From positions 124,001 to 188,000 of the forward strand of contig QPGO01000103.1 of the NCBI GenBank assembly GCA_008632985.1: a DNA stretch of 64,000 nt, in the 5' to 3' direction. Position numbers and translations under genes: made by a program. Positions 1 through 64,000 of the stretch are shown one piece after another; within the stretch, counting starts at the first letter, position 1; the number at the start of each line of letters is the position of its first letter. The notes below the pieces were generated by a model, which saw only the letters and a list, made by a program, of their open reading frames with translations, was not told the origin of the DNA and did not search any database. This DNA is from Psammoneis japonica. Lineage: Eukaryota.

Positions 1-2398
1 AAATCAGGATCCGTATCATTCTGAGTTCGAAAGCTCAAGTCTTTCGCGCTTTTATCCAAGTGCTCCTGTCTCTTTTCGACCAATCTCTTTGCCTTTTCTT
101 CAGAGGATACACAAACGACCGGATCGCCAGCCTTGGGAAGCGACTCAAATCCAATTATACGGACGGTTGAGACGGTGTCGCGTTGTTTAATGTCTTGCCA
201 TAAACTACAACCAGGAAAAGAAGAGAAACTCATGGTAAGCTTGAAGCAACCACGCAAACAGCATCAAGAAATGATCAGCTGCTACTCACCATCCTTCAGG
301 ATCTTAACTTTGCCTGAATGAACACCACTAACCACTACATTGCCTCGTTCCAGTGAGCCCCATCGTACAATACAATCGGCGACTACACCCAGACCCTTCT
401 CGATGCGAGCATCCATGACAATACCTTCGGCTCGCGCATCGTGGTCTGCACGTAAGTCCATAACCTCACTCTGAAGCACCAAGCCTTCAATCAATTCATC
501 CAAACCCTCTCCGGTCAAACCCGACACAGGAATGAGTTGCACGGGCGGACCATACTCGCTTTCCGAGTCGGACGATGCCAATTCTTCCGTCACAATACCG
601 TGCTCCAGCAGCTGGTTTGCAATTCTCATTTTGCTCTCGTCCACGTCCACTCCTGGCTTGTCGATCTTTGTCATGGCCACTACTAGAGAAATGGCGCCGC
701 CACCTGCTTCCGCAACGATGGACTTGTAAAAGTCCAAAATCTCCACCGTCTGTCGCGAGACTCCATCATCGGCAGCCACCACCAGCACAATCACATCGGC
801 GGCGTGGGACCCAGAATGGCGCATGGATTTGAACGCGGCATGACCAGGCGTATCCAAAAACGTAACGGCGGCTTTTTTACTCTCGAGTTCAATCTGAAAG
901 GCACTAATGACTTGCGTGATACCGCCAGCCTCGGTACCCGCGACATCACCCTTGTGCTGTTGCGTTGTGGCAGCCTTTTTGCCCTTTTTCTTCTTTTTCT
1001 TTTTGCCACTGCTCGCCTGTACCGGCTGACTCTGTCTTCGCAAGGCGTCCGTCAAGGTTGTCTTTCCGTGATCAACGTGGCCCATGCAAGCGACAACCGG
1101 TGGACGAGGCGGAAAGCTCTCGTATACATTTTCAGTAGCAGCAGCTTCTTCTTCTTCGGCGCCCGCAGCCCGCCGTTGTAGCAACAAGTTGACATCATCC
1201 TCGACACGAAACGCTCCTTTTCGTTGATCCCGTACAGGTTCGTATCCCAATTCCATAGTGACAAGTTCCATTGTATCGACATCCATTTCATAATTTCCTT
1301 GTGGCAGTTGCGTTCTCCCATGTCTTGCAAGACGTTTAGTATGGTTTGTTTGTTCACTTGCACGATACTCGAAAACACGGCAACACTACACGCACTTCGG
1401 GGCAAGAGCACTTGCAAATCGTCTTCTTGTTTGCCTTGTTGCTTTAACACAATATTCTTTGTTTGTGCAGATGCTGGAAAGAACGTCTTGGGAGCTTTTT
1501 GTATGCGTTGGTAGCGTTCCCGACGCTCCTGTTGTTCCTTTTTCCGTACCTCTTGCTTTTGACGAAACTCTTTGGCTCCACCCTGACGCCATGCTTGCTT
1601 TTGAGCCGTGGCTCCTTCTACTATTACTGGTGGGGATTGTCGTTGAAGACTGTTTTGAAAGGCTTCTCTTAACGAGAAACATTCGTCATGTCGGCGTGTC
1701 CCGTCAGTTTTGTTGTTGTTGTTGGCGTCGCAGAAATGGGACTTGTTGGTCCGGGTAGCTTGGGTGGGGACCTGGTACGCCATGTCGGTTCCGGCATGTT
1801 GGAAACAGTATTGCTTTTCAAAGCTTGTGTTTCCTTTTGGAAATTATCTTTTCGGAAAACAGGGGGCGATGAAGCGCCATTCTTTCTCCAGCCGCTCCTT
1901 GGTTGGTTTTCATTGGCAGCACGGTTCAAGTTGTTCCTCAGTGGTGGTGGTGGCTTGGATGGCCCTCGAAGAACATTCTTGTTGGGTGGTCGCATTTTTG
2001 TTGCCGAAAATTGGCATCACGAGGCAAGGGAGGTGGACGAGGATCTTGTCGTCTCTTCTCGAAAAAATCCGATAACGGAGACGAGTCGTCTGTCTTTACC
2101 TGTGGAGGTTTCGGTGTTTCTGAGTTCGCCAGGAACTCGTTTTGCTCTTTTGCTTATCAAATTGATGGTTCAACCTCTCTCTCCAGTCGGATGAAACAAA
2201 CCGCGGTGGAGACTGTGGCTTATGCCGTTGCTGCCGTTGATGTTGTTGTTGCTGAATCCGTGAGCCCTCATTAATGTCGTCTTCGTGGTAACCCTCATCA
2301 ACGGCAGCTTGGGTGCTCTTGCTTCGCCAATCAATCACAACTACAGATCTAGAACGTACAACTCTATAACCAGAATTTGTTGCGGCATATCGAATCAT
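1..2398 (-). CDS. infB: Organellar translation initiation factor IF-2 (3' end runs off the window; several frameshifts)
   Basis: ORF 282..1286 has the IF-2 G-domain motifs MGHVDHGKTT, EAGGITQ, FLDTPGHAAF, VVAADDG and TKID. GT-AG intron at 205..289, followed by 'VRIIGFESLPKAGDP' after a 1-nt shift. The N-terminal part is split over ORFs 2096..2467, 1669..1995 and 1052..1783. Start codon uncertain. Confidence 0.88.
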
Positions 2399-2783
2399 TG
2401 TCGACCATAGAGCTTTACCACAACAGAGAGAAGACAGGCCCAAACTCAACAACAAACGCAGCAGCAAGCTGACGAAGGCACGGGATAAACGGGAAGTGTG
2501 TGTGCGTCGGTTTCGCGAAGGCGATTTTTTATGGTGAATCTTTGTGTGTCTTGTTGGACAGAGGACAGACAGAAGATCTGACGTCAGATCAGAAGAAAGC
2601 TCTCTCTATATGTTTCTACAAAAACGAAGATGATCATTACGAACCGTTCGTGAGCACGCGACGCTCACATTTTCCGCGATCTCGTTCGGGTTTCATTCCC
2701 GAAACAAAACTCGAACTGAGATAGTGTTCTTCTTTCATTATTTCTTTCTCCACATCGAAACGCGCCATTGCAATCATAAAAAA

Positions 2784-3848
2784 ATGACTACCTGCATCCC
2801 CATTCAAGATCCATATCCTATTCCTGAAATCGTAACTGCTTTGATTCAAAAGCCCTCCCGGTCTTCCAAAGTTGGTGTTGGTGTTGTGACGAAAAAGGAC
2901 AATGCAGTCGTGGTGTCGAGTCTCAAGCCGGGCAATCTATTGCAGGGAACAAGTGTTCAAAAAGACACGGAGATTTTCGCCATCAATGGCCAAGCCGTCA
3001 ACTCGGCCAAGCAAGCCACTTCCATTATGAAATCTAGCATTCAACTCGAGTTTACTACAATACTCGATACCTCCCGCATACCTCGCTTTTGTTACGTCGA
3101 AGTTTCGCCTACATCCAAAATCTGTCCTGGTGCATCCTTTGAAAGTTGTTGTGATGGGACCATGGTTATGATTTCCCATGTGTTCCTCGACGACTTGACC
3201 AAGACGCGACTTCGTGTGGGTGACATTGTACTGGCCGTCAATGGAGTGCCCGTCTGGAAGCCCCAAGACGCCCATCGAATTCTACTTCATGCAGCTCGAG
3301 CCTCACAAGCCGTGGTTCTTTACTGCGTCAATATGGATACTCTTTTAGACCACATTGTGTTGCACCACGCGGAACGTCATCGTCGCCGCGCAACAACAAA
3401 AATAGTCAAGACGGAGCCCGGGGTTTATGAAGTGACGGAAGATGCATGCTGGTTGACCGCCAAGGTGAACCACCAAACGCAATTGTTACAAGACACTACG
3501 CCCATGCACTTTCGGCTCAAGATTGATTCTTTACACACTCCTACAACCAAAAGCATGGGACTGAGTAAAAGGAGAAACTACGTTCTCGGCTGCGAACCGA
3601 CTCTGCGAAGTATGAATGACTTGTTACAGAAGCAGCTTGATCAATTGAAGGCCAAGATTGTGGAAGAAGCGTGGAGATATTCCATGAATCAAACTACTAC
3701 CGGTAGCAACAATGACACAAGTACTGGTTCTTGTCCCGTCATTAAGGCTACCTCGGCTCCAATTTCGATTGGTGCAACCTGTTACACAAATTTGCCGCTC
3801 GCAACAGCGTCTCCCGTTTCTCATGTTGTCCAAATGGACGTCCACTAA
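2784..3848 (+). CDS. PDZ-domain protein (two PDZ-like domains)
   Basis: Long ORF with two PDZ-like segments, 'EIFAINGQAV' and 'LRVGDIVLAVNGVPV'. First ATG at 2784. Confidence 0.75.
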   Translation: MTTCIPIQDPYPIPEIVTALIQKPSRSSKVGVGVVTKKDNAVVVSSLKPGNLLQGTSVQKDTEIFAINGQAVNSAKQATSIMKSSIQLEFTTILDTSRIPRFCYVEVSPTSKICPGASFESCCDGTMVMISHVFLDDLTKTRLRVGDIVLAVNGVPVWKPQDAHRILLHAARASQAVVLYCVNMDTLLDHIVLHHAERHRRRATTKIVKTEPGVYEVTEDACWLTAKVNHQTQLLQDTTPMHFRLKIDSLHTPTTKSMGLSKRRNYVLGCEPTLRSMNDLLQKQLDQLKAKIVEEAWRYSMNQTTTGSNNDTSTGSCPVIKATSAPISIGATCYTNLPLATASPVSHVVQMDVH

Positions 3849-4004
3849 AGCCACGAGCCATGCACCGAAGATCTTAGATATGTACACTAAGTACGTAAAT
3901 TTAGATTTTGACTGTAACCACGAAAATTTGCTTATTATATGCATGAATATCAACCAGCCGTTCGAAAATTCGGTTCCGACGGCAAAGAGCTTCAATTGGT
4001 CTTC

Positions 4005-5678
4005 CTACTTGCGACTCGAGCTACTTTCACTCTCCTCAATTTTTGTTTCTTCCTCCTTTAGTTTTTCCTCCATTTTCCTGGCTTCGCTGGTTGCCTTGAT
4101 CGCAGCCTCCCGTGCGCGCTGGACGGCCCCTTCCAACTCGGCTGTGCTCGTCTTTTCCTCATCTGCCAGTTTCAGTGCGTCGGCCGCTAATTGCATGCTT
4201 CCACGACCTCACGATCCAGTTCCGCTTGTTCCTGTTGTGATATTGGTGGAGGAGTGGCCAATACAGTACCTATGGCACCCTTGGTTTCCTCCTTTCCGAG
4301 GCCTTGGCAAGGAGCAACTGCGCGCCCTTGATACCCAAACTCACAGCGCCTTTACCAACAAACCATGCAGCTTGGCAGATCCCTTGGCGACACCACCAGC
4401 AACCTTCCATGCGATATCCTTGGACGTCATCGGTGGAGGCTGTTTGGGTGGTTTTGGCTTGGGTTTCTCAGCTCCCACTACACCTTGACATTGTGCACGG
4501 CGTCCTCCAAGCTTGTTGCGTTTCAATAACGCTTCGCTTGGCATCCTGTACAGACTGTGACACGGTTTCGGAAGTGCTTGGACATCCTCAACAACAGCCT
4601 TGGAGACTTTAACGCCATTTTATGTTTCGCTTTGCATCCAAGACACTCTGCTGAACTTGATTGGCAAACGACTTGATTCCTTGCACAAACTCTACTAACT
4701 TTTTGGGTATCGATGTTACAAAGTCAACCGAGCTAACAGCAAACTGCTGCGCTGCATTGGCGGTCTCCACGGCCTTGTCTGGGATGCTGGCAATCGCTTC
4801 AAACACATTTCCAATGGTATCAATGATGCTGTATACCGTTTCTTGAATTCAGCCACAAAATCTTCTTGATCTACGCCCAGTTGCTTGTTTTCCCACTCAC
4901 GAATCGCATTCTCAGCCCTTAGCTTTTGAATGGGATTCGCTGAAGTAAATCAGGGATTGCCTTTCTGACAGTGGCAGAGATGAAATGGATTCTTGTGGAA
5001 CAGTCCGGAGTGAAACAATCGGGGGTGTAGCTGGTTTTTCGTCCTTGGATAACAATCCAGTAACTCCATCCAACGTGCCGTATACGCCTGACTTGAGATT
5101 ATCCCATGCGCTTTTCTTCTCGGATTGTACCGCTTCTTCAGCGAATGCTCTGGGATTTGATTCAAGCTGCTGCATCAGGCGTTGTCCCGGTGTGTCTCCA
5201 ACAACAGGAGAATACGGCCGTATGACTCGTTCAACCGTATCTCCGTATACCTGTATGGGTCTCTGCGGCTCTCGCGATTCCTTACTACGAAATAGTTGGG
5301 GATGGAGCTAATTCCATCCGCTGCATTGTACACGGATTGTTTAAAGGCGTTCCACTTGCTTCCCCGCTTGGGTTTCGCCTCATTATTTCTTCGAGCTGGC
5401 TGACATTGATGAATTCTCCCGTCTCGGCACTCACAGTCACCATGGGACGAGGTTTACCATGACGGGTACCGTCGAAACCATTCCACTCTTTCCAACGTTG
5501 AGTTCTTTTTTCCTAAACGAAAATCGTCTCGGTCGTCGTCCTATTCGGCCCAGCATTCCCATGGACAAGTCGGACGATTACGACACGTCATTGTCATTTG
5601 ATTGCATGGCACGGCCGAAAAGGAAGAAACCGATATCACCGCACATGTTGCTACTACAACAAATAATGCGGTTCCCAT
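4005..5678 (-). CDS. Hypothetical, probably plastid-targeted, coiled-coil protein (fragmented by introns or frameshifts)
   Basis: ATG 5678 gives MGTALFVVVATCAVISVSS-F (signal peptide plus Phe at +1). Coding-like Ala/Glu/Lys-rich fragments at 4912..5175, 4609..4806, 4341..4544 and 4005..4196. Exon structure not resolved. Confidence 0.45.
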
Positions 5679-6359
5679 AAGCCCTTCTGGTGACGACACG
5701 ACGCCGCCATGGTTGCCTCAGCCTACACTGAAGAAAAAAATGGCAAACGGCATGTTCTCGGTGTTCGTTGTTCTCATTCTTTTGGAAGGAGTACGTAGGA
5801 TTCTACGTATCCTCTGTACAAACGTTGACCTTGGGAGGATCAACGGGAGAGGGACGGACTTTGTCTCTAGTCTTTCCGCCCGCCCGTACTGTACATCCAT
5901 CTTCATCGCCCTATCTGCCTTTTGGCCCTCTGCCTGTACTCTTTAGAGTAGTACCGTAGATAAAAGCTCTCTCGACTCTAGAGGAGAGTAGCTATGGCAT
6001 TCTCGCTACAGGTTGCTGTGCTCTCTCTAGCTAGAAGGCCTATGAATAGTACTTCTAGAGAGAGTTAGGTGTGGTCACAGCTGGAGCAAAGACAGCTGTG
6101 CGTGCGCCAAACTTTCCTGTGTGCGACCAAGCTTGACTTCGCCTTGATGCGTTCCCTAGTAAAGAAAGACTGACACCTGAATAGTGACGTTGGAAGTAGA
6201 TGCCGCATGCTTTGTACAATATTATGCAATCAAATGAGTTTCAAAGAGAGACAAGATTCGAAAGAATCTGAATCTTGCCAGTCTCTCCGATTTTGGATAC
6301 ATCTACCCAAACGTCAAATCAAAGATTGGTACCCAGGTAAGATTTGTGTCAACGTCAAG

Positions 6360-7046
6360 TCAGAGCTCGACACTTTTCAACTTGCTTCTCTCAGTGCGAT
6401 CCCGTTCCACTCTTTCTCCGCCAGCCTTGAGTGACATCTCTTCGAGATATTGCAGTTTGCGGTTGGCCACATTCCAGTTGACCTGCTGCACTTCTTCTAG
6501 CGTTTGATTTTGAAATCTCATATTGTAAATGCCAGCAACTAGTCCGGTACGATCCATACCTCGCATGCAGTGAAAGTAGATAGCCGTATTATCGGTTTCA
6601 AACTGCAGCAAGATTTCGTGGAGACGCAAAGACAAATCCCATGCTCCTCCAGTCCTTGTGTCCATAGGAACAAGCCAAGATGGCAACAGGGACAGTACAC
6701 TTCCAGCGACGGGAGTATGTAGGATTTTGACTCTTTTCCCTTTGGATCCCTGCCGGATTTCTTGAAGAACGAGCGCTTCGTCTCTTGTCTTTGAATCTAG
6801 CAGTGATACCACAATCAAGTCCTTGTAGGATTTTTGAAATTTGCTCTCCATGCTTTTGAGTATCAAATGGGGATCAAATTTGCCGTGTCGATTGAGCGGT
6901 GCATTCCCTCGAACCAAAATGCTACTGTTGGTGCGGTCGACAACTCGCATTCGCTCGGGTTCAAATCGAGTTGCGATGGTCACGTTGTCAATGCGTGTCG
7001 TAACAAAAATAAGAAGGAGCAGAATGGTAGAGAGACGTCGTAACAT
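6360..7046 (-). CDS. Cys-dependent protein-tyrosine/dual-specificity phosphatase superfamily protein with signal peptide
   Basis: Catalytic loop YFHCMRGMDRTG (HCxxGxDRTG) and hydrophobic N-terminus MLRRLSTILLLLIFV. Confidence 0.82.
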   Translation of the reverse strand: MLRRLSTILLLLIFVTTRIDNVTIATRFEPERMRVVDRTNSSILVRGNAPLNRHGKFDPHLILKSMESKFQKSYKDLIVVSLLDSKTRDEALVLQEIRQGSKGKRVKILHTPVAGSVLSLLPSWLVPMDTRTGGAWDLSLRLHEILLQFETDNTAIYFHCMRGMDRTGLVAGIYNMRFQNQTLEEVQQVNWNVANRKLQYLEEMSLKAGGERVERDRTERSKLKSVEL

Positions 7047-8039
7047 GATGATGATTGTTTTTTTTCTTCTTTTACTTGGAATTCAATGGCGGATAGCAAT
7101 TCGCGATCCTGTTTCGCATACACAAGTGTGCACGACTCATGTCCGCAGCTTGCGGTTTTTTGCCACTTGTCGAAAATCGAGACGTGCCTCCTACAGACAC
7201 GCCAAACCTGCTCTGCTTAGGCCTGGATGGGAGCTCATCAGTTGGAATTACAGAAGACACCTAGTAAAATCCAGTCAGCATTGCGCAGTGCCCCCCATGT
7301 CCGGCACATAAGTTGCTCACATGTCAGTCACATGAGACGGTAGTTTTACGCGCATTTTCAATTTTGAATGATGTATTTCTCATTATCTCGGTTTTGTCTG
7401 GGCATTCTCTCAATCCTATGCAAACTGTTATACATATAACAAGCAAAGCGCTCCATGGAGTCAATAAACCGGCCATTTCAATTTGCGAACGAAACCAGCA
7501 ACAGACGATGTGCGAACGAAAGTGCTTCCTGTTTTTTTCGGCTTTTTCCCACCGACACCGTCTGTGTGTCTCCCGTTCGCGAGACCATGGCGAACGTTCA
7601 AGTTGTTCCTTTGGCGGAGATACAGTAGCGCTCAATGTTGACTACCGGTACAGCAGACCCCACAACAGGCCCTAGAGAGTAGTAGGGCTCTCTAGCTAGG
7701 GCCATAGTTGCGTGTGTTGTGGAGCTGAAACATCACTACCTTCGTTGCCGCCCATCGTGGTTCATCCCGCTCTCAACTTCGTCACTTGACGTGAATGTGC
7801 GGCAGGCTAAACATGGATTACTATCGTACGACATGATGCGTCACCCATTCTACTAAACTAAGAATGCACAAGAAGTATAAAATACCACTCTCTAATTCTT
7901 AACATAGAGGATAGAAATGTAAGTCGTTATGTAAACCATGCAATCGGCACGCCATGTCTGAGAAGAGCCTTAATGTCACTTCTTCTTCAGGTGCTTGACA
8001 CCCGCCGTTCAATCACAATCGACGCTGGTGGCGTGCCTA

Positions 8040-8409
8040 TTTTCGTTATGAATCGCTGGAGAAGTTCAACAAAGATCTTGTTCTTTCAAAATTGGGCGCA
8101 TCAGGCCATTCTGATGTTCCCATGGAGCGCGAGAACATTAGAAAGGTTGGTTGACTTGAATTTGCTTTTGAGAGTTCGCATCAGCCTCAACTATTGACGT
8201 GATTTATCGTCTTCTTCGGAAGATACAGATTCGCTAAAGCTTAGACTTGCAAGGAGAGGTATCGGCAACGAGGCATAAAGTGGTGGAGGTTGAAGGTCGC
8301 TCGTACCCCAAATGTCTCTGTACTCCGTCGTTGCTTGAGCTTTCGACACGGTATTAATTCCAAGGGCTTCCAAGATAAAGGACGCGTGGGTGCAGCTTGG
8401 TTGACTCAT
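8040..8409 (-). CDS. Small hypothetical protein, paralog of 9208..9630 (3' end uncertain)
   Basis: N-terminus MSQPSCTHASFILEALGINT matches MSPPTCGHASFILEALGLNT. The ORF stops at 8191, but a matching motif recurs downstream in another frame. Confidence 0.5.
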
Positions 8410-9207
8410 CTTGAAGGAGAGAGGAATGTGTTTTAGGTAAAATGAAAGAAGTGAGGTGAGGTGCAGCTGTCACACTTTTTGTGGAAAGTCTTGGCAAAGT
8501 TGCAGAAAACAGAAAAAAGTGACGAGACGACAGCAAAAGCGAAAACGGCAACGACGATTCAATACCATGAATACGTAAGTAGAATGCTCTGTAGGAACTG
8601 TACGAATCTTACTCGGATTTCAACCTTGATTCAACGTTCGACGGTTACAAGTTCTTTTATTGAAAACCTCAGAGGCGTAAAAACATAATCTGACATCATC
8701 ATGACTCTGAAAGAATACAGCTGTTAATTACAGCTGACACCGTTCTGACGTGGGCAAACCAGAATTCACGCCTCTCCCAAGATTTTTCTTCGGATTATTT
8801 TGGTCCCCACGGGGCGTGAAATGAAACTGCATAGAAGAACATAATACTGTATGGTACCGCCCTTGCACATCTTCGCATACGAAGCAGAGAGAAATAGATC
8901 ACATTGAATACTGGTCTAAGTAGTGCACGGCAGCTAGAGTAACACTGCTATAAAGAATTTAGAGCTATCAAAGATTGGATTTTCCAACCAAGGACGACCA
9001 AGGATTGTCGATCAGTTCAGATGCTTAAGTCGTCGCATTCAATTCCATGTAAATAATAGATACTGTATCCTATACCTTATTCGAGTTATATAAAAAATAC
9101 TGTCTTATGCACTATGGATGATTCAGAATGTTGGAATAGATTGAACAATGGAAAATGATGTACGATCGGCCGTCAGACCGATTTCAGCCAGTTCCGTCGG
9201 CTTGATG

Positions 9208-9630
9208 TTATTGACTCTTCTCGCGAACAGAACTGATATTATTACCGACTTCAGCGTGAATCGTCGAGAAATCGAAGATTTTTCCCATTCCACCCACCAC
9301 GTCATAGCCGAAGCCGTCCGACTTTTCGTTGCTCCCTGAGGGCACGACTTCCAACCCCTCTGTTTCGAGAATGGAGTGGACGCGAGGAGCATCTGCAAAC
9401 ATCGAATGCCTACTTCGTCTTGTTGAATCGTCATCGTCTCTTGATTCTCTTTCGTCATTCTCGAAACTGGGTGAAAATGGAAGTGACGAAAACAGAGGTC
9501 GTCGGTTTCTTTCGTGATGATTCCAAGAGTTCCCCTGGTTGTCGTTTGTCGTCGCTACAGACCTTGAAGTAGTGTTCAGACCGAGAGCTTCCAGAATAAA
9601 GGAAGCATGACCGCATGTTGGTGGGCTCAT
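9208..9630 (-). CDS. Small hypothetical protein, paralog of the 8409 gene
   Basis: 140-aa ORF sharing HASFILEALG and PL(F/Y)xSLP motifs with the neighbouring ORF. Confidence 0.6.
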   Translation of the reverse strand: MSPPTCGHASFILEALGLNTTSRSVATTNDNQGNSWNHHERNRRPLFSSLPFSPSFENDERESRDDDDSTRRSRHSMFADAPRVHSILETEGLEVVPSGSNEKSDGFGYDVVGGMGKIFDFSTIHAEVGNNISSVREKSQ

Positions 9631-10233
9631 TCAATAATCGATAGTTGTGACAAGAGGCGTTGGTGATCGGTGCGGATGTTGTGTTTCGTTGGAGTTGGAG
9701 TGAGATAAATGAATGGTCGCCTTCCTCCTTCCCTGTGAAGCTTTGGTCGTGGGAAAACGGGAACCATATCATACAAATCATGTAGAATCTCACGTATGTA
9801 CAAATCAGTATCTGTCTACGTATGAGTAGGGAAGTTTCAGTCGTGGGTACGTGATTGGATCTTGGAAGAAAAATGCGGAGAACAAGATGGACTTCCAGCG
9901 CGGTCAAAGCCGTCGAATTAACGAAGGAGCAATCATCACTTAGAGCAATTAACCCGTTTTTGGACAAGATTCTTCCACTTGTTTACACCGGTATCCAGAT
10001 TCATTCGGCTTCGACCTTCGACACTTCAAACGAACATGAGGAAATCACAGGATTTCGTACGGTATTTCGTTGGTCGACATCACCCGTCGTAGATTTCTAC
10101 GCAGTTTTGTACTGACAAACATATAAGCCCTTGGCATCATCGGACGAATGGAGCTACAGTATCATCAAGATAAGCCGCAGACACCTTTGTTAACGCAGGA
10201 GCCCATGAAGGGTAAAGTTACAATTCAGAAGAC

Positions 10234-10863
10234 ATGAGAAGTTTACATTGGATCGCTCTTGGGCTCGTGCAAGCGTTGCTCTTGTTCGTTGAAACGACTG
10301 CCGTACAAAATCGCGCGGAGGGGAGTTTTGATGAAGACGCCATGCCTACCACACGGTCATTGAGACAGAAAAAAGGTACAGAGCAAGTAGCGTCGCACCT
10401 CTGCGGTAAGCAGTCGCCCAAACAAATCTTTACGTGCAAGCGCTATTTCAAGCACTCGACGGATCGACTAGCCAACTCGAGCCCTCTGTACGCCGGCGAG
10501 GCAGCTTGTCACAATGAGTTTATGTTTGGGGTTACGCAGGAAGGTGTCTTTCAGTGGGCAGACTGTGCCAAGAACAAAACCAAAGTCTTTTACAGTGATG
10601 GTTCAAACGATGTTTACTTTGAATTGCAATCAGATGCGTCCTGGAATATTTACGAGAAGAGCACCGGAAAGCTCAAGTGGAAAGAAGAATGCGATCTTGA
10701 CGTCCATCTGTATCCTCAGTGTCTGAGTCACGTAAACCTGGACTGCCCTTATATTCACTTGCGAAAGAGCGGACGCATCGTTTTAAATTCAATTGATAAC
10801 AGCGGAATGTGGGTGGCTTCAAATTCACCGCGAGTTTACAGCTTTATCGATGAAGAAGATTAA
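10234..10863 (+). CDS. Secreted Cys-containing protein, possibly bulb-type lectin-like fold
   Basis: Signal peptide. Repeated segments 'FELQSDASWNIY' and 'IHLRKSGRIVLN' weakly resemble B-lectin LxLQxDGNLVLY. The fold call is weak. Confidence 0.6.
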   Translation: MRSLHWIALGLVQALLLFVETTAVQNRAEGSFDEDAMPTTRSLRQKKGTEQVASHLCGKQSPKQIFTCKRYFKHSTDRLANSSPLYAGEAACHNEFMFGVTQEGVFQWADCAKNKTKVFYSDGSNDVYFELQSDASWNIYEKSTGKLKWKEECDLDVHLYPQCLSHVNLDCPYIHLRKSGRIVLNSIDNSGMWVASNSPRVYSFIDEED

Positions 10864-10960
10864 GTAGTGGAGCGATTACCAGTGAGCTACGTAGCTGTAC
10901 TGTAGGTAACGATTAGATAAAAAAAGTAGTCAGTGCTAGTACACTTCAAAAATGATTTTA

Positions 10961-12675
10961 TTATAAGAGAAGAGTGGATGGATTCTCGACATGAGACTTG
11001 AACGAGCTGAGCCACTGTGCACCAACAGCTCCGTCAACGACCCTGTGGTCGCAACTCAACGTGGCCGTCAACATGACGCTCTCCTTGTACATTTCAGACC
11101 CTTCCTCCTCGGAATCATTTGGTACAATGCGATTCTCCATGGCACCCAGAGCCAAAGCACAGGCTTGTGGTTCGCGAATAATGGGGGCACATGATTTAAT
11201 ACCGTACATGCCCAAGTTGATCACCGTAAAGGTTCCCATGGCTCCAAACTCTTCGCCAAGCGCTGCCGGCTCTTCGTCTTCTGTCGGCTCGACTGCTTGC
11301 ATGACGGCTGACAAGTCATTGGAGAGTGCTTTTACACCACGTGCACCGACATTTCGAATCACCGGTGTGTACAAGGCATCACCCGTGCCAACCGCCACAT
11401 TGATATCGACCGAATCATAGACACGCACCACGGTATCCATCCAGCTGGCATTGGCAGACGGCACGGCCTTCATGGCTGCACCTGCCGCCTTTAACAAGAG
11501 CTCATAGACACCCAATTCTTCACCTTCGCCAACGGCGCTGTTGAGAGTCGAACGGAGCTTTAGAATTTCATCCATGGCGATATCCACCGTCAGATAGTAG
11601 TGAGGAACATTTTGTTTGGAATGAGCCAATTGCGCCGCAACCTGTTTGGCAGATTCAGAAAGCGGATAATCCGTGAAACCAACTCCAGGTACGGGAGGTG
11701 CAGTGGCTGCTGGAGCTGCCACGGCTTGTTGGGCAGGAGCAGCAGTGGTTGCAGCAACCTCTGTTGCGGCAGTGGGAACAAACTCCTTTACGTCAGCCGC
11801 AATGACACGTCCGTCTGGACCAGTTCCAGAGATCATGGAAATATCATGACCGAGTTCCTTAGCCAACATGTGCGCCAATGGAGAAGCCACAACACGCCCC
11901 CCTGATGGTGCCGCTGTGGGTGCTGGAGTCGGTGCAGCGGCTGCAGGAGCAGCTGCGGCTGGAGTCGGAGGCGCTTCAGCTGTTGCGGGCGCTGCTTCTT
12001 TCGCAGGAGCAGCAGGAGCAGCAGAAGCTTCCACCACATAATCCGCAAACGCCGCTACATCCTCTTCTTCCTCGACTGTAATCAAAATTGGCTCTCCGCA
12101 GTTAATCTCTGTCGGCCCTGCATCTGCTAAAATCTTGGCAACTACGCCGTCGTCCTGAGCCTCAAAACTAACCGTGGCTTTGTCTGTTTCAACCTCGCAA
12201 AGCACATCACCAGCAGCGAACGTGTCTCCCTCATTTAAATTCCAACTCGCAATCGTGCCCGATTCCATAGTCTGTTTTGGATCATAAAGATTAGCGAGAC
12301 AAATAAAAATGAGTGAGAAAGTGAGAAAGATGCGATGAAAAGTGCGAGAAAATCAGCAAAAGAGCAAGAAAAGGACGAAAATATACAGTTAAACAGAACC
12401 GTCACTCCCGCCAAGTCATATCGCTACATACAGTGCTATTCTCGTCGAATTATTGCCGATACAACACAAACAATCCGTTCCAAGCAGAAAGATACTTTTC
12501 CGGGTTTCTTACTCACCGGTGATAAACTGGGCATCCCCACAACTTCATGAGATGGATAACTGGCAAACCATCGTTGCTGTATTGAAAAAGTAGATAATAC
12601 AGGTCGACGAACGGCTTGTACTGCAATGGTCCGTCTTGCGGCCAAAGAGAAGCTTCGTGCCGCCATGGACGACAT
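10961..12675 (-). CDS. DLAT: Mitochondrial pyruvate dehydrogenase E2 (dihydrolipoamide acetyltransferase)
   Basis: Lipoyl motif VETDKA, E3-binding ASPLA...GTGPDGRV, catalytic SCDHRVVDG. Intron 12272..12516 joins MPSLSP|TMESG. Arg-rich mitochondrial presequence in exon 1. Confidence 0.96.
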
Positions 12676-13135
12676 GGTGAGAAAAAGTGCCGACGGGTTT
12701 TTGGTGGCCAGCCGCCAGCCGCCGATGAAAAGCGCGGCAGTTTTCTGAGCCATCTGATTGGCTCATCCACCAGCCACGTAGAACTTCCGTAGGAATCTAC
12801 GTCACGATCCTCCAATCGGAGGATTGACTCAGTGGACTAAAACCAAAGCAAGCAATACAATGGTACGGTAAGGCCAGAATCAACCGCTATTCGAGAATTC
12901 GAGAGATCCGAGAGATCTCTTGCTCCGATACTATTGTAAACCAAATGTATGCGACAACTACCTGACACTAAACGAGGGAGTGTTAGTAAACAAAGACACT
13001 TTCAACTTCGAAAAGGCGCTTTCTCTCTTTCGAGAGGATGTAAAGCCAAAACATGGTCTCGATTTTACTCTTTCATTTCTTGAAAAAATAATCTAAGACG
13101 CCAACTTATGCCACGCTACTGTATGTAAAACTGCG

Positions 13136-13687
13136 CTACACAATCAGATCATAATCAGAGGTGTTTCGATTTCGGATTTTCGCCATCACTTGTTTCCATT
13201 CGTCTCGACCGGTTTCCACAAGTTCAAAAAAGTATGCCGCGGACCCAATCAAAACAGCAACCAGCACGACATCAATGTCTACCTTTTTGATCTTCCAATC
13301 GTATAAAACAATGGACGAGTCCAATGTAAAGTACACCGCAAGAGCCAGTTCAGCATGGAGTATAATCATTTCCTTTTTGCTAAGCGGCGTTGCGTTGTTC
13401 CCTTGCCGAATCCACCAAGCTTTCAATCCAACTTGGACTACCCAGACTATTGTTGTTGCAAAATCGTACACGATATAAGAAGCCTTGGCAAATCGTCGAG
13501 GATGGGAATCGACTTCGGCATACAAGCTTGTCAGGACCATAAACAAGGAAGACCCAAAACACAAAGCATTCAGAACAAACCACGGAAAGGGGTTCTTTTC
13601 TGGAACCAATTGTGACAAGGACGGACACATTTCCATTTCATCTGAGTCTGCAATACAAGCAGTACTTCGATCAAAGCAGCAAGGCAA
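13136..13687 (-). CDS. Hypothetical membrane protein (~4 TM)
   Basis: 183-aa ORF with four hydrophobic stretches. True start uncertain. Confidence 0.6.
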   Translation of the reverse strand: MPCCFDRSTACIADSDEMEMCPSLSQLVPEKNPFPWFVLNALCFGSSLFMVLTSLYAEVDSHPRRFAKASYIVYDFATTIVWVVQVGLKAWWIRQGNNATPLSKKEMIILHAELALAVYFTLDSSIVLYDWKIKKVDIDVVLVAVLIGSAAYFFELVETGRDEWKQVMAKIRNRNTSDYDLIV

Positions 13688-14058
13688 TCACGAAACAGCT
13701 GTAACAAACCCTTGTGTTGGTGTGTTGGTGTCGAAAAATCAAAAAATGAGAACCAAAAAGATTTTCCGTCTGTGCTCGTCCGTGCAAATGGGAACCCGAT
13801 CCGCCCGAAGTCACGAGCTATTCTGCAGCCATAAAAAAGTATGGGGATTGACAAGCCATTCAGCCACCGTTAAGTACATGTGACGCAAGCCAGAAACACG
13901 TCACTCGTTTCAGACTTGCCTCGTGACGTGTCCATGACGCGATGCTTCGCTCGCGGAACAGTGGATGGAGAAAAAAACCGCTCAAATCACTTTCTCGCCA
14001 AGTGCGTCTTCACCAGTAAGATCGAAGGAGGAAGGAGAAAGGTTTGTTTCATAAATCA

Positions 14059-17000
14059 ATGAAGGCAGCGGATACCAAAGTAGCAAAGTTGTCTTCGGAT
14101 GAAACGATAAAGGTGACGAAAATGAGTGGAAAGGAAGGCTACGTCAACAAGAACAAGACTACGAGGAAGGTTTTGGGCCATGCCACTGGCGTGGATGTGG
14201 TGAGTGATGTGTGACACGAGGACCGCAGGACCAAACATCACCAGCAGAGACCTCTAACACTTTTCTACTACTTTTCCTTTTATCACTTGAAGGTGACGGG
14301 AAAGACCAAGGTGGAGTACTTTCTAGACCCAACGCTGATTATAAATGAAACAGGGAAGAGAGAATCTTCATACGAATCATCCCAAAGAAGAGGTCCGACA
14401 ATGAAGAGATCTTCTTCGTCTCTTGATTTGTCAGAAAAGGATTCAACGATGTACTCCTCAAAATTCCTCTACATGCCCTGTGCTATCGTGAAGACGTTGG
14501 ACGATGAAGTTGATGGCGTGCCCTCGACGCCGGACGCTGTACCAGCTCTTGTAAAAACCTCTGACGGAACGCTTCACAAGATTAGTGACTCGTCAAACCT
14601 CATTCCGTTGCGATCTCCGGAAGATTACATTGGAGTGAGTGATTTGTTGCACCTACCACATGTCACTGAAGCAAGTCTACTACACACGTTGCGCCTTCGT
14701 CACAAGCGCGGCGATATTTACACAAGTGCCGGCCCTGTTCTTATCAGCGTCAACCCGTACAAAGACATTGTCTCTGGCACTGGAGAATCAATTTACTCGG
14801 AAGAAAAAATGATGATTTACCGCCAGAAGGGAGCTCAACGCATGGTTACGGCATCCAGAGTGCAGGATCAACTCCCTCCTCATGTTTTTGATGTGGCAGA
14901 TCGAGCCTACGCGAGACTCACCGCCTCCGCCACCAACATGAAAGAAGCTGACGACACGATCAACTCTTCCGAGAACGAATACGGCGTTGGATGCAGTCAG
15001 AGTATCATTATAAGCGGGGAGAGTGGGGCAGGCAAGACCCACGCGACCAAGGTCATTATGCAATATCTAGCTCGAATCACCTCGGAACACCATTTGTCCG
15101 AGGATACGGGCAAGTTTGCGGCGTCACTCGAGGAGCGTGTCTTGTCCTCCAATCCTCTGTTGGAATCGTTTGGTAATGCCCAAACGCTGCACAACGATAA
15201 CTCCTCTCGATTCGGCAAGTACATTCGCATATCCTTCTCCACGACGAGTGGTGCGATGATGGGTGCCAGCATTACCAACTACCTGCTTGAGAAGACTCGT
15301 CTCACGACGCAAGTGGAAGGAGAAAGGAACTTTCATATTTTCTATCAGCTCTTGGCAGGACTAGAAGAATCGAGGTTGGAGGAGCTCGGACTGAACGCGG
15401 GGGCTTCGACGTTTTACTACCTTACCAATCGTGACTACACAAAGGCTCGCAGAGACAAACCGGCCTATGAGGAGACCAAGAGGTGCCTCGACAACATTGG
15501 TCTTTCCGCAGAAGAGCAGAAGGAAGTGTTTGAAATCGTGGCGGCCGTGCTGCACCTTGGAAATGTTGAGTTCGAAGAGAAGGGAGACCAAGTTGACGGA
15601 AACAGCGGAGAGGAACACGATAACGCTCAAATCGCTGGGGACTCCGGTGCGACACTTGACAAGGCATGCAAGTTATTGGGTCTCGAGAAAGATGCCGTGG
15701 AAGCTGCCATGCTCACCAAGCTTATTACCGTCGGAGGAAAGACTATTCATAAGCCTCAGAATGTCACTCAAGCCTACGACAAGCGGGATGCATTCGCGAA
15801 GCTCACTTATTCGAGTCTTTTCGAGTGGCTTGTCAAACGCGTCAACGAGACCATTGTCGAATCTTCTCCATCCGCGGATCCAGATGCAGAGGTCGCTGAC
15901 CGGCCAAAGCCAAAAGAGAAGGTTGGGTCGATTGGAGTTTTGGATATTTACGGATTTGAAAGCTTTGACACAAATGGCTTTGAGACCCTTCTGATTAACT
16001 ACGCAAACGAGCGCTTGCAGCGGCATTTCAATCGCCATTTGTTTGAAGTTGAGCAGAACTTGTACACTTCAGAAGGTGTTGATTGGGCTCATATCGATTT
16101 CAAGGATAACTATCTGTGTTTAGAACTTATTGAAGGTGGACAAGGCAAGAAAATGGGATTGTTGAGCACTTTGGATGATGCTTGGGATGGAATGGGAAGC
16201 GTGTCAGAAAAGAACGACAAATTTGTGAGCCACCTACACCATCTCTTTGGTGGACAGCAGTCACGCTCTGGCGGGAAAAAGAAAGGTGAAGAAGGCGTGC
16301 GACATCCTCATTATATTACGCCGAAGTTTGGAAACGATCGCCAGTTTATAGTTATCCACTACGCTGGAGAGGTAAGAATGACAATTTCGTGTGCCGGGAT
16401 ACGATGTGGTCTTGCTCTGATACCATGCATATTACATTTTCCGCAGGTTCGCTACACAGCTAATGACTTCGTCGAAAAGAATGTTGAGACGTTGAGTAAT
16501 GAGTTGAAGGATCTAGGCCAAACTTCCACAGGTAAAACGCCTAGTGAGGTCTACGAGTGTACCTTGGATGCAGCCCCTTCTTCCGGCGCTGCCGCGAAAA
16601 GCCCACGTCGATCGACAATCCGGGGAGTCAGTGTCTCCTCTCAGTTTCGTTCTTCCCTCCGTGCGCTCGTGGCTGACCTGGAGGAGACTCAGCCGAACTA
16701 CATTCGTTGCGTCAAGCCGAATCTCACTAAATCTCCTGGAAACTTTGAATCTGGTCAAGTCTTGAGGCAGCTTAGATACGCAGGGATGATGGACATGATC
16801 AAAATCCAGCGTGCGGGGTACTCACTTCGCGAAGAGCACGAACGCTTTTATGACAGGTTTAGCGTCCTATTGACTTCGGAGGAATTGAAAAAGGGAGCAG
16901 GAATAGCACCCATGGTCGACGTCTTGTCAGGATTACTTGGAGCAACGGAAGTGGACTGGCAGATTGGACATTCAAAGATATTTGTTCGACAAGAGCTTGC

Positions 17001-20000
17001 TGATAAGTTGGAGACTTTGGTTCGGCTGCGTGTAGTATCTGCTGCTAGAACTGTTGGACGTTTTGGACGAGATGTTGCACAGAAGCGTGCGTCAATGTTG
17101 CTTACTGCGTGGATGCGTCTCCGTCTCGTGCGACTTCGACAGCAGAGGGAATTCACTGCCGCGTCGAGAATTTGTGCTTCGTATCGTGGACATAAACAGC
17201 GGGAAGTTTATTTGGCGACCCGTGAAGCTGCGATTACAATCCAGTCACTTCAAAGACGGAAGATGGCAGTGAATTTCGTAGACAGACTGCGCGACCCATA
17301 CGGAGACATGACCTTCAAGGATCTCAAGGAACTTGTCGAGACTGAAGAGTCCCGTATGGACGAGGCCATCAAATCGAAGGATTTCCGCAGTGCTGCGGAC
17401 ATTGAGAAAAAACTGTAAGTCATATGCTTTGTATCACATCCACTTGCGACTATCCTGTAGCGCACTCTCACATAACGTATTGCATCAACAGGGAGCCTCT
17501 TCGGAAAGCAATGGAAGAGAAGCGCCCTTTGACTAGGGCTTTGCTGGAGGAAATGATTGAGGACGTCCAGAAGCGGATGGATGACGCTTTGCAGAGGAAA
17601 GCATTTTCAGAGTGTGTGCCACTCCAGGCGCAACTCGACAGCTTGACCGCGAAGCGATCGGAGGTTCCCACAGTGGCGGAATTCCGGGAAAGAGTGCGTG
17701 AGGCTGAAGCCGAAGCTGCAGCGGCTATCAATCGGAAAGACTTTGCTGTGGCGGCTTTAGCTCAGGAAAAGGTCGACGATCTGAGAAAACAACTAGAAGA
17801 TTTGCTGACGGTCGAAGGAGGCGAGGAGGCTTCTCATTTTCAATCGAGAGCTGAACTCGAAGCCGAAATTGACGTCCTGACTGGTGAGCTTGAATCTGCA
17901 GTACAATCGAAAGACTTTGCCGCGGCTGCTGCTTTGCAAGAGAAGGTGGACAAACTGAAGCTTCAGAGAGATTCTCTACCAAGTATTTCAGACCTTGAAG
18001 CACGGCTTTCACAGCTGAAGGATGACATGGAAGCTGCCGTTGCTCGTAAAGATTTCAAAGGAGCGGGCACGCTTCATGAACAAATCGAACAAATGGAAAA
18101 GACTATACAGACGGAGAAGGGCAGAGATATCGGCATCGCTACCGGAGCTCAGGAAAGTAAGGGTTCCGGATCGACTGTAGTTTTGCCGTCTGGAGAATCA
18201 AAACAGATACATTCACGACTTGAGCTTGAACAAGAAATCGTCAGTTGCTCAGATTCGCTGTCCAGGGCTGTCAAGTCCAAGGATTTCAAGAAAGCAGGGC
18301 AAGTGCAGTCTTGCCTGGACGAGCTACACCAAATGCGTTCTGTTTTTCCTAATCTCCAGGAATTAGAAGATTCGAAACTGAAAAGTAAGATAGCAATGGA
18401 GAATGCTGTATCGACAAAGAATTTCGCTCTTGCAGACAAACTCCATCAAGAGATTGAAGATATCGAGAAGAAGATTTCTCGTGAAAGAAGCCAATCTGAA
18501 ACAATTTCTCGCGTCGGAGCGGGTGCTGCTGATGCCTTGAGCAGAACGACGGAAACTCCCACTAGAGTTGTGTCTGTCTCTTCCAAACCCAAGGTTATCG
18601 CTGACACAACCAGACCGGTCTATAAGCTTCGTCCTCGAAAACCAATCATAACAAGTCCCATCGACTCGGTGCTGGTGGTTTCTCAGACAATCACGAAAGC
18701 ACGGGGACACGCGGCACTCATCAAGCTCCCGGAGAAAGGATACGCCGGAGTCATGACTCCTCACCATGTTGTGGAGCGGGTTGTCGCCAAAGGACTCGAC
18801 GCCGCGTCAATACCCGTGGCATCCATCATGAAAACGAAAAAAGCCGTAGCCTTGACTGACTCAGCTGGGGAGGCGTTGACGAACATGCTCGAAAATCGCC
18901 ATCGATACCTACCGGTTATGGACGATGGCGGTGCCTTAGCCGGTATTCTTGACATTGGTCAATGCCTCGGAGACGCCATTACCAAGCTAGAACAGGCGAA
19001 TACGAAAACTAGTAGTGCGGCGGAGGATGTCGTGAAGCAGATGGCCACTCTTCGAGGTGCCTCGCACGCACACGCTGAGGCCGTGAAAGCACTTCTTGCA
19101 CCTGTTTTGGAGCAAGCTTTCGGCGAGAAAGTGTCCCCAACGCTTAGAACACTACTCGCAGGTAAGCCTTCAACAATTGTGAGTACTAATACTTCCGTCC
19201 TCGCGGCATCAAAGCTTATGTCAGAGGCAGACAAAGCCGCACTCGTGGTAGACAACGGGGAATTGATTGGGATCGTTACAGTGAAGAATCTCATGGAACG
19301 CGCCGTTGCGAAGAAAGTACCAATGGATGCAACTCCCGTGACTTCAATCATGACACCGCATCCTTTGCATGTCTCCCCTGATGTGACTAGCTTAGAGGCA
19401 CTTCAGATCATGCATGAGGATCACGAACTGGCGTTGCCTGTCTGTGAAGATGATGGCACCGTTATCGGATCGGTTGACGTCATGGACGTAATTTTCGGAT
19501 GTGGTGGTGCTGAAGGATGGAGAGCAATCTTTGAAAGCTCTAACGAGTGCCCTGAAGATGCTTCAGATGCCGCATCCTCTGTAACATTTGACAGCAAAAT
19601 TAAGCTGCCAGTGTTCGCACCGCCTCCTCCGGCAACACCCGTGAGTGTTAAACAGAAGAAAGTTAACTCGCGTCCGGTGTACAAGCTACGACCCAAGAAA
19701 CCGATCATAACTAAGCCCGATGATTCGGTAATGACAGTCGCCAAGACTGTCACGGCCATGCGAGGTGACGCAGCTCTCATCAAGCTGCAACAACAAGGAT
19801 ACGCAGGAGTCATGACTCCTCACCACATCACGGATTGCGTCTTGTCCAAGAATCTTGACCCTGCGACGACGCCTGTTTCAGCAATCATGAAAACGAAACA
19901 GGCTGTAGCCATGTCGGACTCGGCGGGCGAAGCCTTGAGCAACATGCTTGAGAATAAGCATCGCTATCTCCCAGTGATTGATGATAGCTTTGACTTGGTT

Positions 20001-21101
20001 GGTATATTGGACATCGGTCAATGTCTTGTTGACGCCATTTCTCTGTTGGAAAAAGCACATGAACCTACCAATAAAGTAGCTCAAGATGTCGTCAAGCAGG
20101 TGGCCACGGTAAATGGAGAGTCGGGTGCACACGTCGAGGCCTTGCAGGCGCTTCTAGCTCCTGTGCTGGCGCAAGCTTTTGGCGAGAAGGAACCACCGTC
20201 CTTGAGGGACTTGCTAGAAGGCAAACCTTCAACAGTTGTTGGTCCAGACACTACGGTTCGGGAGGCCAGCATCCTTATTTCGGAGAACGAAAAAGCTGCG
20301 TTGGTTGTCGAAGACGGGGAGTTAATTGGGATCGTCACCGTGAAAGAGCTAATGCAAGAGGCTGTTGCGAAGGACGTTTCACCGGACACCACACCCGTCG
20401 CGGACATCATGACCCACGATCCTGAGCATGTATCACCGGATATAAATGCTTTGGAGGCCCTTCAGATTATGCATACGGACAGAGTGTCGTCATTACCAGT
20501 TGTAGATGGCGAAGGTCATGTTCTCGGTTCAGTCGATGTACTTGACTTGATCTATGCTTGTGGTGATGAGCGTGGTTGGAGGGCGGTGTTTGATAGCTCG
20601 AATGAATGTGATAACGATGTTTCGGAAGCTGCCTCTGCGGACGGAAGATCCGGGAAACAAAGCACACCGAAGACCGCCATAACCATGCCAATGGCTTCGC
20701 CGCAATCAAACGCGAACAAGAGCATCCCTCGTCTTGTAGAAATCCCTGAATCTGGAGGTCAAGCCTCCCCGTCTGGGTCGCATCTTCAGTTCAAAGTGGT
20801 GTTTCCGGACAGGACGCGAAGGTTCCGTTGTGAGCCGAAGCTTAAAAAGATTATGGAATTGATTGGAGGAGACAAGCCGGTCGAGCTGTCTTTCACCGAC
20901 GACGAGGGCGATGAAGTCATTGTGACAAGCGATGAATGCCTTATGGAAGCCATTAGTCACTCAGAAATGTCAGGAAACCAAGCTGTGAAGCTTGTGGCCA
21001 AACCAACCGCCGACAGAAGCTCCTGGTGGGATTCTGTCAAGTCTGTGAAAAGCGGCGTGAATTGGGACACGATGAAATCCACAGTGAAGAAATCTTGGTG
21101 A
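14059..21101 (+). CDS. Myosin heavy chain with IQ motifs, UVR-like helical repeats, duplicated CBS blocks and C-terminal PB1 (class-29-like)
   Basis: Motor motifs ISGESGAGKT, NDNSSRFGKY, LDIYGFE and YIRCVKPN. GT-AG introns 14200..14292, 16372..16446 and 17415..17491 all restore frame. Repeats of 'KDFxxAxxLQ', two CBS blocks beginning RPVYKLRP, and PB1 'FTDDEGDEVIVTSDECL'. Confidence 0.93.
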
Positions 21102-21401
21102 GCACGTTCTCTAGCGAGGCTCTCCACTTTCTCCAATACACATTACGCATTCAATGACGTGCACTCGGCAGACTCATCATGGTTTCTTTTAAACTCTAGA
21201 CATTGCATGAATTTTATTTACTTCAGCTCGTGTCTACATTAGCAGCTTTCCTTGACTCTGCGGACCTCGTAAAAGCTTCGAGTAGGCAACCAGCTGGTAT
21301 TTATTTCTGTCTCGGTGCTTCAAGCAATAAACTAAATCCACGCTGCCCAGTATGCAAAATCTGAAACTGCTACTGAGTCAGTGCTGTTCATTGGCGCCAT
21401 G

Positions 21402-23819
21402 TCAACATTGGAAACGTGTTTGATCTGCCTTTTCCTTTTCTTGTGCTTCATGCGTACGATTCGTTCGTCTAGCTTCCTGAATGTCCATAACTTCCTTTGA
21501 ATATGCCGCCAAAGCCGCATCAATCGCTGTCCACAGTCTTTGTTCTGCTGCGGCGATCTCTGGGTCCATGGATTCTTCTTCTCGTGAGGGCATTGGGACT
21601 TCTTGTTGGGCGGAGGCCGCGACCGGACTTTGATCCATTTCGTCGTGACTAGGCTCAGAATCCTCGTCAGCAGAATTCACTCGTGTCTCCCTCGATTCCA
21701 TCGTTGGGTTCGTGATAGAAGGTCCGGGGGACTTGTCAATGCCCGGTATGCTCTCGTCTGCGTCACAGATCTCCATCGACTCGTCTACTTCCTGCTCCGT
21801 ATTTGTTGCACCAGAATCACAGGATACTTTCGCCGCAATGCTATCCATATCAGGAGTTTCCTCTTGGGTTATCGAATCCAACCTGATGGCTTCGTCGAAC
21901 TCGTTCGGCACAGCAAGTGCATCCTTCGAATGGTTTGACTTTCCGGCGTTCGAGTCGCTCGAAACGGTAACGGCAACCGTTGATGTCACATCCGTATCGT
22001 CAATCTTGTCAAGCTGCAAAGCCGCTGGTCTCTGCTTTTCCAATACAGAGACTTTCGTAGCTCCCAGCAGTCGTAGTTGCTGCAGCCAGTCCTCAACTTT
22101 GGTCTGTTTTGATAGCTTGATTTGAGCCAATGCAGAATAGTACAGCTCCATGTACGCGGAAGGTTTCACCTTTCGGTTGGTGCTAATCTCAAAGTAGCGC
22201 TGCTTTCCCTTCTTTCCCCGTTCGATTCGACAGCCCGTCAACTCTTCCATCTCTTTGCTATCTCGCTGCTTGTTTGCCTCAATCAACTGAACAGTTGGAG
22301 TCATGCTTAGCACTTGTTGGCGCCGGTCGTTCATGGTGACTTCTGGATTTCCAGTCGGTTCCAACTCAACTGGCATTGGATATCCAGTAAGATGCACAAT
22401 TTCCGCGGCTTCCGCGGATGCATTGCGACTAGTATTGGGCAAAGCACAGTAGGATCGTACCAGTGTCCGAAGGGTTTCCACATCGCTCTCCTGGTGTACC
22501 GGTAGTGCTGGTGATGCAGCTTCTGGTTTTGCGTCAGAAACGTCAGAGCTGCCGGATGCCGTGGGCGAAGTCGGTCGTTCGCAATTTGTGCTTTGAAAGA
22601 AACTTGCAGTACTTTCCCGATCTTCCATCTCCTCGTCCTCCTCCAAAAAACCAATGTCACTGGGAAGAACGATACTTCTCCTCTTTTTTCGCTGAGTATG
22701 CGACTCTCCGTCCTTCTGAGCTGATAAGGCGCCGCTTGGCAACAGCAAACTCTGACGTCGGCTCCGGTTTGTCGGAATAGACTCGTGTCCCTCATCGCCG
22801 CTAGGATCCAAGTCGGTTGGGAAGTCAAAGACGCTATTCTTCTCGATATGGTTCGACGACAACTCCGAATGAATGCTCTTTCTCTTTCTCGGACTAGAAT
22901 GGTCACTTGTCGGTGACGACTGCTCTTCGTTCTGCAGAGGAGAACGATTCGGTATCACGTCCTGATGTTCGTTTGCTTGCCTAGCTGTGTCGATAAGAGT
23001 AGAAACGTTTATGCCCATGCTGTTGCGTCGTGCTGCTTTTGATTTGTTATCGGACGACTTTTGCTTTGGAATAAACATGCTTTGTCGCCTCTTTCGGTCT
23101 GCAGACTTGGGAATGCCCGTTTCATCATCGTCGTCATCCAAACAAATCGAGTGCTCTGATTGTTCCAAAGTCTCCGCCTGTTTCTTTTCTATCGTTTGAT
23201 CAATACTTTCTGACGGTTCTAATAGCGTAGCTGGTGACGGGACGTGGCAAAGGCTCTTTCGAGCTGGTTTCTTCAAGAGAGCATTGCTCTCCTCTGGCGT
23301 CGTACTACTCACCAACATTGCGTGTTGCACAAAGGGCGACGACTGCCTACGACGGCTTGAAAACGAACGAGGCGACGGTGGATCAGGAATCGATAAGAGA
23401 TTGGAACAATGATCCAAATTAACGTCGCGTAGAAAATGATCTGGCTTGTTGGATGCGAGTTTCAATGTGCTGCTGTTTTTCATACCGCCCGACGGAGAAT
23501 CGTCGTCGTCAGTATGCGAGTCTTCTGATTTCTGTTCTCTGCTCCTGATACCACCCATAATATTCTCATCATGTTTCATATCTGAATTCTCTGACTTGAA
23601 TGTTTCTGAAGGCGACGACGGAGACTCGGATTTCGCATTGATGGATGATGATTCGGTCAGAACACGACTCTCACGGTTCAATAGCTGCAAAGGTGCTTGA
23701 TGATTCATCAAGCTATGACGACGCGAAACAACATGTTGCGTATGAAATAATGATGACGACGGGCCGGGTAGGCCGGGTAGCGACGGCAGCGCCAAAGATG
23801 AGCGACGCGTTTGCACCAT
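21402..23819 (-). CDS. Hypothetical Ser/Asp/Glu-rich, largely disordered protein (805 aa)
   Basis: Uninterrupted 805-aa ORF with repeated RRxS motifs. No recognised domain. Confidence 0.75.
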   Translation of the reverse strand: MVQTRRSSLALPSLPGLPGPSSSLFHTQHVVSRRHSLMNHQAPLQLLNRESRVLTESSSINAKSESPSSPSETFKSENSDMKHDENIMGGIRSREQKSEDSHTDDDDSPSGGMKNSSTLKLASNKPDHFLRDVNLDHCSNLLSIPDPPSPRSFSSRRRQSSPFVQHAMLVSSTTPEESNALLKKPARKSLCHVPSPATLLEPSESIDQTIEKKQAETLEQSEHSICLDDDDDETGIPKSADRKRRQSMFIPKQKSSDNKSKAARRNSMGINVSTLIDTARQANEHQDVIPNRSPLQNEEQSSPTSDHSSPRKRKSIHSELSSNHIEKNSVFDFPTDLDPSGDEGHESIPTNRSRRQSLLLPSGALSAQKDGESHTQRKKRRSIVLPSDIGFLEEDEEMEDRESTASFFQSTNCERPTSPTASGSSDVSDAKPEAASPALPVHQESDVETLRTLVRSYCALPNTSRNASAEAAEIVHLTGYPMPVELEPTGNPEVTMNDRRQQVLSMTPTVQLIEANKQRDSKEMEELTGCRIERGKKGKQRYFEISTNRKVKPSAYMELYYSALAQIKLSKQTKVEDWLQQLRLLGATKVSVLEKQRPAALQLDKIDDTDVTSTVAVTVSSDSNAGKSNHSKDALAVPNEFDEAIRLDSITQEETPDMDSIAAKVSCDSGATNTEQEVDESMEICDADESIPGIDKSPGPSITNPTMESRETRVNSADEDSEPSHDEMDQSPVAASAQQEVPMPSREEESMDPEIAAAEQRLWTAIDAALAAYSKEVMDIQEARRTNRTHEAQEKEKADQTRFQC

Positions 23820-24095
23820 GGTGGTGGAGCTGTTTGTGCGTGTCGTTTATTCAAAAAAAAGCCAACGGTTTTGTCAAAATCTGTCTGGCGCGCACACGTA
23901 CGACGAACGTACCGCCACGTCAAAATCAAGGAAGAGAGCACAGGAATCTACACCCGATTGTACACTCTGGCGACATAAAACCAACATATTACTGTATGAA
24001 TAGGTAAATACACACTCATGCACATCACACGCATCCAACATCATACATCACGACACAAGAACGCGACGAAGCATCCGAAGCCGTTCATATCCACC

Positions 24096-24491
24096 ATGTC
24101 ACTGCTTCCTTCTGTCGCTAGTCGTCTCCGACTCGCTCATTCTATTGTTGGAAAGAATGTTCGATTCATGTCTGTGGTGAATTTAAGCGACGCGGACGCT
24201 GTGGAAAAGTTCCGCATGATTAATGGCAAGTCTGTCCTGTACTTTACAGCGACATGGTGTCCGCCATGCAAGGCCATTGGGCCAGTCTACGAGACAATGT
24301 CCAAGGAGTATGCATCGGACATTGCTTTTGGAAAAGTAGATGTTGATGACAATGATGAAGCGGCGCTTGATTTCGAGATTAGTTCCGTACCGACCTTTGT
24401 GTTTTTTGACGGTGAGACTGCGATTGAGCGATTCAGCGGTGCGGATGAAGGCAAGCTTTCAAGTATTGTGGAAGATCTCAAGAGTAGATAG
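24096..24491 (+). CDS. Thioredoxin, probably mitochondrial
   Basis: FTATWCPPCK active site, cis-Pro motif SVPTF, Arg/Ser-rich presequence from ATG 24096. Confidence 0.93.
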   Translation: MSLLPSVASRLRLAHSIVGKNVRFMSVVNLSDADAVEKFRMINGKSVLYFTATWCPPCKAIGPVYETMSKEYASDIAFGKVDVDDNDEAALDFEISSVPTFVFFDGETAIERFSGADEGKLSSIVEDLKSR

Positions 24492-24699
24492 AGAGGGGGA
24501 TTAGGAGCGCATCGTGTTTTTTGTGCTTGTCTGAATCACTTTTATGTACGGCGCGTTGTTGGCGTGGCTGTGGCGTTGAGGCTTGAGGCGTTCGTCAGAA
24601 TATACGTAGTGTTCGTTCGCCACAACGTCGTTCAGGGCACGCAAATCTAGGTAAAGCAATGTTAAGATGTTGAGTCCTTTAACTGCATAAACTACTCCA

Positions 24700-25420
24700 A
24701 TCCACTGTTTCTACCGTTCCAACTTTCCTCCAAGGGTGAATCCGTAAGCTACTTCTAGGGCAGTCATTATCCAAAAGCAGACTCTTTGATAGCGAGACAG
24801 CTCCGATACATCAGCAATGCCTCTCTGTGGTCATTAGGCCTTGCAAGAGACGAAGCAGTGTTGTTCTAGACAGTAGCTGTCTTATATGGTTCATGCCCAT
24901 GACAGATGGAAAACGCCGAGAGCCTTCCAAAACTCTACTATCATAATGCCTCCCAGTGCCTGCTCAGTTTCAAGAGCGCCATGCCAATGCTACTGTAGCT
25001 AGTGTCAGTGTTCGGATGAACTTGCGTCGGTATGCAAAACAGCAAAACCTTGGTAAATCATAGAATTTCCAATGCTAACATGTGTTGCAGCAGTGTCGGT
25101 ATGATTCGAGCCGAGTACATTCACTTCCAATGACAAGGGCTTTGTGATGTTACACCAAGGCTTGTCTTTGCTCTCCCAAACTACTCCCTAATTACGCAAA
25201 GCTGAGTCAATATTGTGGCAACAGGCAGCAACCTCGGAATTGGCTTCGCAAAGAATGTCTTCGTATACATTCCGAGCCTTGATTCATGCGCCATTCTCCT
25301 TGTTCCTCCCATAGATTAAGGTGGCTTTCGTGCGTAGCAATGAGAGTAAACTCTAGTTGTTTCATCATAAAGGTGTCCAATACGCCTCGTGCCCAAGTTC
25401 GAAGATGCTCATTCACTGCA
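24700..25420 (-). pseudogene. Degenerate kinesin-light-chain/NPHP3-type TPR-repeat gene
   Basis: Manual minus-strand translation gives TPR-like pieces 'GEQRQALV*HHKALVI', 'VLGSNHTDTAATHVSIGN', 'HPNTDTSYSSIGMALL' and 'HREALLMYRSCLAIKESAFG*', with in-frame stops and frameshifts. Boundaries approximate. Confidence 0.7.
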
Positions 25421-26125
25421 TGGGCGCATGGGGCATGGGGTCAAGTGCTTAAACTCTCATTTAATCTATGCTGGTGGCTTGAGGCAGTCAACGCTGTGAG
25501 ACCATGATGCTGGGGAGAGCCTTTCAAAGAAGAATCCTTTTATTCCAATGTCCGAAGCAAGACGGGGCGATGGTCATGTTTGCTGCTGCTATGATTCCCT
25601 GTCGTCATTCATGGTCGACGTTTGATAACAGCGTTTTTCACGGTGCTCTGCATGGGTGAAGCACTTCCCAGACCGGAGTTCAAGTGTGCTGCAGGCCCCA
25701 CTTCCAAACTTGTACAGTTTTCGTAGCCCAGCACAAAACGTCACATCACGGCGTTTTACATCATGCAGCTGTTCTTGTCGACATCATCGACAGCCGTGCA
25801 CATGCTGTTTGCTGTTTCACGTCATGGCTTCTCCGCAGAAGACGTCTGGCGTGTGCCACTTGGTGCCTGCCACGACTCAGTTTGTACTATTGACGTAGAA
25901 ATCTACGTTATCATGACTGCGTGCCACAACCCGGAAATCACTGTTGAACGCGAAATTCCGACGTCCGTCCGCGCGTGCGGTCACGCTCCTTCCCCACGTA
26001 GCTTTTTGTACAACTTCCGAGTACAACGCCCAATGACACGCTTCAGCACGACATCGTCGCGACATTGCGCGACGCATAATTCTGAGAATTGGGGCATCTG
26101 CCATCAACAATCACAATCAATTGCA

Positions 26126-26893
26126 ATGACAATGGCACCAAACAGAACGAACTTTCGCGAGATGTGGTCCATAATTTTTCTTATCGTGGCCCTAGTTTCA
26201 CCAGTTTCAGGATTTTCGAGCTTATTTTCGCAGAAACGATCGTCGTTCATGTCTTTTTCAAATCTCGCGGAAAATGACCGTGTCTTTCCCAAACGATCAC
26301 GAGAAGCGCTGTATAGTCGACGAAAAGACTGGATCGACCGCAGTGTCAACTACTATTCCAAGGTTATGCGCGAGGAACGTCGAAGAAACAACGGTCAACT
26401 CAAGCCAGACGAAGAAGGTCGTCAGGAAGAGTACATTGTGTTGGCGAAGAAACACTACTTTGCACTGCACAAGATCAAGTACGGCAAACTTCAACACGCC
26501 GAGAGGATTTATCGACGCATCATTGATGAGCTCGTGAACGAAGAAGACGGCGAATGCGATCATGCCAAGCTAGCCGTGACTACCTTGTTGTTGGCGCTGC
26601 TGATGCAACGAATGGGGGATATCAAGGGCGCACGAGCTGTGTTTCTGGAATTCTTTCGAACCGTTGTAGTGGAAAACGAGGATGAGGAAACGGAATGCGC
26701 GTGCTCTGCCAAGGTGCTCGGTGCATATGCTCTCTTTGAGATGAAGAATGGGTTTTCTCACAAGAGTCTGCAAATTGCGAAAAAGGCACTGGAGTTCGAT
26801 CCGAGTTTGGAGCCAGTCCTTCGGTGGAAGCAGTTTCGTGAAGAACGGCAACGAACTGAATCCAGAACAAAGTACAATGGACTTCGTCCATAA
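26126..26893 (+). CDS. Probable plastid-targeted helical-repeat (TPR/HAT-like) protein
   Basis: Signal peptide ending VSG-F. Helical repeats such as 'GDIKGARAVF' and 'VLGAYALFEMKNG...AKKALEFDP'. Confidence 0.7.
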   Translation: MTMAPNRTNFREMWSIIFLIVALVSPVSGFSSLFSQKRSSFMSFSNLAENDRVFPKRSREALYSRRKDWIDRSVNYYSKVMREERRRNNGQLKPDEEGRQEEYIVLAKKHYFALHKIKYGKLQHAERIYRRIIDELVNEEDGECDHAKLAVTTLLLALLMQRMGDIKGARAVFLEFFRTVVVENEDEETECACSAKVLGAYALFEMKNGFSHKSLQIAKKALEFDPSLEPVLRWKQFREERQRTESRTKYNGLRP

Positions 26894-27147
26894 TGTAGCG
26901 TAAAGTAGCACCCTACTTGTATTTGTCAGTTCTGTGTGACAAAATGCCAAGAGCGAATCGTTCAGGGAACGACCACAGGACCGTGGCATTGGCAGAAACT
27001 GTAACATCAAGAGACAACTCATAACTACTGCTATTGAGTGTTGAAACCAAAGCACCATTTTAAGAGCGCTTATATCTACTTGCAGTTGCCCAGAAGCGAG
27101 TACAGAGCATTTCGGATTTCGATCTCGCTCGCAACAAGTCTCCATCT

Positions 27148-28875
27148 CTAGTAGAGACGCTTTTGGTAGCTATGAAGACCGTGCACGCCACCCTCCTTTT
27201 GAGCAGCTGGCGAACGAATCTCGAATCGTAGCTGATCACTGTAAAGTTTGTCCCATGCGTCATCAAGACTCTTCAATCCAGCATCTTGCAATCCATGACG
27301 AACACCCTGAATCAAGTAAGGAATGTATCGACGCAACCCACCCTTGTCTTGCACAGCACCACTCACACCTTGAGCCACCTTGACGGCTGTAGCAGCCGTA
27401 TCCCAAACATATCTCTTTTCTCCTCCCTTCGTCATGGCCTCTAGACTTCCCATTCCACGATAGCGCTTTAGACGAACGCCATCCTGATAAAAGTACTCTC
27501 CCGGAGCCTCGTCCGTTCCAGCCAACATGCTTCCCATCATGACGCAACTGGCACCGCAGCAAAGAGCCTTGGTAATGTGACCGGTCGATTTGATCCCGCC
27601 GTCAGCCAAAATGGGCACACCGTGTTTGCGAGCAAACTTGGCAACGTGATAGACAGCACTCGCTTGGGCACGGCCGACAGCACACACCTCTTGGGTGGTG
27701 CAAATGGAACCAATACCCATTCCAACACGCAATCCATCCGCACCAGCCTGAATCAAGTGGTATGCCTGAGCCGGGGTCACTACATTACCTCCGATAACCT
27801 CCAACTTGGGATGAGTCTCCTTGAGGTGCTCAATCATTTGTAGTTGATAAAGAGAATCACCCTGAGAGGAATCCACAACAATCACATCTACACCGGCATC
27901 GACAAGTGCTGCGGCTCGGTCGCGGTCTTCCGGACGCGTTCCGATAGCTGCACCCACCAAGAGTTGTTTGTTGGAATCCTTGGAGGCACGAGGGAAATCC
28001 CGATTCTTTTGTAAATCCGTCCTGGCAATCAATGCCACCAACTCGTCGGAATTGTTCACCACGGGTAGTTTTCCCTTTTTACTAGCTTTCAAAATCTCAT
28101 TGGCTTCCTCGAGACTGACGCCCTCATGAGCTACTGTAATGGTAGAACGGGGTGTCATGAATTCCTTGATTTTGATGGACGGGTCTTCGATAAAGGACGT
28201 GTCGCGATTGGAAATAATGCCCATGAGTTTGCCGCCCATTTCGCCATTGTCGGTGATGGGGATTCCAGAGTAACCGAATTTCTCCTTAATTTCAAGGACA
28301 TCCTGAACCGAGTGTTCGGGACTGAGCGTCACGGGATCTGTAATGAAACCATTCTTGAACTTTTTCACCTTGTACACTTGACCTGCCTGTTCTTCAATCG
28401 AAAAGTTGGAATGAATAATGCCAATGCCACCCTGAAGAGCCATCATGATGGCCATTTTGGATTCCGTCACAGTGTCCATGGGAGACGAAACAAAGGGGAC
28501 CTGGAGATCAATATTACGCGTAAGTTTCGATGACACGTCCACTTCGCCGAGACCAAAGTGAATGTGACCGGGCATCATGATGAGATCGTCATAGGTGTAT
28601 GCCACGCATGACTGATTCTTCACAAAGACCTGGGTTCCCGTGAAGCTATACCGTGAACAAGAAGAGAAGGTGAACAAAGCATAAGCGGCTGTACTAAAAA
28701 GGCGGAAAAAGTACTTCTGTCGTGGCACGGGTTCGCCATCAACTTCTTTCTCCCTTTCTGAGAAATTCTCTCAACAGGCATACAAATTGTCATCTTACCC
28801 ACAAGCTCCAGAATTGAGGGTCTCCTCGTCCAGTTCCAACAGTGGCTTGCCCTTAACGAGAGTAGGATTAGACAT
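27148..28875 (-). CDS. IMPDH: Inosine-5'-monophosphate dehydrogenase
   Basis: [12 protein letters not shown] subdomain, catalytic [21 protein letters not shown]. Exon 1 (MSNPTLVKG...) joined by intron 28646..28798. Confidence 0.97.
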
Positions 28876-29610
28876 TCTTCTAACTTGTTTAATGCTCTCA
28901 ATGACGACCTGAAGTCTGAGTCGATCTTGATGATGTCTCGTTGAAAGGAAACAACGCAAAACGAAAAAGTGAGTGGCTCATCGTGCCACGACACTCCCAC
29001 GACGGACATACGGCAAAGCGCTTTGGCGCCAAAAATTGACTCTTTCGACTAAAATGTATTATGAGTTATTTCCCGCGCAAAACTCGGACACTCAAGTAAA
29101 GTATAAAGCATGTATATCGTTGAATAATCACTATCCGTTGGGATTTGCTTTTCGAAAAAATTGAACAAGATTGCTTCGAGAATGATCCTTGTTGAGCTCA
29201 GCAGTGGAATTTAGCAATTGTTCTACAATGTCGATCGAAACCGCAGAACGACAATGTGCATCATCTTTGGGATTCAGTGTAGGGAAAAAAGCAGAGAGTG
29301 CCACACAAAATCGTCTTTAGCGACTTGCTCTAAAAATCTAGTGTCATACCTATCGATAAGTAACGACACACCAAGAGCACCAAGTAGGGTGCGGTACTTC
29401 AGATCTTACGTGATGCGCGGAGCTTGCCACCGACAAATGTTATCATCTCTCATCAAAACAAAAACATACGAGCAAAATTGGTTGGACAGGTTTAGTGATG
29501 CCGTAAGGCTGCAAAATGAAATAGGACTAGGTACTACTGGTAAGATTACGCTACAGAGCGTCGCCATAAAGAATGTTCTGGATCCATTGAGTCAATCAAC
29601 CAACTCGGAA

Positions 29611-30258
29611 TTACTTTTGAGATGCGCGTAGCTTTTGTACCGTGACAGTCTTGGAGCCGTTGGCATGAGTAACTGTCTCTTTTACTTCGACGGAACCATC
29701 GGGATATTGGGTTCTTTCCGTGGCAACGCTGTCTCCTGGCTTTCTGGACTTGTTGGGCGCCGTTTGATCCGAACGGTACGGTGGCGGAGCAGGTTCAGAA
29801 CGACTGTGACGAGCTGGTGCCGGTTTAGAACGGGCGTGCGTAGGCGCAGCAGGCTGAGAACGGGCGTGCGTAGGCTGTTTGGGAGGGGCACGCTTTGCAG
29901 CACGAAAAGGAGCATGAGGAGAAAACTGAAGGTTCTTGCTCTTCCCGACAAGATTGCCGTTGGTATCGAATATCTATGTGTGGAACATGATGATAAATGC
30001 ATGATCTTGTGAGAATGACAAGCACAATCATAATCATTGTCATACTCAATAATATGTACGTACCGAGTCGCCAAGTTGATAGCCATCCTTCTTGTCCACC
30101 GGGCAGAGATAAGCACAGGTACCACAACCGGTGAAAATGCCACCCAAAAGGCAGAGCAAAACGCACATGAGATTCGTGTTGCCACCCGCGAACGTGACTT
30201 CTCCCCAGGTACCTCCGTCCGAAACTCCAGGGGGAGGGTTAGATGATTTCGTTGCCAT
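29611..30258 (-). CDS. Small Cys-rich membrane-anchored protein with Pro-rich tail (two exons)
   Basis: ATG 30258 and intron 29974..30063 (GTACGT...CATAG) give a continuous frame to TAA at 29611. Contains 'CVLLCLLGGIFTGCGTCAYLCPVD' and duplicated PTHARS. Confidence 0.7.
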
Positions 30259-30424
30259 GATGGTTTCTGTAGTTTTGTGCTGGTTTCGCGAGACGAATGA
30301 AGCTTCTGTTGTTTGTGCTGATTTTGTGAGACGAACCACCACAGTCAAAAGAAAGCGCGAAAGTGGGTCGTGCACGCTAGATCGCGGATGGAAGACCGCT
30401 CTCGTGACTGACTCGCGATTTGGA

Positions 30425-30452
30425 TTGTTTGTTTGTTTGTTTGTTTGTTTGT
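30425..30452. repeat. (TTGT)n microsatellite
   Basis: About seven tandem TTGT units between two divergent genes. Confidence 0.9.
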
Positions 30453-30592
30453 CTGTCTATAAAAACTGGTTTTGCTGTCTCGCTCGTGATTGAACGTCCG
30501 CAGAATTTCGACAGAGGCCGAGTCGTGCTTTGGGGTTGATGCCAATCACCCAATCCGAACCCAGCGCACCACTCACAAAAAGAAAAACAACA

Positions 30593-32505
30593 ATGATGAC
30601 CTCAACTACCGCTTTCTTCCTGATTCTACTTATCTCTTTCAGCCTTTCGCGTCTGATCATGGGAGGCGACGCGGAGTTTTTGCAGCTCGTCGCCGAAGTA
30701 GAATCAAATGTGCTTGACATGGCTCGAGAGGTAGAGTTACGTTACAAAGAGCGGTGCACCGATGTCACCTTGAAAGACTGCTACCAAAGCAACTACGAGG
30801 AATGCAAGAGTGCTTTTCCAGATTCTATATGCCCAAAGGGCGAAGAGCTAGCGGATACCGTTTGTGGTAATGGAACGACGTGCTCACGCTTGTGGGATTA
30901 CTCCAATAGCCGCGTCTCTTTGCCGGACGATGTCGCCGACGGACCTCACGGCAATCCCACCGACCCGGAAGTCATTGAAACCATCTGCTTCTCAAGAGAT
31001 CTCGATAGCTGGTTTATCGACAAGACCCAAGAAGTTTCCGCCTACTGGAAGAGCTTCGGGTTAGAACCGCCGCCAATGTTCTTTGGTGCGCACAATGGAG
31101 CGTTTCGCATCTATCCGGGATACCGTGCATCAAGCTGCGGCGTGTATGATCCCCGTCTGCGCCCGTGGTACATTGCAGCCAGTTCAGGACCAAAGAACGT
31201 TTTGTTGATTCTTGACGTGTCTGGATCAATGAATGATAGGAAGAAGCTCGAAAGACTGAAGACGGCGGCCAGCCGTGTCATTTCGACTCTAACTGTAGCT
31301 GATCGTGTTGCTGTGGTTCCCTTTGAAAGCCAGCCCACCCAAGTGATTGCCAGAGACGGATGTACATGTTCATGGCCACGGCCGATAATAAAAGAAAGAT
31401 CCTCAAGCAAATTGATGAACTTGAAGCTGGAGGCAGCACCAATTTTTATGATGCATTCAGAACAGGATTCGACATTTTCCAAGCTACGTTAGACCAAGAA
31501 TATAATAGCGATTGCAATTCTGCGGTTCTGTTCTTGACAGACGGAAGAATGTCCAGTGGTAGCTTCACAGAGCAACAAGTCATCGAATATGTCAGGGACC
31601 GAGCGAACGGCATAAGCGCAGTTCTGGGTCACGCACTTCTCATGTTTACATACAGTGTCTCTGAGGATGCTTCTGTGGATACCTTTCCACGAGATCTTGG
31701 TTGTGCCTTTGAAACTGGGGTCTGGTCCAAGATTGAAAGTGAAGACGAAATCGTTGACAGCCTCTCAAGCTACTATCAGTTATTTGCGTCGGGGTTGGGA
31801 GCCGGCCGCAACGAAAATTTCACAGCATGGGTTGAACCCTATGAATACGCCGTTGGCGGCGTCATGGGAACAACAGTGGCTGCTCCCGTCTATGATCGTG
31901 ACAAAGACCCTCATCTATTCCTTGGGGTCGTTGGAATCGACTTTCGGCTAACGGCTGTTACCATTGCCCTCGAAGGTGATGACAGCGACAGCCTCAATAA
32001 GATTGTTGATCAGTCTACGGCAAAATGCCCAACACTTGAATTGACTCTATGCCAGATCGAGTCATTCCGTCGTCGCGGCAGCGCCGGAGATAACGCCCTC
32101 TGCACCAACAATTGCACCCAAGCGGGCTTTGTTGACATTGAACCGATCCAGTGCGATGGTCAACATGACTATCCCTCCAACTTGTGGGCCAACACGGATG
32201 AAGAAGGACTTTCTTACGAGGAACGCGCCTGTTGCCGTGTAGGAGAAACGGCAGCCTCTGACGAGTGCCCTGCATCCAGCAGTAGTGGTGGTACCTCGAG
32301 TGTTGCCATCATAGCTGGTGTTATAGCCGGGGTGGTTGTCTGTGCGCTTTTCGTTGGAGGTTTCATTTGGTACAAGCGACATTCTTCGCAAAACGCACCA
32401 GCCTCGGGGGCCCCATCCCTTAGTAAGACGCCGCCCATCCCGCCGCCCCCCGTAAATCCTGCATATCAACCATCAGCGCCAATGGAACAGACAAGTCACC
32501 GGTAA
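30593..32505 (+). CDS. VWA/Cache-containing type I membrane protein (calcium channel alpha2delta-like); one frameshift near 31360
   Basis: YDPRLRPWY, MIDAS DVSGS, LFLTDG, WVEPY...GVVGID, signal peptide and C-terminal TM with Pro-rich tail. Confidence 0.88.
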
Positions 32506-32703
32506 ACTGGCAGGAGAGTTCCAGTCAGTTCCCGCTTTATCTGCGCTTTGCAAGATTGTGGTGTGGGTTTGCTTCTGAGGACCGTGTTTATTTTTTCATG
32601 AGCAAGTAGTTCTCTCTTTTCATAGTAAATATTCTGCTCGTTTCCATATTTTGAATTTGTAAGTCGCACAGTACTTACTAGCAATAAGCCCTCAAGACTC
32701 TCG

Positions 32704-34344
32704 CTATAGGCTCCCAACTTTTGTCACATCGCCGTTCTCTCTGGACTGTTTGATGTCTCTTTCTCTATTTATTGTTTTCTGTACAGAGCGGACTGCAAAC
32801 GTACAGGGAATCACAGCAAAAAGGTAAATAAGGTTCGGAGTAAGAAAGTCGCCACCGGAAGCCAATGCATTCAATGGAATGTTTAGAAAGCTTGCCAGTC
32901 CACCAATCATGGCAATAGTCCGGTTCCCTCCCACAACATCGGCTGACAGCAGCAATGGCAAGAAGGAAAAGGTCGTGGCATAAAGAAAACACCGCACAGC
33001 TGCCACCATGAGAAAGGTCACAACGTGAAAGCGCAGATTTGTACTGGTGCACTTGATGAGAATGTAGACAAAGTTAATTAGGTTCACTGCTTGAAACGCA
33101 GTCCCAAAGCCGTAGTGATTCACAATCCAATCCACCAATGGAAGAAAAAGGATGGAAGCGGGCTGCATCAGTGTAAAAATCTTGAGGTACGTGCCGTCAT
33201 CACCCAAGGCTGCAAGAAAGTCAGCGGCCGTAATGAGAGACCAGCTGCAGGAAATCATGCTCAGTGAAAAGAAAACATTGAGCATGATAAATGGCACCGA
33301 CACAAGCTGATCTATGGCAGACTTCTCGGACAACAAAACGTATTCAGTGCCGTCATCATCTTCCACGAAGCTCCCACGGTCGTCTGGGATCGAGCCGTAG
33401 ACATATGCAGGGGGTAGCTGGTGAGGTTCATCTGTTATTGCCACGGAGCCCCGAACACTTGAACCAAGCGAACCACGACGAGAGCTGACAACCTCTGACA
33501 ACAATGTATAGTCCATTTTCGATTCCATAAAGAGTCGCAAGCTCTCCGCCACCGACCCCATCGTTTCCGACTGAGCCGCATCGGAATGAGTTTCTGGCTG
33601 GATCGGCTCACACTCGTCTGGTTCGAATGGACTACATTCTGTTTCTGGTTCAGCTATAGTCCAAAGGTAAGCGGCCGGCACAAACAATAACAACGCCAAT
33701 GTAAAGTACAAGAGTGCAATGGTCACAAAACTGAGGCCGAGAGACTCTTGAATGATCCACAGAAACAGGTATGATACGCTCCCAGCATCAAAGAGCGTGT
33801 TGAGCCACATGACAATGCGCACTTGGGTACGACCAACAAAATATAGACCGACTTGTACAGACAAGAGAGAGCCCGTAAAGGTTGTCAAGCCGAGAAGAGC
33901 AAAACATACCCAGTAGAGCCAGTTTCTACCGGACGCTGCGGCAGCTACTAGGAGACCGGATCCCAACAAGGCGCAACTGCCCATAAAGTACGAGACAGTC
34001 GAGGCACCGTACTCATCAATCGCGTGACCAATAATGGGCGTCACAACGGAAAGACAAGTTGCCATCAAACCGAGGTTGATGAGAGTCTGTGATTGCTCGG
34101 GACACACATCGTCGTGGTTCGTTGTGGAAGAACATTTATATGAAAAGGCCCCGCTTGACTCGAGAAGCCTTTGCATCGGACCCCAACCATACAAAGCACC
34201 GACAAACGCAAACGTGTAGAGACTAGCAAACACACCCAAAGCATGCCGACTTGAAAATTTGTCCTTTGTATTGCAGCCTCGTTTTGCGTTGCAGAAAGAC
34301 GCGCAGACAGACTCCTCGTCGCTCAAGGAGAGAGTCTCCGTCAT
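32704..34344 (-). CDS. MFS transporter (SLC43/LAT3/FMP42-like)
   Basis: About 12 TM in two blocks with a central loop. 'GALYGWGPM..LL..SGAF..KC' and 'LFDAGS' resemble SLC43. Confidence 0.82.
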   Translation of the reverse strand: MTETLSLSDEESVCASFCNAKRGCNTKDKFSSRHALGVFASLYTFAFVGALYGWGPMQRLLESSGAFSYKCSSTTNHDDVCPEQSQTLINLGLMATCLSVVTPIIGHAIDEYGASTVSYFMGSCALLGSGLLVAAAASGRNWLYWVCFALLGLTTFTGSLLSVQVGLYFVGRTQVRIVMWLNTLFDAGSVSYLFLWIIQESLGLSFVTIALLYFTLALLLFVPAAYLWTIAEPETECSPFEPDECEPIQPETHSDAAQSETMGSVAESLRLFMESKMDYTLLSEVVSSRRGSLGSSVRGSVAITDEPHQLPPAYVYGSIPDDRGSFVEDDDGTEYVLLSEKSAIDQLVSVPFIMLNVFFSLSMISCSWSLITAADFLAALGDDGTYLKIFTLMQPASILFLPLVDWIVNHYGFGTAFQAVNLINFVYILIKCTSTNLRFHVVTFLMVAAVRCFLYATTFSFLPLLLSADVVGGNRTIAMIGGLASFLNIPLNALASGGDFLTPNLIYLFAVIPCTFAVRSVQKTINRERDIKQSRENGDVTKVGSL

Positions 34345-35486
34345 TTTCCAGCGAAAGGCTCAAAAGAGAGTGCCGCAATGCTTGCCACATCAATAACAAA
34401 CAAATAATGCAAGAAAAAAGCTCTGACCGGAAGTAGACAACATCGTCGTCATGGCCGCATCTTGCATACACCGTATTAATTGGACCAGCCTGGCTCGCTC
34501 CGCGCTCAACGCCCGCCCGTTCTCGCTTCTGATGACGCCAGCATGACGTACGGTACAGTATTTTGATTGCGAAAAAGGCGCGCGAGCAAGAAGCACAACA
34601 ATCAACAATGGCGGCGGCCTCCCTTGAAACTACTCTCGTTCACGTTCCTTTCTTCTCCGTTTCATCGTCTGGCACTTTCGATCCTCCCTCCCTTTTCCTG
34701 TTGATGCCACTAATCCCGAAAAGTTCGGTGGCGGAGCGGTGGCAGAGAGTGACAGGAAAGATTTTTGCACCTCGCACCCAGCGTTTCCACGTACAGTACG
34801 ATGCTGTGTACAGTAGATCAAACGAACCTGTAGGGCCCTCTAGAAATCCTGTTCAAGTGTTTCTGCGTGTCAATGTTGTATGAAATCTCTTTTGTCAGAT
34901 TGATGACTGGGTTGAACATTTCATAACGAATCTCTGTCGTATCTTGGCTGTGAATGGCTGGAAGCGGATGCCATCCTTCTCGTGCGTGGCGAGAGACACT
35001 GCTCTATAATAAGAATTGAATGCGAGATAGACATTATTTCGTTTTCTGAAGCGCTTTCTTCAAAGCTTGCTGTGATGAATCGAAGGGTGACTGGCGCGAA
35101 ATGTTTTGCTTGCCGGGATTTCTGTCGGCTCCAACGTGAAGAGCAGCACGACGTTGAAATTTTCGCCGAAGCTGCGATGGCATCGGGTGCACGCCTGCCT
35201 TACCTACTTGACGGCTAATGTACCGAAGAGCTCTTTGGAACTGATGCTCTCTCTAGCTGGCTACCAGCTAGAGAGTGAGCAAACAATTGCCATTGTCAAG
35301 AAGGTTGGCAGCCCGAATTTTCATGTGAAACATCGCCAGCCAGACGCTTGTTGAAGCTCACGGGAAAAAGATCTCCTCGGCTTCCAGAACAAGGAAGCAG
35401 TTTCGATGTTTGACTGTGTTCACTTTTCTGGAAGTTCTTAGCAACTTTCTCTGAATGCTGAAACGGTGACAAGGGCTTCCGAAGTG

Positions 35487-38400
35487 ATGCCTCGTCGTGG
35501 TGCCTGCTTCCGATGCGGAAGGTCGGGTCATCATGCACACGAGTGCCCGACGAATCCTCATGCGAGAACCCTTGTCAATACGTCCAATGCTCGCGGATCT
35601 AGTTTTGCGGGTCCTCGAAACAAAGAACGGCGCTTCTTTGACAAGGTTACAAAGGATGAGACGGCACATGTTCGCAACGCAACTGAAGCGGAAAGGCTCT
35701 TGAAGGCGGCTATGGCATACAAGTTAGAAGAGGGTGCACCAGGTCTCTTGTACCGTCTCGCAGATGTGAAGACGATACGAGCTGGTTCGATTCGTAAGGC
35801 GCTCGAGTTCATTACTGACGAGAGTGTCTTTGTCAATGGGTTCCTTCCCTTACTCGAAATTCTCGGTGGCGACGATGTCGGGAAGCCAGTGTACGCCAAG
35901 CCACTCGAAACGGTTTTGTCCAATCTCTACAATATGAAGTTCCTCCTCCCGGAACTGTTGGTCCACGTCCAGGCATCACGGGTGCAGCGTAGCGACAATC
36001 GAACTACACTTATTTGGTTCTTAACAAAGCTTGCTTTAATACCTGGAGACATTGGAGCAGAAGTGCGAAGTGACACGACGGTAGATCAGCTTGCGAAGAT
36101 TTTAGTCGAACAAGGCAATGGCGCAGAATGTCTGGAGACGGTGCTGGCGGGGTCATTCGAGTCAAGCACAAATTTGTCGCTTGCTGGTGTTCGAGACCAG
36201 CAGGCTCAACTTCCTGGAGGTCGTCACGACAACGACTTGCCGGACTTCCGTTCCATTCAAATTATTCCCACCATTGATGAGTTCCTATGCCCAGCAGATC
36301 CTTACCTTCCCAAGGCAGCTTCGGGTCCCATGACCGTGGCTCAACTCCTCGATCGTCAGTTTCGGCTGCTCCGACAAGACATTCTTGGACCGGCAAAAGA
36401 TGAACAGGACGACAAACGCAAGGAACAGCGGGACTTGTTTGAAGGAGTGCGAGCGAGTCATGCTGTTACTGGAGAGCCAGTCTATGTTGAACATAGAGGT
36501 AAGAAGGTGCGAGTCACTGGACCAAGTGATCCTTGCATCTGCTTCTCTTTTCGTTTTCCTCCCTGGCATCGCGTCAATCGGCTCAAGACGCAAAGCGAAA
36601 AAGAAAAGTACTGGGAAACTAATCGACGCACTCTTCCCCGGGATTCCTTGGTGTGTCTTTTGAGATGAAACGCGGAAGGCAAATGGATCCCGATTCGCTT
36701 TGGTACAATCGTGCGACGTGAGACGAAGGAGCTTGCTGTCACAGGCAAGACCAAGCCGGTGGTGGGTATAGCTTTCTTTTCGAAAGATCACGTTCTTGAG
36801 TCTTTGAAGGAACTGTCGGACTCGAGCTTGCCTCCTACACGACTATTGGTTGTCTCTGCTGAATTGTTTGCCTATATGCCGATCCTTCATGCTCTACAAA
36901 TGATGGATAATGTTCCTTTTGAGGATGAGATTTTGCGCGGACAACTCCCTGCGGACCAGACCATTGAGACGCTTACTGTACCACCGGATATGCAGGCGAA
37001 AGTCGAAAAGCTAGATCCAGGCCAGCTCGCGGCTCTAAATAATGCTCTCACTCATCGCGTTAGTCTCATTCAAGGGTGAGATTATATTTTTGTCTTGAAA
37101 ACTCTTCAAACTGCAGTTCTTGCTTCTCACTTTCAAAACGAAACGCATCTGCTATCAGACCACCCGGAACCGGAAAAACTTACATTGGTGTGATGCTTGC
37201 CGAGACTATCCTGGCTTCGACCAACCATACCATTCTATGTGTATGCTACACAAATCACGCCCTTGATGACTTCCTCGAAGGTCTTCTGGACGTTGGAATA
37301 CGCGATATAGTTCGAATCGGCGGCAGGAGTCAGAATGAGCGTCTCGCAGAGTTCAACTTACGCGAAATGGCAAAAGGAGGGAAGGCTCCCTTCAGTCGAG
37401 AACAAACGAGACGATATGCGCAGCTGAAGGAGACGATCGAGGAAGCCGTGAAGGAAGTAGAGAGCATTCAGAAGGTGTGCAGCCGTGAGATTGGAAAAGG
37501 CTGGTGGAAAACAGTCGAACCTCATCTAAGGGCGACACATCCAGAAATCTGGGAACAGCTTCGTATTGATACTTTGACGGATACTGACGGTTTCAAAATC
37601 GTTGGCATCGAGAGCGAAGATCACTTGTGGAAGCTCTGGATCAGCGGAAAGAGAGCGTGCCCACCATTTGAAGAACGAAATGTTATGCCTCTGTGGACTC
37701 TGTCGAAACAGGAACGGACGCTTAAGAAGCTAGAATGGCAGCATGAGCTGTATGAGGATCATCGCTTGACTTTGTACGGATCTCTCAAGACTATCGAGAA
37801 TGCAAAACTTGAGCTAAAGCAGCTGCAGGATGGAAAGGACTCATCCATTTTGTCCCAAACTAGAGTGATTGCTTGCACAACTACAAAGGCAGCAATGTGC
37901 AAAAGCCTTCTCGACCATGTTTCGGCCGGTGTGGTTTTGGTGGAAGAGGCCGCGGAGATCCTCGAGTGCCATGTGCTGACAAGTCTAAGCAAAAATACAA
38001 AGCGATTGATCATGATTGGCGACCACAAACAACTCCGACCAAAAGCCCAACATTACCCGCTTACGGTGGAATCTGAGAAGGGGTATGACCTGAACAAGAG
38101 CCTGTTTGAGCGATTGGCGTCGGTCTTGCCGACTTCTCGGCTTGGAATTCAGCACCGAATGCATCCTGCAATAAGCGAGATTCCGCGCATCACCACCTAC
38201 CCCGAACTCCAGGATGCTCCGAGTACTTCTACTCGACCGATGGTGAAGGGGCTTCAGTCTCGGTTAGTGTTTATCGATCATAGTTATTCCGAGGATCTAC
38301 ATGCGACGCAGATTGAACGGGTTGATGCGGTCTCGAAGACCAACCAGCACGAAGTAGATATGATTGTTGCGATTGTTCGGTACCTTCTTCAGCAAGGTTA

Positions 38401-41400
38401 CAAACCAGCAAACCTCGTTGTTTTGACACCGTATCTTGGCCAGCTTCTGAAGGTGCAGGCGGCTCTGGCATCGATTTGGAGCGTGTTCGTCGATGACATG
38501 GACTTCAGCGAAGCCCGAAGCTTCTTTCAGGGGGTTGACGGCTTCGATCTATCAAATAAGAAAGGAGAGGAGAATTCTTCTGTCAGAGTTGCAACCATCG
38601 ACAACTACCAAGGAGAAGAGGCGGACATCGTAATTGCTTCTCTGGTACGCGGGAATCCGGAATGCAAGATAGGATTCCTCGGTGAGCCGGAGCGAGTAAA
38701 CGTTTTGCTTTCCCGAGCTCGAATTTGCGAGATCATCATTGGAAATAGGAAAACATTGGAAGGTGCAAGAGGGAGTAATTTACCGCTTCGAGGCGGACGT
38801 TTGTGGACTAAGATACTGCAACACCTCGATGCGAGCGGCGGCGTCTGCGGCGGTCTACCGGTCATATGTCAGTCTCACGGTGCAAAAGCAGTTCTACGGA
38901 CGGCGAAAGACATCGCTGAGCACAGCCCGGACGGTGGATGTTCCCAGCCATGTGGCAAGGTCCTGGGGTGCGGACACCCTTGTACAAAGCAGTGCCATGT
39001 AGGTCCATGTATTAAGTGTGCAGTATCTTGTCCTGACAAATGCGTAAGGGGGCACTCCATCGTTCGAAAGTGCAGTGAAGGACCCCCGACATGCCGTCAT
39101 ACAATCAGTTGGAAATGTCCTCTTGGTCATGCACTTTCTGGTCTGTGCTTCATGGGAAAAGATTCCTCAGGATGCGCTGGTTGTCATCTCCTCGAAGAGA
39201 AGGAAGAGGAGAACCTTAGAATCGAACAGCAGATGCAGAAAGCTCTCGACGAGAAGCATCGTCAGCTGGAGATGAGTCGAGAAAAGTTGGAGAAGGCGTT
39301 GCGCGAAAATCTCCACACCAAACAGCTAAGTATGATTGACGAGGAAGTAGCGTTGCTCGAACGTCAATTGAAGGATTCACAGGACACAGGAGATGTGTCT
39401 TCAGAATCCCCGAAACCTGTTTCTGATAAGGCAGGTGATGCATCCTCTGAGTCCTCAAAGCCTTTTCCTGAGGATTCCTCCAATTCCTTCTTGTCGGAAC
39501 TTGACGAACTTGTTCACAAGATGTTAAGCCGATCTGATTCTGAAACGCTGCCAGCATCGGAAGTGGCAGACTATTATCGTGAGCTTAAAGGAGAGGATTT
39601 GCAGCGAGTTGCTAATCGGTGTATTGGCGATGCGGACGGGACTCAGATGGCATATCGAGCCATATTCGAAGCGCTGTCTTGTTGTGAGATTGTCTCACCA
39701 TCTAAACATCGGAAAAAGAAACGCTTCAAAGCAAGCGTGATTTTGAGGCTATCAAGGCATCCGGCAGAATCCAAACGTTATAATGGAAAAGCGGTCGCGG
39801 AAAAGGAGAGCTCGTGCCTGCGTCAGAAAACAGCTCGCTCCTATGATTCACCTGCTGACAATGTTTCTGTAAAGAAGGCTCGTGTTGACTGCGGCGTAGA
39901 AAAAAGTCCGGAAGCTTCAAAAGAAGCAGCCCCGCAAAAGCCAAAAGAAATAGCGTTTCCGCCATGCGAAGAAGACTGCGTCATTGTCGACGGGCGACAT
40001 TTGGAAGAGAAATCAAGAGCTCAAGTAGTAGATGATGAGTCTCCATTGGATGTCTACCCACCTCATTCGTGTATGGAGATGGAGGCTCATTCTGCGGATG
40101 ATTTTGATGTTCCTACTTTGGTTTCTGATGTTGTCAAGAGATTCGCCGGTGAAGGACCTCTTGCAGCTGACAACCTCTTGGATGAGATCAAGAGAGAGAA
40201 TTCATTCCGCGCTTCCTCGGAGATTCAAGCGCTTGAATTCATTATTGCTGAGTCATTGGATCCTCTTGGTAATCTTGCACGTCCGCCGGCGAAAGCTGAG
40301 CATGACTCGAGCCTGTGCCAAGTTGTCTGCTTGTACGCGTACTCGTTGTATTGTTCGCTAAATGATTTTCCATTGCAAGCGCAGCAACGGGCGCGAGCGT
40401 TAATAAAGATTGCAAAAGAGAACGGTTTGCAACTACCAGGCGACTGGGTAGAACGAACTGAACATTTTAATCGACCTCCCGATCCTCGATCAAACAGCAA
40501 AATAACGAAGGTCGAGGACACGCCAGAGGACAAGTGGTCTCTGGTCCTGACTAGCGATCGAACGGCACCAAAAGTGATGGCCGACGCCGTTCTTCCAATG
40601 ATTGGCCTCACTGGCGTGAAGAATAGCATGATCGGCATGTATCATCGGATTAAGCTGGCCCAAGAGCAGAATGATGGCGTCGCGGCCTCGTATAATATTC
40701 GCTTTGAAGGAAACCCAGGAACAGGGTAAGTACATCCATAGAAGACAGTGGTTTCTTCCTTTCCAGCCTGATACGGTGGCTAACAAGCAATCGACTGATT
40801 GTTGTTCAATGTCAGAAAAACGACGATCGCGAGGCACTATGGAGCATTCTTACAGCAGCTTTCGGTGCTTCCAGAAGAATCAGTATTCAAGGAGACAAGT
40901 GGAGCACGGCTGATTAATGATGGGATATCAGGATTGAAGGAACTTTTGAAAGAAGTCAAAGAGGCTGGTGGTGGTGTTGTCTTTGTTGACGAGGCGTATC
41001 AACTCATAACCGACCGTGAAGGGAAGAAAGTGCTAGACTTTATCTTGCCGCTAGCCGAAAGTCTAAACTCTGATGAATATGGATCGTTGGTTTGGGTCTT
41101 TGCGGGGTACAAGAAAGAAATGGAGAAGCTTTTTGAGCACAACGTTGGTCTTCCTTCAAGATTCCCACACCATTTCGTTTTTGAAGACTATAGTGATGAC
41201 GAACTTCAACTCATTTTTGAAGACATGATGACACATCAAGAGAAATCTCCAGTAGTCGCGTCGTCTTCCAAGACGAAGAGGCGTACTCGTACGTCGGCTC
41301 CCTTTAAGCCACAACCTTTTACTAATTACAGCAACGGCTCAAAGACGAAAGATAGATTTGGTCGCACCTGGACCTACTACCAGTATTCAGGCTGGACGGA

Positions 41401-44104
41401 CGACTTGGGCAACAGATCTGTCGACCCTAAAAGGCTTGGCTATGTTGGATGCGAATTAGTGGACCCTGCTGGAAACTTCTGGGAGGAGGAAAATGGAAAC
41501 TGGTTCAATGTCACTAAAGGATCAGTGCAAAGACACTATCCAGGAGAGAAAGCACCATTGCCAACGTCATCGCGGGTGCGACGCGACACACCTTTCAGAT
41601 GCAGTAACGAGCAAGACTTTCTTATTGCCATTCGACGATTAGGACGGTCTCGTGGGTCCAAGAGCTTTGGTAATGCGCGGGCAGTTCGTATGCTCTTCGA
41701 AAGAGTTCGAGACCGCCAGGCATCTCGCGTTACTGACGAAAGAGCTTATGGAAAGAGCCCTGACAAGTTTGAGTTTACACGGACTGATCTCCTTGGACCT
41801 GACGTCACACCAGAGTCGTTAAAAAAGAGCGACGCATGGCAGTCACTTGAGAAGATGGAAGGGCTGGTGCCAGTGAAGGAATCGGTAGAGGAGCTATTTA
41901 AGCTCGTGCTGCAGAATGTGAATCGGGAAAGACAGGGCAAACGCCCCCTTGAAGTTGCTTTGAATCGTCTCTTTTTAGGTATGAGTTGCGTCAGTGTCAG
42001 CTTCAATTTATGTTCCCTTCTTGAAAAATGCCAATCATTGTGCTCGCTCCTCTCCGCCTTCAGGTGGTCCAGGAACTGGGAAAACAACTGTCGCAAAGCT
42101 GTACGGTCAGATTCTTGCAGATCTTGGCCTATTGTCGAAAGGAGAAGTGGTATACAAATGCGCATCTGATTTCGTCGGTGACGTGCTGGGCGCTTCGGAG
42201 AAGACTACGAAGGGTATTATCCAGTCTGCCGAGGGTTGTGTCCTTGTCATTGACGAGGCTTATGCGCTTTATTCGGGCGGTGCTGCTCCGAATCGAAACA
42301 ATGACCCATACAAGACAGCTGTTATCGATACAATTGTTGAGCAGGTACAAGCTAAGCCGGGAGCTGATCTTGCAGTTGTGATGCTCGGCTATCAAGCAGA
42401 AATGGAAAACATGCTGGCAAAAACGAACCCCGGTCTCAAAAGAAGATTTCAACTGGAGAACGCATTCCACTTTCCCGACTTTGACGATTCTGCGCTCATT
42501 CGAATAATGATGGCCAAGGCGCGAGAGCAGCAGATCGGCTTGGATCTTCCTGTAGCAAAGCGAGCTATTCGTATCCTTGCCAAAGCACGTGCAAAGCCCA
42601 ACTTTGGGAATGCTGGTTCGGTTGATAACTTGCTCTCAAAGGGAATCACCCGAATGCAGCGCCGAGGAAACACTAGTGAGTTAACTGTTGAGGACTTTGA
42701 GTACACCGGCGACGAACATGACGAGGAATCGCTGAAGACGTTGTTTGACGATCTAATAGGTTGCAAGGAAGTTCGGGAAACAATGGATGAATTGCGTAAC
42801 ACGTCCTGTTTTCCAAGTCGCAGGGAAAGCCAGCAACTACTAACGTTAGTTTCAATTATCTATTCCTTGGCTCTCCGGGAACTGGAAAGACAACGGTCGC
42901 TCGCAGAATGGGCAAAATGTTTGAAGCTCTGGGATTGTTGCCTGATGACAGTATGAAGGAAATCAAGGCCAGTGACCTGTTGACCGGCTACGTGGGACAA
43001 GCTGGGCAAAAGACACGGGAGTTGCTCCGAGAAGCTTTGGGGGGAGTTCTTTTCATCGATGAGGCATACCAGTTGAATCCCAATCGAGGAGGCTCCTTCA
43101 TGACAGAAGCAGTCGATGAACTTGTCGGTGCACTCACAGATCAAGAGTTCAAAGGAAAGCTTTTGGTTATACTGGCCGGGTACGACCAGGACATGGAGGA
43201 GATGCTTTCCGTCAATCCTGGTTTGAAATCTCGATTCTCTGAGCGCGTCCATTTCCACGACTTTGACGCGAATGCGACAGCTGAATTGTTGTTGTTAGAA
43301 CTTGAAAAGAGAGAAATTCCCCTTGAGATCCATGACTTGAATGATTTGTGCAGGCTGTCGCAAAAGCTTGTGGACAGCGACGGCTTTGGAAATGGCCGTG
43401 ATGTTGTGACATGGGCTGATCGAACCTTTAAACAGGTTGCGAAAAGATACTCCCAAAAGGTTCCAGTGAAATCTTCCCGCCGTTCGAGAGTGCCGCTGTC
43501 GTCGTCTCTCAAGGACGTGACGGCAGCTCTCGAGTTCCTGCTTTCGTCGAGGAGGGTCAAGACAGGTGGACCAAGATGCAAATCCATCTCTCATTCTGAA
43601 CCTTCCAACATGGACACCGACGAGCTTTCCGCCAAGCCTCCGCCAAAGGTAGCAACGGTGCAGGCAGCGGACATTGCCGAGCAGGAAGATGAAGCAAGTG
43701 AGAACACCAATGAAGACGCATCTTTTGTGAATACATTCGACGACATCGACCCGCGGCTTCTCAGCAGCCTTCAAGACTTTATTGACCAAGAAGGGCTTGA
43801 TTCCAGCGAAGGCGTCCAACGTCTTTCGAATCTAGATCCATCCAGCACGGAGTTCAAGGATCTGCTCCAACGTCTGGTCGATGCGACAGGCATGGATCCA
43901 GACCAAGCTCGTGAACAGCTCATCAAGTGGCAGGAAGCTCAGAAAGATTTGAGAAAGACTATCGAGGCAACAAAGTCGGCTGTGGTTGGAGCTAGGCCAA
44001 TTTGGCGATGTGCTGTTTGTGGACAAGCCAACAAACCGTGGATTGTTTGTTACGTCGCGCCTTATATTGTTGGATATGAGCAAGTGACCTTAGGTGATGC
44101 GTAA
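35487..44104 (+). CDS. ZNFX1-like SF1 helicase with NF-X1 zinc fingers fused to three CbbX/SpoVK-type AAA+ ATPase domains
   Basis: CCHC knuckle CFRCGRSGHHAHEC; GGRHDND..DFR.I.I.PT; QGPPGTGKT, VEEAAE, IGDHKQLRP, TIDNYQGEE, NVLLSRAR; CGHPCTKQCH fingers; three AAA modules with GxPGTGKTT, (V/I)DEAY and FGN(A/G). Introns 37076..37158, 40726..40815, 41979..42063. In-frame TGA at 36666 and frameshift near 42800. Confidence 0.9.
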
Positions 44105-44295
44105 GACGAATTAGTTTTGTTGCATGTCAACTCGTGTCGCTAGTTGAGAGTGGACTTGCTTCCGTCGTGTTTTCTTTTTCTCGTCGCCTTGCCACGAGCG
44201 TATAGTGCGATGCTGCGACCAAGTAGATCGATGCCGACATTCATACCAGTTAGTCGTACCCTTAGTCTTCAAGCTTAGATAATGCTATGAATTCG

Positions 44296-45087
44296 TTACA
44301 AGCACCATGGAAGTAATCGATATTTCACTCTTTTGGTGTATTCAGGATACCCACGCAACGATTCGTGCAGCTGCTGTTCTTCCATGTACATTCGTTGATA
44401 CAAAGCACCCGCGAGACATGCCACAAAGACAATGCTAATGACGGAGTCAAACCACAGGACAAAGCCGATAACATAAATCAAGAGGCCAGTATACATGGGA
44501 TGTCGAACATGTGCATACATTCCAGTGTCCACGAGCTTTTGTCCCTCTTGCTCTTCAAGGTTTGTCGTTGCATAGCTGTTTTGGTAGCTCGCAAGATACA
44601 TCACGACAATGCCTATCACGGACACGATTAGACCCAATATACTAACTGGATGGGAAAAGAACGGATCGCTCTTAAGACGAACGTGTTTATAGGACCAGAA
44701 ACGTAGAGTGAAACGATTGAAAAGAGAATCATCATTGTAACACCTCTATCGGACGCGCTCTGGGTGCTGGAAATAGGCGGTCGCTGTCTGCTTTTGAAGG
44801 ATTCTGGAGAATTCAATGCCAAAAGCACGTGTGTTGTTGGCATTATAACGGTGTGCACTCCGGTCCAGATCCATCCTTGTCGCCATTTCCATGTACCTTC
44901 TCCGGGATTTTGCGGCTGCAGTACCCAAAAGAAACAGTCCAACGATAGCTGCAAGAAAAAGACCCGACGCAATCGCCTTCAGAACCAGCTTTGATTTTTC
45001 TGATTCTTCTCTTTGAGACACAAGAGGTGTCGATTCACTTGCATCCTGAGGCTGTTTGCTCGTTGCTGAACTGGCGCCGTCGCCCAT
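44296..45087 (-). CDS. Isoprenylcysteine carboxyl methyltransferase/PEMT-family membrane protein (frameshifted)
   Basis: LVDTGMYAHVRHPMYTG, EEQQL...GYPEY...VKYRLLP. N-terminal part in ORFs 44628..44972 and 44746..45135. Confidence 0.82.
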
Positions 45088-45383
45088 TGTTGACTTCAGG
45101 AATGCAAATGGTGTTGGCGAAAGATGCTGATTCACTTATTTGTGTTAGGCTGTCGTACCCATGACGAGCCCAGTGCACATACGCGCGCGTTTGTTCGCGC
45201 GATGCTTCCAGGTGGAGCCCCCTTCAAAACAAACTGCCTCCAACGCAACGGACAAAAAAAGCAAGTGCCATCGCCATCATCGCTTATTATACACGGTATC
45301 ATACATCGTGGCTGTGAACGGAATAAGACGAGGAACCAGCATTCAACTTGTAACCACAGTACTACATTGAATCGAAAGTCAAA

Positions 45384-47076
45384 ATGATCGAGCCCTTCAT
45401 GACTAGTGTGAAGCAATGGCTTCCAGACTGGCCAGAATGGTACGTGAAATTTGGTTGGGTTCATACGTTCTTTGTGCGAGGGTATGTTGCCTCGTTTTTT
45501 GTGTGTTTGTGTTTTTCTCACGTTGAGCTTGCCGTTGAAACTATACAAGGGCTCTGGATGTACTGCTCATCATGACTGCGTGTTTGATTTTGACACTGGG
45601 AGTAACTTCCTTCTACACTCCAGAGGACGAAAAGGAGAACCAGACAACCTCGCCTGCAAAACAGACAAACGGCAAAAAGCCCGAAAAGAGCGTAAAGGAG
45701 CTGCATAAGGAGTTTGATTCGTTTCGTCGTCAGTACATTGTGGTGTATCTAGTGATTATGCTGGCTGATTGGATGCAGGGAACTCACATGTACACTCTGT
45801 ACTTGTCGTACAATGTCAATATTTCTGCACTCTTTCTTACTGGATTTCTAAGTGGAGCCTTGTTTGCGCCCATTCTTGGAGGTGCGGTTGACAAGTTTGG
45901 TCGGAAGCGTTCTTGTATTGTCTATTGTGTGTTGGAAATTATAATCAATACCATGGAACACTCCACCAACTTTACGATTTTGTTGATGGGCGAGTTCTAG
46001 GAGGTATCTCCACCAATCTGCTCTTTTCTGCCTTTGAAAGTTGGATGACCACCGAGCATCGTCGTCGTGGATTCCCAGAGGAGTGGCTATCTAGAACTTA
46101 CTCCGAGGTGAGTCATGAATTTTCCCTTGATGCGACTGGGCAAACAAAGCGTCTTACCTTTCATATATAACTTTGTAGTCGTCTATTGGGAACGGTGCCA
46201 TGGCTATATTGGCTGGAATTGTAGCGCAGGTGCTGGAGGACTTTTTTGGACACATTGGGCCATTCCAGGGTGCGATTGCGCTTACAGTCTTGGCGCTTGT
46301 ACTTGTTCTAGGTTGGGAAGAAAATTATGGAGAGGAACATCAAGGTGATCATGACAAATCGACTCTTGCGCAGCAGATTGTAGATGGGTGGAAGACTACA
46401 GTTTCAGATTCTCGCATATGGAGAATCGGTCTTACGCAAGCATTTAGCGAGGGTGCCATGTATACGGTACGCCTTTGACTTATGTTTCCTTTTTATCTTT
46501 GTTTGTTTCTTTAACTCACGCAACCCTTCCATGATGGTATTGGTAGTTTGTATTCATGTGGGTCCCAACACTTTTGTCCTTGGAGCCACCCGGTGGCGTT
46601 CCGACTGGGTGCGTGTTTTCAGCCATGATGATGGCCATCACAATGGGTGGTGTTCTGTTTCCCCCGTTGAATTCTTTCATGTCCTTGGCATCAAAAGCGA
46701 ACGCTTCAGAGCTTTCGGCAACCTTTGTCTACTTTTGGCAAGCGTCAGCATGGCCATTCCGGCATACTGCTTGAGTTCTGGCTCGGATGATTGCTTCTGG
46801 AGCATTCTTACTAGCTTTATGGTGATTGAGCTATGTGTTGGTCTCTTTATGCCAGTTGCTGGGACTCTTCGCTCCAAGTACATCCCCGACGCACTGCAGG
46901 GTGGAATTCTCAATATCTTTCGATTGCCGCTAAATGCCTTTGTGGTTACTGGGACCTACTTGACAGACGTTTGGGATTCCTCCTCCGTCTACGTGATGGT
47001 GAGCGCTTGGTTCATGGCCGCTGCTCTCCTGCAGGCATCCATGATATCCAGCAAAAAGTCTGTAAAGACCGACTGA
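45384..47076 (+). CDS. Molybdate-anion transporter (MOT2/MFSD5 family)
   Basis: ADWMQGTHMYTLY, GGISTNLLFSAFESW, FVFMWVP, LRSKYIPD...NIFRLPLN. Introns 46108..46178 and 46467..46546. Frameshifts near 45570, 45990 and 46730. Confidence 0.88.
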
Positions 47077-47317
47077 TTTCGGCTTGCCAGAAATCAACTT
47101 TTCTGCTACTCTATGTGTACTGGGTTTTATTTTTTTCTGCTTCTTAGAAGAATTATAGACGCGTGTTATTCATAATATTATCCTGCATTTCTTTCTCCGG
47201 GCTCTAAGTAGGCTGCTTTGCATGTTTCCGGGAGATAGTTGTTCGCTTCGGCAAGTCTTGCTCTATCTAGCAATGGATGAAACGGCCACCAACCCGATCG
47301 CATTCTCTAACACTGGG

Positions 47318-48002
47318 TTAAAACGGCCACCATCCTTTTTTACCGCGTGATTTCAAGGCCTGTAGCTCTTCCTCGGACTGCTTCAACGCCTCCTCTAGTT
47401 TTTTGTTGGCTTTGTCCAGTTGACCACGTCGTAGCCTCAGACTAACAAGCTCAGCGTCCTTGTCTCCGTTTAAGCCGTTAATGAAATCCAATTTTTCTTT
47501 TAGCATGATTCCTTTTTGTTCTTGGATCTTGATTTCAGTTGAATACTCATAATCTTGCTTCAGCTTCGCCGTGAGCTTTCTCATTTCATCCCGAAGAGTC
47601 GTGTCAAACTGCTTTTTCATGCGAGCTGTCTGCCCTTCGAACTCCTCATCCATTAGAAACAACTTCTCTTCCAAAGTCTTGATCTTTATCATCATTTCTT
47701 CTTCCGACTGGGTAATGAGTGATCAAAACAAAAAAATCGAGAAAGCGGTTGATAGTCAGTCTACACTAGTGTCTCACCACGACACTCATTTGTTCAATAA
47801 TATCGCCACTCACCTCCGACAGGGCTGACTGTGCATGCTGGAGATCTTTCTCCAACTGCTGAATCCGAGGTGCTTGCGACGCAACGCCAGCAGCTGCAGA
47901 CGCAACAGCTACGCCTAGGTCGAAAAGACCTGGATCCGGCGGGACCAGTGCATCAACGACGGCACACAACCAAAGCAAGGTCCCAGCAACAACAAGACGC
48001 AT
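47318..48002 (-). CDS. Signal-peptide-bearing coiled-coil protein
   Basis: MRLVVAGTLLWLCAVVDA signal. Intron 47708..47813 joins the two ORFs in frame. Ends KKGWWPF. Confidence 0.75.
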
Positions 48003-48135
48003 CTTCCTTTCACAGTTTGGCACTGATAACAAATCTCTATGGAGAATGGAGATAGTTAATTGGAGATTGAATCGTCGTCAGTAGTCCTAACACATTCACC
48101 ACAGGCCTCTCTACTGTAGAGGTTGGATGTTGAAG

Positions 48136-48156
48136 ATGATCAATGATCAATGATCA
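48136..48156. repeat. (ATGATCA)x3 tandem repeat
   Basis: Three exact 7-mers at the gene/transposon boundary. Confidence 0.85.
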
Positions 48157-48344
48157 ACATTCAACATGATACATGATGACAGATCACAGCTTTTTGGAGA
48201 GAGCCGTTGGTGGTTGGCGCGCGGCGGGCCTCGCTGAAATCCACGCGCGAAAACTGTTGCGACGCGCGTTGTACAGTACATACCGCACGTAGACCTCTAG
48301 TAGCACATGATGCGTTTTTAAAAATGTACGTATTATCCCTGCTT

Positions 48345-48658
48345 ATGCACACGAACCACCTGGTGGTCCGTGTGCATTTTTGGGTGCACACGAACCACCT
48401 GGTGGTTCGTGTGCACCCTACGCGAAATGCTGCGTAGATTTGTACCGAATAAATCTGAGTACTGTAAATCCGACGTAGGATCTACGTGTTTGTACCACTC
48501 AACACTAGCCACCGAGCCGGCAGTCTGTGCCGGCCGTCGTGAAAAATATTTTATGTCAAAGAAAGAGTTCGTCAGGGCCGGCGAAGAACACCCCACTACG
48601 ATGCGACCGGTATAAAATGTACGTAAATGCACAGGAACCAGCATGTGGTTCGTGTGCA
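48345..48658. repeat. Three related palindromes, consensus TGCACACGAACCA..TGGTTCGTGTGCA
   Basis: 48345..48377 (one mismatch), 48382..48418 (perfect 18-bp arms, 1-nt loop), 48628..48658 (13-bp arms, one mismatch). Confidence 0.9.
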
Positions 48659-48685
48659 AATTAGAGCTCGTGAAAAATAAGCAGG

Positions 48686-50785
48686 GTTATCTATCGCGCG
48701 CAACCGTTCGAGCGAAAAAAAGTTGAACGGCCCACGCGGGCGCAGAATTTTAATTGCGTGTATCGGAAGGCAAAATCTGCCTCCATGACGGTCATTTGCC
48801 GTCTCTTTCGCTTTTTTAGATGGTTTGAAGCCGATAAACCAAGCAATGTCGTTGGCGCTTGATCTGAAGAACACTGCAGGCACTTCAAATAAAAAAACAC
48901 ATCCACTGGAAACTTTTTAATCCATTCAACACACGCTTGAAAAGGGCGAATCGACATGGCACATTGCGCATCATGGTCGAACATTGCACTACTTGCCTTC
49001 GCCTCAATCGTATCTATTCGCCGTATATAACATGGACAAGGTGTGTAAAAATGTGTTTGGTTGTTGCAGTGAACCAACGACTTGCATTCCTGATTTTTGC
49101 ACAAGCAGGTGCCGAGCTGAACACATCATTTTCAACAGTTCCATCCCATGTTTACAGGCAAATGGCATGGCAAAGACCGTGTCAACTGTGATTTGCAATG
49201 CACGCTTGACGAATGCACAGAATCCAAAATGCGGAAGCATTGTGCGTCCCATTTGGACCGCATCACGTCGGTGTGGATGTTGGGTGGAACTTCAGCACAA
49301 CCACGACGACGTCGGGCGAGTCGTCGAGTGGCGGTGCGTCCAGAACAAAATGAATGAGGCGGCTGACGTTGGAGCCATGCCGGCAGTGGCTCAATGGTTG
49401 CTCGTTCTTGCATTGACAGAATGAACCCGAAGCCGCGGATGAACGTGCCGAGCAGGCGACAACGACATCTTGGAGGTGTGGTTGTGGGAATGTTTTCGAG
49501 TGTGCCTTCTGACGCTCCCACCTCGGGCATCTGAGATGAACCCGATTGAGCTGCTGTGGAATTGTCCGGTGGAGTGTCTTTTGTGTCAGTTTTTGGGGAG
49601 AGCACCGGGTGGCCCACCACGCAGCTGCCATCATTGGCTGCCTGCCGCCACTGTGACCACCAAGTCTAGCTGCAGTGGAGTCAACTCTGACATTGTCATC
49701 TGTGACCATCAATGTGTTGCATTCTTTCACCATTTTTAAAATGCACTCTAGCTAGAGTGCAGTTGCTGGTGGATGCGGGATGGCAGGATGAAAAGCCTGC
49801 TTCGGATTCTCCCAGCTTGCTTCTCCCATTGTCGAATTGTGATGGCATGCCATGTCACCAGCACCATCACGGCATGTGCTCCAGCCCGGAGGACTCTCTC
49901 TTCCTGCAANTCTCTTCCTGCAACGGTGGCAGAGGTGGGGGGGAATGGAATTGGGGGTGGCCTGCTGTGGGTTCGTTCCCGATTTTCACCCGCAGCACCA
50001 TTTCAACAGCACAGTCTGTCGCTGGCATCATCATGCAGGGCTCTCCAGCCTGCTGCAGAGGAAGGACTGGCTGTGCTGGAGGCGGTGGCGGCTGAGACGG
50101 CATGGCATGAGACTGACTGCCTCCCATGACAGAACTCAAAAAATTGGGGATGTTGCTGCAGCCGCTGGCGAGAGTTCACTGTTGCGTGTCCTTGCCAAAA
50201 AAGGAGTGACAAAACAAGTGTTGAGTTTTTGCAAGAAACAATGCAAGACACACAATCGATCAACAACTTGCAATGTGGGGCATGTTGTTTGAATTCAAAC
50301 CAGCGAGAAACCATGGGAACCACTTTGTTTGTGATGAGACAAAATTCCATTCAGCCACAGTTCTCTTCGTCATCGTGTTCGTCAAGGCGGCTCGATGACC
50401 AATTTACTCGGCGCATGACTTCTTGAAGAGATCCTTCGTCACTGCTGGCAACAGAGGAGTCTGCAGGGCTTTCGGTCAATCGCTGCACATTTGCAGCAGC
50501 TGGGATTGCACCACCACTGCAGCGATCCACGGAATCTTCTCAGTCAGATTTTTGACTCGATTCATCGTCCAACTCATCCTTTCTTGATGTCACATTGTTG
50601 CACTCGACAAGCGAAACAGGGTTGTGGCCATCAGCCCAGTGGAACGAGACATGCCGTGGCAAAAGATGGTAAATGACCGTCATGGGGGCAGATTTTGCCC
50701 TCAAGATTGGAAAAAAAAATTCTGCGCCCGCGTGTGGGCCCGCTCAAACTTTTTGTCGCTCGAGCGGTTGCGCGCGATTGACAAC
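48686..50785. mobile_element. ~2.1-kb element with ~120-bp imperfect terminal inverted repeats (degenerate DNA transposon, superfamily unknown)
   Basis: 48686..~48806 is the reverse complement of ~50661..50785 (shared ATCGCGCGCAACCG, CGCGGGCGCAGAATTTT, GGCAAAATCTGCC, CCATGACGGTCATTT). No target-site duplication identified. Confidence 0.8.
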
Positions 50786-51534
50786 ATCTACACAAATCTT
50801 GACATTGCCATGGTGCTGGTGGCAGAATTCTACGTTTGATCGTTGCATGCCAGCAACTCGCATTTGCATGTCTGTCAATTGGGGTGAAAACTGCTGACTG
50901 TGCTCTGCAGGCGGCCAGACAGCCAAATCGCAACTTTCAATTTATTTTCAATCTCTGTCAACAACAACAGGCAACATTTCATGAAAATGATTTCCAATGA
51001 TCTGTCAAGGCCTGACTTTGCTGGCAGGACCAGCAGAGAGCATCTGTCGATGATGCATCTCTGCCGGAGAGGGTCTGCTGCTGTGTGCAAACAAGACTGC
51101 TGCTGTCCTTGTCTCATCAGCTCTCCAAGGCCTGAGGATCAACAATTTTTGGAGCTGCTCTGCAGTGCAAAAATGCACAGAGGAGCCACAGAGAAAGGCT
51201 GTGCAGCCCAACTGCCACACCAGAGCTTCCCCTCTGAAAAAAAATGAAAGATGAGATGAGAGCAACAACCAAAGAAAATTGCCAAGGCAGCGCAATGTGT
51301 TTTTTCCCATCTGTTCTAAAACAGATGTTTGGTTTGGTTTTGCCTCTGCTGTGCAAAGATGCTGGAACAACAAGTGCACATTTGTGCCCCAGGGCAGCAA
51401 AGTGCCCTGCAGCCAATCTCTGGGCAGGGCACCTGGCATCGCAAAGATGTCAAGCATCAATGTGCATGTTTGGCGCCCACCACCGCCCGGCCATTGAGTG
51501 GTTGAGATGATGTGGCACTGATGGTGACTGACAA

Positions 51535-51864
51535 ATGCTCCTAAAACAAAGCCACAAAACTGCTTTTTGTGGACAAGCTCTGTTGCATCAAATGGAGGAC
51601 AAGTTCAGCAAGGGAGCAATCAAAGCCCTCAACAGGGAAGGACTTGATGATGATGATTTTAAAGAGGTGGAGCACATCTTTGAGATGAACAAGAAACAAA
51701 GAAACGAAAAATGTTGGCTCCAGTGGATGAAATGGGATGACCACATTGAAGTGCTTCATCACACCAATGAGTTCGAGAACCAGCACCATGTGAAGGAAGA
51801 TGCACTTGACACTTCAGTTGATGTTTTGCACAAGGATGTGACAGCAAACTTTGCAAAATCTTGA
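51535..51864 (+). mobile_element. PIF/Harbinger-like transposase N-terminal remnant
   Basis: 'MKWDDHIEVLHHTNEFENQHHVKEDALDTSVDVL' resembles the W..H...L....F...Y.M....F..LV..L segment of Harbinger transposases. The DDE core is not seen. Confidence 0.55.
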
Positions 51865-51929
51865 AGCTCCACTGAAAAAGTCAAGAAGCTGTTTGGGAAA
51901 GCACAGCAGTGGAAGGCCCCCAACTCTTG

Positions 51930-54110
51930 TTGCATTGCATCTTGTGCCAGCTGCTGTCCAATGTGCCAACTTGCTCTTCTGGTTTGTCATTGACTTCTCA
52001 TTTGTGGTGCTGACAAAAAATGCACTTGAAAGGGACGAGAGCTTGCTGTCTTCACACATGGAGGACCCAACTCCCCAATGCCAGGGGCGGGTGAAAAAGA
52101 GGGGGGCATGGGAGCAAAGCACTGCAGAAGGGCAGAGGTGCAAGCACTGAGCACATGATGGTCACCAACAAGGTGCTGCTGGCTTCCAAAAATGCAAAAA
52201 TGACTTCTTTGAGGTGCTGCACTGTGTGGTCATTGTTGTGCTGATTGCAGCTCATGAAGAAGCCCTTGGGTGGCTTGGCAGTGCTTGCCCAGACAATTGT
52301 GGCACAGAGGGGAGGAACAGCACACAATTGCTTTGCAACCTTGCAAACTTCTTTTTCCTGGATGGCAAAATGGCAGATTTAGAAGAGTCAACAAGGGAAA
52401 GCAAACAGAGGTTGCTCCAAGAACACACCTGGGCTGTTTTGCGCATGCTCTGCTGAAAAGAAAGTCAAAAAAAGTGCAAGCTTTTGTCGAGTGAAAGCAT
52501 GGTGAGTGGCGCTCCATCCAAAGCTGTGTGCAAAATGCAGTGCTCTCAGTGCTTGAAAAATTTCCTTTCACAACAACAAGACTGAGATGGGTCACCCAGC
52601 CCTGGGTCCTCTGCTGCTGTTGGTGTCCACAAAGCCATTGCTGTGCTCCAAAAGAAAAGTGGATTTGCCATTGTGGCAGCCACTGAGCCAAGAAATGAAC
52701 ATGGTCCAGTTGGTCACAGAGTGTTGCAGCTGAAGAAAACTTCTCATGGCATTGAGAGGAGGCTGTGGTGTGGCTGGCACAAAATGACATCAAAGTTGTG
52801 CAGAAATGTGCACATGCAACATGCAGCACATGAGAAAAGAATCCATGTTGCAGCACCAGCAGTGTGAGGTCCCACCTGGAGCTGGGGTGCATCTGGAAAG
52901 CATCAACTCCAGGCTTTGCTCATTGGTGTGAGGCTCAGAGTTGTTGGCAAATTCCTCTCCAGTTGTTCAGAAGGACCATGGTCTCCTGGCTCTGAGAGGG
53001 ATGGGAGGCAAGGCCTGCTCAGCGGCTTTTCTCCCCTCCCTGTCAATGCAGCTCCAGCCTCACAACAGTCCACCTTCTTTGCTCAGTTCATGAAAGGTCC
53101 AATCCTGGGAGCAGAGTCTGCTACAAACCTGCTCCAAGCTGCTGTGGGCTGCAGCTTGCACCATGATCAAGACTCCAGTGCAGTCACAGTCTCTCCCCCT
53201 TTCCTCACATTTGTGCCGCTCCAGAAACTGAGGCATCTGTGCACTCTTGGGTGAGATGCTGTGATGAGAGGTGCTGCAGCATTGCTTTGCACAGGCATGC
53301 AATGGCTTTGTTCAGAGATTCCAGCTGCCCCTGGGGCTGTGGACTGCTGCAGCACACAAGATGATGAGAGATGCATGTGGCTCTTCTCACCTTCCAGCCA
53401 TTGCATGCATCAATGGTCAATGGAGGCCTTTTGGGCGGGCATGCCTGCTGTCTGGCCAGTGGCTGTTGGACAAAACAGCAACACCAATGGTTCATCCTGG
53501 CCCAGCAGAGAGGCTGGCTCTGTCAGTGGATCTGCTCTGCGTGCAAGTTTGCCAGAAAGGCTGCAACATGTGGGGGCTGCACTGCTCAGGAGCAGCTCCA
53601 AGGAGATTGGGTCTTGCAAAAAACCACCCCAGTCTCTGATTCAATGCACTCACCAGCACCCTCCATCAAGTGCACACAGCCCCGGCAACCCACAGTGGTG
53701 TGGCCACATTTGTCAGTGACAGAAATGTTGTTCCAGGCCATCCTGGCAACACAGAATCTTGTCAAGCAGAAATTTCTAGCCTGCAAAGCCTTGTCAGCAC
53801 AGCAGTGGACATTTGTGAACACTGCCACATTGCTGAGGGTTCCATCAAGGTGGAGCCCTTCCTCTGTCCCCATCAATGCCCACCCAGTTGAGAGCATCTG
53901 CTCTGCCCAACACAAGCCCCAGAAGCCAAAAACTGCACCTCATTTCAAGGAGAGCCAAACAAAGCTCAATGTTTCACTTTTTTGTTGCTCAAGAACCAAC
54001 TCCACTCAAGGAGCATGCTTGCACTCTACAGTTGCAGCTCTCAGCCCCATTGAAAATGCCCCCAAGGAAGCATGCCAATTGAGGCTGTTTTGGGGATGCA
54101 GAGAGCTGAG
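51930..54110. repeat. Degenerate repeat, copy A
   Basis: ~51930..52070 and ~53410..54110 align by eye, in direct orientation, to ~55960..56990. Confidence 0.8.
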
Positions 54111-55959
54111 AGCTGCCTGCATCATGATCCAAAGATCAAGGCCATTGTCTGTCCAGTGCTCATGAGCCTGGTGTCAAGGAGAGGGCCAAGTGCACCCAGA
54201 AAGATTTCAACCAGTGTGTGGGGAAGCACCACAATGACTGCAAGTGCAGCAGCAACCAAGCCAACCAGCACCAGCCACATCTTCTGTTTTTTTGTTTGCT
54301 CTGCTCTCCTCAACTCTGAATGCAAGAATGATGACAAAACCAATGCTCCTGTCATCGGTGCTGTCAAACAGAGGAACACTGGCAACTCTGACAACTCATC
54401 ATCAATGGATGATGTTGTCACCCCCTTCACTGCAGGGTGTCTGGTGGGGCAACAGTCCGACATTGCATGCAAACAAGCACACAACATTCTTGCTGATGTT
54501 TTTCCTTTCTCACTGGATGGCATTTTGCTGGGTCGCCCGAGACCATTTTGGCCAATGGCACAAACTTGTTTCAGCATGATGTGCAACAATTTTCAGTGGA
54601 AAACGACTGGCATTGAAGACTTGTGGTTTGCATGCTTGTTGTCATTTCTGGCAATTTTTTGTCAGATTCAGTGCATTTTTTACACTGGATTGCACTGGAT
54701 CCAGTGCAAATTCTGTGCGCTTCAGAAACGTCTGCCAATGACCACATCATCAACTGTGTGAGCTGCTTCCATCCAGTGCCCACACCCATCAGTCCTCAAT
54801 GATTTCTTCTTCTCTCCTGCTGGCCAATCAAGTTCTTCACCTCATGTGGTGAAAGCACTGCCCCTGTTGTCATGGTGCTTGCAAGTGTTCATTTGGACAA
54901 ACCGTTGGCATCACCTGATGATCGTCCATCTGCTGTGCAGATCAGCATTGTTTCTGAACAAGATTCTGCATCAATTCCAAGTGAGAAAAATGTTTCTTCT
55001 GGCATCCTTCTCATCATGTCATCAAGGCTCCCCATTTTTTGTGCTTGCAAGTCCTGAGCCATGCCCCTTTTTCTGCTTGCCAGCTTGCCAAGCCTGCTGC
55101 TTGGAGCAGTGAACTGTTCACTTTCACCCCAGCACCTGCAAGCATGCAGCCCAGCCAGTCTTTGGCAAAGACAAGATCCGTCCTTGGAATCAAGGTTTTC
55201 TCCCAGATGTTGTGCTCATTTTGCATCCTCTTCTGAGCACAATTGTCCTTTGCTGTCATGGTGTGTGTGCTTTGCATTCATTCCAAAGGAAAACAACAAC
55301 CTTCTTCTTGTGCAACTTCATTTCAACCAGTTGTCTCCAGTGGGCACAACTGCAAAGTGGTGCCATGAAGTGCCAGCTGCAACAGCTTCTGCCACTGCGG
55401 GTTGGCCGGTGCAGGCATTGCTGGGCAAAGGTGCAACGGTGCTGCAAATTGGGTTTGAGTTGTTTTTTTTTGTTGCCACTGGTGGCACACCCTTCACTCT
55501 TGTTGAAAAAGTCTTTGAGAGTGTGGAGATTTGCATGCCAAGCACAACAAATGATGTGTTCCTTGCATCGCATTGCAACCAAAAACCCATGACAAAAGAG
55601 AAGATGCACAAATGATGCAGAAGGAGGACACAAATGGTGTCAAGAAGAACAAGATGTGCAACAAGGCTGACAGAAATGACATGACAAGATGGGAGGAGGG
55701 TGCAGGGCAGAATCAAAGTGAAAAAGAAGCAAAGGAAAGCTCTGCTTGGCTGCAGGCTAGAGCCACACTTCTGCAGGACTGGCGCCAGAGGAAAACCCAC
55801 AGTTGATTCACACAAGCTTTTGTGCAATGCCACGATGAACAAAAAAATTTCCTGGCAACAGCTGACAAACAAAGCTGGGACAGCATCCACAGCAAAGTTC
55901 AAGAAGCTTCTTGGAAGAGCACAGCTGTGGGGTCCCCCATCCCCTGCCCAATTCTTGTG

Positions 55960-56990
55960 GCATTGCATCATGTGTCAGCTGCTGTCCAATCTGCCAACTT
56001 GCTCTGGTTTGTCATTGACTTCTCATTTGGTGCTGACAAAAAATGTGCACGTGGAGTGGAGCTTGCTGTCTTGCTTGACACATGGACCCACCCACCCCAG
56101 CAATGTGATGCTGTGGCAAGAGGTGCTGCAATGTGTTTCTTTGCACAGCAGGTGTGCAACATCTGTGCTCTCTCAGAAACTCCAGCTGCCCCTGTGTTTG
56201 TGATGAGAGATGGGTGATGCTCTTCTCAGATGGGGCCAACATTGCACACATCAATGGTCAACAGAAACCTTGCAGCCTGTCTGTTGTCTGACCAGCAGCT
56301 GTTGGACACAACAGCAGCACCAATGATTCATCCTGACAGAGACACCCACTCTGCCAACAGATCTGCTCTGCACTCAAGTTTGCCAGAAAAGCTGCAACAC
56401 ATGGGGCTGCACTGCTCAGGAGCAGTTCTAAGGAGAAAAGGTCTTCCTGAAGAAGCGCTGCAGCCCCTGATTCATTGTGCTCACCAGCGCCCTCTGTCTT
56501 GTGCACACAGCCCAGGCAACCCACAATGGCATGGTGGTCATGGCTGTCAATGTCAGCTCTGCAAAGGACTCTTTCCTGGGTGCATCGACAGCAGGCACAA
56601 ATGTTGTCCCAGGCCATCCTGGCAACACAGAATTGTGTCAAGCAGAAATTGCCAGTCTGCGCAGTGCTGTCAGCACAGTGGAGGACATTTGTGAATGCTG
56701 TCACATCATGGAGGGTTCTGTCAAGGTGGAGCCCTTCCTCTGTCCCTGCCAATGCCTGCCCAATTGTGAGAGCACCTGCTCTGCCCAACACAAGCCCTGC
56801 AGCCAACCACATCTTTTTTTGAGGAGAGCCAAACAAAGCTCACTGTTTTACATCTTTTTTGCTCAAGCAACTCTGCTCAAGGAGCAAGCTTGTGCTCTGC
56901 AGCAGCAGCAGCTCTCAGCTCCACTGAAAATGCCCCCAGGGAGCGCGCCAATTGGGGCAGTTTTGGGGATGTGCGGAGAGCCAAGAACCA
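55960..56990. repeat. Degenerate repeat, copy B
   Basis: Shares CAGCTGCTGTCCAAT, CTGGTTTGTCATTGACTTCTCATTTG, GGGGCTGCACTGCTCAGGAGCAG and TCAAGGTGGAGCCCTTCCTCTGTCCC with copy A. Confidence 0.8.
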
Positions 56991-58334
56991 CCTGCACCAT
57001 TGGCATGAGTTTTGAATCACTTGCCATGTGCCAGCCACAGATTTTGACAAAGTCATGGAGGCTGAGCTCCTTGGCTGTCTGCCATTTCACATGGAGGAGC
57101 TCTGGGCACCCCACTCTTTGTCCTGCACCTGGGCTCATTTCACACATGACAAGCTGGCACCCAACCCCCAACCTCAATGCCACATGCTGTTGCCATTGCA
57201 GGGGCTGGCATCGTCATTGTCAACTTGTGCTTTTGGTGGTTTGTTGGCAAATGTCAGCTGCACATCCTGTCAGCCATGAGACATCCCACCCCACATGCTG
57301 ATGACTGCCCAGCTCGCGAGTCTTTTGACAACTTTCCTGCCCATCTTTGCAAGGTTGACACACCCATTGCTGACCCAAGTTGACCCGCTCTTCTGTCTGG
57401 CTTGTTCTTTTGTGCACACAGCCACCTTATGCTGGATTTGAACAAGAAATGTTTCTTGTTTGGACTTGCCCATGAGTGGGTTGAAGCCAACCCCAAGTCA
57501 GCACACTCATGGTTTGCCGTTGTGGGTGCCTGTTGTCATGCCTTTGTGGCCAATGTCACATGACACAAAGACACTTTTGTCATGCCACATGTCTTGATCC
57601 AAAAAGAAGTTGTTGGACATGTGGGTTGCCATTGGTTGTGCCTTTGCTGCCTGTGTGAATTGGATGAAGCCCTGGTGGCAAGCTTTTGTGCTGACACTGG
57701 CACATCACACCAGTTTGTTGCACATGGGAATGAGCACTGCCCATGCACCAATCACTTGGCATTGGTGAGCCACTCAAGGGGAGTTGATCAGTGTCTTGTT
57801 TTCACAAGTTTGGTGTGGCAGCCAGTGCGGGGAACAAAAAGGAATGCCCAGAAGCCATGCAAATTTTGACAAGTTTCTCTGCACTCCTCCAGTCAGAGCA
57901 ATTCCTCATCATTGCATGGTCCACAACAATGCCATGGCAGCATTGCCATTGCCAAACAACTTCCAAGTGCATTGACTTGATTCAAGATGCCTTTTGGGAA
58001 CCTGTGCTTCATTGAATCCAGGACAATGCCACCACAACATCAGAGTGCACGAAATGTTAAAAATGTGTAGATTTGCATGATGACAATTTGTCAAAACATT
58101 GCAAAACATTGTTGTCATGTGATGAAAGGCCAACCTCTGGTTGCAAGTTTGCCATGCCAACATTGCAATGACTTGTCAAGAATCATGTGTGCCATTTTTC
58201 ACTGTGTCCACATCACCACATCTGCCTCCACCTTGTTGCCACATGCCAATGCGTGATTGCATTTCCACACAATCCTTGGTTTGTCAATTTTTGCAAACAT
58301 TGTCCCAAACGAGAAAAGCATTTCATCGGTCAAG

Positions 58335-59633
58335 TCAATCCCTTGTCACATCTGCAGTGCAATGACCGAGTGCCATGTGAACTGTGTGCACATTTTCTTG
58401 CTGCAACTCTCTTAAACTGAGCTGACGATCATCATCGGACTCGTCTCCATCGGACTCGTCTCCTCCATTGTCTGTTTTTCCTTTTGCGCCTTCCTCCTGC
58501 TCATCGTCATTGCTGTTGTTGTCCCTGCTGCTCTCCACCATTGGGCTGTTCATTGCCTTCACCTTGTCCGTGTCGCCAGTCGGTGCTTTCTTTTTCTTCT
58601 TTTTTGCTTCTCCGGACTTCTTGCACTCGCTTTTCTTGATCTCCGCATGCCACTTTTCAAACTCCTTGCCCTCCTTGGAGTCTCTGTCTTTCGTCACCTC
58701 TTCGCATGAATCATTGAACTGATTGATTCCGTCGTCTCCCCAAGACACTCGTTGTTTCTTTGGCTTTGTTTGCCGAGGGGCAGGCCTTGTTTCTTTGGGC
58801 TCCATTTCCTCACCCAATTCTTCCACCGCCTCCTCCTTGTTCCTGTGTGCCCACACCTGCCAACAATTCTCCATGGCCAATGGCACCAAAGCTTCGTCAC
58901 CAACCGTAAACAACTGTGAGACCTGTGCATTCCCAGTTTTGATGGTGCTGCCCCATGCCTGCTTTTGCTTGGTTTGAGGCAGGATGTGATCACAGAACCA
59001 CTTGTGTGCCTGCTTGTTCCTTCGTTTGCCACCGGCGACAGTGTCCAGGCTGAACGGATCCCATGTCAGCACAAACGGGATGTCATTCTCTTCATTCTTG
59101 TCACGGCTTGACTTTTTCCTCTTTTTCCTCCTGTCTGCCGCCTTGAGTTTCTTTTCTTTTTCCTTTCCCTCTTCCTTGGTGACAACGCCCACATGGACAA
59201 AGCATCACCGTCATCTTCTTGTGAGACACACGCAACTCTCGAATCACACACATTGGTCACTCAGCTCACGTGCCATTGCCTCCGCCCCAACAGCCGAACA
59301 CACCGTGTTTCTGCGATTGTCAATTTGCCTTTTTGCCGCCTTTTTTGCCCATTCCTCCCAAGTTCCTGACCAATTTGAAGTGTCCATGTTGCCACCAGCA
59401 ATCTGTTTCTTGACAAACATTGAGGTGCTCCCATTGCTTGCCAATTCAGATGGACTGAGAAACTTCACCTGTGGAAAGAGATCATTTCTAGCCACCTTCT
59501 CTGCTTCTGATTTCAATGCACCATGCGCTGCCTGCGCACCTGTTCTCTTCAACACTGCCTGAAGTCTCAGGCTCATTGGCTTGACAGTCTCATTTTTCTT
59601 TCTCTTCTTTGCCGGTTGTGCTGGAGACGACAT
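58335..59633 (-). pseudogene. Transposon accessory ORF divergent from the Plavaka transposase
   Basis: 'DEALVPLAMENCWQVW...SWGDDGINQFNDSCEEVTKDR' with a Lys/Glu-rich tail and no Tyr. Split over two ORFs (59244..59744 and 58335..59192). Confidence 0.6.
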
Positions 59634-60087
59634 CTTGATCTTTTCATGGCAACAATGAGAGGAGCGGCACTGTTCGACAGTGCAACCATCGTTTGGGTCG
59701 TGTTGAGACAGCCAGGCACTCTGTTTTTCTCTGCAACATTGCACGAATTGTTGTCAGCAACATTGAAATTTGAAAATGTGTTCATGTGCAACAACGAACA
59801 GTCCAACTCACTTTTTGACATGGCTGTCATTGCGTTTCAACGGAGATGACATCCTGCATTTTGACAGCAAATAAAAAGCACAACATTCGTTGTTGATGCC
59901 AGATGAAAAATCAAAATGCAGGTGCGTCACACCTGTGAGAAACATCCCAATCTGGGGGACAATGTAATGTTTGCCAATTTCTCGCCATTTTTTGCGCGTT
60001 GTTCTTTTTTTCCCTTCTCATCCACAAGACAAGGACAATGAGCATGAGTCTTGATGAAGGCCCTGTCAACACATTGTCTGATTTACA

Positions 60088-63000
60088 ATGGACAGAAACC
60101 CTCTTCTCTGTCCCGGTTGTGGCCAAAGTTTTTTGCGAATGGCCTGCCATTGGAGACACTCACCGACGTGTCACTCAGTTGCCCAAGAGTTGCAAACCCA
60201 AGATCCAATCCCAGATCAAAGCGACATTCCTGCCACAACAGAGGGGCCACCCGAAGAAAGCGGTGGTTCTTCCTCTTTGTCCTCTGATGATGATGAATCC
60301 TGTCCCAGGCGATCAACTCGCAGCAGAGTCCCAAGATCTTCAACGAGTGATCCGAGCAGCAGCCCCTTGTTCCATTCCCCGGATGACGCGCCACACGGAA
60401 TGGACGACATGTCCTCCATTTCATCAAACCACAGCATGCAAGGAGTTGAACTTTTGGCAATGAATGAGTTGGATGTTGGCGGTGGTCAATCCTTTGCTGC
60501 AGTGTTGGACGTGACAACAGAGGAGGAAGAGGACATTGACGATGAGGATCAACATTTGGGGAGCAGGTGTGATGCTCCTGCAGAAGAGGCCTTGGCTTCT
60601 GCTCCTCTTTGACAAATCTTGACGGAGCTTGCGCAGAGTTGTGCAAGAAGCTCATGGACACATGTGGTGCTCCCCTGGAATTGTGCGATTGCATTGTTGA
60701 TTTCATTGAGAGGCACACTGGTGACAGCAACATCAAGCTTGGTGCAGTTCTGCCAAGGAGAAAAGAGTTGATGCGCACCTTAACCAAGCATTTCCCTCTT
60801 CCACCCAGCGAGTCTATTCCTGTCACTCTAGAAACCAAAAATTTCAAAACCGGTTTGCCAAAACGAGTGTCAGTGCCAAGATGGGATTTCACAAAGGTTT
60901 GGGAACAGTTTTTGCTCGATCCTCACCTGTGGTGCAGCAGAGAGAATGTGGCCAATCCAGACAATCAATTTGGGAAGCACAAAGCAAAGGGCCGGACAAC
61001 AAGTGCCTTTTGGCGGGTGAGTGGTGCAGGCGCAGTTACGAAGAACGGACAACTGACCCGGAGAAACAATTTCTCGAGTGCAATGTCATTTGCCTCGACA
61101 AGACTGGCAGGACACAAGGGATGGGATCATGTTGCGGAGAGCCAGTGATCATGACCTCTGCGCATGTTGCCTTCAACAAATGGTTGGACAAGAGTGTCTG
61201 GAAACCTCTTGGTTGTCTCCCGGATTTGGAAAAGATGTCGTCATCTGCGGCAAAGAATCTCTCAAACAATCGCAAGGCAGAGAAGGGACGCTCGTCAAGA
61301 GACTGCCACACTTGCTTGCGTGTCATTTTGGAGCCACTTTTGGAAGTCATGAGAAAAGGAGGCATGAAAACATGCGTGCAACGAGGGGATGAGATGCGAC
61401 ACCTCCGCGTGATCCTGCTGATCGTTCTCATCATAGGAGATGCAAAAAGCGGCGACTGTCTCGTCGGACGATGCGGAGGTCACAACTGTTGTCAACGTTG
61501 CTGTCGTTTTTGCCTGACTGGCTTCAACAAACTGGACGACCCATGGATTGAATGCAAGTTTGTCCAAGGACTGGATCTCCACCAAGTGCAAACCAAGGCC
61601 AACGATGACAACAGATCAGACCAAGAAAGGAAGCACTGGTTGGGCATCTTGCTTTGCCTCAAGCAACACAACGCACCTGCCAACTGTCTTTTTGAGGCAG
61701 ACTTTGGCGCACAACCACACGGCGTCACCCTTGCAACAGCAAGCGACATGATGCATCTCTTTGAAAACGGCACCTTGAAAAGGGCAATCAATTCATTTGT
61801 AGACAGCATGACACCTGTGGTCGCAAGTGAGGTGGACAGCACAGTGGAAAGGATTTTCAGCAATCACCGGTCAACTTGCAAAGCATCCTTTTTGCAAACA
61901 AACTTCAAAGGAGGAGCAACGTCGCTCACCTTCCTCAACTCTCACCACTGGGCTGGAATGGCTTTTGTTTTCTACCTTCTCCTGTCAACCAGCGAGGGAC
62001 GAAACGCACGTGAGTCATGCTTCCTTGACGAGGACGCAGACGAACCCATTGTTCCAGAGAATCGCAAGACACCCAAAGCAAACTTTGAGAGTTGCCACCA
62101 ACCTGGTGAGTGCTTGGACGACTCTGACGATGAAAGGTCGGAGGAGTCCAAAGAGGGTGACTGGGACGAAAATGAGGATGAGAAAGAGGAGAGTGAGGCT
62201 GAGGAAAGAGAAAAAATGCAAGGGAAAAAGACTCAACTGCAGCGTCCGGCAATTCATTCAATTGCTCGAGGACCTTCTTGTCTTCCACGCATGGCACAGG
62301 CTGGGTGATCCACCCATCACAAGCGTAACTCCCAGTTCATCTGTTCAGAAAATGAACAAGAAAATCCGTCTCCTCGTTGACCGGATGGTGCAATTCGTCC
62401 CGCGAACAGAAGGACACAGATGGAAGCTTCAAAAGCTTCATGAAACACTCCATCTCCCAGTGTTTCTTTGTCATCACCGACATGCGATGAACTTTGATGC
62501 AGGCTTGGGGGAATGTCTCTTGAAAGACTTTTTCAAGCTGCCGTCATCTGCCGCACAACAACGCAACCTCGACAGTTTTCTGAAGCAGGTCGTGTCACGT
62601 GTGGAGGACCAAATGAGGCTCAATGCCGCAATTTCAGCCAACAGTTGGATTTTGCCAACTGGGAAAAAGGAATCATCAAGAGTCAGGACGGACAATCACA
62701 TGCTGGGAGGAAGTGCGTTCACTCTCACCTACAACCAAGGGATTGGCGCTGTGACGTTTGAGTGGAACAGCGAGCATGCTCGTTGCCAAGTTCATCCTGT
62801 GTTGCAAACTTCATGTCGGAAAAGTGGGAGGATTGTGTTGGTGAAGATAGTGAAAATGCACACCTGACTTGTAAGACAGAGTTTTACAATGCAAACAGGA
62901 GGGACACGCACCGTGCGCACCCCGATTTCAAAAGCGAAGGACCATGGCATGACTTTGCCTGTGTGACCTTTGGCACACGAAAGGGCGATCAACAGTTTCC

Positions 63001-63360
63001 CTCCCGTTTGCCATGTTTCTTCGAACAGGAGTGCACAGGATCGATTTTTGCAGTTGTCCATCCAACTGCTTGTCAAGCTGACCAGAGAACTGCAAGGCAA
63101 CGGCATCAGCATGCAGACTTGGCCAGTTGCTGGCAGCTTGATCACAAACGAAACAACTGGCTGTCAATGCCTGAGAAGACTCAGTGCTCACCTGAGTTAC
63201 GTGTTGTCCCTGTCGAAGCAATTGGGGACAATGTTTTGGTTTATGAAGAATGTCCAGGAGCAGCAGAAGCGCAAGAAAAGGCCCCATTTGTTTGGGCCAC
63301 ACAGGACAGAAGGAAGTGTTGGTCAGATTTGTTTCTAAAATGGGATGCGCACATCAATCT
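60088..63360 (+). mobile_element. Plavaka (CMC/EnSpm-related) transposase pseudogene
   Basis: Motifs LDKT, PLGxLPDL, xHTCLRVILEPL, IIGDAKSGD, R.CR.C, DMMHLFE.G, WKLQKLHE.LHL, NFD...GE..LK.F.K.P and RAHP.F...GPWxDFA across ORFs 60609, 60881, 61827 and 62762. Several frameshifts. Confidence 0.82.
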
Positions 63361-63386
63361 GTCATTCACTCACAGTGTGTGCATTT

Positions 63387-64000
63387 TTAGAGCAATTGCT
63401 TCCTCACAGATTCCATGCAGTGTCCACTTGCACAGTCCATTTGGTCATCCTGCGCCATGAAATGTTCCCTGGCAGCCACAATCGCCTGCTGAAAGTCGGC
63501 GCTGTGGTCAGGCTGGTTGACAGCCACCAATTGTGCCTCGATTTGCAATGCCAACTGCAGGACCCTTTCTCTTGCCACGGCTTCTTCGTCCATGGCCCGG
63601 ATCGCGGTCCATGTCCCTCCCCGCATTTGATCTGTGCCTGGCCACAGATCATGCAAAGCTTGCCACTGTTGCTGCAAGGCAACGTCTTTCCTTCTCAAAT
63701 CGTCAGGGCCCCTGGAGCAACGTGATTGCAGCCTTCAGGACGCGCAGCGGCTGTGTTAGATGTCGCCTTCGAAGGAGTGGCACGGCATGGCGGTGGATGG
63801 ATTTGTTGATGCTGTTGATTGCAGATTGCTCCCTCTCCACTGCTCTGTTGGCGTCTGTGTCAGAATTTGCCCTGAGGCTTCTCAGAAGCAACGTCGAGTC
63901 ACAGCTGTGCAGCATGTGCAGCCTTGACTCTGATTTTTGATGTCCCGCAATGGAGATTGGGAGCCCCAATTCTTTTGCGTCAAATGCGTCACCGTGAAGA
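63387..64000 (-). pseudogene. Helical/coiled-coil ORF remnant convergent on the transposase, probably part of the same element
   Basis: ORFs 63387..63698 and 63703..63969 are Ala/Gln/Arg-rich, lack Tyr and share the TpA-free composition. Confidence 0.4.

Follow-up and report, generated by a model that had tools for sequence, protein, structure and literature searches.

In a 64,000-nucleotide window of the diatom Psammoneis japonica (contig QPGO01000103.1, positions 124,001 to 188,000), we identified a tract of about 15 kb in which the dinucleotide TpA is nearly absent. It is highly likely that a real and targeted process converting TpA into TpG or CpA has acted here. With modest confidence, we explain the tract as a whole as the result of targeted TpA mutation of a transposon-rich, presumably silenced block of the nuclear genome. 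The block would be composed of a frameshifted transposase of a high-copy Plavaka/KDZ family, other repeats and an older degenerate core, on which a locally targeted, strand-symmetric mutation process would have turned TpA into TpG or CpA. In the older core, ordinary decay of CpG to TpG/CpA, probably by 5mC deamination, would be superimposed. The tract and its segments are as follows.

49,047..64,000, no strand assigned: TpA-erased tract, 47 TpA vs 540 expected, reaching the window end
49,047..50,930, no strand assigned: segment A, moderately repeated, TpA observed/expected (O/E) 0.08, CpG O/E 0.70
50,931..58,250, no strand assigned: segment B, TpA O/E 0.03, CpG O/E 0.11, CpA/TpG O/E 1.86
58,251..64,000, no strand assigned: segment C, high-copy repeat block, TpA O/E 0.06, CpG O/E 0.60

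The expected number of TpA was derived from the upstream genes (positions 1-49,000, 36.1 TpA per kb), used as a control, and the deficit corresponds to a Poisson P of ~3e-166. The strand-symmetrised TpA O/E of the control is 0.54, against the 0.03-0.08 of the three segments, and the CpA/TpG O/E rises from 1.15 in the control to 1.62 in A, 1.86 in B and 1.52 in C. The O/E of ApA, ApT, ApC and ApG all stay within about 0.15 of the control, and the G+C content of the tract is 0.50-0.52 despite the loss of CpG. The first-pass annotation of this DNA had described a near-absence of TpA over ~15 kb, with roughly a dozen TpA between 51,300 and 58,400 and abundant TpG and CpA. The depletion proved to be real, the positions listed in that interval number 14, and the CpA/TpG O/E is indeed 1.5-1.9 across the tract.

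The six-frame counts agree with a further part of that description, namely dense, Cys/His/Gln-rich and Tyr-free ORFs with TGA as almost their sole stop. The tract contains 670 TGA, 34 TAA and 32 TAG codons (1857, 771 and 774 in the control), Tyr is reduced to 0.09 % from 2.04 %, and Cys (5.96 vs 3.55 %), His (4.72 vs 3.25 %) and Gln (5.90 vs 3.93 %) are all elevated. ORFs of at least 100 aa occur at 4.28 per kb in the tract and 2.53 per kb in the control. The adjacent genes are spared, as had also been stated: TpA O/E is 0.54 upstream, and the left edge is sharp, with TpA normally spaced up to 49,046 and the following two at 49,153 and 49,667, so that the drop is completed within ~100 bp. We scanned the window for the footprint of TpA hypermutation in steps of 100 using 500 bp windows, in place of the 1-kb windows of a preprint on the chlorarachniophyte Bigelowiella natans (Mettrop et al., dated 2026-04-14, bioRxiv 10.64898/2026.01.13.699255). 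In the tract, 120 of the 145 windows qualified, and wholly upstream only a single one did (25,401); those at 48,801, 48,901 and 49,001 overlap the edge.

The near-erasure of CpG in 50,931-58,250 had been missed by the first-pass annotation. Against the control value of 1.00, CpG is only mildly lowered in A and C, and the pattern of methyl-driven CpG decay was found in B only; the methylation itself we infer. Such decay would account for the CpG O/E of B and for part of its TpG/CpA excess. However, it is unable to remove TpA, and segments A and C lost ~90 % of their TpA and only 30-40 % of their CpG. Per site, the conversion of TpA outran the loss of CpG in the same DNA about 4-9 times. A simulation on host-like sequence with only TA>TG/CA and CG>TG/CA changes yielded CpA/TpG values of 1.57 and 1.85, close to those observed in C (1.52) and B (1.86).

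The earlier suggestion that T:G mismatches from 5mC deamination recruit error-prone patch repair of the Pol eta type, with WA>WG changes as its by-product, can be judged on the same numbers. Among WA sites, Pol eta errs most often at TA, and the losses of CpG and TpA do coincide in B. However, ApA shows no depletion (1.20-1.28 vs 1.16), nor does ApG show a gain (0.87-1.10 vs 1.00). Moreover, the trigger would have been rarer than its by-product in A and C; since TpA has disappeared there far more thoroughly than CpG, we consider such an origin very unlikely. Also against it, the viral regions of B. natans show no excess of C>T (Mettrop et al., bioRxiv 10.64898/2026.01.13.699255).

The direction of the change was seen in the only element of the tract that could be identified.

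60,585..63,361, + strand: Plavaka/KDZ-type DNA-transposase pseudogene in four frame pieces (frames 3, 2, 3, 2)

The pieces were placed by local tblastn with 150 relatives. Phmmer recovered 848 matches to the transposase ORF, the best with an E of 3e-90. With the Pfam Plavaka profile (PF18759), the ORF scored 23.8 bits, below the cut-off of 26.3, and four of six close relatives scored above it (28.4-40.4 bits). Judged by its sequence, the transposase is probably a distant Plavaka/KDZ member, degraded here. At 12 columns dominated by Tyr in up to 150 relatives, the window carries TGY in four, CAY in three, TAC in one and other codons in four; thus five columns are unchanged or not explained by single TA transitions (two TTC, one GAA, one AGG and the retained TAC). 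Other conserved residues are mostly kept (Cys 6/7, His 9/9, Trp 11/12), and five of 20 conserved Arg columns are changed, three of them to Q, Q and W, which are products of CpG>CpA/TpG. Overall, Tyr makes up 0.57 % of the ORF vs 2.86 % in the relatives and Cys 5.3 % vs 2.3 %.

The Tyr to Cys/His columns, TG/CA swaps between paralogs (below) and the normal TpA content of relatives together support A:T>G:C transitions at TpA (TA>TG/CA), the direction proposed before, and not a native composition, as the source of the depletion. All 14 loci of transposase relatives in metagenomes have a TpA O/E of 0.50-0.75, so the family is not natively TpA-poor, and Tyr in the relatives is normal as well. The other way to obtain such a sequence ready-made would be the re-integration of RNA edited by ADAR, which favours U before the edited A (cited in Mettrop et al., bioRxiv 10.64898/2026.01.13.699255). 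However, the transposase belongs to a DNA transposon, and editing of one strand predicts far more TG than CA in the sense direction, where the transposase ORF has 129 TG and 153 CA. On the + strand, TG and CA are about equally frequent in A (203/176), B (849/852), C (543/550) and the ORF, and ADAR-type editing fixed by reverse transcription was rejected. Both a TpA-avoiding source and edited RNA are further contradicted by copies that differ by TG/CA swaps, which means that the changes post-date integration; we regard this pair of explanations as scarcely credible.

The swaps were found in an old duplication inside segment B.

53,362..54,125, + strand: paralog copy 1, 74 % identical to 56,201-57,000
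56,201..57,000, + strand: paralog copy 2, partner of 53,362-54,125
51,868..52,062, + strand: further piece of the old duplication, 77 % identical to its partner at 55,886-56,086

Between the two paralogs, the commonest dinucleotide difference is CA<>TG (26); the trimmed core contains 21 TG/CA swaps vs 122 shared TG/CA, and the paralogs are separated by 73 transversions. Other genomic copies show adjacent TG>CA or CA>TG changes at 49,278/9, 49,713-6 and 50,177/8, and the copy-to-copy differences comprise 587 transition places vs 152 transversion places. These differences show that the TA>TG/CA conversion arose independently in separate copies. C<>T differences between the old paralogs amount to 2.4 % before A and 5.4 % before G, compared with 12 % before C and 9.6 % before T, and the comparison indicates that the TpA process was still acting after, or throughout, their divergence. 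The continued suppression of new TpA between these paralogs is an indirect hint, and only that, of a raised de novo mutation rate.

The same observations bear on a possible artefact, in which a modified base at TpA is misread and the assembly shows TG or CA for a true TA. Misreading of a palindrome on both strands would also produce Tyr to Cys/His replacements and TG/CA "swaps". However, strand-specific misreads should leave two k-mer paths per site, and three Logan contigs of a public run (X1; 926, 2769 and 3235 bp, depth 32-33.5) match segment B with 0 differences. In several bins of B, the depth equals that of the single contig, i.e. there are no alternative branches. The contigs of the run thus recover the TpA-poor sequence exactly, which makes strand-discordant misreading of modified bases unlikely, with the reservation that the run may come from the sample behind the assembly and would then not be independent. 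Moreover, a consensus of discordant strands would give CG and TA chimeras, which are near-absent in B, and the signal is graded by the flanking base and occurs alongside frameshifts and the paralog transversions. Among Illumina-sequenced mutation-accumulation lines of B. natans, some, and not all, acquired the same signature de novo (Mettrop et al., bioRxiv 10.64898/2026.01.13.699255). An artefact therefore seems highly improbable.

The TpA mutation hits both strands equally and prefers a pyrimidine after the A (TAY over TAR). With the ancestral context frequencies taken as host-like, none of 158.5 expected TpA survive in RTAY, 28 of 293.6 where one strand reads TAY, and 19 of 89 in YTAR (chi-square P 4e-7). 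By triplet, the surviving fraction is 0.025 for TAT, 0.063 for TAC, 0.135 for TAG and 0.144 for TAA. Not every TpA left in the tract need be an escapee, since some may have been created anew from CpA by C>T mutation.

Regarding the chemistry, the situation is less clear, because a strand-symmetric signature at the palindromic TpA is the same for A>G and T>C, which the sequence cannot separate. Tentatively, and at somewhat below even odds, we assign the process to adenine deamination; adenine in 5'-TA-3' DNA would be converted enzymatically to inosine and read as G at the next replication. ADAR typically edits an A preceded by U or T, and in the U33-A34 substrate of TadA/ADAT the edited A has such a 5' neighbour as well. 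The anticodon context of eukaryotic ADAT has G, A or C after A34, and the preference for TAT over TAC found here is no simple mirror of the tRNA substrate. Animals restrict selfish elements by deaminases, with APOBEC3 acting on retroelement DNA and ADAR on the dsRNA of repeats. These resemble the proposed process in the enzymatic deamination of bases against selfish or foreign nucleic acid. However, APOBEC gives C>T/G>A, and ADAR acts on RNA and leaves a strand-asymmetric trace after re-integration. We know of no natural chromatin-targeted DNA adenine deaminase that has been characterised. The B. natans preprint, whose authors propose an A-deaminase, cites ADAT2, which edits DNA in amphioxus, and TadA base editors obtained by engineering (Mettrop et al., bioRxiv 10.64898/2026.01.13.699255). 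Of the earlier suggestion of a TadA-like enzyme, a deaminase-type mechanism thus remains the leading idea, as proposed for the sole precedent; the enzyme itself is putative.

The strand symmetry fits thymine chemistry equally well, i.e. oxidation of the T of TpA in silenced DNA to 5hmU/5fU by a TET/JBP-type dioxygenase, mispairing with G and T>C change. Fungal KDZ transposons travel with TET/JBP genes, and older work on dinoflagellates reportedly placed 5hmU preferentially in TpA and TpC. Against this, the mutagenicity of 5hmU is modest, and TpC shows no effect in the tract, where the TC/GA O/E (A 1.04, B 0.90, C 1.14 vs 1.16-1.17 in the control) departs only slightly and inconsistently. Dinoflagellates, which also belong to SAR, have a TET/JBP homologue that makes 5hmU post-replicatively, marking thymine in transposon DNA in connection with transposon silencing, and this could in principle give T>C (PMC11572971). 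However, 5hmU is there an epigenetic mark; its mutagenicity or TpA specificity is not shown in the texts searched, and a TpA preference is not mentioned in the dinoflagellate 5hmU literature searched, PMC11572971 included. Unlike that system, the diatom tract yielded no TET/JBP domain in any of its ORFs. We judge thymine chemistry distinctly unlikely.

The targeting was approached through copy depth, for which 4,521 contigs of run X1 were aligned at >=80 % identity over 46,000-64,000; the summed depth is not equal to copy number. It is 380-575 in segment A (48-57 for the flanking genes) and 4,900-23,000 in segment C, and segment B has single-copy depth in 7 of 12 bins. Segment A has no recognisable coding content and its ORFs have no Pfam match, and Pfam and Rfam searches of B gave no match; B is an old, mostly single-copy region with diverged internal duplications. 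As A and B lack recognisable transposon genes, the term transposon-rich is warranted only for C and, on account of their depth, some parts of A and B. The highest depth in C coincides with the following frame, for which no relatives and no Pfam match were found.

58,338..59,204, - strand: Tyr-free open frame of 289 aa, highest-depth stretch

In fungal RIP (Neurospora and others), as in the tract, dense, strand-symmetric and dinucleotide-specific transitions wreck mobile elements, copies are struck independently and neighbouring genes are spared. However, RIP consists of C>T changes, mainly CpA>TpA, and enriches TpA and A+T; in fungi it is set off by duplications exceeding a length threshold, in the sexual phase, and involves a RID-type methyltransferase. 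The polarity of the tract is the opposite, with TpA removed, not made, and G+C staying near 0.50, and the RIP chemistry was rejected. The trigger could still be that of RIP, so that duplicated DNA would be recognised, perhaps in sexual reproduction, and mutated at TpA, with chromatin in a secondary role. This would agree with the very high-copy family in C and the repeated parts of A and B, with the independent conversion of copies after duplication, and with the mosaic of segments of differing histories, all of which are marked. Several observations speak against it. Segment B, the most depleted, is largely single-copy, although it may be a long-ago repeat; and 47,803-49,004, directly left of the edge, has a summed depth of 579-1,480 (again not a copy number) and normal TpA. 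Repeats also straddle the edge at 49,046, namely a paralogous 1,816-bp contig (48,715-49,583) and the arms of an inverted repeat.

48,686..48,807, no strand assigned: inverted repeat, left arm, 122 nt, 4 TpA, left of the edge where TpA is normal
50,661..50,785, no strand assigned: inverted repeat, right arm, 1 TpA, within the tract, identity with the left arm 81 %

At one site of the arms, TA stands in the erased arm and TG in the TpA-normal arm, which is against expectation; the alignment is otherwise uninformative. The main target in B. natans, moreover, is a single-copy viral insert of 186 kb (Mettrop et al., bioRxiv 10.64898/2026.01.13.699255). The labels "repeat-restricted" and "RIP-like" used earlier are thus not borne out by the single-copy bins of B, the TpA-normal high-depth stretch and the repeats across the edge, and a homology trigger appears rather unlikely. 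Direction by chromatin, in preference to homology, is probable; the process would follow the chromatin or silencing state and not sequence duplication as such. Its role would be defence, the coding capacity being ruined through the loss of Tyr codons and the scrambling of codons of the Ile/Leu/Asn type.

The closest known case is B. natans, in which hypermutation of the A:T>G:C type at TpA only affects integrated NCLDV and virophage DNA (Mettrop et al., bioRxiv 10.64898/2026.01.13.699255). In mutation-accumulation lines, two regions of integrated viral DNA gained 231 mutations, of which 230 were A>G or T>C, each of these at TpA, and the de novo rate was raised ~1000-fold, in some lines only. 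Both systems show A>G/T>C transitions at TpA alone with TpG/CpA as products on either strand, discrete tracts of foreign or mobile DNA, and, in the long term, low TpA with high CpA+TpG both in clusters of windows and in transposon-derived CDS. The diatom tract has A:T>G:C transitions, their confinement to TpA, a mobile-DNA tract with the genes spared, and the window footprint. The two differ in lineage (Stramenopila vs Rhizaria), in evidence (an end-state footprint vs measured de novo mutations), in saturation (rho 0.03-0.08 in the diatom, 0.45 in the NCLDV insert, i.e. far from saturated) and in targets (a Plavaka/KDZ DNA-transposon family and repeats vs viral inserts). The 3'-pyrimidine preference and the co-occurring CpG erasure of the diatom tract are not mentioned in the main text of the preprint.

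A literature search for comparable TpA erasure in diatoms found nothing. Given this and the B. natans preprint, we take the tract as a new, near-saturated instance of TpA hypermutation in a second lineage. The earlier statement that no pathway of this kind is characterised stands in the literature searched; the phenomenon itself has already been described in a chlorarachniophyte (bioRxiv 10.64898/2026.01.13.699255) and is therefore less novel than was assumed. It is conceivable, if short of an even chance, that diatoms and chlorarachniophytes share an ancient enzymatic defence, in which silenced mobile or foreign DNA is recognised by its chromatin and 5'-TA-3' is edited on both strands. Such editing, as A>I or T to oxidised T, would outpace methyl-CpG decay by about an order of magnitude and end with essentially every TpA, and so the Tyr, TAA and TAG codons, gone. 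If true, this would be a reverse-polarity functional analogue of fungal RIP across the SAR supergroup, and its enzyme would be the first editor of adenine (or thymine) in DNA that is both natural and targeted by chromatin.

Two minor observations concern the tract itself. The GpC O/E of segment B is 1.34, above the 1.11 of the two-process simulation, and a scaffold join lies 860 bp inside the tract.

49,910, no strand assigned: single N between direct repeats TCTCTTCCTGCAA

The loss of TpA described here is a near-saturated new instance of something described once before, in a 2026 preprint on Bigelowiella natans (Mettrop et al., bioRxiv 10.64898/2026.01.13.699255). The affected stretch, called the tract below, runs from 49,047 to the end of the window at 64,000. 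After position 49,046 we counted 47 TpA dinucleotides, while 540 were expected at the rate of positions 1–49,000, which served as the control (Poisson about 3e-166). The near-absence of TpA noticed in the first-pass annotation was thus confirmed and is highly non-random. The observed/expected ratio (O/E) of TpA in 1-kb bins is 0.39–0.78 over 1–49,000 with a single exception of 0.22, then 0.20 in the edge bin 49,001–50,000 and 0.02–0.09 throughout 50,001–64,000, and TpA-free gaps average 313 nt in the tract versus 27.6 nt in the control. The TpA at 49,046 is the last one with normal spacing; the next ones lie at 49,153 and 49,667. The tract starts 860 bp ahead of a single N at 49,910, which has TCTCTTCCTGCAA on both flanks and resembles a scaffold join between contigs whose ends overlap, so the edge itself lies within one contig. 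When windows were scored with the cut-offs of the B. natans preprint, 120 of 145 inside the tract passed, and wholly upstream only one did.

We divided the tract into segments A (49,050–50,930), B (50,931–58,250) and C (58,251–64,000). The strand-symmetrised TpA O/E is 0.08, 0.03 and 0.06 in A, B and C, respectively, versus 0.54 in the control, and CpA/TpG O/E rises from 1.15 in the control to 1.62, 1.86 and 1.52. The reading frames reflect this composition. The dense, Tyr-free, Cys/His/Gln-rich ORFs and the dominance of TGA stops reported from the sequence are real: TGA makes up 670 of the 736 six-frame stops, Tyr falls to 0.09 % (control 2.04 %) with Cys, His and Gln up, and there are 4.28 ORFs of at least 100 aa per kb versus 2.53. 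CpG behaves differently, with an O/E of 0.11 in B and only a mild reduction in A (0.70) and C (0.60). This CpG-erased core has sharp limits near 50,930 and 58,250, is nested in the larger TpA-erased tract, and was overlooked in the first reading. The GpC O/E of B is also raised, at 1.34. The following features are referred to below:

48,686–48,807 and 50,661–50,785: 122-nt inverted-repeat pair, arms on either side of the left edge, with 4 and 1 TpA, respectively
53,362–54,125 and 56,201–57,000: old internal duplication in B, 74 % identity
51,868–52,062 and 55,886–56,086: further piece of the B duplication, 77 % identity
58,338–59,204, minus strand: 289-aa Tyr-free ORF, within the stretch of highest depth
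60,585–63,361, plus strand: Plavaka/KDZ-type transposase gene in C, readable only as four frame pieces

The largest frame piece of the transposase has 848 relatives (best E 3e-90). The Pfam Plavaka cut-off is passed by four of the six relatives tested, the window ORF itself being slightly below it, and a search for close same-species protein copies gave just two matches at E ≤1e-20, neither from this species. In a Pfam scan of 55 tract ORFs the sole credible match was this weak Plavaka hit in C, with none in A or B; matches to DUF4227 (E 0.0064) and Motilin_ghrelin (E 0.0082) lacked a qualifying stretch and were discounted. Rfam gave no match in 47,000–64,000. For the 289-aa ORF we found no relatives among 5.8 billion proteins (158–506 residues) and no meaningful Atlas neighbour (best score 0.79).

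The abundance of the segments was estimated from the Logan contigs of a public sequencing run (X1), 4,521 of which matched 46,000–64,000 at 80 % identity or more. Summed k-mer depth was 4,900–23,000 in C, 380–575 in A and 48–57 in the flanking genes. We take this to mean that C belongs to a very high-copy family, although summed depth is not a copy number. B shows single-copy depth (32–41) in 7 of 12 bins and holds a few repeated inserts. Contigs over 50,705–58,065 have a depth of 32–33.5 and those over the neighbouring genes (46,000–48,337) 47.6–57.1; the lower depth over B is possibly due to hemizygosity, haplotype divergence or a coverage bias of the tract. One contig with a depth of 889 bridges 60,071 to 63,079, omitting 3,007 bases, and non-autonomous Plavaka/KDZ derivatives with internal deletions are thus probably abundant.

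The same contigs bear on the possibility that TpA was lost in base calling rather than in the genome. Three of them, of 926, 2,769 and 3,235 bp, cover parts of B with no differences, and in several B bins the depth exactly equals that of the single matching contig. Misreading of a modified base on both strands of the palindrome would create two competing k-mer paths at each site, making such contigs impossible. CG and TA chimeras, expected from a column-wise consensus of misreads, are also nearly absent. X1 is possibly the assembly's own data, in which case its agreement with the window is not independent.

To determine the direction of change, we used 12 alignment columns in which Tyr dominates among up to 150 transposase relatives. 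The window has TGY in four of them, CAY in three, TAC in one and other codons in four (TTC twice, GAA and AGG). Other conserved residues are largely retained (Cys 6/7, His 9/9, Trp 11/12), the Tyr content is 0.57 % versus 2.86 % in the relatives, and at conserved Arg columns there are five changes, three of which give the residues expected from CpG loss (Gln, Gln and Trp). A strand asymmetry, seen as an excess of Cys over His in the first ORF piece, was rejected, as it is gone in the whole gene and in the raw TG/CA counts. The 14 metagenomic loci that encode relatives all show a TpA O/E of 0.50–0.75, so the family is not natively TpA-poor. Between the B paralogs CA<>TG is the top dinucleotide difference (26), and the trimmed core has 21 CA/TG swaps versus 122 TG/CA common to both copies; such swaps would be expected if ancestral TA (or CG) randomly became TG or CA in each copy. 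Other genomic copies aligned to A carry adjacent TG/CA double changes at 49,278/9, 49,713–6 and 50,177/8, where CpG is largely intact, and differences among copies fall on 587 transition and 152 transversion places. The alignment columns, the relatives and the independent conversion of copies agree on the direction of change, and they support the proposal made from the sequence that a host process turns A:T into G:C at the TpA sites of mobile DNA.

TG and CA are balanced on the plus strand (203/176 in A, 849/852 in B, 543/550 in C and 129/153 in the transposase ORF), and this strand symmetry excludes editing of one RNA strand. The first-pass annotation had offered Pol eta-type error-prone repair as one alternative; it is disfavoured by the unchanged O/E of ApA (1.20–1.28 versus 1.16 in the control) and ApG (0.87–1.10 versus 1.00). 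The specificity is for TpA, not WA. Survival depends on context: RTAY is absent (0 versus 158.5 expected), 9.5 % of sites with TAY on one strand survive and 21 % of YTAR (chi-square P 4e-7), and by 3′ base survival is 0.025 for TAT, 0.063 for TAC, 0.135 for TAG and 0.144 for TAA. The test presumes host-like ancestral contexts, and some surviving TpA are possibly new mutations. In C about 10 % of TpA is left versus 60–77 % of CpG, the range depending on the baseline, from which we infer that TpA was lost 4–9-fold faster per site. C<>T differences between the old paralogs depend on the following base, at 12 % for C and 9.6 % for T versus 2.4 % for A and 5.4 % for G, so new TpA and CpG fail to accumulate, and the process acted late or persistently. 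Simulating only TA>TG/CA and CG>TG/CA on host-like sequence gave CpA/TpG O/E values of 1.57 for C (observed 1.52) and 1.85 for B (observed 1.86); the GpC excess of B goes beyond this two-process simulation (1.11).

Regarding targeting, the RIP-like, repeat-triggered framing first proposed was not established. The left edge matches no recognisable repeat end, and repeats cross it: a paralogous contig of 1,816 bp spans it (48,715–49,583, 133 differences), as does the 122-nt inverted repeat. As a polarity test the arms, which are short and diverged, gave one fitting TA>TG site, one opposite and others ambiguous. The stretch 47,803–49,004 has normal TpA at a summed depth of 579–1,480. Taken with B, which is mostly single-copy, these observations make repetition appear neither clearly necessary nor sufficient, and we tentatively favour a target defined domain-wise (chromatin). 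Just outside the tract, 48,346–48,658 holds three copies of a 31-nt palindrome, TGCACACGAACCACCTGGTGGTYCGTGTGCA, in surroundings of high summed depth and normal TpA; the motif is possibly a MITE-like or hairpin repeat escaping the process.

In our full-text literature searches, no description of a TpA-erasing signature in diatoms was found; only the B. natans preprint describes it. According to its main text, 231 of 302 nuclear mutations in mutation-accumulation lines fell within two integrated viral regions, where the rate was about 6e-7 per site per generation; of these 231, all but one were A>G or T>C (230), every one at TpA, and the TpA mutations were confined to 11 of 15 lines. The genome holds 124 clusters of TpA-poor, CpA+TpG-rich windows and 324 TpA-poor CDS enriched in DDE-endonuclease and reverse-transcriptase domains (bioRxiv 10.64898/2026.01.13.699255). 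Diatoms, CpG and flanking context are absent from that main text. The diatom tract is of the same kind but is near-saturated, lies in a second SAR lineage and involves a DNA-transposon family. Mettrop et al. proposed an ADAT2-like DNA adenine deaminase, and DNA adenine deamination, which would act at TpA, is also our best guess at the chemistry, held tentatively. Thymine oxidation ranks second and seems unlikely: a dinoflagellate TET/JBP homologue makes 5hmU at transposons (PMC11572971), but TpA is not mentioned in the searched text of this or the other dinoflagellate paper.

The only description of TpA-only hypermutation to date concerns one rhizarian alga and gives no mechanism. The saturated diatom footprint means that the process is not peculiar to one species or to viral inserts, and that ordinary DNA transposons are affected too, in a second major lineage of great ecological weight. 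Many independently mutated family copies provide a richer substrate for studying which contexts are targeted (TAY is preferred), where tracts end and when TpA was lost relative to CpG. With Pol eta-type repair and RNA editing disfavoured, the enzyme hunt narrows to an editor that modifies A or T in DNA, symmetrically on both strands, and a natural enzyme of such activity would be relevant to base-editing technology and to genome-defence evolution. Such tracts also mislead transposon annotation, as well as gene finders, because stop-poor DNA gives long spurious Cys/His/Gln-rich, Tyr-free ORFs.

The window is diatom nuclear DNA. Its first 48 kb carry long, intron-poor ORFs whose domains include a myosin head, IMP dehydrogenase, 2-oxoacid dehydrogenase E2, an Upf1-like helicase, AAA ATPases and others, and the IMPDH ORF is 81–84 % identical to source-labelled diatom proteins (Coscinodiscus, Attheya, Ditylum and others). 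At 37,064–44,104 (plus strand) three successive AAA+ ORFs with AAA_lid_6 in overlapping frames come after an Upf1-like helicase ORF (AAA_11/AAA_12), and all of these may belong to one large multi-ATPase gene. The last kilobase of this run (43,001–44,000) has a TpA O/E of 0.22; we rejected it as part of the phenomenon, as it sits within an AAA-ATPase ORF and its TpG/CpA is normal (1.13/1.18). The sole wholly upstream 500-bp window to pass both preprint cut-offs is 25,401–25,900 (TpA O/E 0.39, CpA/TpG 1.54); it comes immediately before an ORF without a Pfam match (25,727–26,893). At 14,215–21,101 (plus strand) a myosin-head ORF (1,067 aa) overlaps by a few bases with a 1,231-aa ORF that carries six CBS domains plus one PB1 domain. 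The two may be one gene, interrupted by an intron or a frameshift, whose myosin-CBS-PB1 architecture would be unusual.

Follow-up and report, generated by a model that had tools for sequence, protein, structure and literature searches.

Probable TpA hypermutation of a transposon-rich domain with tyrosine loss as its coding read-out

A Plavaka-like pseudogene depleted of tyrosine

The 64-kb window, by which we mean the whole stretch of DNA analysed here, raises the question of how a transposase could lose nearly all of its tyrosines to cysteine and histidine. A sequence-only reading had explained this loss by transitions of TAY codons to TGY or CAY, that is TA>TG/CA on both strands, within the transposase.

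As judged by homology, the gene at 60088-63343 on the plus strand is a dead Plavaka-like DDE pseudogene, consisting of five frame pieces joined by four frame changes. The ORF start previously read at 60881 is spurious, and the gene starts near 60088. Piece 1 (60088-60612, frame 1) comprises an N-terminal part that resembles a Cys/His zinc finger and a linker rich in Ser and acidic residues; its CPGCG...H...C pattern parallels the N-termini of the relatives P0001, P0002 and P0005, and its weak match to Zn_Tnp_IS91 (E = 0.071) is below the cut-off. Piece 2 (60603-60986, frame 3) is covered by tblastn HSPs of P0001-P0004 at 31-35% identity, and in five contigs of other copies an additional C follows 60603, where the frame breaks. 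The catalytic core lies in piece 3 (60980-62230, frame 2), which is part of a 475-aa ORF and shows 41-42% identity to P0001-P0004 by tblastn. Piece 4 (62223-62804, frame 3; tblastn identity of 36-40%) could be aligned to the relative P0008, the window having FHAWHR and LCHHRH where P0008 has FHAWYR and LYYYRH. At the break behind it, other copies have an additional C behind 62804 or an additional G behind 62806; two of the frameshifts of the window copy are absent from other copies. Piece 5 (62798-63343, frame 2; tblastn identity of 30-33%) also aligns to P0008 and terminates exactly at the P0008 end in the codon TGG (63341-63343), which might be an erased TAG stop. The transposase has a length of approximately 1,080 codons, in an element of more than 5.9 kb.

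The 475-aa ORF matches the Plavaka profile PF18759, which we take to represent CACTA-like fungal elements, with 24.0 bits and an E value of 2.7e-5. This is below the Pfam cut-off of 26.3 bits, whereas P0005, P0050 and P0077 pass it with 28.4-31.9 bits; P0001, P0008, P0105 and P0123 gave no Pfam match at E <= 0.01. Similar to Plavaka/KDZ-type DDE transposons, the element is long and has deletion derivatives, and its ORF matches the same profile region as these relatives. However, besides the score below the cut-off, its clade lies far from the fungal seed family. No relative of the window ORF is above 71% identity. In a 23-sequence alignment that includes the window ORF, all 20 invariant columns are kept, among them the Asp of DKTG, the Glu of GEP, GDxKSGD and DMMH, which presumably have catalytic roles in Plavaka-like transposases. 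The invariant Tyr of YxDKTG, which the window reads as Cys, would point to a missense inactivation of the transposase.

Tyrosine codons are lost in one direction

As had been read, the 475-aa ORF (60881-62308) contains only 2 Tyr, against a median of 2.87% in its relatives (n = 154), a deficit with a binomial P(<=2) of 1.1e-4 for an ORF of this length. Seven of its positions had been proposed as Tyr in the family; four of them are clearly Tyr in Tyr-normal relatives, and the other three are mixed. In regex tallies on 176 Tyr-normal relatives, where only proteins with a motif match were counted, Tyr occupies 82 of 82 sites at xYxDKTG (Cys in the window, ICLDKT), 71 of 75 at R[DN]YH (window RDCHTCL), 39 of 48 at FHAWY (window FHAWHR) and 41 of 47 at GPWYD (window GPWHDF). 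The mixed positions are those in GR[Y/F]GG (Y 11 and F 10 of 21; window VGRCGG), xRAHP (F 24 and Y 14 of 55; window THRAHP, with Tyr in P0008) and LGxLPD (F 30, Y 13, L 12 and M 1 of 56; L, M, F and L in the four closest full-length homologs). Over 16 columns with Tyr in at least three of four full-length homologs, the window has Y 2, H 4, C 3, F 3, K 2, W 1 and R 1. Thus Tyr is retained in 2 of 16 columns, compared with an overall column retention of 294/498 (Fisher p = 1.4e-4).

The closest Tyr-normal relative is P0008, with 553 aligned residues and 63.5% identity. Its 18 Tyr correspond to 3 Y, 7 H, 4 C, 2 S, 1 I and 1 F in the window, with no C>Y or H>Y change (Fisher p = 4.9e-5), as expected from the proposed Y>C/H replacement. 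The TA>TG/CA polarity also holds, the predicted TA-loss classes amounting to 36 of the 202 substitutions versus 13 in the reverse direction. The companion codons agree with the prediction as well: V>A is GCA in three of four cases, I>T is ACA, L>S is TCA and L>P is CCA. In addition, T precedes in four of the five T>A changes. Changes of Arg are few and symmetric (R>Q 3 vs Q>R 3, R>C 1 vs C>R 1). Over 16 sites along the window gene, Cys and His make up six runs where about 8.9 would be expected, which is not significant.

The depletion covers three unrelated blocks

The loss is not specific to the transposase but reaches from 49,154 as far as the window extends. The TpA-depleted domain (49154-64000, no strand assigned; delimited by dinucleotide counts and TpA o/e) extends beyond the window on its right side, measures at least 14.8 kb and comprises three mutually unrelated sequence blocks, A, B and C. 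It holds 46 TpA in 14,847 bp, compared with 1,730 in the 48,170 bp to the left. The TpA o/e is 0.02-0.08 in the domain and 0.37-0.63 at 1-48 kb, and the o/e of TG and CA in the domain is 1.5-1.95. The step is sharp: the final dense TpA is at 49,153, and from 49,154 the density drops from 35.9 to 1.7-4.9 per kb and stays low up to the window end, a loss of 88-95%. The transposase span (60088-63360) has 15 TpA, whereas background windows of the same size have 93-167 (mean 117.6). Depletion is equal in all frames, in non-coding and in unrecognisable DNA. The Tyr>Cys/His pattern is therefore best read as the coding read-out of TpA loss in the domain.

To the left of the edge, at 1-48 kb, are ordinary host genes such as myosin, IMPDH and E2, with normal TpA, long intron-poor ORFs of 805-1,225 aa and 49% GC. 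A TA-normal repeat at 48,171-49,153 (depth 422-1,531) directly adjoins the domain, so not every repeat was hit; apart from this exception, the footprint is confined to foreign or mobile DNA, with its step at 49,154. An inverted repeat (48686-48807 and 50661-50785) was considered for a test of TpA polarity and proved too diverged (76%). The sequence has a single N at 49,910.

GC content is unaltered by the TpA loss, and AA, AT and TT deviate from background by no more than about 15%. TA, CG, TG and CA add up to a constant sum per kb: 237.6 for the background, 252.4 for block A, 239.8 for block B and 233.4 for block C. Block B loses 85.3 TA+CG per kb and gains 87.7 TG+CA; the corresponding values of block C are 53.9 and 49.9. 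As the gain equals the loss, the TpA change is restricted to TG/CA products and is almost only A:T>G:C. The action on both strands that had been proposed is seen in the equal gains of TG and CA (96.3 and 97.1 per kb in block C). Both products are finely mixed (runs-test z of -0.09 to +1.36; variance ratio of 0.9-1.1), and neither test found strand-coordinated TG or CA tracts within the window. Stops were removed rather than created, again as foreseen: TAA+TAG falls from 15.4 to 1.9 per kb, while TGA is steady at about 20. TpA and TAA/TAG are thus about 8-fold depleted relative to the background, and CpA is enriched. Altogether, the counts show the direction, dinucleotide specificity, strand symmetry, locality and coding-frame independence of the change.

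Block A (49154-50999, no strand assigned) is a low-copy repeat, TpA-poor with CpG largely kept (TA 4.9 and CG 47.7 per kb) and without a Pfam match. Its summed contig depth is 226-422, compared with about 58 for host genes, and it differs from other copies by TG<>CA swaps at 49335/6 and 50159/60. Block B (51000-58037, no strand assigned) is a single-copy unrecognisable relic in which TpA and CpG are nearly gone (TA 1.7, CG 7.0, TG 115.8 and CA 115.4 per kb; background CG 58.1). Three contigs of run X1 (926, 2769 and 3235 bp; depth about 32-34) match it with 0 differences. Two Pfam matches of block B are at chance level (E 0.006-0.008, below cut-off) and none is credible, as is the case for 57 further stop-to-stop ORFs of the domain. 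The two arms of its internal direct repeat (53,250-54,130 and 56,100-57,005) are 79.7% identical and differ by 25 CA<>TG double differences, with at most 4 of any other class. Such discordance, here and against other copies, indicates that some conversion took place after duplication. In block B, as at a lone TG<>CA swap, ancestral CpG and ancestral TpA give the same outcome, and only protein comparisons are unambiguous.

Block C (58038-64000, plus strand, right end outside the window) is the copy of a high-copy DNA transposon that carries the transposase pseudogene. Its left edge at about 58,038 is marked by the loose ends of 8 contigs, and the summed depth of run X1 contigs is 4,700-25,800. 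Here TA is 4.2 and CG 35.9 per kb; CpG in blocks C and A is still 62-82% of background. A contig joint from 60071 to 63079, skipping 3,007 at a depth of 889, represents internal-deletion derivatives of the element, and the ends of the element exceed its transposase body in abundance. The most repeated part (depth 14,409-25,790) contains a Lys/Glu-rich ORF of 285 aa without Tyr (58335-59192, minus strand), for which we found no Pfam family and no homolog of 156-499 aa at E <= 0.001.

Tyrosine-poor relatives in public proteins

Comparison of public metagenome protein sequences shows what appears to be the same Tyr-loss signature in at least three further transposase lineages. The full-length proteins P0050, P0105 and P0077 (1127-1290 aa) have 1 Tyr each, their cluster members 0-1, and Arg is normal. 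Of the 20 variable sites in the P0105 cluster, 12 are swaps of the C/H, M/T or L/S type or polymorphisms in which Tyr is retained, and in the P0050 cluster 8 of 10 belong to the same classes. At the C/H columns the outgroups have Tyr, never Arg. One site reads M/T/I/T/T among near-identical copies, which implies an ancestral ATA. About 7 of about 31 Tyr sites of the P0105 cluster are discordant among five copies. The Tyr loss is also present in the independent ENA and JGI protein sets; the TpA content of these relatives is deduced from the proteins. Metagenome scans with P0008 and P0077 confirmed no DNA locus of the relatives, and viral-contig scans with P0105 and P0050 gave no match.

An apparent split between all-Cys (P0077) and all-His (P0105) at 10 family Tyr columns was discarded, as the pairwise counts of P0105 are H 12 and C 11; those of P0077 show a modest Cys bias (C 5-8 vs H 2-3). 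Two relatives from other sources are poor in Arg (P0071, 0.64% R; P0059, 0.76% R), consistent with CpG decay.

Proposed process and the timing of TpA loss

Based on these results, we propose that a local DNA-level process converts the A:T pair of TpA to G:C, giving TpA>TpG on one strand and TpA>CpA on the other. It would have run near completion over the transposon-rich domain, which starts at 49,154 and continues past 64,000, while sparing the host genes next door. The predicted read-outs are Tyr>Cys/His, Ile>Met/Thr, Val>Ala, Leu>Ser/Pro, A>G at first codon positions after T, and loss of TAA/TAG. The decay of CpG to TpG/CpA may have proceeded in parallel and more slowly, reaching completion only in the oldest block at 51-58 kb. 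We regard TpA hypermutation of the transposon-rich domain, with Tyr loss as its coding read-out, as the likely explanation.

Alternatively, the loss of TpA was a single event in a master element, either here or in an earlier host, and the element was amplified afterwards in its TpA-free form, a course of events that we consider possible though clearly the less likely one. The family is a high-copy one with deletion derivatives, and 1,116 of the 3,843 contigs placed on the window are at least 99% like it; these k-mer contigs of run X1 may derive from the assembly data of the window itself and are not independent. Over 19 kb they show only 159 sites with a transition (A>G 41, G>A 41, C>T 41 and T>C 36). 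C>T and G>A thus do not outnumber T>C and A>G, and no TpA-rich siblings were seen at 10% of depth or more. By our own estimate, about 100 copies, each with about 190 ancestral TpA resolved independently, would leave about 380 such sites in block C alone. As variable places are far fewer than independent resolution predicts, most TpA losses seem to be common to the roughly 100-400 copies and older than much of the amplification. The small share of discordant Tyr sites in the P0105 cluster points the same way. However, blocks A and B are different sequences, B being single-copy, and both are depleted; the edge at 49,154 is that of the domain. Moreover, CA<>TG differences, seen both inside the window and in comparison with other copies, require some conversion after duplication. 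Even with a single early loss, it would still be a TA>TG/CA mutational event, so that the timing and not the process would change.

Selective avoidance of TpA, as an escape from a TA-reading nuclease, from TA-target insertions or from RNA instability, is very improbable. In many genomes no dinucleotide is less stable or more frequently avoided than TpA, and three Tyr-less relatives keep full-length ORFs. But open frames are expected anyway, since TA>TG/CA cannot create a stop. Family-invariant Tyr is replaced by Cys/His and not by the conservative Phe, and this copy is frameshifted. That the depletion extends over three unrelated blocks, over every frame and over non-coding DNA, and includes invariant Tyr, argues against selection on the protein. 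Modified bases cause systematic long-read errors, and a chimeric join of foreign DNA at about 49.15 kb might be suspected from the nearby N; such an artefact is hardly credible, as the edge lies 756 bp before the N, X1 contigs give 50,705-58,065 with 0 differences in three pieces and all 30 bins covered (maybe from the same data), the ENA and JGI protein sets show the Tyr loss, and codon-level polarity indicates real mutation. Just as implausible is RNA-level A-to-I hyperediting, ADAR/ADAT-like with a 5' U, copied back into DNA: the UA context fits the neighbour preference of ADAR (bioRxiv 10.64898/2026.01.13.699255), but a DDE DNA transposon has no reverse-transcription step, both strands are finely interleaved, and the single-copy relic and non-genic DNA are affected too.

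Comparison with known systems

The preferred process, hypermutation of TpA in DNA, has a close counterpart. TpA-specific A:T>G:C hypermutation has been described so far once, in one chlorarachniophyte, Bigelowiella natans, in a 2026 preprint (Mettrop et al., bioRxiv 10.64898/2026.01.13.699255), which reports the following. In mutation-accumulation lines, two integrated viral regions had 231 mutations, of which 230 were A>G/T>C, all at TpA. The de novo rate was elevated about 1000-fold, only in some lines, and the DNA concerned was integrated NCLDV and virophage DNA, with a Rho of 0.45 in the active NCLDV region. The genome has 124 TpA-depleted, CpA+TpG-enriched clusters rich in DDE and RT domains, defined by a Rho(TpA) of <=0.43 together with a Rho(CpA+TpG) of >=1.52, and a low-TpA CDS subset averages 0.0018 TpA. 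The Discussion of the preprint mentions the 5' U neighbour preference of ADAR and uses RIP as a comparison (bioRxiv 10.64898/2026.01.13.699255).

Similar to B. natans, A:T>G:C change in our domain occurs only at TpA and on both strands, the footprint lies on foreign or mobile DNA with normal host genes, and DDE domains are involved. The o/e values of the domain (TpA 0.02-0.08; TG/CA 1.5-1.95) compare with those Rho cut-offs, and the 1.7 TpA per kb of block B is close to the value of the low-TpA CDS. In contrast, the depletion here is saturated, affects a high-copy DNA transposon and relics rather than viral inserts, and runs alongside CpG decay, in a host that is probably of another lineage. 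Another host is suggested by the long intron-poor ORFs and by an Atlas search with myosin, which gave a cluster with Bacillariophyta as its commonest phylum (rank 2), a weak lead; the corresponding search with IMPDH was uninformative. This locus is probably a second host lineage for the B. natans-type signature, likely a diatom. By analogy, the agent may be an adenine deaminase that works on DNA in a silenced or repeated state, and the process may serve genome defence; no deaminase gene was found within the 64-kb window.

Fungal RIP resembles the present case as a dinucleotide-specific transition hypermutation of repeats in situ, with sharp domains and dead transposases. In ascomycete fungi, RIP changes C to T, chiefly at CpA, so that TpA and stop codons arise. 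We therefore rejected RIP as the cause, since the direction is opposite, with TpA and TAA/TAG depleted and CpA enriched. Decay of methylated CpG, transposable elements being methylated in diatoms, feeds the TG/CA excess through CpG>TpG/CpA. Its signature is present in block C (CG 35.9 vs 58.1) and dominates in block B (7.0), yet it is secondary for the Tyr finding, as it can give neither Tyr(TAY)>Cys/His nor TpA loss where CpG is kept. ADAR and APOBEC of animals share the context-dependent, deaminase-style hypermutation against selfish nucleic acids, and ADAR the 5' U preference. However, they act on RNA or reverse-transcription intermediates, whereas here a DNA transposon and relics were changed heritably on both strands.

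Literature searches on TpA/CpA/TpG change in diatoms, and on diatom transposable elements with RIP and dinucleotides, found no report. Other term combinations gave only fungal RIP or unrelated work, as judged by the listings, and among the matches listed for Plavaka in diatoms none was on this topic by title or abstract.

Biological significance

The apparently shared losses, the excess of end regions, the deletion derivative, the copies lacking two of the frameshifts and the open frames of 1,127-1,290 aa in three unrelated Tyr-less lineages hint at elements that are TpA-free but mobile. That TpA-directed A:T>G:C editing is a widespread and still-active defence of marine protists beyond chlorarachniophytes, under which some Plavaka-like families keep spreading as TpA-free elements without any target left for the mutator, is a speculative extension that we rate as improbable at present.

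In its effect on coding sequence, the signature is the mirror image of fungal RIP, with stop codons erased and not made. As stops are few and only TGA is common, gene callers would predict long spurious ORFs in all six frames of such DNA. Further cases may be screened for by Tyr-less ORFs, by Cys/His and Met/Thr swaps between near-identical copies, and by Rho(TpA) <0.1 together with Rho(TG, CA) >1.5. Near-identical copies of at least three transposase lineages resolve their last TAY/ATA codons differently. The same signature, saturated on a DNA-transposon family and probably in a different lineage, would turn a single-species curiosity into a candidate general defence.

Tyrosine loss in a Plavaka-like transposase

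Searching by tblastn with four full-length relatives (1,128-1,267 aa) revealed a transposase gene of about 1,080 codons on the plus strand (60,088-63,343), readable only as five frame pieces at 60088-60612 (frame 1), 60603-60986 (frame 3), 60980-62230 (frame 2), 62223-62804 (frame 3) and 62798-63343 (frame 2). The longest open stretch is the 475-aa ORF at 60881-62308, and the gene does not start at the ATG of this ORF. The gene had been called a Plavaka transposase from the sequence alone; its core adjoins Plavaka (PF18759) in Pfam with 24.0 bits, just below the cut-off of 26.3, whereas the database relatives P0005, P0050 and P0077 are above it. Therefore, we name the gene Plavaka-like.

As the sequence-only reading had counted, the 475-aa ORF contains only two Tyr; the stitched five-piece reading has 5 in 1,080 residues. 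Against a family median of 2.87% (154 relatives), the binomial P values are 1.1e-4 and 7e-9, respectively. At 16 columns with Tyr in at least 3/4 full-length homologs, the window retains two, the others being His (4), Cys (3), Phe (3), Lys (2), Trp (1) and Arg (1), compared with a retention of 294/498 over all conserved columns (Fisher p = 1.4e-4). The closest relative with normal Tyr content is P0008, a 571-aa C-terminal part with 63.5% identity to the window over 553 residues. Its 18 aligned Tyr correspond in the window to His (7), Cys (4), Tyr (3), Ser (2), Ile (1) and Phe (1), and changes from Cys or His to Tyr are absent (Fisher p = 4.9e-5). Among seven positions named as Tyr by the earlier reading, four carry Tyr in almost every relative, and the other three show a mixture of F, Y and L; intact homologs with Cys or His at these positions were looked for and not found. 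Where the P0008 protein ends, the window continues with the codon TGG (63341-63343), after which the frame is open until TGA at 63458-63460. This TGG would be the trace of a TAG stop changed to Trp.

Specificity for the dinucleotide TpA

The effect is at the level of the dinucleotide rather than of tyrosine. The proposed TA>TG/CA polarity holds against P0008, with 36 of the 202 substitutions following it and 13 opposing it. The further amino-acid classes expected from this polarity occur with the expected codons: Val>Ala is GCA in 3/4 cases, Ile>Thr is ACA, Leu>Ser is TCA, Leu>Pro is CCA, Ile>Met occurs twice, and Thr>Ala is directly preceded by T in 4/5 cases. Only 15 TpA are found in 60088-63360, compared with 93-167 in background windows of equal size. 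The expectation that TAA and TAG stops are removed, not created, was borne out: together they fall from 15.4 to 1.9 per kb with TGA still near 20. Stretches between stops lengthen on average from 27.7 to 39.3 codons, and long spurious ORFs are seen in every frame. Arg (CGY) is present at family Tyr columns in the window (63200) and in the P0105 cluster (column 920); both bases of one TpA were apparently converted here (TAY>CGY), which means that new CpG can arise from the process.

A TpA-depleted domain with a sharp edge

The depletion is domain-wide and not limited to the gene. Ordinary host genes at 1-48 kb, including myosin, IMPDH, E2 acyltransferase and AAA ATPases, have 35.9 TpA per kb (o/e 0.37-0.63). 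The last dense TpA lies at 49,153, beyond which 46 TpA remain in 14,847 bp up to the window end; on the right, domain and element both continue past this end. The domain comprises three unrelated parts: block A, a low-copy repeat (49,154-50,999; TA 4.9 and CG 47.7 per kb), block B, single-copy and without recognisable domain (51,000-58,037; TA 1.7 and CG 7.0 per kb), and block C, the transposon (58,038-64,000; TA 4.2 and CG 35.9 per kb). TA, CG, TG and CA taken together stay constant: they add up to 237.6 per kb in the background, compared with 252.4, 239.8 and 233.4 for blocks A, B and C. TA+CG is down by 85.3 per kb in block B and TG+CA up by 87.7, the corresponding values in block C being 53.9 and 49.9, with GC content and the remaining dinucleotides nearly unchanged across blocks. 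CpG loss is complete in block B only, whereas TpA loss is complete in all three; therefore, TpA conversion is the faster process here. Block B (7 kb) has about half the depth of the homozygous flanks (32-34 versus 57-61) and is probably on one haplotype only.

Several further features were observed around the edge. A repeat at 48171-49153 with normal TpA (45.8 per kb; summed depth 422-1,531) adjoins the left edge of the domain, so conversion does not reach every repeated sequence. An inverted repeat (48686-48807 and 50661-50785, 76-90% identity) spans the edge at 49,154, and block B holds a second repeat pair at 51,868-52,062 and 55,886-56,086. The 46 surviving TpA are non-random in context: ATAC, GTAC and ATAT are absent, versus about 13 expected from background proportions, and CTAG, TTAA, GTAA/TTAC and CTAA/TTAG survive best in 49154-64000. 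Small as these numbers are, they may point to a mutator that prefers certain flanking bases.

Among the host genes, the MFS_5-type gene at 45336-46666 is covered by a contig of sequencing run X2 in four pieces with gaps of 110, 71 and 80 bases, as expected for a spliced transcript, in a run that carries the label 'DNA?'; short introns are present in host genes of the window. With its start 6 bases past the end of the 1,005-aa myosin ORF on the same strand (17418-17424), a 1,225-aa CBS-domain ORF forms either an unusually tight pair with it or one gene with read-through or an annotation issue.

Copies of the element and timing of TpA loss

X1 is the only sequencing run holding this stretch and is possibly the assembly's own data, so perhaps not independent. 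Its contigs over 57.7-64 kb reach a summed depth of 4,700-25,800, compared with about 58 for host genes. The left edge of the element at 58,038 is marked by eight loose contig ends, the end region (58.3-59.6 kb) is 2-5 times as abundant as the transposase body, and a joint 60071>63079 at depth 889 represents an internal-deletion derivative. This is the pattern of a DNA-transposon family that includes non-autonomous members. An additional base is present in other copies behind 60603, and likewise behind 62804 or 62806, coinciding with two of the four frame changes of the window copy; therefore, less broken copies exist.

Part of the conversion took place after duplication. The diverged direct repeat of block B (53,250-54,130 and 56,100-57,005, 79.7% identity) shows 25 CA<>TG double differences between its copies, with at most 4 of any other double class. 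TG<>CA swaps against other genomic copies of block A occur at 49335/6 and 50159/60. Swaps of this kind, in the repeat as well as in block A, could also have arisen from CpG. X1 speaks against purely independent resolution in each copy: 159 transition places were found in 19 kb with the four types equal, in contigs that drop rare variants and with 40 of 197 places listed, while independent resolution of some 190 ancestral TpA in each copy would give about 380 such places for block C by itself. C>T and G>A show no excess, so TpA-rich siblings are not visible at 10% of depth or above. Most TpA loss may thus be common to the copies matched at 90% identity or more.

Tyr-poor relatives elsewhere

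Among the best 150 family representatives, three are full-length with just one Tyr each, namely P0050 (1,290 aa), P0105 (1,200 aa) and P0077 (1,127 aa). They are normal in Arg and share 27-48% identity mutually and with Tyr-normal relatives. Tyr of the nearest relatives is mostly replaced by His or Cys (His 12, Cys 11, other 7 and Tyr 1 for P0105 against its relative P0123), and in place of the YxDKTG Tyr, which is invariant, two of the proteins carry Cys and one His. The 90% clusters, from ENA or NCBI records, have 3 and 8 members (the larger one includes five full-length proteins), and members are mutually about 99% identical. Cys/His, Met/Thr or Leu/Ser swaps or Tyr-retaining polymorphisms account for 12/20 variable sites in the P0105 cluster and 8/10 in the P0050 cluster; outgroups have Tyr, in no case Arg, at the Cys/His columns (e.g. 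546, 615, 920, 1158, 1176). At one column the members show Met/Thr/Ile/Thr/Thr, which points to ATA resolving into ATG or ACA. Such discordance in nearly identical members indicates that the last TpA were still converting independently per lineage. DNA loci for these relatives were sought in metagenome and viral-contig scans and none was confirmed; their TpA loss is deduced from the protein sequences. Two partial relatives from other sources, P0071 and P0059, contain 0.64% and 0.76% Arg, the median of the family being 6.24%; His or other residues stand where the family has Arg. They are the CpG-decay counterpart of the Tyr-less copies, and their hosts presumably methylate and deaminate CpG instead.

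Known systems and proposed mechanism

The closest precedent is the TpA hypermutation of Bigelowiella natans, as described in a 2026 preprint (bioRxiv 10.64898/2026.01.13.699255). Of 231 mutations in two integrated viral regions of mutation-accumulation lines, 230 are A>G/T>C. All of these hit TpA, with a rate some 1000-fold above background, and they occur in some lines only. The genome has 124 TpA-depleted, CpA+TpG-enriched clusters and 324 low-TpA CDS (mean TpA 0.0018) enriched in DDE and RT domains, and an ADAT2-like DNA adenine deaminase is proposed. The window lies comfortably within the footprint criteria given there. No report of such hypermutation in diatoms or other lineages was found in the literature searched. 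CpG decay occurs in the window as a secondary process and fits less well than the B. natans process. Fungal RIP, which changes C to T at CpA and produces TpA and stops, is the mirror image of the window process and also a poorer fit.

Five properties are established, namely direction, TpA specificity, fine-scale strand symmetry, a sharply bounded domain and independence from coding. We propose that adenine would be deaminated to hypoxanthine within a silenced domain, in DNA that is double-stranded or transiently single-stranded, and that targeting might proceed via chromatin or small RNAs. As TA>TG/CA never creates a stop, freshly edited transposases remain open yet lose every Tyr; given the invariant Tyr beside the Asp of DKTG, we take them to be dead. 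The role of the process may be defence.
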